Shown one piece after another: positions 1 through 38,954 of a DNA stretch of 38,954 nucleotides. The position numbers and the translations under genes are program-made. The stretch comes from Nanobdellota archaeon. Its GTDB lineage: Archaea > Nanobdellota > Nanobdellia > Woesearchaeales > JAHJEM01. Under the pieces are notes generated by a model. That model ran no database searches, was not told the origin of the DNA, and saw nothing but the letters and a program-made list of their open reading frames with translations. The stretch is from assembly GCA_018825425.1 (NCBI GenBank), contig JAHJEM010000067.1, forward strand, positions 1 to 38,954, read 5' to 3'. Positions within the stretch are counted from its first letter, which is position 1; the number at the start of each line of letters is the position of its first letter.

Positions 1-32
1 AAAATAAAAGAAAAATAAAAAAAATACTAAAT

Positions 33-347
33 CTATTTTGCTGGTGCCACATTTGTCAATTCTACTTTGATTCCACCAATCCATTTGGCAACCAGGTTAT
101 AGACAAATGCGAATATTGCGCCTCCTATAAAACCTGCAATTCCGTAGCTGATTGGTAGGATGATTATCATCAATACGCCCACTCCTGCCATCATGCCCGC
201 ACCTGGGCCCATACCTTGGGCACCGAGTGATGCCAACATGGTTCCAAAGATTGCATAGAATATACCAAATAGCAATCCAACTATAGCTCCTATTACTGCC
301 TGAATTAAGGCTGTACTGAGAACATCAAATTTCTTTAATTCTTGCAT
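33..347 (-). CDS. Small Gly-rich membrane protein with 2-3 TM helices
   Basis: 104-aa ORF with long hydrophobic Gly/Ala-rich helices and a C-terminal 'YNLVAKWIGGIKVEL'. GGGGTGG SD-like sequence upstream; T-rich tract downstream on the minus strand. Confidence 0.75.
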   Translation of the reverse strand: MQELKKFDVLSTALIQAVIGAIVGLLFGIFYAIFGTMLASLGAQGMGPGAGMMAGVGVLMIIILPISYGIAGFIGGAIFAFVYNLVAKWIGGIKVELTNVAPAK

Positions 348-382
348 TTTACCACCCCATTTACTGTATTTGATAGAGCCAG

Positions 383-1522
383 TTATAAAAAGCTTTTGTT
401 TTTCAAGAATTCGTCGTAACTTCCCTCAATTCGTATACGAAGACCTGTAGGTGAGAAATGTGTGCGGGAACAAGGGATTTTTTTACTCTTTAAGGCCTTG
501 AATATGGTATCAAACGAGGGGATGTCATTTATTTTCTGCCTCTTGCATAATGTATGGATGTCAAGGAAACCCACTGCATTGAGTTTTGCTTCTTCATGGA
601 GCAGTTTTAGAAATGTCTCCATCTTTTCATCTTCTTCCAATTTGAACATCTTAGCAATTACAGTTGGATCTCCTAGATTACCTAACCACAATGGTCCTGC
701 AACCTGTCCAAAGTACTCAAATTGATCATGCAATTTCATGACTTCATCAACTCTTGCTTTTCCTTTGTCACATCTGAAAAATATTCGCATATAATGCTCC
801 TTAGAATACGAAAATACGGGAATGAGTGCCTTTTCATATTGAGCGCCAATTAACTGGACCTTCCTGATCAATATGCGCAGGCCAACTTCATGCATAATCT
901 CATTGTGCATAGGAATTGCCCAATACTTGCGCTTGCAAGCACCAATATATGTTCCACATAAGGCACTAGTGTCTGTTGCTGTGACAGCCAGAATTCCGTC
1001 CCGTGCCAACCTCATGCAAGCACTATCAAGGAACGGATTTGGAGTGCCAAATGGGTCAATATCAATATAATCAAATCCGGGTGTGCAGAGCATAAATAGG
1101 TTTGCTTCAGTATTACTGAGCACGATTTGTTTATTATATGGCTTGAAAATGGTTAGCATCTCTTTGTTGAGCTCGACCTTCTGTCTAGATTTTAGGAAAT
1201 GGGTGTATGCAGTCTTTTGCTTTTTGATTGCATTGAGTTTTAGGTTGTCAGATACTAGCTTAATAAAACCAGGATTGTTATCATTCATGAAAATATAACT
1301 TATCTGTTCTGGAATCTCTTTTAAGAAACGGATTCCCCTGATACCTGTCCCTGTCAATGGAAGACCTATCTTTAGATTCTTCTTGCCAATTGCTTTTAGC
1401 AATAGAACACTCATATCTCTATTGAATTTCATGACTGGATTGTAGAATACAGGTAGTTTCTTTGATATCTTTTTCTCCTCAGGGACAAGTAACCTTGCAC
1501 TTCCTTCTTTTATCTCTTGCAT
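383..1522 (-). CDS. trm1: tRNA (guanine26-N2/N2,N2)-dimethyltransferase Trm1
   Basis: Trm1 motifs VFYNPVMKFNRD, TGIRGIR, FDYIDIDPFGTP, VTATDTSALCG, EVGLRIL, GPLWLG and SRTHFSPTGLR. Confidence 0.93.
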   Translation of the reverse strand: MQEIKEGSARLLVPEEKKISKKLPVFYNPVMKFNRDMSVLLLKAIGKKNLKIGLPLTGTGIRGIRFLKEIPEQISYIFMNDNNPGFIKLVSDNLKLNAIKKQKTAYTHFLKSRQKVELNKEMLTIFKPYNKQIVLSNTEANLFMLCTPGFDYIDIDPFGTPNPFLDSACMRLARDGILAVTATDTSALCGTYIGACKRKYWAIPMHNEIMHEVGLRILIRKVQLIGAQYEKALIPVFSYSKEHYMRIFFRCDKGKARVDEVMKLHDQFEYFGQVAGPLWLGNLGDPTVIAKMFKLEEDEKMETFLKLLHEEAKLNAVGFLDIHTLCKRQKINDIPSFDTIFKALKSKKIPCSRTHFSPTGLRIRIEGSYDEFLKNKSFL

Positions 1523-1611
1523 ATAGGTCTAGAGCAATCTATTGTTTAAAAGATTTGTGAAAACAAAAAGGGAAAAAGAAAAAAATAAAAGAAAATTAAA
1601 GTGATGCTGTT

Positions 1612-2385
1612 TTATTGTGCTACAGTGGTTTCCACTTCACAATTCCCAGTAACCCAGTCAGCGTCAAAATCCTCAATCTCAAATCTTTTGCCGTCAACCA
1701 CATAGTATTCGGTGGTCATATCTCCACCAGGACTTGGTGGCATCTGATTGTCGATTTTCTCATCAGGACAGAACTGGAGTTTTCCTATACAGTGTTTTCC
1801 ATGAACTGGAGTTGTGGTCTTTGTGTCTTCTGTAGGAACTGCGCATTCTGTAGCCCACATGTACGTGCAGGTTTCATCTGTTGAATCGCATGTTGCACAG
1901 CATGTTCTTGGTTCATCAGCGCAGAATACATCTTTGACAATTCGCATATTGCCTCCAACCATACCATCTTCAATCATACAATCTTCCTCTGCAGTCATCT
2001 CATAAGACCAGCAACATTCGACCATCATTGCGCCATTGCCATAGCTCTCACAGCATTCAAGTGTTTCTACCAATTCATCTGTTGTGTCTGGGGATGGCAA
2101 ATCATCATCTAAATCATCGGCCATATCGTCGTCCATGTTATCATCAGTGTCATCAGCCATATCATCACTCATATCGCCATCTGCATCGCTAGGTTCATCT
2201 GTTCCGTCTTCAGGAAGCACAGGTATATCCTCATCATCAGGCATACCTTGAGTCCCATCATCAACAGAGTCCTCGTCAGACATTCCATCATCAGTTGTTC
2301 CATCATCCATATTATCAGGAACATCTGTAGTGCAACCAACTAAAAACAATCCTATTACTATCAATACTATTATTGCGGTTTTCAT
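1612..2385 (-). CDS. Secreted acidic, Cys-rich putative lipoprotein
   Basis: N-terminal MK + hydrophobic stretch + FLVGC lipobox, then an Asp/Met-rich low-complexity linker and Cys-rich C-terminal modules. TATA-like TTTAAAT ~25 nt upstream. Confidence 0.75.
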   Translation of the reverse strand: MKTAIIVLIVIGLFLVGCTTDVPDNMDDGTTDDGMSDEDSVDDGTQGMPDDEDIPVLPEDGTDEPSDADGDMSDDMADDTDDNMDDDMADDLDDDLPSPDTTDELVETLECCESYGNGAMMVECCWSYEMTAEEDCMIEDGMVGGNMRIVKDVFCADEPRTCCATCDSTDETCTYMWATECAVPTEDTKTTTPVHGKHCIGKLQFCPDEKIDNQMPPSPGGDMTTEYYVVDGKRFEIEDFDADWVTGNCEVETTVAQ

Positions 2386-2471
2386 GGGTTATAGCTATGT
2401 GACATAATATTTAAAGGTTTCGAGGGAAGTTATCAAAAACCTTTAAAAACAACTCACCTTTTACTAACTTT

Positions 2472-4226
2472 ATGTCAAATATAAGAAGTCCAATAGTGTC
2501 TGTACTGGGTCACGTAGACCATGGGAAGTCAAGTATCCTTGACTCAATCAGAGGGAGCAATATCCTGGCCACAGAAGCAGGCGCGATTACCCAAGCTATT
2601 GGTGCAAGTATAATCCCTTTGGATATAGTCAAGAAGAAGTGTGGTCATCTGCTTGAGACCTTAGGTATGAAATTTACCATACCTGGCCTGTTATTCATAG
2701 ATACACCTGGGCACGCAGCCTTTACCTCCTTGAGAAAGCGAGGTGGAAGCCTTGCTGACATTGCCATAGTCGTGATTGATATAAATGAAGGATTCAAGCC
2801 TCAGACTGTTGAGGCAATTGAAATTTTGCGTGCATGTAAGACACCTTTTATAATTGCCGCAAATAAGATAGATCTTCTTCCTGGATATCGAAAAAAGGAT
2901 GACCAATTTCTAAAGGACCTTAGTCAACAGGATCCAAAAGTTCAAGCACTCATGGACACACGTATTTACGAGCTTCTTGGAAAACTGCATGAACAGTTCA
3001 GTCTTGAATGTGACCGTTTTGACAGGGTTGATTTCACTAAACAGATTGCAGTTGTGCCAGTGAGTGCAAAACAGAATGTTGGTATTCCTGAGCTTCTAAT
3101 GGTGCTAACAGGAATGGCCCAGAAATTCCTGGAAAAGAACCTTGATATAGATGTAGACGGTTTTGCATCAGGAACAGTCCTTGAAGTAAAGGAAGTAAAG
3201 GGCATGGGTACAACACTGGACCTGATAATATTTGATGGAACTCTAAAAGTCAATGACATAATAGTTATTGGTGGTGTGGAAGAACCTGTGGTGTCTAAGG
3301 TAAGAGCACTTCTGATGCCTGCTCCTTTGAGTGAGATGAGAGATAAGAAAGCCAAGTACAAACAATGTAAAGAAGTGGTTGCGGCGTGTGGTGTAAAGGT
3401 CAGTGCTCCTGACATAAAAGAAGCAGTTGCAGGTATGCCCCTAAAATCTACATCTAAGGAAAACCTAGAACAGGTAAAAAACCAGATAAGAAAAGAGGTT
3501 GAAGAGGTCATGATTGAGACAGATAAGGATGGTATTGTAATTAAGGGTGATACACTTGGCAGTCTTGAGGCCATGATCAAGCTTCTGCGTGAAAAAGGAG
3601 TGAAAATACGACGCGCAACAGTTGGTGAAATAACCAAAAAAGACATTTCAGATGCAGAATCTGCCTTTGAAAAGGATCCTCTTCAATCGGTCATCCTGGG
3701 TTTTAATATACCTGAAGTAAAATCTACTGAGAGGGTCAAAATCATAATCAGTGATATCATATACAAAATGCTTGAAGATTATATAAAATGGGTTGAGGAC
3801 GAGAAAAAAGTGCTTGAAGCAAAGGAACTGGACAACTTGGTTCGTCCTGGAAAATTAGAGGTCCTAAAGAATTGTACATTTAGGCAGAGCAATCCATGTA
3901 TCATGGGAGTTGAGATACTTGCAGGCGTATTCAAACCAAACACACCTCTTATGAAGCATGGAAAACATATAGGTCATGCAAAGAGCATGCAATGTGACAA
4001 TGAGAGCATTTCGCGCGGTGAAAAAGGAAAACAGTGTGCGCTTTCCATTCCTGAGGCGACAGCAGGCAGGCAGATTGAGGAGCAGGACATCATATATGCA
4101 GATGTTCCTGAAGAGCATTTCAGAAAGATGAAGAAGCTTGCACAGTACTTAAAGGAAGAGGAAAAGCAAGTGCTTCGAGAGATCGCAGAGATACATCGGA
4201 AGGACAAACCCCTTTGGGGAATATAG
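2472..4226 (+). CDS. infB: Translation initiation factor aIF5B (IF-2)
   Basis: GHVDHGKS, EAGAITQAIGA, DTPGH, NKID, DTLGSLEA and FRQSNP motifs; 584 aa is typical of the archaeal form. AAAACCTTTAAA BRE/TATA ~25-30 nt upstream. Confidence 0.97.
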   Translation: MSNIRSPIVSVLGHVDHGKSSILDSIRGSNILATEAGAITQAIGASIIPLDIVKKKCGHLLETLGMKFTIPGLLFIDTPGHAAFTSLRKRGGSLADIAIVVIDINEGFKPQTVEAIEILRACKTPFIIAANKIDLLPGYRKKDDQFLKDLSQQDPKVQALMDTRIYELLGKLHEQFSLECDRFDRVDFTKQIAVVPVSAKQNVGIPELLMVLTGMAQKFLEKNLDIDVDGFASGTVLEVKEVKGMGTTLDLIIFDGTLKVNDIIVIGGVEEPVVSKVRALLMPAPLSEMRDKKAKYKQCKEVVAACGVKVSAPDIKEAVAGMPLKSTSKENLEQVKNQIRKEVEEVMIETDKDGIVIKGDTLGSLEAMIKLLREKGVKIRRATVGEITKKDISDAESAFEKDPLQSVILGFNIPEVKSTERVKIIISDIIYKMLEDYIKWVEDEKKVLEAKELDNLVRPGKLEVLKNCTFRQSNPCIMGVEILAGVFKPNTPLMKHGKHIGHAKSMQCDNESISRGEKGKQCALSIPEATAGRQIEEQDIIYADVPEEHFRKMKKLAQYLKEEEKQVLREIAEIHRKDKPLWGI

Positions 4227-4297
4227 ATTCAACACTGCTGACGCAGGGTTGGTAAATGTGTTTGGAATTATGAGTCTAAATTAATGAAAAATGTGCA

Positions 4298-4765
4298 ATG
4301 CAAAAACTAAAGATTCTCAACAGCAAGGAAGCAAAAAAAATTTATTCTCAATTAGATGATCAATTCGGTTTCTCAAAGAAATTAGATTGTACTTTTCTTG
4401 TTAATACCAAGCGCAAAGTATATATGGTTTCAAAGGACATAGGAAATATTGATATGGATAATCTTAGAATCGATAGCATTGGTTTGTATTTTGGTACAAT
4501 CTATGACGATGGATTTAGAGTTACAATTGAGGGTTCCCAGATTATAGGGCCAGATTCCACAAAGAACATCTTGAAATTAGAAGAAGAAAATCTCTCTAAT
4601 TACATCAAGGGTATGGATTTGGATATAGAAGATGGTGAATATGGAGCGCCAGGATATTACTTGATAAGCAATGGTAAAGATTTCTTCGGATGTGCAAAAG
4701 TGACAACCAATAAGATCATGAATTTTGTGTCCAAAGCAAGAAGATTAAGGGTTGTCAATGAATAG
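4298..4765 (+). CDS. NIP7/RsmF-C-terminal-like pre-PUA/PUA RNA-binding protein
   Basis: Pattern 'SIGLYFG...FRVTIEGSQIIG...KG.D...G....K.....MNFVSKARR' resembles archaeal stand-alone PUA-like ribosome-biogenesis proteins. Confidence 0.7.
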   Translation: MQKLKILNSKEAKKIYSQLDDQFGFSKKLDCTFLVNTKRKVYMVSKDIGNIDMDNLRIDSIGLYFGTIYDDGFRVTIEGSQIIGPDSTKNILKLEEENLSNYIKGMDLDIEDGEYGAPGYYLISNGKDFFGCAKVTTNKIMNFVSKARRLRVVNE

Positions 4766-4782
4766 TATCTGATTCTTGTGAT

Positions 4783-5193
4783 TTAATGTGAGTTTGCATA
4801 ACGTCGTTGTCCACCTGACAATGCCTCCTGGAGTCGGGCTTGAAGGTATGCATACGCAGTTGGACCGACAGATTGTCTGGCAGCATCCCTTTCAAGTGGA
4901 GCCATCCTTCCACAGATATTCTCTAGAAGTGTGTTAACAACATCTCTTCCTAATCTCTGACCTCTGTCTAGCAATAGGTACCTTGTTGGTTGGCCTTGAC
5001 TTTGGGTGTCATCATCAATTTCATAGAAAAAGGCTCCAAACTTGGTCAAAAGATGAACCGTCGCATCAATTGTGCCCTCTGCAATGTGGATGTCTGCTAC
5101 AGGATCCAAGTCGGGCCGCGATCTTCTTTGAAATAGTGGTATGACTTTTCTGCCAAGTTTGCTTTTTCCACCATAGTTATCTATGCTTATCAT
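4783..5193 (-). CDS. Hypothetical protein downstream of the RSH-like pair
   Basis: 136-aa ORF with its own TATA-like element (TTTATAAAT at ~5217-5225). No recognised motif. Confidence 0.6.
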   Translation of the reverse strand: MISIDNYGGKSKLGRKVIPLFQRRSRPDLDPVADIHIAEGTIDATVHLLTKFGAFFYEIDDDTQSQGQPTRYLLLDRGQRLGRDVVNTLLENICGRMAPLERDAARQSVGPTAYAYLQARLQEALSGGQRRYANSH

Positions 5194-5256
5194 TGTGAAT
5201 TGGAAATGAAATGTGATTTATAAATATTTTCGCTTTAAATATAGGAACACTCTTTA

Positions 5257-6441
5257 TTATAGGAATCTGAATAGGTCATATGGCTTTCTTCCAATAGTTA
5301 ATACTTCCGGACTTCTGTGGAATATATTGTTATTGACTAGCCAGTTACGCACTGCTTTTTCATGTCCGTTAAAATTTCTTTTGTTGTTTCGTACTTTCTT
5401 GAATAGATAGTCTGGATGGGCCAAGGGTGGGGCGTGCTGCAAGTAATGCTCCTCTTCTGTTGTCATCTGAACCTCGATTGCAATCCCGCTAGGCAGCAGA
5501 CCTGGTTGAAGTTCTTCTGTTGTAAAGAAATCATTAATAGTCTGAGCAGTGTATAGTGGTTCAGTGCCTTCAGGAGGTGGAAGGAAAAGATTTCCATCAC
5601 AATCCGGTACTTTTATTGCTTGGTGCTGCAATGCTTGATGCATTCTTGCTTCAAATGGTCTTAGGTTGTTAGGATTTGCGACTTTAATATATTCCATTGC
5701 TGCATTGAATTGTTGTCTTGAATCTTGATTCATGAAACTATCTAGATAATCATATATGCGATGTGCTCTCCAATCCCCTTCTTTCTCACTCTTGGTCACA
5801 ATCATTATCCGATATAAATCCCAGACAGGATCAACAAATCCATCTGGTCCTTGTCCACTCTGTCGTAACTCACATAATCTCTCTGCAATCTTACCTGCTA
5901 GTCTGCTTCCATTCTTTAGATTGGCATTTATCTGATATATGTGGTGGTCAATTCCCCTGAACTCGTTGTTGACCAGTACAATGTCTCTAACTTTGCTGTG
6001 TTGCGCGCAGGGTGGATAATAGAATTTGGGTTGTCCACTTTCTGGATCTACTGCGCCTAGATGACTTGCAATGACTTCACTTTCGTGAATGTAACCAGTA
6101 TTTGTTTGCTGTGCTATGCTGACTACAATAGGGGGAATACAACTATCACAGTATTGATGTGTATGAAGATTGGGTGAAAGATCAACTTGGGGAATTCCGT
6201 TTGATGCTTGTGTAATTGTGGGAAATAGTTGCGATCCCAAATATGAATCAAATAAGAGCTCTCCGTGTTTAATGTCCTCGCGGAAAACAGTTCGTAATTC
6301 TTCAGTTCTATGGCCGTATTTGTCTTCTAGTGCTGCATAGACTTCCTTTTCACTCTTACCGACCAATTCAAGTATGGTTTGCTCTAGCTCACTTGCTTGC
6401 TGTCGTGCCTCTATCCCATTGAATAGGTGTGCAAAAATCAT
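5257..6441 (-). CDS. Divergent RelA/SpoT-type synthetase (nucleotidyltransferase) domain protein, SAS-like
   Basis: Ordered RSH synthetase-like motifs: NLKNGSRLAGK (cf. RxKxxxSxxxK), WDLYRIMIV (cf. DlxgxRii), EYI...HQALQ (cf. DYI...YQSLH), IEVQMTT (cf. EVQIRT), LAHPDYLFK (cf. AHxxYK). Confidence 0.65.
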   Translation of the reverse strand: MIFAHLFNGIEARQQASELEQTILELVGKSEKEVYAALEDKYGHRTEELRTVFREDIKHGELLFDSYLGSQLFPTITQASNGIPQVDLSPNLHTHQYCDSCIPPIVVSIAQQTNTGYIHESEVIASHLGAVDPESGQPKFYYPPCAQHSKVRDIVLVNNEFRGIDHHIYQINANLKNGSRLAGKIAERLCELRQSGQGPDGFVDPVWDLYRIMIVTKSEKEGDWRAHRIYDYLDSFMNQDSRQQFNAAMEYIKVANPNNLRPFEARMHQALQHQAIKVPDCDGNLFLPPPEGTEPLYTAQTINDFFTTEELQPGLLPSGIAIEVQMTTEEEHYLQHAPPLAHPDYLFKKVRNNKRNFNGHEKAVRNWLVNNNIFHRSPEVLTIGRKPYDLFRFL

Positions 6442-6443
6442 TA

Positions 6444-7982
6444 TTATTCCAACAGAGAATATCCTCCGATTTCCCTCTCATCATTCATGTATAAATCCAT
6501 AGCTAATAATTCTGCGATAATTCCTTCTTCTAATAGCTTAACAGGTCTTCCTATAGGGAACTTCGGCACTTCATGAATGCCTCGGGGATCTGGTTCTGTG
6601 AATCCTTTTTTCTCTCTGACACCTCTGAGCATCCCATAAATAATCCCATTGAATCTTCTCCAGGGTTCACGTCGGAGAAGCACAGTATCTGTCTCAGGCT
6701 CTCTTGCTTCATCCATTATGCCTGTAATATATGCCATTTTGAGATGAGGAACCAGTGTTTCAAAATAGTCTCTTGGGAAATGAAATTGCTCATCACTGCC
6801 TGCTTGGAGCATATAATTGTTGTTGTTTTCTCGTTCTTCTATTGTAAAATAAAGTGCTGCTCTTCGGACTGGCATTATTGTTTTAGTATAGAATCGTCTA
6901 TCTCTTATCAACCCAAGTCTGTTTGCAACAACCAACTCATTTGCAAAATATGTTTGCTTATAGAGCATTTCAGCTCGTTCTTGGGGAGAGAATGCTCCTT
7001 CGCCTTGAAGCAAGATGTCTGGAAAGTCTATTGCAGAACTTCCCCCATCTAATACCTTATCCAATAGCACTATGTTTTGAGTATTTGTTATCTGTCTTTT
7101 TGATGGGTGTTGTTGTCTGCCTTTTCCTAAATCTTCACTTATAAGAGGACTTAAATACATTAGAGTATCAACTAGTACATCCTGATCAAAGAATCTGGGT
7201 GTATAGCTATCCCATGGAATTCCTGGCGGTCTGGTCAATATTGCGTCTGCTGCAAGGATTGCTTGGACCTTTAGCATAATTGCGCGTTCCGTCGGAACAG
7301 AATTCTGGACCAGTTGATGCCTAAGATCCATCATTGCTCTTAAGAAATAGTATGCAGGATGGTTTCTATCAAAGCCTAAGTGATCTATGGCTATATCATC
7401 TGGTACTGCAATTGCATTTTTTCCTTCTCCTGCATCATGGAGAATTGTGGCAGCTTCAGCAGTAATTCCTAAGATTGGATTGTATTTATCAATATTGTAC
7501 TGCTGCCTGACAATTCCTGCTGCGGCCAGAAGACCTAAAGCATGTTCAACCTCTAATTTCCTACCACCTTTACTTGTGCCTGTTGGTGTGGCTCCTTTAC
7601 GTTTATTCAAACCTTCTCTTTCTATCAATAATTCCAGCAATTGTTTTCTAAGAACAGTCTCATCCCTTCCCAAATTGCGTGTAGGGACAAAGTTTGCCAC
7701 TTCCTGCAATGTCTCAAGAGTATCATTCAAAAGAGTTGGATTGTAGTCTGAATATTTTCTTCTTTGATCGTGTTTATGAGATATTTGTGTATGTGCTTCG
7801 GTTACTAATTTTCTTATTAGATTTTTGCGTCCATTAAGATTAAATGCGGTTCTTACTTGAGAATAAAGTGGTTTCTCATCAGCTCTAACTTCGAATGGAG
7901 GCATTCCTTTGTCTCTGCGATAATCTGCTAGTTCATCATTTAGATGTACAATTATCTGATCAATACTGGAATACTTGAGCAT
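6444..7982 (-). CDS. HD-domain protein resembling RelA/SpoT (Mesh1/SAH) hydrolases
   Basis: EVEHAL, ATILHDAGEG (cf. AxLHDxxED), ILTR...Y (cf. LTK) and LLDKVLD (cf. VKLADR) in the expected order. The stop codon lies 2 nt before the next ATG. Confidence 0.6.
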   Translation of the reverse strand: MLKYSSIDQIIVHLNDELADYRRDKGMPPFEVRADEKPLYSQVRTAFNLNGRKNLIRKLVTEAHTQISHKHDQRRKYSDYNPTLLNDTLETLQEVANFVPTRNLGRDETVLRKQLLELLIEREGLNKRKGATPTGTSKGGRKLEVEHALGLLAAAGIVRQQYNIDKYNPILGITAEAATILHDAGEGKNAIAVPDDIAIDHLGFDRNHPAYYFLRAMMDLRHQLVQNSVPTERAIMLKVQAILAADAILTRPPGIPWDSYTPRFFDQDVLVDTLMYLSPLISEDLGKGRQQHPSKRQITNTQNIVLLDKVLDGGSSAIDFPDILLQGEGAFSPQERAEMLYKQTYFANELVVANRLGLIRDRRFYTKTIMPVRRAALYFTIEERENNNNYMLQAGSDEQFHFPRDYFETLVPHLKMAYITGIMDEAREPETDTVLLRREPWRRFNGIIYGMLRGVREKKGFTEPDPRGIHEVPKFPIGRPVKLLEEGIIAELLAMDLYMNDEREIGGYSLLE

Positions 7983-8117
7983 CCTGACGTGGAGGAATGA
8001 ATTGGCTTTTTTAAATGTTTAGTAGTGTCACTACTGATTTATGGTCAATTACTGCAGGGTTTTCGGTTTATAAATGATATTGATTGATTTTAACTGGTTT
8101 TAGAAAAAAAGGGGTTG

Positions 8118-8726
8118 CTAGGATGTTTTTTGGGATATATACACTCTAAATCCGCCTTTTTTAGCCACTACATCTACATTCCCGAAAATCTCGTGCATAT
8201 ATTCACCGAGAACCTTACCACCCTTATTGTGTCTGGCAACAAGCTGAAACCATCCCTTCTTTTTCAAATGAGAGAAGGAATCATTAATCATCTTAAAACA
8301 CAATTTTCTGCCAGCAGCATAAGGAGGATTAAGAAGTATGCAATCAAATTCATCAGGAATATTGCTAAAAATGTCTGAAGAAATTACAGTGGTATCAAGC
8401 TTGAGCTTATTTGCATTCTTTTCTGCTAACTCTATTGCCCGTTCGTTGACATCACTCATCCAGACCTCTAGATCTGGACTGATTCGTTTCATAGCAAGAC
8501 CGACAACACCATATCCACATCCAAGATCAAGCAATTTCCATCTTTGCTCAATTTTTGCGTTCTCTATCAGAAGTTTAGTTGCATTGTCCAGTTTGTCTTT
8601 GCCAAAGATTCCAGGTGCACTATACAATTCAAAATAGACCATCTCTCCCTTTCGGTTGAACCGGATAGGAATTTTCTTATTTGCACCTTTAGAACTCTGT
8701 TTTGGAGAATAGTAATGTTCAGTCAT
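8118..8726 (-). CDS. Class I SAM-dependent methyltransferase, RsmC/MTS (YbxB-like) family
   Basis: N-terminal EHYYS, PGIFGKDKLD, LDLGCGYG, SDVNERA, NPPY and KKGGFRV. Confidence 0.9.
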   Translation of the reverse strand: MTEHYYSPKQSSKGANKKIPIRFNRKGEMVYFELYSAPGIFGKDKLDNATKLLIENAKIEQRWKLLDLGCGYGVVGLAMKRISPDLEVWMSDVNERAIELAEKNANKLKLDTTVISSDIFSNIPDEFDCILLNPPYAAGRKLCFKMINDSFSHLKKKGWFQLVARHNKGGKVLGEYMHEIFGNVDVVAKKGGFRVYISQKTS

Positions 8727-8747
8727 TATTTACACCTATGTTTACAA

Positions 8748-11276
8748 CTATGGCTTTAATTCTTCGAGCTGTTTCTTAAACTTCAAGACTGTGTTTAACA
8801 CAAAATGTTTCTGGGTCTTTAGAATTTTTGCAGCTTCCTCCAGTACATCACCAGAAAATGTCTCTTGACTGGTGAGTGTAAAACACTCTTTTTGGATTGG
8901 TTTTTTCTTTTTATGTGCTTTGGTGGCCTGCTTCCAATGGCCAAATAGTTCTTTTGCCCTGCCAGGTATCTGATCAGGATTACATTCAAGGATTTTGGCA
9001 ACTTCAGATTCTTGTTTCCCCTTAGTCTGATCGTGTAGAGTGGCTGCATTTCCTGCCACAAATTCAATTCTTATGACACCATCCTGTATTTTGGTGGTAC
9101 GGATTATCTTGATCTGTTTGATGTCACCCGTGACACTCAAGTGAGTGCCTCCGCATGCTTCCACATCAAAGCCGTCTATATTCACAATGCGTAGTCTTTT
9201 TCCAGGTACAGCTCCACCTTGGTAAAGCCTAAATCCATATTCCTTTTCTGCAATATTTCTAGAAACAAATGTTGATATTACAGGTCTGTTATCTTTAACA
9301 ACCTTGTTTGCCAAATCTTCGATTTCATTAACCTGTTTCTCTGTAAGATTATCATAATGTGTGATGTCAAGGCGTGCTTTTTCAGGAGTCTTTGCAGCTC
9401 CTGCCTGCCAAATGTGTTCTCCAAGTACGCGACGAGAAGCTCCATTTAGAATATGGGCTGCCGTGTGATGTTGAGCCAGCTGGTATCTTCTCTGAAGGTC
9501 TATCTTGCACACGACTTTGTCTCCTTTCTTGAAATTGGGCTTGCTTTCGAGCTCATGGAGTACGACATTGCCTTGTTTGAAGACTTGGATAACCTTGATG
9601 CCATTCATCTCTCCAATGTCATGCATCTGACCGCCGCTTGTGGGATAGAATGCGGTCTCATTGAGTGCGACCTTGTTTCCGTCAACAATCTTCTCTACAA
9701 ACCCATTAAAGGCCACAAGATCCCACTTCGTGTAATAGAGGATGCCTGTTTCAGCAACCTCGTCCAGATTGTAAAGTTGCTCCTTCTTGGTCTTGTACTT
9801 GGATTGTTCGTCCTTTTCGTGTTTTTCAGAAATTTTAGCATAGAATCGTTCAGGCAACTTGATATCAATGCCTTGTTTTTTGGCTTGCTTCTGTATTTCT
9901 TCAGGAAGAATACCTTGAGAATCATACAGCTCCAAAAGTTTTGACTCTATCTGTGGGGCCTTACTTGTCCGGACCAGTTTTGAGATGAGCTGAGTATTTC
10001 TTTTCTTGTTTTCATCATGCTTTCGCTTTTCAACAGCCAGGATTTCCTTGACCAGATCAATTTGGGAAGATAGTTCTGGATACTGTGGCTTGAGATAGTG
10101 TGCGTGGAGTTCAATTACCTTGTCAAGGTTCAATTCCCAATCATACTTTTCAATGAATGATTGGATCCTCCTGAATAATACCCTCAGATTATATCCTCCT
10201 CCAACATTGCTTGGAAGAGCTCCATCACTTAATGCATATAGAAGGGTTCGTGTATGGTCTGCAATAGAATATGCTGCAGCAAGAGGGAGCACGTTCTCTT
10301 TTAGCGTGTTTGTATCTACACCAAGGGTCTTAGCAACCTCTGTCCATTGTTTATCCACATCATCAATCTCATCAATATTCAGGGTTCCAGCCAGATGGAC
10401 AAATTTAGAGATGAGTTCCTTATCTTGCTTGATATTAAGTTTTGATAAAAGATACTTCATGACTGTGGGAAATGTAACATCATAAAGAGTTGGACTTCCT
10501 GACAAGAACCATGCGCATCTTTCCTGTCCCATACCCATGTCCAGGACCTTTTGCTTGAGCTCTTTTGGGCCACTAGGTGCACTTTCGAACATCATGTATA
10601 CTTGGTTTCCGATCTCTACTCCGCCAGAGAAAAATTCAAGGCAAGGACCAAAGTTGCCACCGCCAGCCCACGCGTCCTCATGGATGACAAATTCTTCTGG
10701 CTTAAGCTTCATTCCTTGGATATACCAATTGTAATAGTCTTGGAACAGTTCTTCTTGATTGAACTTATCTTTAGGCAGAAATGCGTGTTGGCCAATCATG
10801 GTAAAACCAGTGAGATGGCCTCCTGTAATTCCAACATTATCAGTATCATTGAATCGTATGCAGGTCTGAGGTACCACAAGCTTCTCTGCAGGAGGCTCAA
10901 CCTCTCCAGAAACCACATATGGCTGGAAATCTGCAATGCTTGCAAGTGTGAAGTGCATTGAGGGGTTCCATCGGGCTACTGTGGGATATCTCTTTATGCT
11001 TGTGTAGCCTTGTTTCTTGAATAGTTTCTCAAAGCGACGCCATACCTCAATAAAATCAACATTTTCCCTCTTTTTGCCTATAAATGAGTATCTGCCTTCA
11101 CATTCAGAGTCTCCGCATACCTCTCTTTGCTTAGTAGACCAGAATGCTCTATGACAATTCGTGCATTTAAGGCGTGAGAATCCTAATTCCTCGAGTTTTT
11201 TGACTGGAAAAAAGGTCTTGTATTCCGTTTCCAATCTTTTCTTGAGATTGGCTTTGAGTTCCTTATCAGATGTCAT
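8748..11276 (-). CDS. alaS: Alanyl-tRNA synthetase (archaeal type)
   Basis: N-terminal CxxC...C Zn site, ASIADFQP, CIRFND, DMGMGQER, IADHTR, GGGYNLR, FYPTSGGQ, and editing motifs HHTAAH and CGGTH. Confidence 0.97.
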   Translation of the reverse strand: MTSDKELKANLKKRLETEYKTFFPVKKLEELGFSRLKCTNCHRAFWSTKQREVCGDSECEGRYSFIGKKRENVDFIEVWRRFEKLFKKQGYTSIKRYPTVARWNPSMHFTLASIADFQPYVVSGEVEPPAEKLVVPQTCIRFNDTDNVGITGGHLTGFTMIGQHAFLPKDKFNQEELFQDYYNWYIQGMKLKPEEFVIHEDAWAGGGNFGPCLEFFSGGVEIGNQVYMMFESAPSGPKELKQKVLDMGMGQERCAWFLSGSPTLYDVTFPTVMKYLLSKLNIKQDKELISKFVHLAGTLNIDEIDDVDKQWTEVAKTLGVDTNTLKENVLPLAAAYSIADHTRTLLYALSDGALPSNVGGGYNLRVLFRRIQSFIEKYDWELNLDKVIELHAHYLKPQYPELSSQIDLVKEILAVEKRKHDENKKRNTQLISKLVRTSKAPQIESKLLELYDSQGILPEEIQKQAKKQGIDIKLPERFYAKISEKHEKDEQSKYKTKKEQLYNLDEVAETGILYYTKWDLVAFNGFVEKIVDGNKVALNETAFYPTSGGQMHDIGEMNGIKVIQVFKQGNVVLHELESKPNFKKGDKVVCKIDLQRRYQLAQHHTAAHILNGASRRVLGEHIWQAGAAKTPEKARLDITHYDNLTEKQVNEIEDLANKVVKDNRPVISTFVSRNIAEKEYGFRLYQGGAVPGKRLRIVNIDGFDVEACGGTHLSVTGDIKQIKIIRTTKIQDGVIRIEFVAGNAATLHDQTKGKQESEVAKILECNPDQIPGRAKELFGHWKQATKAHKKKKPIQKECFTLTSQETFSGDVLEEAAKILKTQKHFVLNTVLKFKKQLEELKP

Positions 11277-11391
11277 GAATGTAAAAAGATGTATTATGGT
11301 TATAAATGTTTTGTTGGATTCTGATGTGTTCCACCTAGATATCTCTTAACAACAAAAAAATCAAAGAAAAAGAATCAAAATAAAAAAAGGT

Positions 11392-11925
11392 TTACTTATA
11401 AGGTTTGACACTGATTACGCCTTCGACTTTTTTGTTGTAAGCACTTCCACCCTTTTTATAATCAATTATTATAACCAGTTTTGGTCGGTCACTTTCAATG
11501 AGCTCAAGACCTTCACTTTCCAGATCATATATGAATTCTCTTTGTGAATCTGCTTTCCAAGTGGCATCGGGATCTGTTAGGCCACATTCCTTACTTGCAG
11601 CTACACAAGAACAAGCGGTTCCACCAGAGCCAAAGCCCTCACATTCAAGCGTGACTGAATTTACTGTGATAGCATATCCAAACCCATTGGTTAATTGTGC
11701 TCTAATAACACTTTGAGATCCTCCAGCACCTGCATCTTCATCAACGTACGCCACGAAGTCTCCACAGCCTATTCCTGTCCCAAATATGCACTTATCAGGT
11801 AATAGTTTATACGGGTTTATCACTCCAAAGTATGATAATGCACCGATCATGACCAGTATTACCATAAAAGCCCATCCATAGGTTGTTAAGAATTCAAGAG
11901 CAGCTTGTCCTTTAGTGTTTCTCAT
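11392..11925 (-). CDS. Archaeal type IV pilin with class III signal peptide
   Basis: KG|QAALEFLTTYGW followed by a hydrophobic helix. GAGGT SD-like sequence upstream; sits in the pilus ATPase locus. Confidence 0.88.
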   Translation of the reverse strand: MRNTKGQAALEFLTTYGWAFMVILVMIGALSYFGVINPYKLLPDKCIFGTGIGCGDFVAYVDEDAGAGGSQSVIRAQLTNGFGYAITVNSVTLECEGFGSGGTACSCVAASKECGLTDPDATWKADSQREFIYDLESEGLELIESDRPKLVIIIDYKKGGSAYNKKVEGVISVKPYK

Positions 11926-11937
11926 TTTTATTCTACC

Positions 11938-12174
11938 TCATAGTTTCTTGTGATGCCAAAAAAAATCCTCATCCATGCGTACAATTACACCCAATGCTAT
12001 AATCACAAGCAGGCAAAGAGTGAATATCATACCGAACATAAGTGTAATGATGACATCATAATCTGGTTCCCTACCAATAATAAATCGTGCAAAAGCGATT
12101 CCAAACACTATTGTGAGTGAAATTAGCACTGTAAGAATCCATTTATGCTGTCTGTGGGTAATCTTGTCTCCCAT
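11938..12174 (-). CDS. Small 2-TM membrane protein
   Basis: 78 aa with two hydrophobic helices. GAGGA upstream; ends 12 nt before the pilin start. Confidence 0.65.
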   Translation of the reverse strand: MGDKITHRQHKWILTVLISLTIVFGIAFARFIIGREPDYDVIITLMFGMIFTLCLLVIIALGVIVRMDEDFFWHHKKL

Positions 12175-12200
12175 ATTGATATCCTCGTATTATCTGATAT

Positions 12201-12331
12201 ATAGCAAAGGCACTAAATTTTCGAACAATTTTAGCCTTTGCTATGGTCCAGAGGAACTAACAATTAATATTGATTACTTTGCACTTGTGCAAAGTTTGAA
12301 AAATCTTTGATTTTTCATTATTTAGTTCCTC
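12201..12331. repeat. Cluster of inverted repeats (structured intergenic element)
   Basis: ATAGCAAAGGC (12201-11)/GCCTTTGCTAT (12234-44). GAGGAACTAA (12251-60)/TTAGTTCCTC (12322-31) encloses ACTTTGCAC-tt-GTGCAAAGT (12276-95) and GAAAAATC-ttt-GATTTTTC (12298-316). Confidence 0.8.
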
Positions 12332-12334
12332 AGG

Positions 12335-12350
12335 TATATAAATGTTTTCG
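12335..12350 (-). promoter_or_regulatory. BRE-TATA promoter pointing toward the small membrane protein and pilin genes
   Basis: Minus strand reads CGAAAACA-TTTATATA, a consensus archaeal BRE plus TATA box. Confidence 0.6.
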
Positions 12351-13382
12351 TCATCCCATTGCAATGCCTGCAAAGGCACTCTGCAGTACTGCAGACATTA
12401 TCAAATAAACTAGTAATGATCCTATTAGGAATGCCGGTATATACTTCAATCCGCCTCTGATACTTCCTTTCTCAATTATGGATATGATCATGGATGAAAA
12501 CACAGCTATTGTACCTATGGCAAGCATTGAAAAGATCCTGAAGTGCTCTGGTTTGATACTTGCCTCACCAAATTTCATTGGGATGGGTGATGCACCCATA
12601 CCTGCACCAGTCAAACTGGACGTAAAACCAATAATTATCCTGAGAAGCTGTGCTGAAAGGGCAAAGAGCCCAGGACTGATCATGGTGACAATAACACCTA
12701 TAAAAATCATGTATGATACAGTGGCTGCTGCCATTTCCGCTTTCAATGCCCTGGTCTTTCTCAAGTTCTCAATTATTTTATCGATTATCTGAGTGATTTT
12801 ACCGCCGCTTTCTATCTCTCCGATCAGAAGATTCATGGATCTTCTAAGAATAGGACTTTCATACTTGTTTGCAAACTCTGTAAGCGCTTCTGTCACGTCA
12901 TTACCAGTCATGACCTTTTTTGAGACAATGGTTATTTCTTTGGCAAGAATTCCGAATTCTGGTTTGATAGCCGTCCATAGGCTCTTCTCGAAACTAAGAC
13001 CGCCTTTAAGATTGGTGCTTACAAGTGTCAGATAATCAGGCAGTCGATCTTCTAATTCTTGGGTTCTTTTGTAGATCTTGATATTGTAATAGAAGTACAT
13101 AATTGCAAAGAGCATAAATGAGATCAATAGTTGAATAAATACCCAACCTAAAAAAGAAAGGATTCCGATGGAGACTGCACTTAGGTTGCTGATCGGGTGA
13201 TAAATAACGAACAGAAACGTCGGTACAGTCAGGACAACTCCAAGAAAAAAGAGGATTCCAAAAGCTTCATAAGGTACTTCCTCAAAGCCAGCCTTAAACA
13301 GATAGTCCCTGATTCTAGGCCTGAACCTCTTAAAAAGAAATGCCTGTCCAATTTTTTCCAAAAAAAGGGTAGCGTTTGTCAT
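12351..13382 (-). CDS. Type II secretion F / TadC-like pilus platform membrane protein
   Basis: LEDRLPDYL...NLKGGLS...PEFGILAKEI...G T2SSF pattern with several TM helices; overlaps the upstream paralog by 4 nt. Confidence 0.9.
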   Translation of the reverse strand: MTNATLFLEKIGQAFLFKRFRPRIRDYLFKAGFEEVPYEAFGILFFLGVVLTVPTFLFVIYHPISNLSAVSIGILSFLGWVFIQLLISFMLFAIMYFYYNIKIYKRTQELEDRLPDYLTLVSTNLKGGLSFEKSLWTAIKPEFGILAKEITIVSKKVMTGNDVTEALTEFANKYESPILRRSMNLLIGEIESGGKITQIIDKIIENLRKTRALKAEMAAATVSYMIFIGVIVTMISPGLFALSAQLLRIIIGFTSSLTGAGMGASPIPMKFGEASIKPEHFRIFSMLAIGTIAVFSSMIISIIEKGSIRGGLKYIPAFLIGSLLVYLIMSAVLQSAFAGIAMG

Positions 13383-14188
13383 ATGTTCACATCAGGTCTG
13401 ATCATTTTGAATGCTGAGATAAATATTAACTGAACTAGTGCAAGGAAGAAGACAATGATCATGAAGGCACCGAGTGGCATAGCTAGGCTGACAAGACTTG
13501 CAACTACAATAAATATGGTGACGCCTAGTGACGGAACCACAATTGCAATGAGCATATAGAACAATGTCATGCTGTTGAGCTTCTTTCCATATCTCTTGAT
13601 CTCAATAAGTTGCTCTTCTGCAATCTCGTCAAGTATGCTGCTCAGAAAATTGCTTACATCAATTCCTATCTTCAATGCGTTGGTTATCTGAAAAAGAATT
13701 TTCCTGAATTTTTGAGAAGGTGTATAATATGATTCCATCTCTAACGCCTGTTCTAAGGGTGTTCCCAATTCGATTTCTCTTACGATTTCTTTGAAGTACT
13801 TGTTGGCAACACCATAACTCTTTGAAGCCTCCACAAGTGCATTAATCAAAGGTTCTCCTGTATTTAGCTTAATCAGCAAGAATCGGCCGGCAAACAATAC
13901 TTCCCTGTCAATATCCTTCTCTCTTCTTCGAATCACTACCTGTACTTGCCTCATGAAAAGTGAGAAGAAAGCAAAAAAGAAAATTATGATGGTGACAACT
14001 ATCATTATGATTCCAATTCCCATTTTTGATAGTACAAAGAATGCAAAGATGCCCATTCCAATTGACATGAATAGAGCTGCTTGAAATTTTTGTTTCACAT
14101 ACTCTACTGGAGTCTGGTTAATATGTGCAATTCTAAGATCCTTTTTCAGTTCTGGAAATCGCGATGCTAATTGCTCATAAAAACTCAT
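13379..14188 (-). CDS. Type II secretion F / TadB-TadC-like membrane protein
   Basis: TM helices plus EIVREIELGTPLEQAL...FRKILFQI...KRYGKKLN; adjacent to the ATPase. Confidence 0.9.
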   Translation of the reverse strand: MSFYEQLASRFPELKKDLRIAHINQTPVEYVKQKFQAALFMSIGMGIFAFFVLSKMGIGIIMIVVTIIIFFFAFFSLFMRQVQVVIRRREKDIDREVLFAGRFLLIKLNTGEPLINALVEASKSYGVANKYFKEIVREIELGTPLEQALEMESYYTPSQKFRKILFQITNALKIGIDVSNFLSSILDEIAEEQLIEIKRYGKKLNSMTLFYMLIAIVVPSLGVTIFIVVASLVSLAMPLGAFMIIVFFLALVQLIFISAFKMIRPDVNI

Positions 14189-14239
14189 TGTAATTTAATG
14201 GATTAACCACCCTCACCTCTTTTATTAATAATTCCGACA

Positions 14240-15697
14240 TTATTCAAGTTTTAAATGTCCCATGTAATACTTACTCAGGACAAGTCCAATCTCATTGACA
14301 TTTTCAATCCTCTCTTTGACCAACCATTTCAGGATCCTGATTTTCTGTCTCAGGTCAAGCTCAATTTCCGCTCTTGAAAGGCCAGTATATAGTTCAAGTC
14401 TATCGATCATGGTTGTTGACTCATTAACTTTTTCGAGTACGTCCTCATGAATGTTTAGCTGGAGAAGGATGCTAGGATCCCCATTTGGAAGTATTTCTGC
14501 GACCTGTAGAGTTCTTCTTTTATTTGTTCTTCTGTTCCTGTTCTGGACAATGACCAGAGATAGAGAGGATATCATAGGTTTTGGAATATCAATAGGAGGG
14601 TTAGTAAGTCTTGTCACAACCTCACTTGCATTATTGGCGTGGATTGTTGCGTAAACACTGTGACCTGTATGCATAGCTTCAAGCAATACTTGGGCTTCTC
14701 TCTGTCTTCTGATCTCACCTACCATGATCCTGTCTGGTCTCATCCTCAGGGTGTTTACCAGTAGGTCAAGCATGCATACTCCGCCTTTTCCTTCAGGATT
14801 TGGCAGTCTGGTTTCCAGTGGAACCCAGTGCAGTGTTTTTGGAAGTGTTAGCTCTCTTGTATCCTCAATACTAATTATTCTTTGATTCGGAGGAAAGAAG
14901 TTACTGATTACATTAAGCATGGATGTCTTACCGGCTCCAGTACCTCCTGCAATTAGAATTGACAGTTCGTTTTGGATTGCAAGCCAAATAAGTGCTGCAG
15001 CATCAACACTTATGGTGCCGAATCGTATGAACCTAGAAATGGTCCAGGGGTCTTCAGCGAACTTTCTTATTGTGATGGTATTTCCAAAATTTGAGATGGG
15101 CATAAGAGTCGCATTTACCCTGTCTCCTGACTTGAGGTGTGCATCCATAAGAGGGTTAAGGGTTGTAATCTCTTTTCCGACGTCTCTACCGATTATGGTT
15201 GCAAAGTGCCTGATTCTTGCCTCAGAGAAAATTCTGATATTGGTTGTGAGCCAACCAAATTTCTTATGATATACCCATACAGGCTCCTTTGAATTGTTGA
15301 TGACAATCTCTTCTAGGTCAGGATCCCTAAGAAGGATCTCAATCTTACCCAGACCCAGGTTTTCTTCGCTAATATAGTTAATCAGCATATTTCTGGTTTT
15401 TTCATTGCAGCCAGGAAAGTATTTTGTAACAAGCTCTCCTATCTCTCTTCTGAACTTCTCTCTGATGTTCTCATTTCTTGTATCCTCACTTGCCTCAATG
15501 TCGTTGAGGTTAGCTCTTGAAATGAAGTCTTGTCTGATCTTTTCAAGTATGATCTTGGTAGTGTCAGAGATGTTGGTGATGGAAACGATATAGTCTGGAA
15601 CTGGTTTATCGTCTCTGCTCACCACTCTAACTTCGATTATGATGTTATTCATATTCAAAGTGTACTTATCTACAATATTTTTATTCACGACTGCCAT
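14240..15697 (-). CDS. CpaF/TadA/VirB11-family pilus assembly ATPase
   Basis: Walker A GGTGAGKT, Asp box SIEDTREL, LRMRPDRIMVGE (Walker B) and His box TGHSVYATIHA. Confidence 0.95.
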   Translation of the reverse strand: MAVVNKNIVDKYTLNMNNIIIEVRVVSRDDKPVPDYIVSITNISDTTKIILEKIRQDFISRANLNDIEASEDTRNENIREKFRREIGELVTKYFPGCNEKTRNMLINYISEENLGLGKIEILLRDPDLEEIVINNSKEPVWVYHKKFGWLTTNIRIFSEARIRHFATIIGRDVGKEITTLNPLMDAHLKSGDRVNATLMPISNFGNTITIRKFAEDPWTISRFIRFGTISVDAAALIWLAIQNELSILIAGGTGAGKTSMLNVISNFFPPNQRIISIEDTRELTLPKTLHWVPLETRLPNPEGKGGVCMLDLLVNTLRMRPDRIMVGEIRRQREAQVLLEAMHTGHSVYATIHANNASEVVTRLTNPPIDIPKPMISSLSLVIVQNRNRRTNKRRTLQVAEILPNGDPSILLQLNIHEDVLEKVNESTTMIDRLELYTGLSRAEIELDLRQKIRILKWLVKERIENVNEIGLVLSKYYMGHLKLE

Positions 15698-17573
15698 TTT
15701 TTGCCTCTCTTAGCCGTATCTTGGCTGCTATATTGTCAGGGTCTTTCTCCAGGATTTGACGAAAAATCTCTGCAGCTTTGTTATGTCTGTGGTTATAAAG
15801 CAAGAAAACTCCTCTCAGATACATATCTGTAGTTTCTGAATCCTGAGCCTTCTCTTCGCTTGCCTTTTGAATGTTTTTCTCTTTGGTTTGCACATGCTTA
15901 GACTCATACTCTTTGAGTTTTCTTTCATAATTCCTAATTACGTCAGAACAATAATGTCTTTGCTCCTCATTATTAATATGTATTGTTAAGTCTTTAGCTC
16001 TTTTCAGATATTCTCTTGCATCATCGAATTGGGAGTTTATTGTGGCTGTTCTGATAGCGTGTAGTTCTTGTTTCAGGTCATTTAGCACTCTTTGTGGTGA
16101 TTTGCCTATAGGTGCCTTCTCAACGAATTTTATCTGATTAAAGAGTTCCACTAATTCATGCTGGATTTTTTTCTTTGGTTCTCCGTTTGGGAATGCGTTG
16201 AATGCACCTCTTATATGTCTGTATTCTTTTTTTGCGCCCAATATGTCGTGGGCTAGCAGTCTAACATTCACTTTTACCATGCTTTGCTTGATAATCTCAA
16301 GCATTCGAATCTCTGTTTGATTATGATGTTGGGTCCTCAGTAACTGTAGTTTTTCTTTGTTTAGCTGAAGCTCTTTCATACTTTTTACTTCAGTATCAAT
16401 CATCTCTCCTTCTTGTGTAACTTGATTCTTTTTGTTTTTTATATCTTCTGCTTCAGTTTCAAGTAAATGTTTATGTTCAGCAGCAAGCCTCTCTCTTTGA
16501 AAAGCTAGTTCATCAATACCATTCTGGATCTTAAGGTCTGTTTTAGCGAGATCATCTTCCATCATTTGCTTTTTTCTCTGTTCCAGAAGCATATCGTGTT
16601 CTGCTTCCATCTCTACCTGCTTTCGCAAGTCATCTTGTGAAATGGACTGGGCCTCTCTTTTTTGCATAAGTTCTGTAGTGATAGTGTTAACCATATCTCT
16701 TAAGGTGTCGTTTGATACTTGTGTGGTTTGAGTCTGTAGAGGTGTAGCTTGTGGTGTTTGTTGCACAATAACTTGGGGGGGTGATTGTACTATTTGAGGA
16801 AGAGGAGGTAAGGTTTGAGGTTGTCCAGGGATTGCTTGGACAGTTTGTGGAGGTGCTGCTTGAACAACTTGAGGTTGTGCTTGTACTGTTCCTCCTTGCA
16901 GCACTGGTTGTGCTTGGCTCGGAGCTGCGTTGACCTGTTGAAATACAGGTTGCATTATTTCTCTTTCGACAATTACCTGCTGGCGTGCTCCTCCAAATAT
17001 CTTGGACAATTCCTTGGATTCTTCCATAGGAATATCATTTGCGATCTGCTCAGCAACAGATCTGATAAAATCCGCTTGCAAGTGTCCTTTTTTGTCATCT
17101 TTGCCTGTGTCAGTTCTCAGAAGATTTTGACCCTCTTCTGCAGCAGGCGTTTTATGTTTACTTTCTTGCTCTTTTTCCAATGCAGACAGTATCTTATCAG
17201 GCATAGTTGGGCTATCAAAATAGTGTTGCTGGCCATGATAATCAAGTTCTAAGGAAAGTGAATTCTTAAGGCCATGTTCCTTGATATAATTCTGTAATAG
17301 AATGAATAATTCCTTTAATATGGCATAAATTTTCTTACGAGCAGGATCCTTGAATGCTGTACGATTATATCCTCCTCTGACTGAATCAAAGATATCTTTA
17401 GCAGATGGGAGGTTGTGAGTCATTAGTTGATCATTTAATTCCTTGGCATAATCTCTATCGATGTCAAATATGCTCATCTCGTCATCCCGGACTCCTTTTA
17501 TTGATATATCCTTTTCCTGTTCGACTCTGAGGAATTCTGCAATATCCTGTTTAATGAATTTATCTAGTTCCAT
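15681..17573 (-). CDS. Large helical/coiled-coil protein with a Q/P-rich linker and a C-terminal TPR-like repeat
   Basis: Central QAQP/PQT low-complexity region, heptad-rich segment, and 'YLRGVFLL...AAEIFRQILEKDPDNIAAKIRL' TPR-like end. Overlaps both neighbours. Confidence 0.75.
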   Translation of the reverse strand: MELDKFIKQDIAEFLRVEQEKDISIKGVRDDEMSIFDIDRDYAKELNDQLMTHNLPSAKDIFDSVRGGYNRTAFKDPARKKIYAILKELFILLQNYIKEHGLKNSLSLELDYHGQQHYFDSPTMPDKILSALEKEQESKHKTPAAEEGQNLLRTDTGKDDKKGHLQADFIRSVAEQIANDIPMEESKELSKIFGGARQQVIVEREIMQPVFQQVNAAPSQAQPVLQGGTVQAQPQVVQAAPPQTVQAIPGQPQTLPPLPQIVQSPPQVIVQQTPQATPLQTQTTQVSNDTLRDMVNTITTELMQKREAQSISQDDLRKQVEMEAEHDMLLEQRKKQMMEDDLAKTDLKIQNGIDELAFQRERLAAEHKHLLETEAEDIKNKKNQVTQEGEMIDTEVKSMKELQLNKEKLQLLRTQHHNQTEIRMLEIIKQSMVKVNVRLLAHDILGAKKEYRHIRGAFNAFPNGEPKKKIQHELVELFNQIKFVEKAPIGKSPQRVLNDLKQELHAIRTATINSQFDDAREYLKRAKDLTIHINNEEQRHYCSDVIRNYERKLKEYESKHVQTKEKNIQKASEEKAQDSETTDMYLRGVFLLYNHRHNKAAEIFRQILEKDPDNIAAKIRLREAKNGSRE

Positions 17574-18129
17574 TTACTACCTGTGCCATATATTTTTTCC
17601 ACAACTCTTCTCCATGAGGGAGATTTTTCTTTCTGGTTTCCATTAAGAAAAATTCTTTATTAGCTTCAAGTTTTTTCACAATATGTTGGTTCCAGTATTC
17701 AGGTATTTTTGTAGGTGGAATCTTGTTCTTTGTCGCCCTTTCTTCAAATTCCTTCTTGAAGACAATAAAATTAATCTGTTTGTCCACGGTCTTCGTTGCT
17801 TTTGGACCTTCTTTTGGCTTGTTCAGATAGATGTATGGTGTAGTAAAACTGTATTCAATTCCCAACACCTTTTCTTCAACCAGAAAATCAATCCAAGAAC
17901 GAAGCACACCCTTACCAACATGTAATCTTTTTGCAGTCTCTTCAACAGAAAGTCTCGGAAAACGCTCCAATAATTGCAGCAAATCATCTACACCTGTTGT
18001 TATAGTCTCTTCATCACCTGCTGGTTGAGTTGGAGTCTTGATTGGCTTGTTAGATTTCTTAGTTTCTGGAGCTTTCGCAGGTGATTTTTCTGGGGTTTTC
18101 TCACTTCCCTTTTTTGTAAATATACCCAT
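17560..18129 (-). CDS. Hypothetical protein with a winged-HTH-like domain (pilus locus)
   Basis: Start moved to ATG 18129, which follows GAGGT. 'TGVDDLLQLL...LSVEETAKRL......LRSWIDFLVEEKVL' looks like an HTH. Confidence 0.7.
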   Translation of the reverse strand: MGIFTKKGSEKTPEKSPAKAPETKKSNKPIKTPTQPAGDEETITTGVDDLLQLLERFPRLSVEETAKRLHVGKGVLRSWIDFLVEEKVLGIEYSFTTPYIYLNKPKEGPKATKTVDKQINFIVFKKEFEERATKNKIPPTKIPEYWNQHIVKKLEANKEFFLMETRKKNLPHGEELWKKYMAQVVNGTR

Positions 18130-18192
18130 AACTACCTCAATCAATGGATGGAAGAAGTAGCTTTATAAACTTTTTTTATTATTATCGAGTGG

Positions 18193-19881
18193 TTAGGGGG
18201 TTGGTGGACAGGTTGAAATCCTGTAATTGCCGAGGCCTAGCCTTCCACTATTCTGCCAATCAATTACCAATGCATTTTCTATTCCAACAAAAGGTCCGGC
18301 GGGGTCTGGATCACAGTCTCCTGGACCAGGGTCTGGAATTTGACAATATCCATGTTCATCAAGGAAGTCCATATCATCATCAGTTATCTGATTAGTACCT
18401 GCGAGGTCATCACGAATCTTGGAGTTGTTAATGTAATAGATATCGTGACAATTAGTTGTGGTACCATTAAAGTAGATCCAATCAATACTGGAATTGCTGT
18501 TGGAATCAACATCATCTAGCAATCTTTCAGATATTATGGTCTCAAAACCAAAAGCTGCTGGAACAGACACATTAGTCCAATTCATCAGTCTTTGCAAATA
18601 GTTTGGAGCATAGTCATCGTTTCTCCAATATTGCTTTTCCCTGGAAAGGTTTGCAATATTGCTTATATTATATTCATATTCTGGTATGTTAGAAAGATTG
18701 ATGATAAAATCAGCGTCATCATAACATGTAGGGCATGTAAAAGTTAGTCGACTCTGCCAAGCCAATGGCTCAGGAAGACCATTGATATTCACATAAGATA
18801 CTAGCGTTTGAAAATTATCGTATTGGCTGAACCCATCATCCATGAAAATAACAACATCACTCTCCAGTTTTACAACCCATGTAGAATCCATTTTAATTCG
18901 GATATCCAATACACTTACATTGGTTTCAACTTGCATTTCCTCATGTGTGACATTAAACATCTTGTCAAGGTAGTAATTCACACTATTTTTGTTGTAGAGA
19001 TCAGGATCCCGATATTTAATAGTTTGAGTCAAATTAATTAGATTGGGTAGTGTTGGACCGTAAATCGCGATTTTATCATCCTCATCTGTGACTTGAATTT
19101 CAATATCTGTACCTTCAACCCGCACATTCATAAAATAAATTGTATCTTGAAGTATTGTATTTTTATGCTGAAACTCCAAAACAACATCGCCAACGTATCC
19201 ATCATCAACAAGTGCATATGCTGTGTCAACAAGAAAAATGGTCCTATTACATTTACGATTGTAGATATCAACAAATAGGTGACCATCATCATGATCGGGT
19301 AGAAAATTATCTACATTTAATGTAACGCTATCTAGTGTGTAAGCCTTAACATCTGGTGTCTTGAACTCCTGAAGAGCACCCCAGATTACCTCATCACCTC
19401 CTGCGTCCACTGTTGTTGAATTCAGTCGAAACATGCGCGTTGAACCAGAATCAACCTTCAATATTTCCTCCGCTTCATCGCTAGTCAAAGTAAACATCAA
19501 ATCCACTTCATCCGCGACAGCAGGGTCCCCCCAAACAGTGGGTAAATTGTTGAATGCGCTAATTTCGCCGTCCAGAAGCAAATCAGCATATGTGCATTTC
19601 AAATCAACGAAGTCAATCATTGCATTATTAGGATTTTGTGCAAGAAATTCTGTTAATCCATAAAATGAGTGCCATCCCGCAATACTCATGGATTCCACAT
19701 AATACTCATCTATTATCTCTCCATAATTAAGCAGCCTATTAAGTTTCATATTTGTAAGCTTGAGTTTAGAATCATATGGTGTTCGTATCTCTGTTGTGTA
19801 CAAGAGGACAAACATACCTGCAAGAAGCAATGCAATCAGGGTAAAGAGTATTCCCTTCTTACCATTCAGTCCTACGACCAA
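18193..19881 (-). CDS. Large pilin-like or adhesin protein with class III signal peptide
   Basis: KKG|ILFTLIALLL followed by an acidic, Asn-rich extracellular region with many NxS/T sequons. Confidence 0.75.
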   Translation of the reverse strand: MVVGLNGKKGILFTLIALLLAGMFVLLYTTEIRTPYDSKLKLTNMKLNRLLNYGEIIDEYYVESMSIAGWHSFYGLTEFLAQNPNNAMIDFVDLKCTYADLLLDGEISAFNNLPTVWGDPAVADEVDLMFTLTSDEAEEILKVDSGSTRMFRLNSTTVDAGGDEVIWGALQEFKTPDVKAYTLDSVTLNVDNFLPDHDDGHLFVDIYNRKCNRTIFLVDTAYALVDDGYVGDVVLEFQHKNTILQDTIYFMNVRVEGTDIEIQVTDEDDKIAIYGPTLPNLINLTQTIKYRDPDLYNKNSVNYYLDKMFNVTHEEMQVETNVSVLDIRIKMDSTWVVKLESDVVIFMDDGFSQYDNFQTLVSYVNINGLPEPLAWQSRLTFTCPTCYDDADFIINLSNIPEYEYNISNIANLSREKQYWRNDDYAPNYLQRLMNWTNVSVPAAFGFETIISERLLDDVDSNSNSSIDWIYFNGTTTNCHDIYYINNSKIRDDLAGTNQITDDDMDFLDEHGYCQIPDPGPGDCDPDPAGPFVGIENALVIDWQNSGRLGLGNYRISTCPPTP

Positions 19882-20444
19882 ATTGTCACCTCTGTTACCA
19901 TAGGTCCGACTATGTCTCTACCATTTCGGTAGAATGTAATTCGTTTTGCTGAAAGAACCAGATGAGAACTCTCTTTTGAATTCCTTCTGTCCTCGTCATT
20001 TTCAGGACGCATATAGACTTTGTAATAAAAAAAGGCAGGATTAGTTGCAGAGTAGTCATAGATGGAATAATTTATACTATACTGATTTGGAATTAGACCT
20101 TTGGTCATGTTTTCTACATATTTTCTAGTAAAATATGGTTCAGCAGGAGCAGGTAAATCATCAGGATACTCTGTCTTCAAAAAGGCAATGACCTGAAGCA
20201 AGGTCATTGAACTGTCTGTAATGATTGGATTATTTCTATTAACAAGGTACTGTTTAGCACTTCCACTCGTATCTCTTAATTCTGTTGTGGCTAGAAAGTT
20301 CATGTACGATTCAGCCAAAAGAAAGGATGATTCAGGTGGAGGAGTATTTATTCTTGAGGAAAATATGATAACCAATGTCAAAACAAGTATTGCGCTTGCT
20401 ATGAATACATCCAGAACGAAAAAATAGCTGGCTCTCTTGCTCAT
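19872..20444 (-). CDS. Minor pilin-like protein with class III-type signal
   Basis: MSKRA|SYFFVLDVFIA plus a hydrophobic helix and a C-terminal beta strand ending in W(S). Confidence 0.75.
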   Translation of the reverse strand: MSKRASYFFVLDVFIASAILVLTLVIIFSSRINTPPPESSFLLAESYMNFLATTELRDTSGSAKQYLVNRNNPIITDSSMTLLQVIAFLKTEYPDDLPAPAEPYFTRKYVENMTKGLIPNQYSINYSIYDYSATNPAFFYYKVYMRPENDEDRRNSKESSHLVLSAKRITFYRNGRDIVGPMVTEVTIWS

Positions 20445-20454
20445 AATGAAGTAC

Positions 20455-21336
20455 CTACCAGACTGCTATAACTAATACTGCAGCACGCCCATTGTAGATG
20501 ACAGGAATTTCTGTCTGTAGAAGATTTGGCATCTCACCTCTAGGTTGTGCAGGAGGCCGAGATTCAACAGATGATCCATCTCCTCTACAGCATTCTACAA
20601 CTGTGGTGTCGGTATCTGTCTGCTCATAGATCACAGATTCTCCGAACCGTCGTTGATGACAAAGAATATCAATTCCGGGAAAACCTGTTGCTGGATCTGT
20701 ATTGAATTCACAACCATTTATTCCTTCACAATCCATATTGCATCTGCCAAAGTAGTCTGCGCAATTTTCATCACAGCTCGCATTTGGTAAATAGAAATCG
20801 AATTCTGTATTGTCTCCTGCAGTCAGGATTGTTTCGTTTATGTATGTATCATAACCAATCTTTGATGCGCTGATTGCTACCCAGCCTGTGGGCACACCTT
20901 CAAGTATGTAAGAACCATCTGGCTCAGTTATTGTTTCTGCAGATGGAACTGTTGGGTTTTGCGGTACTACAGTGACCTTTGCTCTGTCAATACCTCCACA
21001 AATTCCTGGAGGGCATATATCGCTGGCCTCATACACAAAGCCGTATATTGTTGCATTGCAGTCTGGATCATTACATCGTGAACAGTTTCCGATTTCAGGT
21101 TCTGTTCCATTCTTGAATAGTTCTGGACAGACTCCATCTGCTGCTCCGCATTTGTAGCATTCTCCACAAATCTCTGCAGCACCAAATCCTGCATCACTGC
21201 TTAAAAGGAATTGATTATAGCAAAGATCAAGATCATTTTCAGGATCGCATGGTGCACTGATTGCAAAATAAGACGTAATTCCAATTATTGCAATTACTAA
21301 GAATATGAACCCAATGACCTCACGCCCCTTTTTCAT
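20455..21336 (-). CDS. Cys-rich secreted or membrane-anchored protein with a carboxypeptidase-regulatory-like (Ig/prealbumin) domain
   Basis: Start moved to MKKG at 21336 because a TATA (AACTTTAAAT) lies ~25 nt upstream. Has an N-terminal TM helix, 'TEPDGSYILEGVPTG.VAISASKIGY' and many Cys. Confidence 0.75.
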   Translation of the reverse strand: MKKGREVIGFIFLVIAIIGITSYFAISAPCDPENDLDLCYNQFLLSSDAGFGAAEICGECYKCGAADGVCPELFKNGTEPEIGNCSRCNDPDCNATIYGFVYEASDICPPGICGGIDRAKVTVVPQNPTVPSAETITEPDGSYILEGVPTGWVAISASKIGYDTYINETILTAGDNTEFDFYLPNASCDENCADYFGRCNMDCEGINGCEFNTDPATGFPGIDILCHQRRFGESVIYEQTDTDTTVVECCRGDGSSVESRPPAQPRGEMPNLLQTEIPVIYNGRAAVLVIAVW

Positions 21337-21492
21337 ATAGCCTTTAAACATATTACTTATATTTAAAGTTTGTGGAAACCAAGGTGGTGGTTGGACCTCA
21401 GTATGACTAATAGCCTTGTTCCTTGCAATACCTATATGCAATAACCCAAACATTTTAATATACACCTAAAATAATCGGATTTGGTGATAATC

Positions 21493-22764
21493 ATGCCTAA
21501 ATTTTCATTTTATGAAAACAGTCAGAAGGTTCTTGACCAAGCTTTTAAGCAACTTAATATCAGCGAGGATGTCGTGAATGTTCTCACAGCCCCTGAAAGG
21601 GTTATTGAATTCAGTATCCCTGTGCGTATGGATAATGGAAAGATACAAGTATTTACTGCATATAGAAGTCAATATAATAGTGCAAGAGGCCCGACTAAAG
21701 GTGGTATTCGATACCATCCAAGTGTTACTTTGGATGAAGTCAAGGCATTGAGCTTTCTTATGACCTTTAAATGTGCTGTGGCAAACCTTCCGCTAGGAGG
21801 AGGTAAGGGTGGAGTTATTGTTGATTCTAAGAAACTGAGCAAAGGAGAAAAAGAGAGATTAAGTCGTGGATATGTCCGAGGTATTTTTGACTTTGTGGGC
21901 CCGACTAAAGATATTCCTGCTCCAGATATGTACACTGATTCACAGACCATGGCTTGGATGAGTGATGAGTATAATACCATAGCAAGAGGGCAACATCCTG
22001 GATTCATTACAGGAAAACCATTATCCATAGGTGGAAGCGAGGGCAGAGATGATAGCACTGCCAAAGGTGCATACTATATTATTATGGATATGTTAAGAGA
22101 ATTCAAACTTGATGCAACAAAACAAAAAGTTGCAATTCAGGGTTTTGGAAATGCGGGCATCAATCTTGCAAAGATGCTCATGAAAGAAGGCATGTTGATT
22201 GTGGCTCTGTCAGATTCTAAAGGTGGAGTGTGTGACATGAAAGGTATTGATGTTGAACATGCGATAAAGACCAAGCAAGAGAAAGGAAGGATTGCTGAAG
22301 TACATGTCGAACCTGATAAGAAGTATGGCAAAAGTTGTAAACATATTACAAATGAACAGCTTTTGGAACTTGAGGTTGATTTCCTAGTTCCTGCAGCGCT
22401 TGAAAATCAGATCAATGAATCCAATGCCAAAAAGATTAAAGCAAAATATATTGTGGAATTGGCTAATGGTCCTGTAACATATGATGCAGACCAGATTCTG
22501 GAGAAAAAAGGTATTCAATTGATACCTGATGTGCTTGCTAATGCTGGCGGTGTGACTGTGTCATATTTTGAATGGGTCCAGAATAGATATGGACAGTACT
22601 GGACACGTGAAGAGGTATATTCTAAGCTTAAGGAGATCATGAATAAAGAGTTCAAGAACCTGCTGAAGGTTGCTAAGAAACACAAGGTAAGTTTTAGAAC
22701 TGCAATATATATGATTGCCATTGAAAGAGTGGCTGAGGCTGTTCGAGCTAAGATAACTGGTTAA
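21493..22764 (+). CDS. gdhA: Glu/Leu/Phe/Val dehydrogenase (glutamate dehydrogenase)
   Basis: RGPTKGGIRYHP, GGGKGG, DIPAPD, QGFGNAG, ELANGP and ANAGGVTVSYFEW. ATG 21493 follows GGTGA. Confidence 0.94.
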   Translation: MPKFSFYENSQKVLDQAFKQLNISEDVVNVLTAPERVIEFSIPVRMDNGKIQVFTAYRSQYNSARGPTKGGIRYHPSVTLDEVKALSFLMTFKCAVANLPLGGGKGGVIVDSKKLSKGEKERLSRGYVRGIFDFVGPTKDIPAPDMYTDSQTMAWMSDEYNTIARGQHPGFITGKPLSIGGSEGRDDSTAKGAYYIIMDMLREFKLDATKQKVAIQGFGNAGINLAKMLMKEGMLIVALSDSKGGVCDMKGIDVEHAIKTKQEKGRIAEVHVEPDKKYGKSCKHITNEQLLELEVDFLVPAALENQINESNAKKIKAKYIVELANGPVTYDADQILEKKGIQLIPDVLANAGGVTVSYFEWVQNRYGQYWTREEVYSKLKEIMNKEFKNLLKVAKKHKVSFRTAIYMIAIERVAEAVRAKITG

Positions 22765-23147
22765 TGGTGATCATTTCTATGAAATATTCCATAGTAGAGT
22801 CCATTGACGAGCCAAGGCTTGCCTTCATTCTCTAGTGGAAGATTGCTGCAATAGATACCTGTGTAAGGATTTTTTCTCCCTGCTCGTCTGACTTTGGCAA
22901 CTTTTAGGTCAATGTATAGTGGTTGTCTGTTATCATCATTTAAAAAAGTAGACAATTCAATTCCAGTAGAGTTTTCCCAGACCTGATTCAAGATTCCTGC
23001 ACTGCGTATCATGGCCATGGTTTCGGGAGTCAGAGACTTTTCCAAAGGCAAGAATTTGCATCCTCTGGGAATGAGTAATTTTTTTGGCATGTATAGAACT
23101 GACTTACCGGGTCTTAAGCGCCATGCATCTTCCTCTGCCAACAACAT
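22761..23147 (-). CDS. Hypothetical protein
   Basis: The ORF fills the gap and converges on gdh. ATG 23147 was chosen because a minus-strand AAAGTTTATA lies upstream. No recognised motif. Confidence 0.5.
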   Translation of the reverse strand: MLLAEEDAWRLRPGKSVLYMPKKLLIPRGCKFLPLEKSLTPETMAMIRSAGILNQVWENSTGIELSTFLNDDNRQPLYIDLKVAKVRRAGRKNPYTGIYCSNLPLENEGKPWLVNGLYYGIFHRNDHH

Positions 23148-23266
23148 CTCTATTGAGCCCACGCTAAGATTATTTATTATTTTCCTAGCATATAAACTTT
23201 TGTTGTCCCCAATCCTGAGTTTTAATGGGCAAAAGTTTAAAAACAACGTATGATTCTATTGCAATT

Positions 23267-23419
23267 ATGAAATGTTCCGTCTGTGGTAAGAATGTGGATC
23301 AGACCTTCTTGAAGAAGCTTGTAGGTACTTATGTCAAGGACAAGAAATCCAAGAAGAAGCCAGTGTGTAAAGTCTGCCAGAAAACCATGACAATGGAGCA
23401 GATAAAGGAAAAGCTTTAA
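23267..23419 (+). CDS. Small basic Zn-finger protein (CxxC...CxxC, 50 aa)
   Basis: MKCSVCGK...TFLKKLVGTYVK...VCKVCQ. AAAAGTTTAAAA TATA ~25-30 nt before ATG 23267. Confidence 0.75.
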   Translation: MKCSVCGKNVDQTFLKKLVGTYVKDKKSKKKPVCKVCQKTMTMEQIKEKL

Positions 23420-23447
23420 GAAGCAATTATTTCTTCAATACAAGTAT

Positions 23448-23590
23448 GCCTCTGTAGCATACACGCCAAATCATTAAGATTTGTCGGTCGCTACATCGGC
23501 TCCTTTCAGTCGCCTCTGTAGCATACTCATCGAAACCTCCAGTTTCGCTGGTCGCTCCAGAGTCTCACTGACGTTCGCCTCTGTAGCATA
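23448..23590 (+). repeat. Three direct copies of the tRNA-Thr 5' end (GCCTCTGTAGCATA) separated by 50-51-nt hairpin spacers
   Basis: Exact 14-mer at 23448, 23512 and 23577 (periods 64 and 65 nt); the same 14-mer starts the tRNA at 23702. Confidence 0.92.
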
Positions 23591-23701
23591 GCGGTTATGC
23601 GAAGCTGACCTCAGCTTGTACGGAACCGGGTAGGGTATCCTCATTATGTTCGGAACCCTACGCACTATAGAAGTTTATCAAAAGAAAACAATTGGCAAAA
23701 T

Positions 23702-23820
23702 GCCTCTGTAGCATAGCGGCTAATGCGTCTGCCTCGTATTGGAAACAGGTTTCCAATCCTTTGGAAAACAAGTTTCCCAAAGTAAGCAGAAGATCGGGAG
23801 TTCAATTCTCCCCAGAGGCT
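23702..23820 (+). tRNA. tRNA-Thr(CGT) with a 46-nt intron at 37/38 (intron 23739-23784)
   Basis: Acceptor GCCTCTG/CAGAGGC with discriminator T, D stem GCAT/ATGC, anticodon stem TCTGC/GCAGA with loop CT-CGT-A^A, and T arm GGGAG-TTCAATT-CTCCC. CCA is not encoded. Confidence 0.92.
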
Positions 23821-23821
23821 T

Positions 23822-24193
23822 TTACAAGAAATCAACCTCATCACTTGTCACAGTGATTTCCTTCTTGGTCTCTTTTTCTGCTTTGTAATGTCTCTTCTTT
23901 GGCATACTGACTTGCTTTGGCTTTTCAGAAGACTCTCCTGGTTTAAATCCTGGATTCATTTCCCTTGCCTTTCGCATATTAACTATACCGCAGTTCTCGC
24001 AAACAAAGAATGGGCCGAATTTTCCATTTTTTAGGTCAAGCCAGCATCCACAGGCGCATTTCAATTCTGGAAATTGTTCTTTCTTATGATCGATGCACAC
24101 AGGTATTCCTTGAGAATTCTCAGTCAAAGCACGTTTTTCACAGAAAGGACATGTATCTGTCTTTGATTGTCCGTAAATCTTAGGAATCCTCAT
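23822..24193 (-). CDS. Zn-ribbon protein (topoisomerase C4-finger-like) with a charged tail
   Basis: CPFC...CIDH, and CACG..LDLKNGKFGPFFVCENC. Confidence 0.75.
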   Translation of the reverse strand: MRIPKIYGQSKTDTCPFCEKRALTENSQGIPVCIDHKKEQFPELKCACGCWLDLKNGKFGPFFVCENCGIVNMRKAREMNPGFKPGESSEKPKQVSMPKKRHYKAEKETKKEITVTSDEVDFL

Positions 24194-24252
24194 AGAACTA
24201 TTTGGTTTTGGACTTCTATTTAAGTTTTTTGTAAGAACTCAAATAAAACTTT

Positions 24253-24468
24253 CTACATTCCTAAAAACTTCATTACTTCAAATGCCATGAATGCTGGCCA
24301 CACGATTGCCTTTATAAATCCCCAAACACCATTCCAGAAACCTGTTGCTGTAGAGATGTAGTAGATAGCAGCACCTACAAATCCCAATCCGTAGATTGCA
24401 CTGGATGAACAGCATTGGCAACCTTTTGAGTTGCAACTCATGTCCTTTTTCTTGGTTTTTTTTGCCAT
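24253..24468 (-). CDS. Small membrane protein
   Basis: Basic, Cys-rich N-terminus followed by 'AIYGLGFVGAAIYYI...GFW.GVWGFIKAIVWPAF'. Confidence 0.75.
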   Translation of the reverse strand: MAKKTKKKDMSCNSKGCQCCSSSAIYGLGFVGAAIYYISTATGFWNGVWGFIKAIVWPAFMAFEVMKFLGM

Positions 24469-24510
24469 TTTGTTATGCTTGTTGATTTCCTTTAATTAAT
24501 TTATCGCTTT

Positions 24511-25452
24511 TTACTGATAAATCAGCCTTATTGCACTGTGAATTATCAAAAGAACATTCTTGAATCTGCCAAACGCTTCATGTACGTTTGCAGCGGTGTG
24601 TGATTCCTGATACTTATTGATCTTGTCCATGACTTGATTCTTTTCTGTTGCGACCTTATAAGCAGACTCAGTATCCTTGTTATAGTAGGTTTTCATGGCA
24701 TTCAAATAGATCTTTTCTACATCCATTGCGACTTCATATAATTCTGAAAGGTTTTTTGGACAATCTTGATAAAGCAGTCTTACTATTCGCTTGATTTCAT
24801 CTGCCATTCGCTCCATGTATTGCGCTAGTTCATAGAAGTTGAAATATTCGAGATCTGTCCCTTCTTTTTTCATGTGTGGATCTGTCATGGCATTTTTTAC
24901 AGCCCGCATAATGACAAAAGTCAATCTGTTAACATCTAGGTCTCTTGCTATTATGTTCTCGGATAATTCTTTGTCAAAATCATTTTTCTTAAGACAACTC
25001 AGTAAATCCTTGAACATTGATCTTATGATGTTGTCATTCTTTCTGATAAGACTAGCAATTGAGATATCATGCATGTTCAAGTAATCCATTGCAACAATCA
25101 TGTTAGCTGTCTGCTCAATAACTTCTAAGGCCATGAGATTCTGTATCATAGCACGAATTTCCTTTGCAATCTCGTTGGTATCATATAGAACCATGATTTT
25201 CTTGTAGTTATTGATGTAGCAAGAGATGATTTTTCTTTGGATGGTCTCAATTTTTTCATTTCTTGCATCCAAAGTTATGGATTTTTCTTCAGAATCTCCT
25301 GCTTGCTTCTGCGGAGAAAGAATGATTTGATTTGAAGTCTTTAACAAGTATATCAAGCTCCCTTTTTCTAGTCGGTTCTGGATTATCCAGTTTTTTGGCA
25401 GTGAAATTACAAAAGAATTGTTGCCAAATTTGATTAATTTGCGATATTCCAT
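24511..25452 (-). CDS. phoU: Archaeal phosphate-uptake regulator (N-terminal AbrB domain plus PhoU domains)
   Basis: EYRKLIKFGNNSFVISLPKNW (AbrB-like) plus PhoU-like RDLDVNR and MERMAD motifs. Confidence 0.85.
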   Translation of the reverse strand: MEYRKLIKFGNNSFVISLPKNWIIQNRLEKGSLIYLLKTSNQIILSPQKQAGDSEEKSITLDARNEKIETIQRKIISCYINNYKKIMVLYDTNEIAKEIRAMIQNLMALEVIEQTANMIVAMDYLNMHDISIASLIRKNDNIIRSMFKDLLSCLKKNDFDKELSENIIARDLDVNRLTFVIMRAVKNAMTDPHMKKEGTDLEYFNFYELAQYMERMADEIKRIVRLLYQDCPKNLSELYEVAMDVEKIYLNAMKTYYNKDTESAYKVATEKNQVMDKINKYQESHTAANVHEAFGRFKNVLLIIHSAIRLIYQ

Positions 25453-25600
25453 CAATATCCCTCGGAATTATTGCTCCTTTTTCCGGAACATTTACAAATA
25501 AGCATATACGTTATATATGCTATATATGGTATATGGATTAAGTATATATTAATAAAGGTATTCCTTTTTTTTAGTTTAGAGGTGAAATGGGGGTGTTCAA

Positions 25601-25750
25601 ATGGAAGAAGAATTTTTTTTTGAGGATGAGGAATTCATCGATGACACTGATATATATAACGGTGATGAAGTTGAGCGAGAACTTGAGGATAATATGATAT
25701 CTGCCTGGGAAGCCGCTTTTCAAAGAGGTTATAACGAAGCACTAGATTAA
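25601..25750 (+). CDS. Small highly acidic protein (49 aa), absent from the ORF track
   Basis: MEEEFFFEDEEFIDDTDIYNGDEVERELEDNMISAWEAAFQRGYNEALD*, with GGGGTG SD-like sequence upstream and a hairpin plus T-tract downstream. Confidence 0.75.
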   Translation: MEEEFFFEDEEFIDDTDIYNGDEVERELEDNMISAWEAAFQRGYNEALD

Positions 25751-25762
25751 TTTAATGCTCTT

Positions 25763-25812
25763 GAGCCGAAGGATGGGGAGGCCGCAATGGCGGTTTCCCT
25801 GCTCTTTCTTTT
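25763..25812 (+). terminator. GC-rich stem-loop followed by a T-rich tract
   Basis: GGGAGGCCGC-aatg-GCGGTTTCCC (two G:U pairs), outer GAGC/GCTC, then TTTCTTTT; lies between convergent genes. Confidence 0.6.
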
Positions 25813-25878
25813 GGATAAAAAGAATACTAATTACAAATATGTTATCAAATACTAATAAAAAGAAATACAAAAAAATAA

Positions 25879-26250
25879 TTATTCAACAGTCTCTTCTTCT
25901 GGAGTCTCGTCAGATGGCTTTTCCTTTGCTGGTTTGTCTTTGGCAGGTTTGGCTCCTGCAGCATCGCCACCAGAAATAACTTCGAGATTTCCTCTTTTAC
26001 CTGCAGACATCTGGATACTGCCTTGATATTCTGCAGCCCATCCGCCAGTAATCTTGATTGTATCTCCTTCTTTAACCTTGTCAATGTCTTGGTTCCATAG
26101 AGTTACTGTGACTGTTCCTGTTGCGTCTTCGCCAGTGCAATTGCATACTTTCAAGAATCCGCCTCTTACTTCTCTAGGCTCTTCTTTCTTAGTTATCTTT
26201 AGTGTTATCTCATCTACAGCAGTTTTGTCCTTCAAATCTGTTACATTCAT
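25879..26250 (-). CDS. Single OB-fold ssDNA-binding protein (SSB/RPA-like) with an acidic tail
   Basis: EPREV...V.....DATGTVTVTLWN...VKEGD.IKI.GG OB-fold signature and a flexible tail ending EEETVE. Confidence 0.85.
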   Translation of the reverse strand: MNVTDLKDKTAVDEITLKITKKEEPREVRGGFLKVCNCTGEDATGTVTVTLWNQDIDKVKEGDTIKITGGWAAEYQGSIQMSAGKRGNLEVISGGDAAGAKPAKDKPAKEKPSDETPEEETVE

Positions 26251-26583
26251 TTTTTCACCATATATTATTTATTAATCAAGTAGATTTTGAGGGGTTTTTA
26301 AAAAGGTTGCGGTTGAATCTGGCTCAATTGCATTGTTGCTTCAGGAAATATTTCGGGCAAATGCTGTTTATTCGGAATTAATCCTTAAAAAAATGTAATT
26401 ATGCCGGGAAAATTCACGGTAATATTATAGTATTCTCTGAATTATTTTCTGTGGTATTGGAGCATACAACATAGCTTTAAATAAAAAATTTCCATTATAA
26501 CCAATAGATTTCCGGTTTGGGAATCTGACAGTTAATTGGAATGTTAAGGACATAGCTTTAGCTATAAAATATGATTTAGGGGA

Positions 26584-27618
26584 ATGATGAAAATGGATGA
26601 AAAAATGGACGAGCCAAAGAAACGTGTGTTGAGTGGAATGAGGCCTACTGGCCGATTGCATATAGGTCATATAGAATCTGTTCTACGGAACTGGATTAAC
26701 TTACAAAAGGATCATGATTGTTTCTATTTTGTGGCAGATTGGCATGCATTGACTACAGATCCTAGCACAAAAGACATTGAGTACAATAGTATTGAGATGG
26801 TTAAAGATTGGTTGGCTTTTGGCGTTGATCCAAAGCAGAGCACAGTGTTTTTGCAGAGTCAAGTTCCAGAGCATACTGAACTCAGTCTGATATTTTCAAT
26901 GCTAACTAATATCGGAAGACTAGAAAGGGTGCCTTCATTCAAAGCACAGCTGAGTTATCTTGCCAATGGCAATGAGGCTAAAGCAGATGAATTACGTGGA
27001 ACAATATCTCAAGGTTTTCTTGGCTATCCTGTTTTGCAGGCAGCAGACATATTAATCTACAAGACAGATGTTGTGCCTGTGGGTGAGGATCAGGTTCCGC
27101 ACATCGAACTGACAAGAGAGATTGCAAGATCATTCAATACCCAATATGGAGGTGTGTTTGTACTGCCTGAAGTAAAGCTATCCTATATCCCAAAGATTCT
27201 TGGAACTGATGGCCAGAAGATGAGCAAAAGCTATGGCAACACAATTTCCCCAGAGGACTCAAGGGAAGACATTGCAGGCAAGGTCAGGAAGATGGTGACA
27301 GATACTAACAGGAAAAGCAAGACTGATCCTGGTGATCCAAATGCTTGCAGTGTATATGATCTTCATCTGATATATCAAGAAGATGAATCGATTGAGATAG
27401 GCCGTAAATGCAGAAATGGAGAAGTAGGATGTTTTGATTGTAAAAGCATGCTTACAGGTCCTATGACAGACATTTATGCTGCATTCAGAGAAAGACGACC
27501 TCATATATTGGATGAAGACGTCAAACGTGTGTTGAGAGAAGGTTCAGAAAGAGCTCGAGAGGTTGCATCAGCAACACTTCAGGAAGTCAGACATATGATG
27601 ATGTTAGACTATCTTTGA
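26584..27618 (+). CDS. trpS: Tryptophanyl-tRNA synthetase, bacterial type, with a C-terminal Cys4 motif
   Basis: SGMRPTGRLHIGH, ADWHALT, FLQSQVPEH, YPVLQAADIL, VPVGEDQ and KMSKS. The exact start Met is uncertain. Confidence 0.95.
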   Translation: MMKMDEKMDEPKKRVLSGMRPTGRLHIGHIESVLRNWINLQKDHDCFYFVADWHALTTDPSTKDIEYNSIEMVKDWLAFGVDPKQSTVFLQSQVPEHTELSLIFSMLTNIGRLERVPSFKAQLSYLANGNEAKADELRGTISQGFLGYPVLQAADILIYKTDVVPVGEDQVPHIELTREIARSFNTQYGGVFVLPEVKLSYIPKILGTDGQKMSKSYGNTISPEDSREDIAGKVRKMVTDTNRKSKTDPGDPNACSVYDLHLIYQEDESIEIGRKCRNGEVGCFDCKSMLTGPMTDIYAAFRERRPHILDEDVKRVLREGSERAREVASATLQEVRHMMMLDYL

Positions 27619-27686
27619 GATAACACTTTGAACTAACTTGAAATGTAGATTGAATTTAAGATAGCGAGAGCTATGTGGAGGAAAAA

Positions 27687-29345
27687 ATGCAAGAGAAACA
27701 ACAAGACAATAATTGGGATTTGGAAACTCCGAGAACTGCCCTGGTTGACAAGAGAACCCGCAGAATTACAAGGATACCTGGGCTTACCGATGCGCAAATT
27801 CAAAATGAGTTGGATATCGCATTTGCCAAGAACACTGTAAGATATGGGGATCCAGAAAATGTCATGGCTGCAAAGCCAGGTACTGAACTAGATGAGTATG
27901 CCTTTCTCTTGGCAGCAGAATACATCCAGAAATATAATCCTAATCATATTGATCCAAAGATGTTCCCAGGCAGCTATGAGCTTGAACGTGAAGTGATAGG
28001 TATGTTTGCAGATCTTCTCAGGCATCCTGACCCTGATAATGCTCTAGGATTTTTCACAGGGGGAGGCACAGCATCTATTGCACAGACTCTCTGGACTTTT
28101 CGAAATAAATTCTATTGTGATTTGGAGTCAGTTGTCACAGGCAAAGACATGACTGAGGTCCTAGTTGCGCCTTTGATCAGAAGAAAAGGAATCAGAAACC
28201 TCTACACTGAACTTGGAAGTAAGGTGAGCCAAAACCATGATGGAGTTGTGCTCGCACCACTTGATATTCACTTTGCTCTTGATAAATCCGTGGATTTTGC
28301 AGGTATGGGGACTGAATCGGGCATTGTCAGATATGATCTTGATGAGAATTTTGATGCAGATATTGATAGCATAGCGCGCACAGCACAGAAAGTCTATGCT
28401 AGTGGAAGAGAGATACTTGCGCTATATGCTGTAGCAGGGGACGTCGGAAAGGGTAGGTTTGCAGACTGTGCAAAGATTGAGGAAGTGTTAAGAGACATGG
28501 AATCAAAATCATTCCCTGCCCTTAAACATAGGCCAAGGGGAAGACCATACCAGACTCCGATAGTTGTAGATGCAGCACAACAATTCATGACAGCATTACT
28601 TCGCGGCGATGAGGATACACCGCATATTCCAGATTGGGACTTTGCAGTTGATGGTGTCCAAGCTTTACTGATAGATCTTCATAAGACAGATATGGCCACC
28701 TATGGATCAAGTATTCTCTTCTATAGGAGTGATGTGACTAAAGCAGATGGACTTGATCTGGCGAACTACACCCAGAACAATGCGCCTTATCTTCATCACG
28801 AAGGTGATCTTGGAATTGATGCAGATACACGGGTCACAGATGCTCTGATCAAGACTTGTCCGACTTTTGAAACCAGCCGTGGAGCTTTAGGTGCTGTTTC
28901 CACATGGATATATATGAACAAATATGGAATGCCTCGACTTTTTGAGGGTCAGAAGAGAGTAGTTGAGAATGTTGAGTACATATCTAAGAAATTGTCAGAG
29001 CCAGACTCTCCATATGAGCTAATGTGTCAACCTCAAAGTGGAATTGTATCATTTAGAGTCAAGGGTAATATTCCTGAATTGAATAAGACAGTATACGATG
29101 TAATCAATGGGGCAGCAAATCCACAGTTTACCATAAGCCACGCAGACCATCTTGGGATAAGAACTGAAGAGCAGATGAGAGAGTATGAACAGAGGAAATC
29201 TCAGTTGAATAAGGGTGAGAAACTCAATGGTCATGACGGTTTGTATGTTCAGGTCATGCCACATATGAGCCATGATCAAGCTCAAACATTAGTGGATGTA
29301 TTGTATCATGTAGGAAAAGAAAGTGTCAGAAGAAAAGCAGCATAG
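27687..29345 (+). CDS. PLP-dependent group II decarboxylase/lyase (MfnA/GAD/S1P-lyase-like)
   Basis: FPGSYELEREVI, FTGGGTAS, HFALDKS, VDAA, WDF, IDLHK (PLP lysine), TSRG and IVSF. ATG 27687 follows GGAGG. Confidence 0.85.
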   Translation: MQEKQQDNNWDLETPRTALVDKRTRRITRIPGLTDAQIQNELDIAFAKNTVRYGDPENVMAAKPGTELDEYAFLLAAEYIQKYNPNHIDPKMFPGSYELEREVIGMFADLLRHPDPDNALGFFTGGGTASIAQTLWTFRNKFYCDLESVVTGKDMTEVLVAPLIRRKGIRNLYTELGSKVSQNHDGVVLAPLDIHFALDKSVDFAGMGTESGIVRYDLDENFDADIDSIARTAQKVYASGREILALYAVAGDVGKGRFADCAKIEEVLRDMESKSFPALKHRPRGRPYQTPIVVDAAQQFMTALLRGDEDTPHIPDWDFAVDGVQALLIDLHKTDMATYGSSILFYRSDVTKADGLDLANYTQNNAPYLHHEGDLGIDADTRVTDALIKTCPTFETSRGALGAVSTWIYMNKYGMPRLFEGQKRVVENVEYISKKLSEPDSPYELMCQPQSGIVSFRVKGNIPELNKTVYDVINGAANPQFTISHADHLGIRTEEQMREYEQRKSQLNKGEKLNGHDGLYVQVMPHMSHDQAQTLVDVLYHVGKESVRRKAA

Positions 29346-29904
29346 GATAGAGAAACATAGACCAAAGTGTGAAGCATTTGCCCACATAGTCCGGCCCATT
29401 TTCCAAACCTATCATACTGAACCATATACATTGTATGATTTTTGCTGTGGAAATGGTCTTACGAGCAGGTATGTTGCAGATTCGCTTGCAGAAAGTATTG
29501 TGCTTGTGGACATAGCAGATATTGGAATGCGCAAGATGATCCAAGGTAAGTTGCCGAATCCAATTTATGTGCAGGCAAGCATAATAGATGTCGAGGTGCA
29601 AGGCAATGCGGCGGTTGTGGCAGTGCATGCATGCGGTGGTTTGACAGACAGAGTATTGGAAAAAGCAGTAGAGGCAAAGGTTCCATTCGGAATCATGCCG
29701 TGCTGTTATAGGTTGGGAATTGCAGAGTATGACTTGGCCCTGCCGCCTGACGCACGGAAGCAACTGTACAAGAATCAACAGGACTATTATGATACCAGAA
29801 GGATACAGTTTGCGATAGAAAATGGATTTGAAGCAAGAATAGAGAGGATTGACAGCAGGATCTCTCCCATGAACAATGTTTTGGTTGGGATTCCAAGGAG
29901 GTAA
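29323..29904 (+). CDS. SAM-dependent methyltransferase (Methyltransf_32-like)
   Basis: YDFCCGNG (motif I), VLVD, VHACGGLTD, MPCCY and SPMNNVLVG; overlaps the decarboxylase stop. Confidence 0.8.
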   Translation: MSEEKQHRIEKHRPKCEAFAHIVRPIFQTYHTEPYTLYDFCCGNGLTSRYVADSLAESIVLVDIADIGMRKMIQGKLPNPIYVQASIIDVEVQGNAAVVAVHACGGLTDRVLEKAVEAKVPFGIMPCCYRLGIAEYDLALPPDARKQLYKNQQDYYDTRRIQFAIENGFEARIERIDSRISPMNNVLVGIPRR

Positions 29905-29906
29905 AA

Positions 29907-31046
29907 ATGAAAGAAGACAAACATATATTATTGGATTTATTGGGGCATGACACCCAGAACTCAAACAGACAGGGTTTTGCGAGTACAAATCAAGCACTGA
30001 ATAGTGTTGCAGAGATTTTAAGCTATGCAGGTGTCAAAGTAGAGTTCCAGGATTATACTGTTGATTCAGGTAACGGTCAACAGGTTGCAAGAAAGAATCT
30101 TGTGGCCAAGCTTGAGGAGAATGCAGAATTACCAACAGTTGGATTGCAAGGACATATTGATACTGTTCCGTTTGGTGACTATGGGGGAAATCCATTAGGG
30201 GAGAAAGAAGGTGGACGAATCTATGGTCGAGGTGCAGTTGATATGAAAGCAAGCCTTGCGAGCATGATCTATGTCATGATGCGAGCACCAGGCATGGCTA
30301 ATTTGGCAGTGAATCCTAGATTGATCATCACGTCTGATGAAGAGGCACATTCATTTGCAGGGATTAAAAGATTTTTAGAAGACAATCCTCCTATTGACTT
30401 TGCAATCTGCGGAGAGCCTACTGGCATGCAGGTTGTAGACAGGGGCAAAGGTGCAATCAGTGCAGTAATTGATGTTTTCGGCAAATCAGGACATGGAAGT
30501 AGGCCTTATCAAGGAGAGAATGCAATTGTAAAAGCTCTTCCACTCCTAAATGATCTGGCAGCATTGAGTTCAGGGATACGATATGTTACCAATCCAGATT
30601 TTGAATCCTCTGATTCGTATTCGCACAGGAGTTCAATGAACATTGGACGGATTCAGGCTGGTGAAACGGTAAATGTCATACCTGCGCAACTGAGAATTGA
30701 GTTGGAGATGCGATGTGTTCAACCCTCAGATAAGTATCTTGCTCTTTTGGAAGAGACTATGGCACCACATCGTGATCTAGTGGGTGCTTACAATGTTGTT
30801 TTTGCCCACGATCCGATGCGAGTTCAGTTGGATAAAGATAGTCCACTATGTGGGAAAGTGTTGATGCTTTCAAATGAAAGTGGAGTTTTTAATGGATTCA
30901 GCGAAGCAGTTCTCTTGAATGACACAGGTATACCTACAATTGTCTATGGTGTTTGTGACAGCAGGATGTGCCACTCAAGTCAGGAATATGTAGATATAGC
31001 AGACCTAAAAGCGTACACACAGAAACTTACTGATTTCATAAGCTAA
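29907..31046 (+). CDS. M20 family metallo-amidohydrolase (ArgE/DapE-like)
   Basis: GHIDTV, GRGAVDMK, SDEE, GEPT, GHGS.P..GENAI and a C-terminal H..EY; the metal ligands appear intact. Confidence 0.9.
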   Translation: MKEDKHILLDLLGHDTQNSNRQGFASTNQALNSVAEILSYAGVKVEFQDYTVDSGNGQQVARKNLVAKLEENAELPTVGLQGHIDTVPFGDYGGNPLGEKEGGRIYGRGAVDMKASLASMIYVMMRAPGMANLAVNPRLIITSDEEAHSFAGIKRFLEDNPPIDFAICGEPTGMQVVDRGKGAISAVIDVFGKSGHGSRPYQGENAIVKALPLLNDLAALSSGIRYVTNPDFESSDSYSHRSSMNIGRIQAGETVNVIPAQLRIELEMRCVQPSDKYLALLEETMAPHRDLVGAYNVVFAHDPMRVQLDKDSPLCGKVLMLSNESGVFNGFSEAVLLNDTGIPTIVYGVCDSRMCHSSQEYVDIADLKAYTQKLTDFIS

Positions 31047-31360
31047 AAATTGAATAAATGCATTCGTAAAAATTCCGGAAAATAAAGGAAAATTATTTAA
31101 ATGACGTGAGAGTTGAAGATGATATGCGAAAAGCAAATGCGAGTGGTTGCCCGTGGCAAAAGCATTGAGTTCTTCTTAGATATAGCAATACACAAAATTA
31201 GTCAATTAATTCAAATTATTGATAAGTTGTTTTTTGATTCTAGGTATAGCTATATCTTTACAAGATTCTGGCGTTGTTAATCTACATTTTTCTTAAATTT
31301 AGGTCTAAATTCAATACAGGTTTTGCCTGAAATATAATATCAATATTATTTGGAAAATAC

Positions 31361-33478
31361 TTGGAAAAAATGATACCGCAACAACTAATGACAGAAACAC
31401 ACTTGGATCAGCTGTCTCTTGGTGGAAAAGGGTTTCACCTTGAGCTACTTCGTAGAGGAGGATTTAATATTCCAAGGACATATAATGGACAAAACTACTC
31501 TTCAATACAAGAATCAGGCCCTTTTGTTGTCAGGAGTAGTTCTGCACTAGAGGATTCTGTAGATCAAACTGCAGCTGGACAATATACCACGCTAAAAGGT
31601 GTGCTTTATGAAAATTTGGAGGAAGCTATTGCAAAAGTAAGGAGCTTTTATGATCAAGGTGATGTTGTTATTCAACCAGATCTTACTCATAGGATGCAAT
31701 TCTCAGGGGTTGCTTATTCAAATCTAAATGGAAAAACATTGCTTTGCATGGGACGACACAATCAGGTCCAGGATATTGTTGAAGGGGTTGATTCTGAGAC
31801 AGAGGTATACATTAAGGGTGATGAAGTCAAATTATTGGGAAGACCCCTTAATCCAGATGTGATATCAAAGGTGAACACGAATGTTCTTGAGGTAGAGAAT
31901 TATTTTGGAAGACCTATGGACATAGAGTTTGCCATAATTGATGATGAAGTTGTGGTTTTGCAAGCACGTCCTCTTCCAAATCTTAGCGATGAGGCATTAA
32001 GAGAACATGAAAGACGACAACTGGGGTGTTTATTCCAGAATCAGGAGGATATCGGACTAGATGAAAAAATTCTTGGTGTGGGTAATTATCGAGAGATTCT
32101 GGGGGATGACAAAGCCACTCTTTTGAGTGCAAGCATATTTAATTATTGTTTTGCAGGAGATGGGGTCTCAAAGTTAGGTGGTGTCCAACTTGGGAGAAAT
32201 GAACTCGGGTATGATGTTGGTACAGAGATTTTTCCATGGGTTTGCATGGTAGGAGGAAATCTGTACTATAATTTTGCTGGTGATGCCCTTCAATTCAGGC
32301 CCAAAGGGATTGATCTTGAACAGATGGTTAAGGTAGTAAATGACGTGTATTTTCCTCAAGTGCGAGCTAAGGTTGACTTACTAAATTATTCTGAGTTGAG
32401 ACTCTATGTGCAGTTCCCAGATCAAGCAGAAGAAATTGGTCTGGATCCAGAACCGTTCAGAGAGCTTGCCAGAAAAAATCTTGAGAGTATTGCATCAATT
32501 GACATCCCGACAGAGGCTCCTAGAAAAAAAATTGCAGAGATCAGATCAACTGCCAAAGAGTGTTACCTGGATATATTAGCTGCTTCAGATGATATTAGAA
32601 CAGGTAGTGCAAAGGAGTATGTCAAGGCTGCAAGATTGGCATTTTTTGCTCTAGAAAACATGAGGATGAATTTAGAACTTCTGCAAATTGAGATGCCTGA
32701 AGAATATGTCCGACTATCTGAACTGTTTGGCAGTGCTGACCCTTCTGGTTTGAGGGATGCTATTGCATATGATGAGAGTATTTCTTCTTTTGAGCTTCCT
32801 GATACTGAGGAGTATAGATATGTTGGATCATTTGAACTCACTCTGCCAAGAGGTGTACCTCCTGATAGGAAATTCAAGAAAGGAAAACCTTTGCAAGGTT
32901 TGCAGGAAGAAGTTGATCAGTTGCGCCAGGTTCTTGGATATCGTGAAAAAGTGAAATTTGAATTGTTCAAGGAATATGATTATTTAGGGCAGCTTGTGAA
33001 TCAGTACGGTGAACTTACCGGTCTTGGAGATGATGTTTTTCATCTGGATCTTGATGAATTGGCTTTGGCATACGAAGAGCCTACCTTGGCAAAATATCGC
33101 ATTGGGATCAAGCATGATGTCTCAGAGAGAAAATTGTTTGGGGACCCATTATTTGAAAAAGACTTGAACAGTGATGAGATCAAAACATATGAGCAAAGGC
33201 CTCAATTGATATTTGGCAGATTACCAGAGGAGACTCACGTACGTGTTGGAGAAAATGCATATATAGTCAATTCTGTTGATCAGACAGTTGAGATACCTGA
33301 GAGTGCTAAGGTTGTTTTTGTTCCTGAGAATATTAGACCTGGATCACATTTGTTTACAGTGTTGTCTGACTATGGTGTGCCTGTGATTAGCGTGCCTAGG
33401 GATGAACTTGCAAAACTTGATAAAGATGAGATTTACTTAAGGAGGGAGAATGGCTATGTCACAATCGATCACGAATAA
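31361..33478 (+). CDS. PEP-synthase/PPDK-like phosphotransferase with ATP-grasp, substrate and C-terminal phospho-His swivel domains (RPH/Cj1418-like architecture)
   Basis: LGGKG..L, VVRSSSALED...AGQY, SGVAYS and DIEFA...LQARP, plus C-terminal PGSHLFTVLSDYGVPVI. Start may be TTG 31361 or a downstream ATG. Confidence 0.82.
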   Translation: MEKMIPQQLMTETHLDQLSLGGKGFHLELLRRGGFNIPRTYNGQNYSSIQESGPFVVRSSSALEDSVDQTAAGQYTTLKGVLYENLEEAIAKVRSFYDQGDVVIQPDLTHRMQFSGVAYSNLNGKTLLCMGRHNQVQDIVEGVDSETEVYIKGDEVKLLGRPLNPDVISKVNTNVLEVENYFGRPMDIEFAIIDDEVVVLQARPLPNLSDEALREHERRQLGCLFQNQEDIGLDEKILGVGNYREILGDDKATLLSASIFNYCFAGDGVSKLGGVQLGRNELGYDVGTEIFPWVCMVGGNLYYNFAGDALQFRPKGIDLEQMVKVVNDVYFPQVRAKVDLLNYSELRLYVQFPDQAEEIGLDPEPFRELARKNLESIASIDIPTEAPRKKIAEIRSTAKECYLDILAASDDIRTGSAKEYVKAARLAFFALENMRMNLELLQIEMPEEYVRLSELFGSADPSGLRDAIAYDESISSFELPDTEEYRYVGSFELTLPRGVPPDRKFKKGKPLQGLQEEVDQLRQVLGYREKVKFELFKEYDYLGQLVNQYGELTGLGDDVFHLDLDELALAYEEPTLAKYRIGIKHDVSERKLFGDPLFEKDLNSDEIKTYEQRPQLIFGRLPEETHVRVGENAYIVNSVDQTVEIPESAKVVFVPENIRPGSHLFTVLSDYGVPVISVPRDELAKLDKDEIYLRRENGYVTIDHE

Positions 33479-34028
33479 GTCTATCTTGAATAAATCGATC
33501 ATGATAAGGCACGGAAGCGGTATTAAGAACTGGGATGATATGGATTACTCAGAACTCATTCGATTGATCAGGCAGGAAAAAGATCTTGAGCTAGACCTAG
33601 CGTGTCTTAAATCAATTAATTTTGATATACTTCGGAATCTAGAGCCTGAATTAGTGATATGTTCGCCTATGACGCGTACCTTGGAAACTGCAAAATTCAT
33701 TGCAAAAGAATTGGGTTTGGAATATCAGATAGATAATAGTCTTCAGGAAATTCACTTTGAAGATTTACCTAAGAGCAAATATGAAAATGGGCCAAAGCAA
33801 ATGATAGATTATCTATTTGAAAAATCATTGCTTCACAAAAATACCTTTGATTGTAAGAAAGTACAAGGCAATGTAATAATTGTTACCCATAGTTTTCTTA
33901 TGCGCCTGATTTACGCTGATCTTTTCAACGTTGATGTCTCGACCCTGAAAGATGATTTGAGATTTAAGACATATTTAGCAGGATTTGCATTGGGTGATGG
34001 CAAAGGTGTGTTTTTGAGAAAAAAATAA
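33450..34028 (+). CDS. Histidine phosphatase superfamily protein
   Basis: IRHG, CSPMTRTLETA, LQEI and IVTHS; overlaps the kinase 3' end. Confidence 0.85.
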   Translation: MAMSQSITNKSILNKSIMIRHGSGIKNWDDMDYSELIRLIRQEKDLELDLACLKSINFDILRNLEPELVICSPMTRTLETAKFIAKELGLEYQIDNSLQEIHFEDLPKSKYENGPKQMIDYLFEKSLLHKNTFDCKKVQGNVIIVTHSFLMRLIYADLFNVDVSTLKDDLRFKTYLAGFALGDGKGVFLRKK

Positions 34029-34044
34029 CCAAAACTTGACCTTA

Positions 34045-34674
34045 TTAAAATTTTAATACGTCCATAACATTCCCTAAATCCTTCTCCTCTATAACAAATA
34101 TAGTATCTGTCCAGCAGCTCATGGTTTCAACTATATTGATCTCCTTATCACCAAACAAGCTATATAGATAGGCCATGACTCCTGGCACATTTTCCAAATC
34201 AGCAGAACTTTTTACTGTGACTTCAATGAGGTTCTCATTTATTCGTATTATCTTGTTCTTGAAGGTTTGCTTTACTCTGCCTAAGAATTCTTGGCTTGTG
34301 ATGACTGTTATGGCATTTACGCCCTCTATTACGCGAAAGAGTTCGTTTTTTGCTTTTACTTCCTTGTTCAGACTCAATAGATTGTTGAAAAATATGTTCT
34401 TTTCAACTACAGCAACAGCTACTTTGTTCTTGATTTCTAGATTTGAATTCTTGAGGATCTGGCGTACCTGATTCTCAGCACCTGGTTTTTTGCGTAGCTT
34501 GTCACCATATCTCCTGCAGGCAATGAGAACTGCATCAAAATGCTTTGCTGGAATCTTGACTTCCTTACATATCTGTCTCGATAGTGCAGAGTAGTTGATT
34601 AACCCAGTTCTCAAGCAATCCTTTGTGCCTTTTGATCCTGAGAGGTATTCCTCAACTGCCCTTTGTATGTTCAT
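34045..34674 (-). CDS. ACT-domain amino-acid-sensing regulator-like protein
   Basis: N-terminal 'DCL..GLINYSALSR.I...AVLIACRRY' and C-terminal ACT 'PGVMAYLYSLF....INIVETMSCWTD'. Start moved to ATG 34674, ~25 nt from the TATA; divergent from argGH. Confidence 0.8.
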   Translation of the reverse strand: MNIQRAVEEYLSGSKGTKDCLRTGLINYSALSRQICKEVKIPAKHFDAVLIACRRYGDKLRKKPGAENQVRQILKNSNLEIKNKVAVAVVEKNIFFNNLLSLNKEVKAKNELFRVIEGVNAITVITSQEFLGRVKQTFKNKIIRINENLIEVTVKSSADLENVPGVMAYLYSLFGDKEINIVETMSCWTDTIFVIEEKDLGNVMDVLKF

Positions 34675-34716
34675 GTGGTATAGCAATGTATCCATGTATT
34701 TAAATGTTTTGTTTCA

Positions 34717-34738
34717 GACATAATTGTATGATTATGTC
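34717..34738. promoter_or_regulatory. Palindromic operator candidate between divergent promoters
   Basis: GACATAAT-tgtatg-ATTATGTC, a perfect 8-6-8 inverted repeat between TATA-like boxes at ~34697-34704 (-) and ~34757-34764 (+). Confidence 0.65.
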
Positions 34739-34793
34739 CTTTTTTAGACGATAATATTTTAAATCAAACCGATTCAACAGGGTTTGAGTTAAA

Positions 34794-34865
34794 ATGAATA
34801 CCTACCAACTATACCTAACAACTGCATCTCTGGTGCAGATTTCTTGTACAGTTAGAAGACGGTAG
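34794..34865 (+). CDS. Putative arginine-sensing leader peptide (23 aa, ends RRR)
   Basis: MNTYQLYLTTASLVQISCTVRRR*; its only Arg codons (AGA AGA CGG) come just before the stop. Lies 71 nt upstream of argG and ~30 nt after a TATA. Confidence 0.6.
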   Translation: MNTYQLYLTTASLVQISCTVRRR

Positions 34866-34936
34866 ATGTAATTCAGTGGCCCACTACTTTTCTTTATGAA
34901 AAAAACAAATTAGTTAAAAATTGAGAGGTAAACAAA

Positions 34937-36199
34937 ATGAAAACACAAAATGAACAAAACAAGAAAAAAATTATCCTCGCGTACAGCGGGGGACTGGATA
35001 CTTCAGTCATATTGAAGTGGATGGTGAACAAAGGATATGATGTCATTGCCTATGTGGCTGATGTTGGACAGCCAGATGATTTTGAGGCAATAAAGAAGAA
35101 GGCTCTCAAGACTGGTGCTAGTAAGGTCTATGTTGAAGACCTTAAACAAGAATTTGTAGAGAAATACATATTTCCTGCAATACAAGCCAATGCCGTGTAC
35201 GAAGGCAGATACTTGCTCGGAACAAGTTTGGCAAGGCCCCTCATTGCCCAGAAGCAGATTGAAATAGCTCACAAAGAAGGAGCTAAGATTGTGTCCCATG
35301 GATCCACTGGAAAAGGAAATGACCAAGTGCGTTTTGAATTGACATATTATGCTATTGATCCAGATATAATTGTATTTGCGCCTTGGAAAGAACAGGAATG
35401 GTTGAATGAATTCAAGGGCCGAACTGATATGCTTGACTATGCAGAGAAGAATGGAATCAATGTTGATCAATCCAAGAAAAAACCTTACAGCGAGGATGCA
35501 AATCTACTTCATATCAGTCATGAAGCGGGAATCCTAGAGGATCCAAAACATCCAGGAGGAGATGAGATACTCAAGTACTGTAAAAGTCTGAAAGATGCAC
35601 CGGATAAGGAGACATTTCTTGAAATCCATTTCAAAGATGGCATTCCGGTTAAGGTTGTCAATACTGCAGACAAGGTCACTAAGACAGAACCATTAGAATT
35701 GTTTACATACATGAACGAACTTGGTTGCGAGAATGGAATTGGTGTTGTTGACATGGTTGAGAATCGTTTTGTTGGTCTGAAAAGCCGTGGAATATATGAG
35801 ACTCCAGGAGCAACTATATTATATGCGGCTCATCAAGACATTGAAGGCATTGCAATGGATCGTGAGGTCATGAGGTTACGTGATATGCTCAGCCCTAAAT
35901 TCGCAGAGATCGTTTACTATGGCTTCTGGTTTTCACCAGAGATGGACTTCATGATGAGTGCAATTCAGAAAAGCCAGGAGATGATTGACGGAATCGTTTA
36001 CTTGTCCTTGTACAAGGGAAATGTAAAGATCCTTGGAAGGGAGAGCCCAAGTAGTCTGTATGACCAAGACCTTGCAAGCATGGACATAGAAGGTGGTTTT
36101 AATCAAAAGGATTCCGAAGGATTCATAAAGATTAATGCAGTACGTCTGAAAGCAAATAAGGCAATCCTAGATAAACACGGGAAAAAATATTTTGATTGA
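34937..36199 (+). CDS. argG: Argininosuccinate synthase
   Basis: [34 protein letters not shown] and [16 protein letters not shown]; GAGGT SD. Confidence 0.97.
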
Positions 36200-36241
36200 A
36201 TTTTATTTTTTTTTTAAGAATAAGGTAAATTGGAGGACAAA

Positions 36242-37429
36242 ATGAAGCTTTGGGAAAAGGATTTTAATCCTAACTCGGAAATTGAAGATTTTACTGTCGG
36301 AGAAGACTACTTGCTAGATCAAAAGCTAATCAAGTATGATGTTATGGTCAACCTTGCACATGCAAAAATGCTTGGCAAGATTGGAATTCTAAAAGTAGAA
36401 GAGGTCGATAAGATATTGAAGGTGCTCGATGAAATCAAAAGTCTGGATGAGAAAGGAGAATTCAAGATATCAAAACAGCAAGAGGATGTTCATACTGCAA
36501 TCGAAGAATTCCTAATAGAGAAACTCGGTGATCTCGGTAAAAAAATTCATACAGCAAGATCACGTAATGATCAGGTCATGACAGATATCCTGCTCTATTG
36601 CAAGGATGAGCTCAAGCAATCAAATCAAACCATCAACCAACTCATCACATTGCTGAAAGCGTTTTGCAAAGAGCACACAGGCATTCCTATGCCTGGCTAC
36701 ACACACATGCAAAAAGCAATGCCCTATTCTGTTGACAAATGGATGGGTGCATTTATTGAAATGCTCAATGATGATTTGAATGCTATAGACTTTGCACAGA
36801 CCGCAATCGACAAGTGTCCTTTAGGAAGCGCCGCTGGATATGGTGTCCCAGAAAATACTATCAAACTTGATATAAAGATGACATCAGACCTACTTGGTTT
36901 TGCGAAACCATTTGATAATCCGTTATACGTTCAGAACAGCCGTGGGAAATACGAGCAAATTGTCCTTTTTGCTCTAAACCAAGCCATGATGACTATGAAC
37001 AAGCTTGCAACAGACTTATTGTTATTCACAACAAGCGAATTTAACTTTTTTTCTCTGCCAGATGAACTATGTACAGGTAGTTCAATCATGCCCCAGAAGA
37101 AAAACTATGACGTACTTGAGCTTGTCAAGGGAAAGACAAAACTTGTTCAGGCCAAGATGAATGAAATATCTTTGCTCTCTTCAAATCTGCCATCTGGATA
37201 CAACCGTGACATGCAGTTGGCAAAAGAGCCGCTAATTCAAGGAATCGATATTTCAAAATCAGTGCTAAAGATCATGATACTTTCGATCAAAAATCTCAAG
37301 CCAAACAAGACAAGCCTAGAAAAAGCCATGACATCTGAACTCTACGCCACAGAAAAAGCCCTGAAACTGGTCAAGAAAGGTATGCCTTTTCGTGAGGCCT
37401 ATAAGGCGGTTTCTAAAGATTTGAAGTGA
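36242..37429 (+). CDS. argH: Argininosuccinate lyase
   Basis: EDVH, KIHTARSRNDQV, PGYTHMQ, GSSIMPQKKN, LPSGYNRD and GMPFREAY. ATG 36242 follows GGAGG. Confidence 0.96.
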   Translation: MKLWEKDFNPNSEIEDFTVGEDYLLDQKLIKYDVMVNLAHAKMLGKIGILKVEEVDKILKVLDEIKSLDEKGEFKISKQQEDVHTAIEEFLIEKLGDLGKKIHTARSRNDQVMTDILLYCKDELKQSNQTINQLITLLKAFCKEHTGIPMPGYTHMQKAMPYSVDKWMGAFIEMLNDDLNAIDFAQTAIDKCPLGSAAGYGVPENTIKLDIKMTSDLLGFAKPFDNPLYVQNSRGKYEQIVLFALNQAMMTMNKLATDLLLFTTSEFNFFSLPDELCTGSSIMPQKKNYDVLELVKGKTKLVQAKMNEISLLSSNLPSGYNRDMQLAKEPLIQGIDISKSVLKIMILSIKNLKPNKTSLEKAMTSELYATEKALKLVKKGMPFREAYKAVSKDLK

Positions 37430-37521
37430 TTGCTTGATTCCATAAAATATTCCATATTTTGGGCATTAAAATGCAATATGGCGTCTCAAACCTCTGAAAT
37501 CTGCTGTCTCAGCCCCTCTAG

Positions 37522-38954
<1,433 letters not shown>

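Follow-up and report, generated by a model that had tools for sequence, protein, structure and literature searches.

In bacteria, signalling by the alarmone (p)ppGpp plays a central part. A 38,954-nucleotide stretch of DNA from a Nanobdellota archaeon (contig JAHJEM010000067.1; the window, below) raises the question of whether an archaeon can encode such a system in an unfamiliar form. An initial annotation, made from the letters alone, had proposed that two adjacent genes encode a divergent hydrolase and a divergent synthetase of the RelA/SpoT (RSH) superfamily. We asked whether the two proteins are indeed RSH homologues, how their genes are inherited, and whether they are better understood as a cellular signalling module or as a toxin or defence cassette.

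A tightly spaced gene pair beside translation genes

The two genes, H0 (512 amino acids; positions 6444–7982) and S0 (394 amino acids; 5257–6441), are adjacent on the minus strand, with H0 first. The stop codon of H0 occupies 6446–6444 and the ATG of S0 begins at 6441, leaving an intergenic gap of 2 nucleotides. The open reading frames are thus as first described, an HD protein (LHDAGEG) followed after 2 nucleotides by a protein with synthetase motifs. A further 63-nucleotide spacer (5194–5256) separates S0 from T0, a 136-amino-acid open reading frame on the same strand (4783–5193) that is the positional counterpart of a small third gene in relatives. For all three genes the annotated frame gave positive codon-usage log-odds and scored above the other frames; for T0 it was the only frame with coding-like usage. 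Contigs of two independent runs, each from its own study, carry the stretch unchanged and confirm the break between H0 and S0.

On the plus strand, a gene for a NIP7-like pre-PUA/PUA protein (4298–4765) converges on the cluster, with a 17-nucleotide gap to T0, and provided our synteny anchor; its product passed the cut-off for PF17833 (E = 3.7e-5) but not that for PF13636 (E = 4e-5). Upstream of it lies the gene for the translation initiation GTPase aIF5B (2472–4226, plus strand), named from its sequence. These neighbours fit the archaeal origin that the initial annotation had assigned, and one member of the family carries the source name 'Nanoarchaeota archaeon'. No mobile-element or phage genes adjoin the cluster within the window, nor do secretion genes. 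As single sequences, H0, S0 and T0 had no match to Pfam, NCBIfam, PADLOC or PHROG models.

The 135-nucleotide spacer upstream of H0 (7983–8117, minus strand) contains a T7 run (8104–8110) directly after the stop codon of a methyltransferase gene and, by eye, an A/T box, TTTAAAAAA, at 8007–8015, about 29 nucleotides before the ATG. The T7 run may be an archaeal terminator and the box a TATA box, in which case the transcript would be leaderless. The spacer between S0 and T0 (minus strand) contains a putative TATA-like element, ATATTTATAAAT, at 5215–5226, also picked out by eye. A scan for bacterial-type promoters and terminators found nothing above background and fell below the shuffled expectation.

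H0 is related to the HD domain of RSH hydrolases

Neither H0 nor any of the five members of its alignment A5 matched the HD_4 model (PF13328); the only HD_4 match in its own genome lies elsewhere (contig C48, E = 0.009). Searches of PDB sequences by phmmer with single proteins gave nothing meaningful, and profiles of H and S built from the genus alone gave no matches or chance matches there. The larger H and S profiles used below were built by transitive membership: bridging sequences were admitted when they scored E ≤ 1e-3, and the database searched was small.

By hhalign, the H-family profile aligned with a profile of 30 long RSHs from the same phylum at P = 4e-4 with four genus sequences, 1.4e-8 with five and 1.2e-15 with 14, always on the HD domain; with the genus sequences only, none of 50 column shuffles scored as high as the real alignment. 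Against PDB sequences, 20 of the 22 matches of H profile A7 were RSH, Mesh1 or SAH hydrolases, and the top matches were Rel, RelA, SpoT and Mesh1 (E = 6.8e-15 to 5e-9).

The catalytic columns of this domain are largely retained. Within the HD core of H0 (about residues 120–330; 6993–7625, minus strand), the motif ILHDAGEG supplies H182, D183 and E186. Together with H147 and K309..D312, these residues are kept in 13–14 of 14 H members, and they include the metal ligands H...HD...D. Alignments A5 and A7 show no variation at these residues or at R128, although R128 is not kept in the automatic 14-row alignment. The motif columns align with H..HD..E and KLADRLHN of the long RSHs. H0 has EG where ED is expected after the HD motif, and serine at the asparagine of DxxxN, a position that is asparagine in 90% of members. 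The predicted model of H was all-helical, with a pLDDT of 38.8 that made it unusable for structure comparison, and an Atlas structure search with H gave no lead.

S0 is related to the RSH synthetase domain

PF04607 had no match at E ≤ 10 in S0, in any of the five members of its alignment A4 or anywhere in its own genome. Taken by itself, the evidence from genus members would be marginal (P about 0.01–0.02): a profile of five sequences aligned with the SYNTH domain of the long RSHs by hhalign at P = 0.015/0.012 with the motif register kept, and one of 60 shuffles reached this score. With ten members, the alignment with the SYNTH domain had P = 6.8e-7 (probability 92%). On the 30 long RSHs, the H and S profiles fall on the HD and SYNTH domains, respectively, in the right order, bearing out the proposal of a split, divergent hydrolase/synthetase pair of the RSH superfamily. 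The relationship to RelA_SpoT and HD_4 expected by the initial annotation was missed by the Pfam models themselves but was found for both domains by profile comparison.

Other searches pointed the same way or returned little. At E ≤ 1, S profile A8 matched only two PDB sequences, RelSeq and a further Rel, with alignments at Syn4/5 and Syn1/2. A genome-wide search with S profile A6 gave three weak matches outside the family, two of them on SYNTH domains of long RSHs (genomes G167 and G463). By phmmer, S0 found five proteins among 1.84 billion representatives, and word-index protein searches returned the window's own proteins only, or these and P0005. With an AF2 model of S0 (pLDDT 52), small alarmone synthetases took ranks 1–4 of 48,161 chains in VIA (Z 5.4–4.8) and ranks 1–10 in Foldseek (E 0.2–0.4), and the Atlas structure rows were RelA_SpoT clusters. 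The structural scores alone are not significant; it is the ranking that would be informative, and it hints at a synthetase fold.

The SYNTH core of S0 (about residues 168–350; 5392–5940, minus strand) includes Syn1, K176-NGS-R180-LAG-K184, which has the canonical K-x3-S-x3-K spacing with arginine (R180) in place of serine; serine occupies this position in 5 of 10 family members. It continues with D208-L209, Y297, E323-V-Q325-MTT and A-H342-PD-Y345, in register with GRxKxxxSxxxK, DLxAxR, EIQIRT and AAHWxYK of RSHs. Of the motif series originally read in this protein, the K...K spacing, DL, EVQxxT and AHxxY are thus present, and the serine of K...S...K is not. Conservation is highest at K184 and D208 (10/10 each), followed by K176 and H342 (9/10 each) and Y345 (7/10). 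The catalytic glutamate (E323) is glutamate in six of the ten members, acidic in eight and lysine in genome G001; because it is replaced in 4/10, some copies may be inactive. S0 itself lacks the arginine of RxK, the serine of Syn1 and the arginine of EIQIRT, and the S protein of genome G005 lacks K176 and H342..Y345. The S protein of G001 has a complete RxKxxxSxxxK.

Large N-terminal extensions had been noted in both proteins. They are present, with about 125 amino acids before the HD core of H and about 165 before the SYNTH core of S, and H also has about 190 amino acids after its core. The extension of S includes a CxxC...CxxH motif (C98-x2-C101 ... C145-x2-H148 in S0; 5998–6150, minus strand), conserved at C98 in 10/10 members, C101 in 9/10, C145 in 8/10 and H/C148 in 7/10. 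This region forms strands in the AF2 model, at low confidence, and the motif is possibly a zinc-binding ribbon.

The pair keeps one chromosomal position

The arrangement H, then S, then in some cases a small open reading frame, convergent on the NIP7-like/aIF5B pair, is shared by every one of the four genomes of the genus and by two sister genera, in one of which the contig ends before NIP7; G005 is one of the genomes that show it. The NIP7-like neighbour was also seen in G001, G002, G003, G005, G514 and G362; in the last two, which belong to other families, S-like genes adjoin it. Across the order, H- or S-like genes lie no more than three open reading frames from NIP7 in 11 of 40 sampled neighbourhoods, with ten family codes, and aIF5B adjoins NIP7 or is near it in most of the 40. 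H and S are each single copy in their own genome. Co-occurrence of the two homologues, named beforehand by the initial annotation as an observation on which its reading would turn, was therefore found.

A bridging locus in a sister genus (G004) has the order HAD, H4, S4, T4, with H4 and S4 overlapping by 4 nucleotides. S4 matched PF04607 below the cut-off and matched the RSH profile at P = 3e-5. Its direct match to the S family was weak (hhalign P = 0.25) and MAFFT misaligned it, so S4 is linked to the family by position and by its own RSH match.

A small co-oriented open reading frame follows S in G001, G002, G003 and G004. T0 had no significant similarity to the third genes of relatives (best E = 0.1) and is thus linked to them by position only. 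Family scans with T0 gave no match, no relatives of T were found among 115 open reading frames downstream of NIP7, and T had no similarity to the C-terminal half of the long-RSH profile (P = 0.33).

Within the genus, identity is 23–33% for H, 25–41% for S and 18–38% for T, as compared with 69–77% for aIF5B and 41–56% for the NIP7-like protein. In all genomes read, the frames are open and run to full length. Because relatives keep the pair at the same chromosomal spot, it looks like an inherited cellular function rather than a mobile toxin or defence cassette. The best reading of these data is that the split pair is chromosomal, vertically inherited and fast-evolving.

The pair is separate from the canonical long RSH

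RSH genes had been described as sporadic in archaea. This group is an exception: of 301 genomes sampled from the phylum, 150 have a PF04607 match. A published study reports RelA/SpoT in 41.7% of Woesearchaeota (PMC8407392). The long RSH of DPANN archaea is a protein of about 640 amino acids with HD, SYNTH and TGS domains.

We considered two ways in which this enzyme and the split pair could be connected. One was that the long RSH occupies the same locus in relatives. This was rejected, as a tblastn search of the 30 long-RSH loci with eight window proteins (aIF5B, the NIP7-like protein, the methyltransferase, AlaRS, T0 and three neighbouring open reading frames) gave no match. The other was that a long RSH had been lost and the split pair took its place. 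This was also rejected, as at least four genomes (G088, G115, G098 and G028) carry both a NIP7-linked H or S and a canonical long RSH. This coexistence indicates that the split pair is a separate lineage and not a replacement. These results show that one archaeal order holds a separate RSH lineage besides the bacterial-type long RSH already known in DPANN.

Proposed function and alternatives

Taking homology, retained catalytic residues, gene order and conserved position together, we consider it probable that H0 and S0 each supply one half of a highly divergent, split pyrophosphokinase/hydrolase module of the RSH superfamily, chromosomal and vertically inherited in a DPANN order. The activities and substrates are predictions from these features. 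S0 would be a pyrophosphokinase like the small alarmone synthetases, most likely with ATP as donor of the beta-gamma pyrophosphate and the 3'-OH of a purine nucleotide as acceptor; its product would be a (p)ppGpp- or (p)ppApp-type alarmone. H0 would be a metal-dependent HD hydrolase that takes off the pyrophosphate added by S0. The 2-nucleotide gap, and the 4-nucleotide overlap in G004, suggest that H and S are probably made from one transcript. The extensions (the Cys/His motif in S and the long tails of H) may regulate the pair, perhaps along with the small third open reading frame. More tentatively, the pair could be a second RSH-derived nucleotide-signalling system, missed by annotation in many families of this order, that coexists with the long RSH, is fixed beside aIF5B and the NIP7-like gene and tunes translation or ribosome production through an alarmone that is possibly not (p)ppGpp; we regard this larger proposal as doubtful at present.

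An alternative that we find unlikely, and less likely than an inherited split RSH module, is a FaRel-like toxin–antitoxin (TA) or abortive-infection module, in which a toxic S (acting through (pp)pApp or by pyrophosphorylating the CCA ends of tRNA) would be countered by H, as a type IV (hydrolase) antitoxin, and by T, as a small type II antitoxin. As reported for Cellulomonas marina (Jimmy et al. 2020, PMC7229694), FaRel lies in the middle of an operon of three genes; the SAH encoded upstream of it, ATfaRel, neutralises it, and the downstream gene does so less effectively. The same study notes SAS and SAH genes in prophage regions. The order of HD gene, synthetase gene and small open reading frame, with gaps of 2 and 63 nucleotides, equals that of ATfaRel-FaRel-AT2faRel; H, S and T evolve fast relative to aIF5B and the NIP7-like gene; and the structure search with the S0 model also returned CapRel (rank 6, Z 4.6). 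TA systems, however, typically have a patchy, mobile or prophage-linked distribution, whereas this cluster keeps one chromosomal position across genera and families, is present in 4/4 genomes of the genus, is single copy, and has neither adjoining phage or mobile genes in the window nor a PADLOC or PHROG match. Moreover, known toxSAS and SAH proteins are about half as large, no relationship between T0 and the third genes of relatives was detected, and the S proteins are acidic (pI 5.6–6.1), whereas tRNA-targeting toxSAS are typically basic. Beyond gene order, then, the TA, defence and host-effector roles suggested initially gained no support.

The neighbourhood could instead point to a housekeeping system acting on RNA ends, in which S would add pyrophosphate to the 3' end of tRNA or of some other RNA and H would remove it; this would hold back translation or ribosome biogenesis, in functional association with the NIP7-like protein and aIF5B. 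RSH-fold enzymes that pyrophosphorylate tRNA have been described, and the linkage to NIP7-like/aIF5B genes is conserved in the family and in 11 of the 40 sampled neighbourhoods. Cys/His motifs such as that of S are often found in nucleic-acid binders. We nonetheless judge this reading improbable: the cluster and NIP7 face each other instead of sharing a transcript at every locus of the family, the S proteins are acidic, and synteny in small genomes may reflect descent only.

It is slightly less probable again that the proteins are catalytically dead relics, either decaying or binding-only RSH remnants with a non-enzymatic role or genes drifting to loss. Their extreme divergence, the replaced glutamate in 4/10 S proteins, the losses in G005, the three canonical basic or serine residues missing from S0 and the intact long RSH in at least four genomes with a NIP7-linked H or S would all be consistent with this. 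Yet the frames are open and full length throughout, codon usage is coding-like, and the H metal ligands (13–14/14) and K184 and D208 of S (10/10) are kept; drift would not spare such residues. Finally, we give almost no credence to secreted effectors of an episymbiotic archaeon acting against its host cell, a reading favoured only by the lifestyle commonly ascribed to DPANN and by fast evolution, as neither a signal-like N terminus nor a hydrophobic segment was detected (maximum 19-residue hydropathy 0.65–1.27), no secretion genes adjoin the cluster, and the hydrolase partner is encoded in cis, as in an intracellular cycle.

The data show a separate RSH lineage that is divided into two genes, carries extensions and a Cys/His insert, lies beyond the reach of Pfam and occupies one site beside translation genes; surveys based on family models thus undercount RSH enzymes. 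Among the papers listed in our literature searches, none appeared to describe the H/S pair. If the pair is active, it offers two small, expressible proteins for asking which nucleotide an archaeal RSH makes and what it controls. If it is a second, missed signalling pair, then archaea would have an alarmone system of their own.

Comparison with known systems

H0 shares the series H..HD..E..K..D..N with the HD_4 domains of Rel/SpoT and Mesh1 (PDB 5vxa and 3nr1) and with a (p)ppApp hydrolase (7smg), and its profile matches to them are significant. It differs from them in having EG for ED, no Pfam match and an insertion of about 120 amino acids between HD..E and K..D, and at 512 amino acids it is longer than the SAHs (about 180).

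Structure comparison with the S0 model (pLDDT 52) ranked RelQ and RelP (SAS1/SAS2; PDB 5dec, 5ded, 5f2v, 6fgk and 6ewz) highest. S shares with these enzymes, and with the PF04607 SYNTH domain, the order and register of K-x3-S-x3-K, D-L, Y, E-x-Q and H-x2-Y. Unlike them, S0 has no Pfam match and carries the N-terminal extension with its Cys/His motif, and the distance from Syn2 to Syn3 is about 90 amino acids in S, compared with about 40 in the long-RSH profile.

As a gene cluster, the locus has the same tightly spaced order of hydrolase, synthetase and small third gene as ATfaRel-FaRel-AT2faRel of C. marina (PMC7229694). That operon is bacterial and TA-like, whereas the locus described here has a fixed position across genera and families, encodes much larger proteins and matches no defence model. 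With the canonical long RSH of DPANN archaea, found in the same phylum, the pair shares the order of HD then SYNTH. The long enzyme is easily found by Pfam (E about 1e-40), whereas the H/S pair is not, and what is one polypeptide there is encoded here by two genes, a stop codon and 2 nucleotides apart.

A compact three-gene cluster beside NIP7

Three consecutive genes on the reverse strand form a compact cluster in the window: H0, encoding an HD-hydrolase-like protein (512 aa; 6444–7982); S0, encoding a synthetase-like protein (394 aa; 5257–6441), which follows H0 after a 2-nt gap; and T0, a small third ORF (136 aa; 4783–5193), which follows S0 after 63 nt. By ORF reading, AlaRS (8748–11276) and a small-domain methyltransferase (8118–8726) lie upstream on the same strand, with a 135-nt spacer between the methyltransferase and H0. 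On the other side, the forward-strand aIF5B gene (2472–4226) precedes a NIP7-like pre-PUA/PUA gene (4298–4765, forward strand), which is convergent with T0, 17 nt separating the two gene ends. The G+C content of the region is uniform (0.39–0.41), and codon-usage log-odds exceeded zero in the annotated frames only (0.27 for H0, 0.19 for S0 and 0.17 for T0, with 17 window genes of mean 0.28 as the reference). Two runs, each belonging to a different study, have contigs that carry this stretch with no difference and no indel; one of them may be the source sample.

Inspection by eye revealed a run of seven T residues (8104–8110) directly 3′ of the methyltransferase stop codon, and A/T boxes approximately 27–29 nt ahead of the H0 and T0 ATGs; the one for H0 is a TTTAAAAAA box (8007–8015), at about 29 nt. 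The T run and the TTTAAAAAA box suggest that the cluster has a separate, possibly leaderless, transcript. The short H–S gap, which is also 2 nt in G001, a genome of the same genus, and the 4-nt overlap of the counterparts H4 and S4 in G004, a genome of a sister genus, suggest that expression of H and S is coupled.

H and S match the two domains of RSH enzymes

The initial annotation had proposed that H0 and S0 are a split RelA/SpoT homologue (RSH). Searches with single proteins found few relatives. H0, S0 and T0 had no meaningful match in Pfam, NCBIfam, PADLOC or PHROGs, nor did the members of their family alignments. A word-index search of 5.8 billion proteins returned the window's own proteins only, and the S alignment added one database protein, P0005 (source name 'hypothetical protein [Nanoarchaeota archaeon]'). 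Full phmmer with S0 against 1.84 billion representatives returned five proteins, including S0 itself. Among 60 relatives, S0 matches were confined to the three other genomes of the genus (26–27% identity), with none in the remaining 57; H0 was matched in two of those three, and three additional matches were at chance level (E 0.1–0.17). The suggested comparison with PF04607 and HD_4 failed at the level of the Pfam models, which did not match H0 or S0, but held for family profiles, which align to the HD and synthetase (SYNTH) domains.

As a reference, we used a profile of 30 long RSHs (~640 aa each) from the same phylum. The genus-only H alignment (A2, four sequences) matched it with an hhalign P of 4e-4, and adding H4 (A5, five sequences) lowered this to 1.4e-8; 0 of 50 shuffles reached the score in either case. 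A 14-sequence alignment that includes NIP7-adjacent members from elsewhere gave P 1.2e-15 (probability 98.6%). In all three comparisons, the aligned region of the long RSHs was the HD domain. When a ten-sequence H profile (A7) was compared with all PDB sequences, 20 of the 22 matches at E<=1 were RSH, Mesh1 or small alarmone hydrolase (SAH) domains (best E 6.8e-15; Mesh1, 2e-10 to 5e-9; a (p)ppApp hydrolase, 3e-5). Residues R128, H147, H182, D183, E186, K309 and D312 (H0 numbering) are invariant in A7, and conserved H0 residues align with the H..HD..E and KLADRLHN motifs of RSHs; H0 differs in having Gly in place of the Asp of ED and Ser in place of the Asn of DxxxN. With a pLDDT of 38.8, the AF2 model of H could not be used. 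By these profile and motif matches, H is a homologue of RSH-type HD hydrolases.

For S, the genus-level alignment supplemented with the protein P0006 (A4) aligned to the SYNTH domain of the long RSHs marginally (P 0.015/0.012; 1 of 60 column shuffles reached the score), with the motifs in the correct register (PIWDLYR/IYDLxAIR, IEVQ/IEIQIRT and LxHxxY/AAHWxYK). Enlarging the profile to ten sequences, three of them added by iterated search, gave P 6.8e-7 (probability 92%). Across 401 genomes, the S profile A6 had three weak matches outside the family: two, in G167 and G463, coincided exactly with Syn1–Syn2 of long RSHs, and the third was an S-like gene adjoining NIP7 in G362. Against the PDB, the S profile A8 had only two matches at E<=1, both Rel proteins, at Syn4/5 and Syn1/2. 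S4 matched PF04607 below the cut-off and the RSH profile in two pieces (P 3e-5 and 1.6e-3) that flank an insertion of ~270 aa.

Structure searches, also suggested by the initial annotation, used the S0 AF2 model (pLDDT 52, pTM 0.55). Small alarmone synthetases (SASs) took Foldseek ranks 1–10, at E values (0.2–0.4) not significant alone, and ranks 1–4 in VIA (48,161 chains; Z 5.4 for 6fgk, 5.3 for 5dec, 4.9 for 6ewz and 4.8 for 8vx3), with CapRel at rank 6, again with scores not significant alone. RelA_SpoT clusters were among the matches of the Atlas model of S0 (TM 0.32–0.44). The Foldseek and VIA rankings agree with the synthetase hypothesis set beforehand.

Among ten S members, conservation was high at K176 (9), K184 (10), D208 (10) and H342 (9), and extended to Y297 (7), Y345 (7) and E323 (6; acidic in 8). 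S0 itself retains all of these and Q325, but differs from the RSH SYNTH domain in lacking the Arg of RxK and of QIRT and in having Arg in place of the Syn1 Ser. The N-terminal extension of S carries a Cys/His motif (C98, 10/10; C101, 9/10; C145, 8/10; H/C148, 7/10). We conclude that S is an RSH synthetase homologue and that H0 and S0 are, as the initial annotation read them, a divergent split RSH pair.

The cluster keeps its position across genera and families

In all four genomes of the genus, the loci read aIF5B→NIP7-like followed by convergent T, S and H. Within the genus, identities of H (23–33%), S (25–41%) and T (18–38%) are below those of aIF5B (69–77%) and the NIP7-like protein (41–56%), which indicates that the cluster evolves fast, although the lineage as a whole is divergent too. 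T0 had no detectable relatedness to the third genes of relatives, and its codon usage is coding-like. On a short contig of G004, a HAD-hydrolase gene is followed by H4 (494 aa), S4 (772 aa) and T4 (118 aa); the same HAD gene precedes H in G002 and lies close to it in G001 and G003. In the other sister genus (G005), H and S5 (484 aa) converge on the NIP7-like gene, itself preceded by aIF5B, without a third ORF.

Two further ORFs were noted near these genes. In G002, an open-ended ORF at a contig end (L012:11369–12031), with a YVDDF motif and reverse-transcriptase-like by eye (group II intron/retron type), is separated by ~400 nt from the HAD gene that precedes H2, on the upstream side. In G001, a 644-aa P-loop ATPase (L011:2625–4559), HerA-like by eye, lies ~3.3 kb upstream of H1.

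The NIP7-like gene was present in 145 of 151 genomes (143 of 149 without two unpublished genomes). We retrieved the surrounding sequence, at most 15 kb, from a non-random sample of 40 genomes: the 27 that ranked highest for NIP7 among genomes of other genera (unpublished G369 excluded) and 13 hand-picked lower in the list. The three ORFs downstream of NIP7 were then scanned with the RSH profile and with H and S profiles extended by iteration. H- or S-like genes were marked in 11 loci from ten family codes (L097, L099, L101, L102, L106, L108, L112, L117, L131, L132 and L134), the L101 member being weak, with a degenerate HD motif. In the other 29, these profiles detected nothing in the three ORFs, which may reflect absence or divergence beyond their reach. 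H→S is convergent on NIP7 in G044 and G028, as in the window. In G007 (L102), where the cluster is rearranged, the H-like and S-like genes (555–1835 and 2386–3546, both on the forward strand) flank the NIP7-like gene (1824–2282, reverse strand), between it and aIF5B. In G098, a 612-aa HD-containing ORF (L131:7892–9727) convergent on NIP7 has a match to the HD region of RSHs at E 1e-7 (positions 36–78 and 130–157) and is long enough for a fused H–S form. With G514 (f72) and G362 (f153) included, at least 13 family codes show the NIP7 association. One ORF in G514 (L058:2014–2961) translates in part to consecutive X residues; the genome sequence is masked or withheld there. Homologues of H and S co-occur, in the same order in the four genus genomes, G004, G005, G044 and G028.

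The initial annotation had listed toxin–antitoxin and defence roles. H0, S0 and T0 are arranged in the same order as the genes of the C. marina ATfaRel–FaRel–AT2faRel operon (PMC7229694), so a toxin–antitoxin-like logic stays a candidate; it appears less likely, however, because the position of the cluster is fixed across genera and families, the cluster is single copy, and mobile or defence signatures are absent. The cluster is probably an inherited, putative nucleotide-signalling module rather than a defence or toxin–antitoxin cassette.

H and S as a candidate hydrolase–pyrophosphokinase couple

H retains metal ligands and S retains phosphate- and Mg-binding residues. These catalytic-site residues point to an active couple, in which H would be the hydrolase and S the pyrophosphokinase. 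Known tRNA-targeting toxSAS proteins are basic. The S proteins are acidic (pI 5.6–6.1) and have no hydrophobic segments, which fits a cytoplasmic nucleotide-acting enzyme more closely than a toxin that acts on RNA or an effector secreted against a host cell, the last being a role listed in the initial annotation.

Relation to canonical long RSHs

Of 301 genomes sampled from the phylum, 150 had a PF04607 match, mostly in ORFs of ~640 aa, a share consistent with the 41.7% of Woesearchaeota reported to have RelA/SpoT (PMC8407392). No PF04607 match was found in the window's own genome (82% complete), nor a long RSH in the five genome handles searched from its family. In G004, the PF04607 search returned S4 only. 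G003 encodes a 364-aa fusion (L045:735–1829, contig C94) with a half that is NUDIX-like by eye at the N terminus and an SAS match in the later part (PF04607, E 1.2e-20); this hydrolase–synthetase fusion is distinct from the H/S pair of the same genus. The long RSH was not beside NIP7 or aIF5B in the 30 loci tested. We considered whether the split pair replaces the long RSH and rejected this, as G088, G115, G098 and G028 each carry a long RSH on another contig in addition to NIP7-linked H or S. This coexistence indicates that the split pair is a lineage separate from the canonical long RSHs.

Follow-up and report, generated by a model that had tools for sequence, protein, structure and literature searches.

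Why should a small symbiotic-type archaeon encode an additional tryptophanyl-tRNA synthetase (TrpRS) beside a PLP enzyme, a methyltransferase, a hydrolase and a paired dikinase and phosphatase? The question is raised by six co-oriented ORFs on the + strand (26584-34028 in the ORF list) of what is here termed the window, the complete 38,954-nt stretch that was analysed, from a Nanobdellota archaeon (genome G000). The genomes concerned in this study are of 0.8-1.7 Mb and metabolically poor. The features of the block and its flanks are as follows.

25879-26250, - strand: ssb, upstream of the block
26584..27618, + strand: TrpRS, extra, bacterial-type (344 aa; HIGH and KMSKS motifs in the translation; Pfam, NCBIfam)
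27675..29345, + strand: PLP enzyme, group-II decarboxylase-like (556 aa; PF00282, 51.8 bits; PLP lysine in D-x-H-K)
29323..29904, + strand: small class I SAM methyltransferase (193 aa; Methyltransf_32, Pfam)
29907..31046, + strand: M20 metallo-hydrolase, ArgE/DapE-like (379 aa; under all subfamily cut-offs; Pfam, NCBIfam)
31047..31360, no strand: AT-rich gap of 314 nt between the M20 and dikinase genes
31361..33478, + strand: rifampin-phosphotransferase-like dikinase (705 aa; PPDK_N, Pfam)
33450..34028, + strand: histidine-phosphatase-superfamily protein (192 aa; His_Phos_1, Pfam; RHG motif in the translation)
34045..34695, - strand: ACT-domain protein (ACT_7, 25.3 bits, slightly under the Pfam cut-off)

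The TrpRS and PLP genes are separated by 56 nt, the PLP and methyltransferase genes overlap by 23 nt, the M20 gene begins 2 nt after the methyltransferase gene and, beyond the 314-nt gap, the dikinase and phosphatase genes share 29 nt. This is the layout given in a preliminary description of the DNA, which put the long gap at ~310 nt, and the location that it gave between ssb and the arg locus is also correct, with ssb upstream and argG/argH and the ACT-domain gene downstream. The gene families that it named are matched by Pfam models, and all six products exceed the gathering cut-offs (tRNA-synt_1b, 214.6 bits; Pyridoxal_deC, 51.8 bits; Methyltransf_32, 42.8 bits; Peptidase_M20, 81.7 bits, with M20_dimer, 59.5 bits; PPDK_N, 52.6 bits; His_Phos_1, 51.3 bits). 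The same DNA is present in an independent run from another study (X2), the listed pieces of which differ by 0-1.

The synthetase of the window is identified as trpS (TIGR00233, 300.4 bits, cut-off 176.75), and its best NCBIfam matches are bacterial-type models. The second, archaeal-type trpS that the preliminary description had suggested looking for is present elsewhere in the genome, on contig C126 (NF008926, 346 bits, cut-off 320), and the bacterial-type enzyme is therefore an additional copy; the host has the bacterial-type TrpRS, the archaeal TrpRS and an archaeal TyrRS. Each of the five reference genomes that bear a cluster (for Trp, G000, G403 and G069; for Tyr, G121 and G255) retains its archaeal TrpRS and TyrRS, and G243, the locus of which is without an aaRS, has the two archaeal enzymes only. 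Phylogenetically, the window TrpRS groups with DPANN-labelled and other cluster-linked TrpRS in a clade (99/99 support) that is separate from the named bacterial enzymes, and a bacterial-type TrpRS occurs in one of 40 relatives.

The PLP enzyme was found in none of these 40 relatives and, at high score, in two of 400 other genomes of the phylum, and its family is rare, just 20 cluster representatives reaching E<=1e-30 in a search of 1.84 billion proteins. A TrpRS gene is located immediately upstream of the PLP gene at 9 of 12 distinct loci, where the PLP proteins are 27-66% identical. Seven of these nine TrpRS are bacterial-type and two are archaeal-type, so that the PLP gene is linked with the function of TrpRS rather than with a single fragment that was transferred. 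H332 and K333 do not vary across 23 sequences, and the top fold matches of the AF2 model (pLDDT 84.6) are MfnA, DfoJ, CSAD, S1P lyase and Tyr/Trp decarboxylases. Because the family reaches no NCBIfam equivalog cut-off (the best, MfnA, gives 66-115 bits against 299) and the fold search does not tell decarboxylases from S1P lyase, we infer, rather than read from the matches, that the substrate is Trp or a Trp derivative and that Trp is decarboxylated.

The same gene partnerships recur in distant relatives, and the TrpRS, the PLP enzyme and their partners therefore probably cooperate on tryptophan. We propose, with a probability of about 0.5, that they form a Trp-diverting pathway with a dedicated aaRS, one that resembles the tyramine clusters of lactic acid bacteria minus the antiporter. 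The block would be a real accessory neighborhood acting on tryptophan, laterally spread among DPANN archaea and made up of two conserved pairs, a bacterial-type TrpRS followed by the PLP enzyme, to which a small SAM methyltransferase and a metallo-hydrolase are usually added, and the dikinase coupled to the histidine-phosphatase-family protein. Trp would be taken from the pool by the PLP enzyme, most simply by decarboxylation to tryptamine, and the product would then be tailored, activated or recycled by the methyltransferase, hydrolase, dikinase and phosphatase. The extra TrpRS would keep tRNA-Trp charged during the Trp drain or in the presence of the amine product, a likely TrpRS competitor, and Lrp/AsnC- or ACT-type proteins would couple expression to the amino-acid level.

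In lactic acid bacteria, tyrS-1 lies in the tyramine cluster and evolves together with tdcA and tyrP while tyrS-2 is located elsewhere, hisS occurs in histamine clusters, and the role proposed for tyrS-1 is like that suggested here for the extra TrpRS (PMC3315439). The tyramine (tyrS-tdcA-tyrP-nhaC) and histamine (hdcA-hisS) clusters share with the window a group-II PLP amino-acid decarboxylase beside an extra cognate aaRS that co-evolves with it, the housekeeping copy being elsewhere. In contrast to those clusters, the window type is without an amine antiporter; an amino-acid/amine antiporter or other multi-TM protein was found beside the PLP gene at none of the nine loci checked, and the listed ORFs of L058 and L059 include none. 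There is also no T-box, as the host is archaeal, and the aaRS originates from a different domain of life. The archaeal loci further add tRNA genes, a methyltransferase, a hydrolase and the dikinase/phosphatase pair, and they involve Trp (Tyr in a sister module) and a distinct, uncharacterised decarboxylase family.

In G000 (82% complete) trpB and IGPS were not detected, and destroying imported Trp therefore looks expensive, which counts against a Trp-draining pathway. The lack of these matches fits instead with a Trp auxotroph in which the block serves Trp acquisition and charging, where the hydrolase would release Trp that is bound in peptides or as N-acyl-Trp, the PLP enzyme, a TrpD-like protein and BtpA would salvage Trp from precursors and not destroy it, and the added TrpRS and tRNA-Trp would raise charging capacity when Trp is scarce. 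TrpD-like and BtpA genes are indeed found in L044, L049 and L058 (BtpA alone in L047), Lrp/AsnC regulators are found at 5 of the 12 PLP loci, and peptidase-clan hydrolases are recurrent. However, decarboxylases and S1P lyase make up all the sequence and fold matches of the PLP enzyme, with no Trp-forming enzyme among them, the TrpD-like protein is under the trpD cut-off (146 against 199 bits), and neither the methyltransferase nor the dikinase/phosphatase pair is given a role, making this a very improbable explanation.

The Trp-diverting pathway that we favor is also supported by replacement among the tailoring enzymes. A methyltransferase is present at 5 of the 12 PLP loci and a metallo-hydrolase at 6, and non-homologous families replace each other at the same position in both cases: M20, M28, AstE/AspA or Amidohydro_2 for the hydrolase, and type 32 (L042, L058 and the Tyr-type L061 and L062) or type 23 (L041 and L059) for the Methyltransf families. 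The M20 of the window is just 25-28% identical to those of other loci and could belong with argG/argH.

The dikinase consists of an N-terminal ATP-grasp domain, a helical middle domain and a C-terminal swivel domain with an invariant His, an arrangement (ATP-grasp, substrate and His swivel domains) seen in rifampin phosphotransferase (RPH) and PEP-synthase-like dikinases. The phospho-His assignment made in the preliminary description is supported by G652-S653-H654 near the C-terminus, invariant in 34 aligned family members, together with the full-length fold match of the AF2 model (pLDDT 89.8) to RPH (5hv1, E 2e-14). RPH is reported to convert ATP and substrate to phospho-substrate, AMP and Pi (PMC4844700), and by analogy the window enzyme would convert ATP, an acceptor and water to AMP, Pi and a phospho-acceptor through phospho-His. 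The likeness to RPH is distant, with only 12-14% identity, low global TM-scores (0.23-0.29), a protein about 150 residues shorter, and a middle domain whose likeness to the rifampin pocket is not demonstrated. PEP synthase and PPDK were rejected as identities, as the protein is without the PEP/pyruvate barrel, and the Pfam PEP-utilizers domain was not detected in it. The gene caller places the start 9 codons further in, giving 696 aa. The family comprises ~44 clusters with named members from DPANN archaea only; the 40 relatives hold no real homologue, with weak matches of 16-22 bits in four genomes. Unlike RPH and PEP-synthase-like dikinases, the window type is always paired with a His-phosphatase-family gene, and in each of the 14 observable loci a phosphatase-homologous ORF (about 190-240 aa) either abuts the dikinase gene or overlaps it.

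Extra aaRS genes that provide self-resistance are known from several biosynthetic clusters, including the TrpRS of indolmycin and chuangxinmycin, the LeuRS of agrocin 84 and the SerRS of albomycin, with mupirocin as a further precedent. The window is similar in having an additional aaRS copy amid tailoring enzymes, and an extra cross-domain aaRS beside an intact housekeeping copy is the classic self-resistance signature. The block might then make or counter a TrpRS-targeting compound, with the bacterial-type TrpRS as the insensitive replacement target and the dikinase, phosphatase, hydrolase and a GNAT protein of L042 as biosynthetic, pro-drug or inactivating steps, a reading near to the second product suggested in the preliminary description, a TrpRS inhibitor. 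A sporadic, island-like distribution and a STAND NTPase adjoining the L058 cluster would suit this, as would the closest solved structure to the dikinase, reported to be an antibiotic-inactivating enzyme (PMC4844700). We consider it unlikely, however, as the loci have no recognisable core scaffold-building enzymes or exporter, two have an archaeal-type TrpRS for which insensitivity is not obvious, tRNA and EF-1alpha genes are unexpected, and the hosts are genome-reduced, metabolically poor archaea. Mukai et al. likewise favored Trp metabolism and encoding as more likely than antibiotic production for related TrpRS operons (PMC5370408).

Are the two pairs parts of one system? They are joined in the window, and L047 again has the PLP, tRNA-Trp, dikinase and phosphatase genes in a row, the tRNA-Trp gene occupying the counterpart of the 314-nt gap. 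At 13 of 15 dikinase loci, though, the pair is without a PLP gene, and together with the low identity of the M20s this leaves the fixed six-gene pathway implied by the preliminary description unsupported. Such PLP-free loci also count against the Trp-diverting reading, as do the 8 of 10 dikinase-bearing genomes searched in which only two class-Ib aaRS genes are present. It is conceivable but doubtful that a TrpRS-PLP-methyltransferase unit, an M20 of argG/argH and a dikinase-phosphatase unit are merely juxtaposed, the wider associations being island-like co-transfer. The gap between M20 and dikinase has no shared signal, and it yielded no tRNA, no Rfam match at E<=1, a fold z-score of -1.36 and short, unconvincing ORFs; the dikinase pair probably has its own promoter there. 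In run X1 the gap is covered solely by two Logan contigs sharing 27 nt (31108-31134), and no single listed contig of an independent assembly bridges the M20/dikinase junction. Moreover, argG is missing from the five closest genomes as well, and the right-hand part of the window is therefore accessory throughout. Against mere juxtaposition, in addition to L047, TrpRS or tRNA-Trp genes adjoin the dikinase at 6 of 15 loci (at L009, L013 and L019 the pair is flanked by an archaeal TrpRS gene), compared with ~0.5 expected by chance in our rough estimate (roughly 3 targets, a 1.2-Mb genome and a 13-kb neighborhood). The extra trpS, the recurring gene combinations and the tRNA-Trp genes thus run counter to every ground for refutation named in the preliminary description and support the other part of the original proposal, a functional cluster that is linked to Trp and includes an additional aaRS. 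By synteny the cluster idea is largely upheld, whereas the product first envisaged, a tryptamine-type compound or TrpRS inhibitor, and the pro-drug or detox roles given to the M20 hydrolase and the phosphatase are conjectural.

The Trp link is reinforced by tRNA-Trp genes inside five loci, namely four of the 12 PLP loci (L046, L047, L048 and L058) and directly 5' of the dikinase in L021 as in L047. Both Tyr-flavor loci (L061 and L062) contain tRNA-Tyr together with Lrp, a PLP decarboxylase, a bacterial-type TyrRS (TIGR00234, 354 bits), Methyltransf_32 and a PPDK_N protein, a recurrence of the types of gene found in the window that also speaks against mere juxtaposition. This PPDK_N protein was rejected as an orthologue of the window dikinase (hhalign probability 9%, 45 columns). 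None of the tRNA genes is farther than about 1.5 kb from the anchor genes. In both L046 and L049 the PLP gene is directly followed by an EF-1alpha gene that scores near-canonical. Within 6 kb, L046 carries two EF-1alpha genes as well as two archaeal-type TrpRS genes. Neither the tRNA-Trp nor the EF-1alpha genes are accounted for by a pathway acting on the free amino acid, and the simple small-molecule pathway first envisaged did not predict them.

These genes raise the prospect of a tRNA-dependent pathway, in which TrpRS and tRNA-Trp, with EF-1alpha at some loci, would supply Trp-tRNA as substrate or donor, the dikinase would phosphorylate or activate an acceptor, the PLP enzyme and methyltransferase would alter the residue on the tRNA or after its transfer, and the product would be freed by a hydrolase of carboxypeptidase type. 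Comparable logic is found in the SerRS/PSTK/SepSecS, SepRS/SepCysS and peptide aminoacyl-tRNA ligase pathways. The aaRS type changes between bacterial and archaeal while the amino acid is constant, and a housekeeping TrpRS or tRNA-Trp adjoins the dikinase pair even where there is no PLP gene. On the other hand, the PLP enzyme has a group-II decarboxylase fold and decarboxylation requires a free carboxylate, the conserved genes include no recognisable aminoacyl-tRNA transferase, whether Fem/GNAT, CDPS or LanB-like (the GNAT is in L042 only), the EF-1alpha genes may be housekeeping, and the tRNAs, which are mostly of host-type identity, carry the ordinary anticodons CCA and GUA. On balance we judge such a pathway improbable.

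In DPANN archaea, additional TrpRS and tRNA-Trp genes that coexist with the canonical TrpRS were described in 2017 as rare and of unknown function (PMC5370408). Our loci resemble those systems in these respects, and L046 may be of this kind. The window TrpRS differs in being bacterial-type and outside the archaeal/eukaryotic TrpRS-A clade, and a term search of that article's full text gave no instance of pyridoxal, decarboxylase, methyltransferase, kinase or elongation factor.

The ACT-domain protein downstream of the block is a possible amino-acid-sensing regulator of it. A homologue of it (E 1e-13), likewise an ACT protein, lies 6.7 kb from the L058 PLP gene, and its N-terminal ~60 aa in the window protein alone resemble an ORF upstream of the L010 dikinase, a member of an ORF family also found in L011 and L012.

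We propose that the six plus-strand genes at 26584-34028 are one instance of a conserved module. The open reading frames lie where the preliminary description had placed them, with the overlaps and gaps it gave (ORF listing, spacing check), and the gene families it named are borne out by Pfam and NCBIfam. It had taken the block for a Trp-linked biosynthetic cluster that includes a TrpRS, possibly making a tryptamine-type compound or a TrpRS inhibitor. In part this stands: the module is real and conserved, is linked to Trp and includes an extra aminoacyl-tRNA synthetase (aaRS), but the product and the individual roles are putative. The remainder of the window encodes archaeal housekeeping proteins by Pfam (Trm1, an aIF5B-like GTPase, AlaRS, GDH and an Ssb-like OB-fold protein), and GC content is 0.41-0.44 across 27-31 kb versus 0.35-0.40 in the surroundings. 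Labelled homologues come from Woese-, Pace- and Nanoarchaeota, all DPANN archaea. The host genome (G000), with 143 contigs totalling 1.51 Mb, is 82% complete and has 3.3% contamination, and the genomes of its relatives span 0.6-2.1 Mb.

By sequence, the TrpRS of the window is a bacterial-type tryptophan--tRNA ligase: it scores 300.4 bits against TIGR00233 (trpS, NCBIfam; cut-off 176.75) with residues 12-339 aligned to positions 2-326 of the 328-position profile, bacterial-type models are its best NCBIfam matches, its translation carries the class I motifs HIGH and KMSKS, and an alignment of 30 sequences shows no variation at H19, G21 and M206-S207-K208-S209. Identity is 50-54% with DPANN-labelled TrpRS and about 50% with named or ordinary bacterial TrpRS, and the closest among the matches listed is an unlabelled cluster at 66% identity. 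The host genome holds three class-Ib aaRS genes, namely this one, an archaeal TyrRS on contig C59 (NF006330, 323 bits) and the second, archaeal-type trpS that the preliminary description had suggested looking for, present on contig C126 (NF008926, 346 bits, cut-off 320), and hence the window TrpRS is an extra copy. In a 31-row tree, built from 26 of 120 listed matches (the top and the named ones) plus four locus sequences (alignment A3), with one outgroup, it belongs to a clade of 22 rows, supported at 99/99, that includes every DPANN-labelled and every cluster-linked TrpRS and leaves out the five named bacterial TrpRS, a topology that would fit a single gain from bacteria and later spread among DPANN archaea. 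A predicted complex of TrpRS with the PLP enzyme scored 0.00 (mark 0.32) and was given no weight either way.

The PLP enzyme belongs, by Pfam, predicted fold and conserved residues, to the group II PLP-dependent decarboxylase family (PF00282; 51.8 bits, gathering score 27, a weak-scoring domain), and its activity and substrate are putative. Its AF2 model (pLDDT 84.6) matches MfnA in Foldseek with a target-normalised TM of 0.86 (E 3e-20), and MfnA, DfoJ, CSAD, S1P lyases and Tyr/Trp decarboxylases match about equally, with S1P lyases scoring about as high as decarboxylases. D295, H332 and K333 do not vary across the 23 sequences of alignment A2 (19 of the 20 best HMMER matches, the N-terminally short P0092 being omitted, plus four more); by analogy with the motifs of such enzymes, K333 in H-K would be the PLP-binding lysine and D295 the Asp paired with the nitrogen of the pyridine ring. 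Assignment to a characterised subfamily (MfnA, PanP, GAD, TyrDC) was rejected, as the best score is 72.2 bits for MfnA against a cut-off of 299.4, and in NCBIfam subtyping seven other members likewise reached no cut-off (66-115 bits, best MfnA). The family is rare: a search of 1.84 billion proteins gives only 20 cluster representatives at E<=1e-30, none above 37% identity.

Eleven metagenome loci and two reference-genome loci were compared with the window, and after two identical pairs were merged (L045 with L043, L050 with L049) they represent 12 distinct lineages whose PLP proteins are 27-66% identical. A same-strand TrpRS lies directly upstream of the PLP gene in nine of the 12, bacterial-type in the window, L041, L042, L043, L048, L058 and L059 and archaeal-type in L046 and L049. 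L047 has a tRNA-Trp followed by the dikinase and phosphatase instead, L044 has less than 1 kb of DNA upstream, and L051 shows neither a TrpRS nor the tRNA-Trp/dikinase/phosphatase arrangement at its PLP gene. A methyltransferase follows the PLP gene in five of 12 loci (Methyltransf_32 in the window, L042 and L058; Methyltransf_23 in L041 and L059) and a metallo-hydrolase occurs in six (M20 in the window, L049 and L051, AstE/AspA in L041, Amidohydro_2 in L042, M28 in L059). Lrp/AsnC regulators are present in 5/12, and TrpD-like and/or BtpA genes in 4/12 (both in L044, L049 and L058, BtpA alone in L047). Loci with more similar PLP proteins also tend to have more similar TrpRS (Spearman 0.73 for 28 non-independent pairs, one identical pair included).

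Weaker PLP matches in two DPANN reference genomes, G121 and G255, uncovered a tyrosine version of the module:

L061:715-7168, Tyr module: Lrp, PLP decarboxylase, bacterial-type TyrRS, Methyltransf_32, tRNA-Tyr and PPDK_N protein, in this order
L062:8203-14571, Tyr module: the same genes in the same order

Here the PLP decarboxylase scores 163 bits against PF00282, the TyrRS is a full-length bacterial-type enzyme (TIGR00234, 354 bits), and the tRNA-Tyr of both loci contains an intron and has C1-G72 and A73. The PPDK_N protein, of roughly 695 aa with ATP-grasp in its C-terminal half, was rejected as an orthologue of the window dikinase (hhalign probability 9%). Archaeal TrpRS and TyrRS are kept beside the cluster aaRS in all five cluster-bearing reference genomes; G243, which has a distant PLP gene in a locus lacking an aaRS, encodes only the two archaeal enzymes.

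The 705-aa dikinase has PPDK_N (ATP-grasp) as the sole domain found by Pfam, and its family of about 44 clusters draws its names from DPANN archaea only, always as 'hypothetical' or 'PEP/pyruvate-binding'. Its AF2 model (pLDDT 89.8) has rifampin phosphotransferase (RPH) as a full-length match (E 2e-14) that outranks PEP synthase, with full-length Foldseek matches to 5hv1 and 5fbs, and a G-S-H near the C-terminus is invariant in alignment A1, which covers 34 of the roughly 44 family members. Sequence and model together identify an RPH-like three-domain build of ATP-grasp, middle and His swivel domains. Neither PEP synthase nor pyruvate phosphate dikinase is acceptable, as the C-terminal PEP/pyruvate barrel is absent and PEP synthase models score far below their cut-offs, and the protein is not an RPH orthologue, since the RPH equivalog model gives 25 bits versus 999. 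Given the invariant G-S-H, the full-length RPH fold match and the missing barrel, it is best named an RPH-like 'acceptor, water dikinase' with a putative acceptor. The phosphatase next to it scores 51.3 bits against histidine phosphatase superfamily branch 1 (Pfam; threshold 21.7), with the N-terminal RHG catalytic motif read in the translation, and reaches no NCBIfam subfamily cut-off. An RPH-like enzyme beside a cross-domain extra aaRS is what keeps alive an inhibitor or self-resistance function for the module, which we regard as unlikely.

Fifteen dikinase loci were examined, 13 from species-representative genomes together with the window and L047. A His-phosphatase-family ORF (about 190-240 aa) abuts or overlaps the dikinase 3' end in 14 of 14 observable loci (L016 ends at the gene). 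The pair has an archaeal-type TrpRS as its neighbour in L009, in L013, where there are two, and in L019, where the gene is split into two ORFs, and a tRNA-Trp lies directly upstream of the dikinase in L021 and L047. A Trp-specific translation gene thus adjoins the dikinase in 6/15 loci, window counted, where our rough estimate of the chance expectation is ~0.5. An aaRS search that covered the dikinase genomes apart from those of L014, L016 and L017 found just two class-Ib aaRS genes in eight of ten, and the idea that dikinase genomes always have an extra TrpRS was dropped; hence the dikinase pair does not need one. The adjacent archaeal-type TrpRS paralogues of L013:7429-9747, a Micrarchaeota MAG, are 363 and 403 aa long, lie divergently upstream of the pair and are 26% and 36% identical to the archaeal TrpRS of G000. 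The archaeal-type TrpRS at L019:13436-14594 (Nanosalina J07AB43) consists of two overlapping ORFs of 215 and 182 aa, reflecting a frameshift or else decay of the copy. In L015 the ARAGORN intron mode reports, at 14700-14815 (minus strand) and about 2.6 kb downstream of the pair, a CUA-anticodon tRNA (labelled Pyl) with a 30-nt intron, which may be a false positive.

Among the PLP loci, tRNA-Trp genes are embedded in L046 (intron-containing), L047, L048 and L058, and near-canonical EF-1alpha genes in L046 (twice) and L049. The presence of tRNA and EF-1alpha genes keeps alive a tRNA-dependent mechanism, in which a dedicated aaRS/tRNA, with EF-1alpha in some lineages, would deliver Trp-tRNA to the dikinase and PLP enzyme for conversion or transfer of the bound residue. 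We consider this improbable, and equally so the corresponding delivery of Tyr-tRNA in the sister module. If true, it would represent a new class of aminoacyl-tRNA-dependent chemistry, a counterpart in genome-reduced archaea of the SerRS/PSTK/SepSecS, SepRS/SepCysS or peptide aminoacyl-tRNA ligase systems. An imported orthogonal aaRS/tRNA pair was rejected because the cluster tRNAs are mostly of archaeal identity: the tRNA-Trp of L047 and L021 have G1-C72 and A73, as in the host's own tRNA-Trp, that of L058 has an irregular 1-72 pair with A73, and G73 occurs in L048 only. ARAGORN draws an 8-bp acceptor stem (extra U:A pair) for the tRNA-Trp at L047:6967-7042 and L058:12339-12414; read with a 7-bp stem, these give G1-C72 with A73 and a G1/A72 mismatch, respectively. 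The 314-nt gap before the window dikinase was searched for a hidden tRNA (none, introns allowed or not), a riboswitch (no Rfam match at E<=1 and no significant fold) and a scaffold-peptide gene (only short, unconvincing ORFs), and all three candidates were discarded.

The cognate aaRS adjoins the PLP family across deep divergence, which shows that the family is functionally tied to Trp, and to Tyr in the sister module. This is so whichever type the aaRS belongs to, often with the cognate tRNA embedded, and for two amino acids. We rate an unrelated juxtaposition of units as somewhat less likely than either the tRNA-dependent or the self-resistance reading. The best explanation, to which we give a probability of about one half, is by analogy a Trp-diverting decarboxylase cluster with a dedicated aaRS. 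The PLP enzyme would divert Trp, in the simplest case into tryptamine; the product would be tailored or recycled by the methyltransferase, hydrolase and dikinase/phosphatase, and the extra TrpRS would safeguard translation. The nearest described logic is found in lactic acid bacteria, whose tyramine and histamine clusters combine the decarboxylase with an extra tyrS or hisS, for which a role in securing charging or in sensing the amino acid is proposed (PMC3315439). As there, a decarboxylase-like gene adjoins an extra cognate aaRS with the housekeeping copy elsewhere; unlike there, the amino-acid/amine antiporter is absent. No transporter adjoins the PLP gene in the nine loci checked (no ORF with at least 3 predicted TM segments by a crude hydropathy count), the sole ORFs with at least three segments by this count lying about 5 kb upstream in L042, and antiporter-coupled decarboxylation of the bacterial kind was therefore rejected. 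Besides the missing antiporter, the decarboxylase reading has against it that the host is apparently a Trp auxotroph, that the substrate of the PLP enzyme is putative, and that related loci contain tRNA and EF-1alpha genes. A module for Trp salvage or charging seems the most doubtful of the alternatives and ranks behind the tRNA-dependent and self-resistance readings. The methyltransferase finds only generic Methyltransf_32 clusters from bacteria, archaea and viruses in the ESM Atlas, with no functional lead. The M20 protein lies below every ArgE/DapE cut-off in NCBIfam (TIGR01910, 146.4 bits vs 217.6; AcOrn-deacetylase, 151.3 vs 297.7).

DPANN archaea are thought to be minimal in their metabolism. 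Nevertheless, they keep and exchange a module that combines a cross-domain aaRS, often with its cognate tRNA, with two uncharacterised enzyme families, the rare PLP enzyme and the DPANN-only phospho-His dikinase with its phosphatase partner, in parallel Trp and Tyr versions. The module offers a concrete way to test what both families do and why duplicate aaRS genes are retained, and it bears on how episymbionts handle or exploit host-derived aromatic amino acids.

Rare extra TrpRS-A genes with tRNA-Trp and ORF1 are described from CPR bacteria and DPANN archaea, their function being left open (Mukai et al., 2017; PMC5370408). The window TrpRS is bacterial-type, unlike the archaeal/eukaryotic TrpRS-A clade of those operons, and it is by the TrpRS alone that the two are set apart. 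In a term search of the full text of PMC5370408, none of the words pyridoxal, decarboxylase, methyltransferase, kinase and elongation factor occurs, and in the literature searched for Trp decarboxylase/TrpRS clusters or Woesearchaeota aaRS with decarboxylase the module is undescribed, supplementary operon drawings (e.g., Figure 4 of Mukai et al.) lying outside the scope of the search. Locus L046 (3409-10150) encodes in order a TrpRS (430 aa), the PLP enzyme, EF-1alpha, an intron-containing tRNA-Trp, a second TrpRS (373 aa) and a second EF-1alpha cut by the contig end, so that about 6 kb hold two TrpRS and two EF-1alpha genes, the latter near-canonical. The locus may be one of the TrpRS-A2/TrpRS-A-like clusters that Mukai et al. 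describe. The dikinase/phosphatase pair does not appear in the best 8 of 81 papers on rifampin phosphotransferase, archaea and histidine phosphatase.

The block is accessory. Among 40 relatives (three of the same genus, three more of the same family and 34 of the same order) the PLP enzyme occurs in none, the dikinase has no real homologue (weak matches of 16-22 bits in four genomes), and a bacterial-type TrpRS is found once, at 40% identity, in G020, where the contig is 3 kb long and the genome has 6% contamination. Across 400 further genomes of the phylum, two strong and three weak matches to the PLP family appear. The window's argG and argH (34937-37429) are likewise accessory, argG not being found in the five closest genomes; the PhoU/AbrB-like gene (24511-25455) is present in all five. 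The argH ORF (399 aa) matches positions 13-387 of the 455-position model and hence looks short at its C-terminus. At L058:5199-7547 (minus strand, reference genome G403), a STAND/NACHT-type NTPase of 782 aa lies between the Lrp genes upstream of the TrpRS-PLP cluster, which suggests an island-like setting.

Assembly of the window is supported by an independent run from another study (X2), in which 80% of sampled words recur. Its listed pieces show 0-1 differences from the window, and among them are the phosphatase-into-ACT and ACT-into-argG spans. In run X1, a possible source of the window, the Logan contigs break at 31108-31134, within the M20/dikinase gap, with a 27-nt overlap and similar depths on the two sides (10.9 and 12.1), and that junction therefore rests on the original assembly and the L047 parallel. 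One X1 contig carries T>G at 30954; this and the break may reflect strain variation around the gap.

Three long ORFs of the window (394, 512 and 562 aa; 5257-7982 and 18193-19881) match no Pfam family at E<=0.001. An intron-containing tRNA-Thr(CGU) at 23702-23820 is detected by ARAGORN only when introns are allowed, the default scan giving no tRNA in the window. With introns disallowed, G000 yields only 12 tRNA genes, and its single tRNA-Trp (C88:4682-4828) carries a 73-nt intron.

Follow-up and report, generated by a model that had tools for sequence, protein, structure and literature searches.

Leader peptides, by which the translating ribosome senses the supply of amino acids, are among the classic devices of gene control in bacteria. 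In the attenuators trpL, hisL, leuL, thrL and pheL, a leader ORF that carries tandem cognate codons is combined with a U-run, and in the trp operon of E. coli the attenuator trpL works together with a protein regulator, TrpR, in a two-tier control. In fungi, the AAP encoded upstream of arg-2/CPA1 acts through a conserved peptide and free arginine, on a scanning-dependent eukaryotic mRNA. For mycobacteria, leaderless poly-Cys short ORFs have been described, and according to the excerpts of that work an RNA duplex masks the ribosome-binding site downstream, a minimum of two cognate codons in a row suffices, and several operons of one pathway share the device (Canestrari et al., 10.1101/834739). 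Regarding archaea, we found no report of leader-peptide ribosome sensing among the literature matches listed; the excerpts of Ribo-seq work on Haloferax and Methanosarcina mention possible uORFs and give no function for them, and neither these papers nor a review on coupling use any word that begins with 'attenuat'.

Here we describe an ORF of 23 codons that precedes the arginine biosynthesis genes argG and argH in a Nanobdellota archaeon; the window, i.e. the whole stretch of DNA that was analysed, is 38,954 nt long. On balance, we lean towards reading this ORF as a leader-peptide gene whose ribosome would report the arginine supply to argG-argH, possibly via a hairpin-independent oligo-U terminator. 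The locus resembles the bacterial attenuators in that a short ORF in the 5' leader of a biosynthesis operon contains tandem codons for the operon's own amino acid and is followed by a U-run. The likeness extends to the fact that only the regulatory codons and their place are conserved, and to the paired protein regulator, as in trp. It differs from them in having no terminator/antiterminator hairpin pair, no Rfam match and an archaeal host; moreover, the sensing codons are the last before the stop, and the ORF is predicted to lie at, or a few nucleotides from, the 5' end of the mRNA. With the mycobacterial poly-Cys ORFs, as far as the excerpts describe them, it shares tandem cognate codons, a first cistron predicted to be leaderless or nearly so, an SD-led biosynthesis gene and an occurrence at several operons, whereas here no duplex that hides the ribosome-binding site is predicted, the spaced T-run points to transcription, and the host is again archaeal. 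The likeness to the fungal AAP is one of layout: a uORF of about two dozen codons stands before an arginine gene, and the event takes place at the end of the ORF. Here, in contrast, the body of the peptide is unconserved and the Arg codons are the conserved feature. Since the locus does not pass the structural tests that define the bacterial and mycobacterial devices, we regard it as a variant apart and not as a member of either class.

The leader ORF and the argGH promoter

The source genome comprises 1.51 Mb in 143 contigs. A tRNA census detected 14 tRNAs, tRNA-Arg(TCT) among them, and no match to the ADI family was found in the genome, which is 82% complete. The window has a G+C content of 39%, and its sole Rfam match at the gathering threshold is an intron-bearing tRNA (119 nt). 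The leader ORF, MNTYQLYLTTASLVQISCTVRRR, was taken from the ORF list; it occupies positions 34794..34865 of the plus strand (23 codons and a stop) and is one of the 14 Arg-ending leader ORFs discussed below. The first-pass annotation had pointed out that its Arg codons are solely the last three and that it stands before argGH, and the sequence bears this out: AGA (34854-34856), AGA (34857-34859) and CGG (34860-34862) are followed by a TAG stop at 34863-34865. We propose these three codons (34854..34862, plus strand) as the sensing codons. Past the stop, the stop-anchored view of the 14 leaders and the nhmmer core model delimit a block, ATGTAATTCAGTGG, at 34866..34879. It is followed, 22 nt past the stop, by the interrupted T-run (T4CT3) TTTTCTTT at 34888..34895, a candidate oligo-U terminator or pause site. 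Further along the plus strand, an SD-like GAGAGGT (34923..34929) precedes argG (34937..36199), an argininosuccinate synthase according to NF001770 (548.5 bits, cut-off 334). The next gene is argH (36230..37429), an argininosuccinate lyase according to Lyase_1 (4.5e-47), with ASL_C2 slightly below its cut-off (26.5 bits against 27.3).

The length of the leader ORF is unremarkable; its Arg ending is unusual. Of all intergenic ATG-ORFs in this genome with a length of 10-40 codons (2251 in total), 23 (1.0%) place two Arg codons side by side within the last three positions, and just 2 end in three Arg codons, the ORF of the window necessarily being one of these. Rfam offered no family for the leader, the best E-value over positions 34600-35050 being 1.5 and all scores falling far below gathering. 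Two origins of the sequence were considered and rejected: as a repeat or mobile element, for which blastn-short against the whole genome gave chance 13-16-mers only, and as a tandem duplicate of the promoter region, for which local alignments were no better than those of shuffles (427, 165 and 32 of 500).

Promoters were predicted with a BRE/TATA weight matrix trained on 227 leaderless genes of this genome. TATA-like 6-mers are found 28-32 nt before start codons, with a peak at -30/-29 (109 and 98 of the 847 long ORFs), and leaderless starts are therefore the norm in this genome; SD-like 5-mers peak genome-wide at -12 to -10. The 241-nt intergenic region contains two strong promoter sites, one directed on the minus strand towards 34674 and one on the plus strand towards 34787. 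The latter marks the predicted transcription start of the argGH mRNA (34786..34788, plus strand), with a matrix score of 13.0 at 34787 that exceeds 99.99% of 200,000 random positions. Alignment and promoter model agree on its elements, a BRE-like AGACGATAA and then the TATA box TTTTAAAT (34757-34764), together spanning 34746..34764 of the plus strand. No further plus-strand site scoring above 6 was found in 34700-34960, including the stretch between the leader ORF and argG. A start of argG transcription downstream of 34865, which the first-pass annotation had named among the observations that would refute its proposal, is thus not what the model predicts, the sole predicted start being at ~34787. 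This position lies 7 nt upstream of the leader ATG; the argG-argH mRNA would therefore carry the ORF as its first cistron, within the predicted 5' leader of the operon. A look for RNA sequencing runs over 34000-37500 listed none. The start context of the ATG in the window is weak: it has no SD, and TATA 6-mers at -36/-37 occur at background level in the genome (9 and 12 of 847).

Distribution and anatomy of the leaders

ArgG was detected in 79 genomes out of the 401 in the order sample, and in no member of the window's own family (six genomes). Our ArgG-anchored pass covered the upstream regions of 59 loci, including L050 from the unpublished genome G137, which is without the pattern. The pattern AGAAGRNNNTAR was seen in three of the 59 (the window, L026 and L029; three of 58 if L050 is left aside). 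Among the ArgG loci the operator-TATA block is widely conserved, and in many of them argG itself takes the leaderless position. Eight loci have at least 75% ArgG identity to the window; the leader is present in three and absent in five, and in L024, L028 and L053 argG itself occupies the leaderless position, with no leader. Family-level searches around G151, G068, G291, G239 and G105 added L053 only, without a leader, and scans of metagenomes and genome contigs added L011-L017, with a leader in none. In the ArgG tree the window (L001) and L026 belong to a well-supported clade of seven and L029 falls outside it; the leader would therefore be older than the clade and have been repeatedly lost or replaced. 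L026 also has a second predicted promoter (score 10.1) that bypasses the leader.

A wider survey was anchored on the regulator gene that diverges from argG (see below). It covered 128 regulator-adjacent regions, 91 newly fetched and 37 prior, with possible duplicates between records and with the places of four unpublished genomes and ~16 weak, partial or contig-end matches left out. Ahead of the main ORF, and on the same strand as the divergent gene, these regions contain 238 short ORFs of 5-40 codons. When their last three codons were screened for tandem repeats of one residue, the residue was Arg in 16 of these ORFs, Lys in 5, Ile, Phe and Leu in 4 each and any other in at most 2; on the reverse strand, used as a control, Arg tandem endings number 5 in 385. 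Compared with the genome base rate of 23/2251, the 16/238 Arg endings give a Fisher p of 1.5e-07, a value that, like the other p-values reported here, overstates independence, as the leaders share descent. Three of the 16 endings (L001, L025 and L026) are the promoter element AGACGATAA read as an ORF; they sit upstream of the TATA box and are therefore not leader peptides. Since this element reads Arg-Arg-stop, a nucleotide motif can mimic the leader pattern. The other 13 lie at the predicted transcription start and, together with L029, make up 14 leaders in 14 genomes (G000, G151, G068, G026, G368, G330, G142, G108, G048, G319, G222, G066, G370 and G167) and 12 families. A start-proximal Arg-ending ORF is absent from 115 of the 128 regions: the leader is dispensable and absent from most relatives. 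The comparison with relatives proposed in the first-pass annotation, namely to look for Arg-ending uORFs in related genomes, thus does not refute its proposal, as far as prediction goes: with ArgG as the sole anchor the ORF seemed poorly conserved (3 of 59 loci), and with the regulator as anchor 14 leaders across 12 families were found.

As far as the sequences can tell, the 14 leaders, from 12 families, have in common a short ORF whose Arg ending is conserved and fixed in position. These ORFs range from 7 to 23 codons, and their N-termini are unrelated. Their penultimate codon is Arg in all 14 and the codon before it in 12, while the last codon is Arg in eight and Gln (3), Lys, Leu or Asn in the other six. 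Arg thus fills 34 of the 42 last-three positions (AGA 21, AGG 7, CGG 5, CGA 1) and 3 of the 194 positions elsewhere. TAG serves as stop codon in 10 leaders, TAA in 3 and TGA in 1. Relative to the ATG, the predicted transcription start lies at 0 to +2 in five leaders, at -4 to -13 in eight (-7 in the window) and at -25 in one. Past the stop the leaders have the consensus TTCATTG, of which the CAT core begins 4-10 nt past the stop in 13/14; the variant in the window is AATTCAGTGG. A T-run (at least five T, or TTTTCTTT) begins 18-27 nt past the stop in 8/14 leaders. Counted in the interval 15-30 nt past the stop, these 8/14 compare with 29/517 controls (5.6%; Fisher p 5.8e-07) and, in a second control set, with 145/4462 short ORFs (3.2%; Fisher p 3.9e-09); the T-run is missing from this interval in the other six leaders. 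The nhmmer core model recovers 13 of the 14 leaders and nothing else, and with it no homologous leader with a broken ORF was found.

This anatomy bears on what the ORF might be. If the ORF encoded an arrest peptide in the manner of fungal AAP or TnaC, with free arginine sensed by the ribosome as it terminates, this would suit the Arg residues at fixed positions beside the stop, the invariant penultimate Arg included, and AAP/TnaC-type peptides have about the length of the leader ORF. Known arrest peptides, however, require a longer conserved segment, and here the body of the peptide is unconserved, with 7-23 codons and no common sequence beyond the terminal Arg. Additionally, a ribosome held at the stop at high arginine would favour read-through, which is the wrong direction for a biosynthetic operon, and we consider an arrest peptide very unlikely. 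We give hardly any credence to the idea that the regulator or another factor recognises this stretch as DNA or RNA and that it is conserved as a non-coding site, its open frame being incidental. Indeed, although their length varies, all 14 leaders open with an ATG at the predicted start that shares its frame with the Arg codons and the stop, the second and third Arg codons alternate between the AGR and CGN families, and nhmmer found no homologous core without an ORF. Such a site would nonetheless agree with the T that stands before the first AGR codon in 13/14 leaders, with a TTTCTT motif ahead of the Arg codons whose sequence is preserved although its frame varies (8, 8, 6 and 0 nt from AGAAG), with the similar promoter element that reads Arg-Arg-stop and with a conservation that runs past the stop. 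On the whole, the leader is more likely than not an Arg-codon sensor.

The genes downstream of the leaders are diverse. The leader is followed by argG in the window, L026 and L029, and by an ORF of 104 aa that contains an HExxH motif in L090, L127, L139 and L146. In L090/L007 the operon continues to an argG of a distant clade, which in L099 comes after a 40-aa ORF. The gene downstream in L195 encodes a carbamoyltransferase nearest to N-acetylornithine carbamoyltransferase (PF02729 1.4e-25; NF003384 9.7e-39). L098 and L153 have a ~250-aa ORF without a family match. The regions of L123, L134, L153 and L172 were read over 581 nt each, which left the downstream gene of L123, L134 and L172 without an assignment. 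Because they share the leader, several conserved genes of unknown function may be part of arginine metabolism.

RNA folding and a putative route to termination

The first-pass annotation had envisaged competing hairpins in the leader RNA. The complementary stretches that it listed do exist, and the CUGCAUC/GGUGCAG hairpin is part of the MFE fold, but the fold does not go beyond chance: for 34780-34940 the MFE is -30.9 kcal/mol with a z of -1.04, and 31 of 200 shuffles are as stable. A consensus fold gave -0.22 kcal/mol for three leaders and 0 pairs for all 14. In constrained partition-function folds (3 and 6 leaders), a ribosome footprint on the Arg codons or the stop left the accessibility of the argG SD and start unchanged. 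With the ribosome on the Arg codons, the SD window of L001 goes from 0.37 to 0.36 and its initiation region from 0.63 to 0.62; in L026 they stay at 0.55 and 0.47, respectively. With this z, no consensus structure and an accessibility that does not respond to the modelled stalled ribosome, the alternative-hairpin model of terminator and antiterminator finds no support. A closing helix between the ORF start region and the post-stop block is a weak lead (p 0.004-0.05 in L090, L099 and L195, 0.12-0.27 in the window; Fisher over 14 leaders 0.011).

The same folds are relevant to the possibility that the Arg-codon sensor acts on the translation of argG, with a stalled ribosome that alters pairing and opens the ribosome-binding site, in the manner of the mycobacterial poly-Cys ORFs. 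The architecture matches, in that a short ORF at the 5' end holds two or more cognate codons and an SD leads the biosynthetic gene behind it, and the six leaders without a T-run in the 15-30 nt interval would be in line with it. Against it stand the unchanged SD and start accessibility in L001 and L026 and a post-stop block that pairs with the start region of the main ORF no better than shuffles do (111-806 of 1000). A translational device of this kind thus appears quite unlikely to us.

The T-run, kept in place in 8/14 leaders, fits archaeal hairpin-free termination over a bacterial-type terminator. That the sensor has termination at the U-run as its output is possible, though on the evidence of sequence we would stop somewhat short of calling it likely. 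Beyond its A site a ribosome protects ~12-15 nt, and a polymerase protects ~14-17 nt of the nascent RNA; with footprints of these sizes, hardly any RNA would stay exposed between a ribosome held at the terminal Arg codons and a polymerase at a U-run 18-27 nt past the stop. Transcription would begin at ~34787, and a ribosome would load at the near-5'-terminal AUG at 34794. With charged Arg-tRNA scarce, this ribosome would stall on the terminal Arg codons (34854-34862) and cover both the post-stop block and the greater part of the 22-nt interval that separates the stop from the U-run at 34888-34895, and RNA polymerase would then pass the U-run into argGH. With plentiful arginine, the ribosome would reach the stop and leave, and the naked U-rich RNA would allow a termination of archaeal type, by U-tract and aCPSF1 and with no hairpin needed. 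As stated in excerpts of one study, archaeal terminators are U-tracts without hairpins, and aCPSF1 binds U-tract RNA, an 18-nt RNA being bound ~two-fold worse than one of 24-36 nt (PMC8716108). The genome studied here encodes an aCPSF1 orthologue (TIGR03675, 853 bits against a cut-off of 580). Stalling would thus favour read-through at low arginine. Occlusion of this kind would also account for the position of the sensing codons as the last of the ORF and for the spacing kept between them and the U-run. It speaks against the model that no nucleotide separates the Arg codons from the stop: ribosomes that stall and ribosomes that terminate would be only 3-9 nt apart, and would have to be told apart kinetically. 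What the computation shows is a conserved linear order (an AUG near the 5' end, a spacer of variable length, two or three Arg codons, the stop, the post-stop block, a U-run at a set distance and an arginine gene with an SD) and a codon pattern specific to Arg and to its position. That the ORF is translated, that ribosomes stall on it, which way the operon responds and that the output is termination we infer; the response may instead have the opposite polarity, or a translational output.

The recurrence of the leader in 14 genomes suggests that these archaea could gauge their arginine supply by the ribosome, as bacteria do for other amino acids. More tentatively, we put forward that archaea of this order, which is of DPANN type, may use a hairpin-independent attenuation, in which a ribosome stalled on two or three terminal Arg codons would stand right behind RNA polymerase at an oligo-U terminator 18-27 nt past the stop and occlude U-tract/aCPSF1 termination; this would form an arginine 'ribulon' over several operons, on top of a new helical-plus-ACT transcription factor. 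The members of the 'ribulon' in that reading are the argG of two clades, the carbamoyltransferase and the genes of unknown function. The leader family offers a mutable test case for whether transcription is functionally coupled to translation in archaea, for the ways in which U-tract/aCPSF1 termination may be regulated and for the budgeting of a costly amino acid in genome-reduced DPANN archaea. The leader-bearing organisms are uncultured.

The divergent regulator and its candidate operator

A divergent ACT-domain regulator and its operator, both missed by the first-pass annotation, share the intergenic region with the leader. The ORF listed for the regulator spans 34045..34695, and the promoter model places the minus-strand start exactly at 34674 (score 11.8), which is the eighth codon of the listed ORF and therefore probably the true start of the regulator. 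The gene so delimited (34045..34674, minus strand) encodes 209 aa, with an N-terminal five-helix domain and two ACT-like domains. No curated family matched at its cut-off, Pfam ACT_7 reaching 25.3 bits against a cut-off of 27, and no solved relative was found by sequence. The AlphaFold2 model (pLDDT 88.9) consists of five N-terminal helices followed by two ACT-like domains, and among the structures matched by Foldseek, regulatory domains of aspartokinase rank first (E 6e-09 to 2e-07; ~147 columns). The likeness to these concerns residues 78-209, which model as two ACT-like domains; unlike in aspartokinase, the ACT pair is here fused to a 75-residue helical N-terminal domain, and the gene lies beside a palindromic operator. 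The TATA box of the regulator gene, recognised in the sequence and by the promoter model, is at 34697..34706 on the minus strand. Between the two divergent TATA boxes lies the operator candidate, the 22-bp palindrome GACATAAT-N6-ATTATGTC (34717..34738). The genome contains 12 matches to GACAT-N10-16-ATGTC, of which the one at 34717-34738 is the only one at a promoter, and the operator-TATA block is kept in 7/7 aligned loci. Upstream of the carbamoyltransferase-like gene on C89 the operator motif was not found.

From the divergent promoters, the conserved palindrome and the neighbouring arginine genes, we infer that the regulator is an amino-acid-responsive transcription factor acting at the palindrome, and the gene context makes arginine a candidate ligand. 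The operator and the ACT regulator probably add control of initiation at argGH, and the combination of a regulator with an arginine leader is reminiscent of the two-tier control by TrpR and trpL. Members of the regulator family were found in 133 genomes of the order sample and in 25 of the class sample (401 genomes each), unpublished genomes being included in both tallies, and all 14 leaders coexist with the regulator.

This raises the question of whether the regulator alone controls the operon in response to arginine, the short ORF being constitutive (for leaderless ribosome loading or the protection of a long leader) or simply tolerated, without any sensing. The regulator with its operator is indeed far more widespread than the ORF (133/401 genomes against 13/128 regions), the closest relatives L024, L028 and L053 run argG leaderless from the same promoter, and L027 has in the same place an unrelated 27-codon hydrophobic ORF with no Arg. 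Such control would leave unexplained why the terminal codons specify Arg in 14/14 leaders, with synonymous variation, and why the post-stop block and the T-run are conserved along with them; on this account we regard it as unlikely and prefer an Arg-codon sensor that works beside the regulator. Irrespective of the leader, the regulator flags a candidate family of arginine-responsive transcription factors. Its gene lies next to argG at no fewer than 19 distinct loci, and in G068 it is found on the argG contig, ~1.6 kb past the end of argG.

A candidate regulator family and its neighbours

We consider the gene divergent from argGH in the window (34045-34674, minus strand) to belong to a candidate new family of arginine-responsive transcription factors. 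Its members, compared in alignment A3, are proteins of about 209 amino acids with five N-terminal helices followed by two ACT-like domains, and score above the cut-off in no curated family. The family was found in 133 of the 401 genomes sampled from the order of the window, and its gene is usually divergent from arginine-related genes, with a GACA-N13/14-TGTC palindrome in between.

Two further conserved ORFs accompany this system. The first, of about 104 amino acids with an HExxH motif (L090:908-1219, minus strand), lies directly downstream of Arg-ending leaders at four of the compared loci (L090, L127, L139 and L146), and at L090/L007 it shares one operon with an argG of a distant clade; it is without a match in Pfam or NCBIfam. 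The second, of about 250 amino acids with the N-terminal motif ESGHIYT (L098:508-1254, minus strand; L097:2303-3070, plus strand; also at L153), adjoins the regulator gene and likewise gave no family match. At L098 and L153 it stands downstream of an Arg-ending leader. A near-miss leader that ends in RRLL at an atypical distance is present at L128.

Variation upstream of argG

Some other argG loci carry different sequences ahead of the gene. At L027 (genome G362) the place of the Arg leader is taken by a leaderless ORF of 27 codons, lying 126 to 40 nt before argG, with a predicted start 2 nt before the ATG; the encoded peptide is hydrophobic, is devoid of Arg and is unrelated to the Arg leader. 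At L039/L013, about 190 nt separate the TATA box from argG, and a stretch of about 150 nt with an 11-nt inverted repeat at its bounds (GTTAAACCCTT ... AAGGGTTTAAC) stands in for the leader. This stretch could be a structured RNA or, alternatively, a small insertion. Upstream of the argG of the metagenome contig L016, which is 83% identical to that of the window, unrelated sequence on the opposite strand replaces both regulator and operator.

The conserved promoter element AGACGATAA (window 34746-34754) has homologous sites in L025 and L026, and also in L024 and L027. Where short ORFs run through it ahead of the TATA box, it encodes Arg-Arg-stop. It is loosely similar to the last part of the leader ORF, but an origin by duplication could not be shown.

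Genomic setting of the cluster

A second argG copy is present in the same bin as the window (contig C110:1381-2457, minus strand), truncated, located at a contig end and 79% identical in protein sequence. The six other genomes of the family of the window yielded no argG and no regulator gene. This patchy distribution of the cluster could reflect lateral acquisition or, alternatively, a mixed bin, the contamination of which is 3.3%.

Genome-wide, TATA-like hexamers begin 28-32 nt upstream of the ATGs of long ORFs, a strong leaderless signature; in a second class of genes, SD-like motifs are located at -12 to -10. Finally, the window contains a tRNA gene of 119 nt (23702-23820, plus strand; Rfam tRNA, 56.2 bits), which presumably carries an intron.
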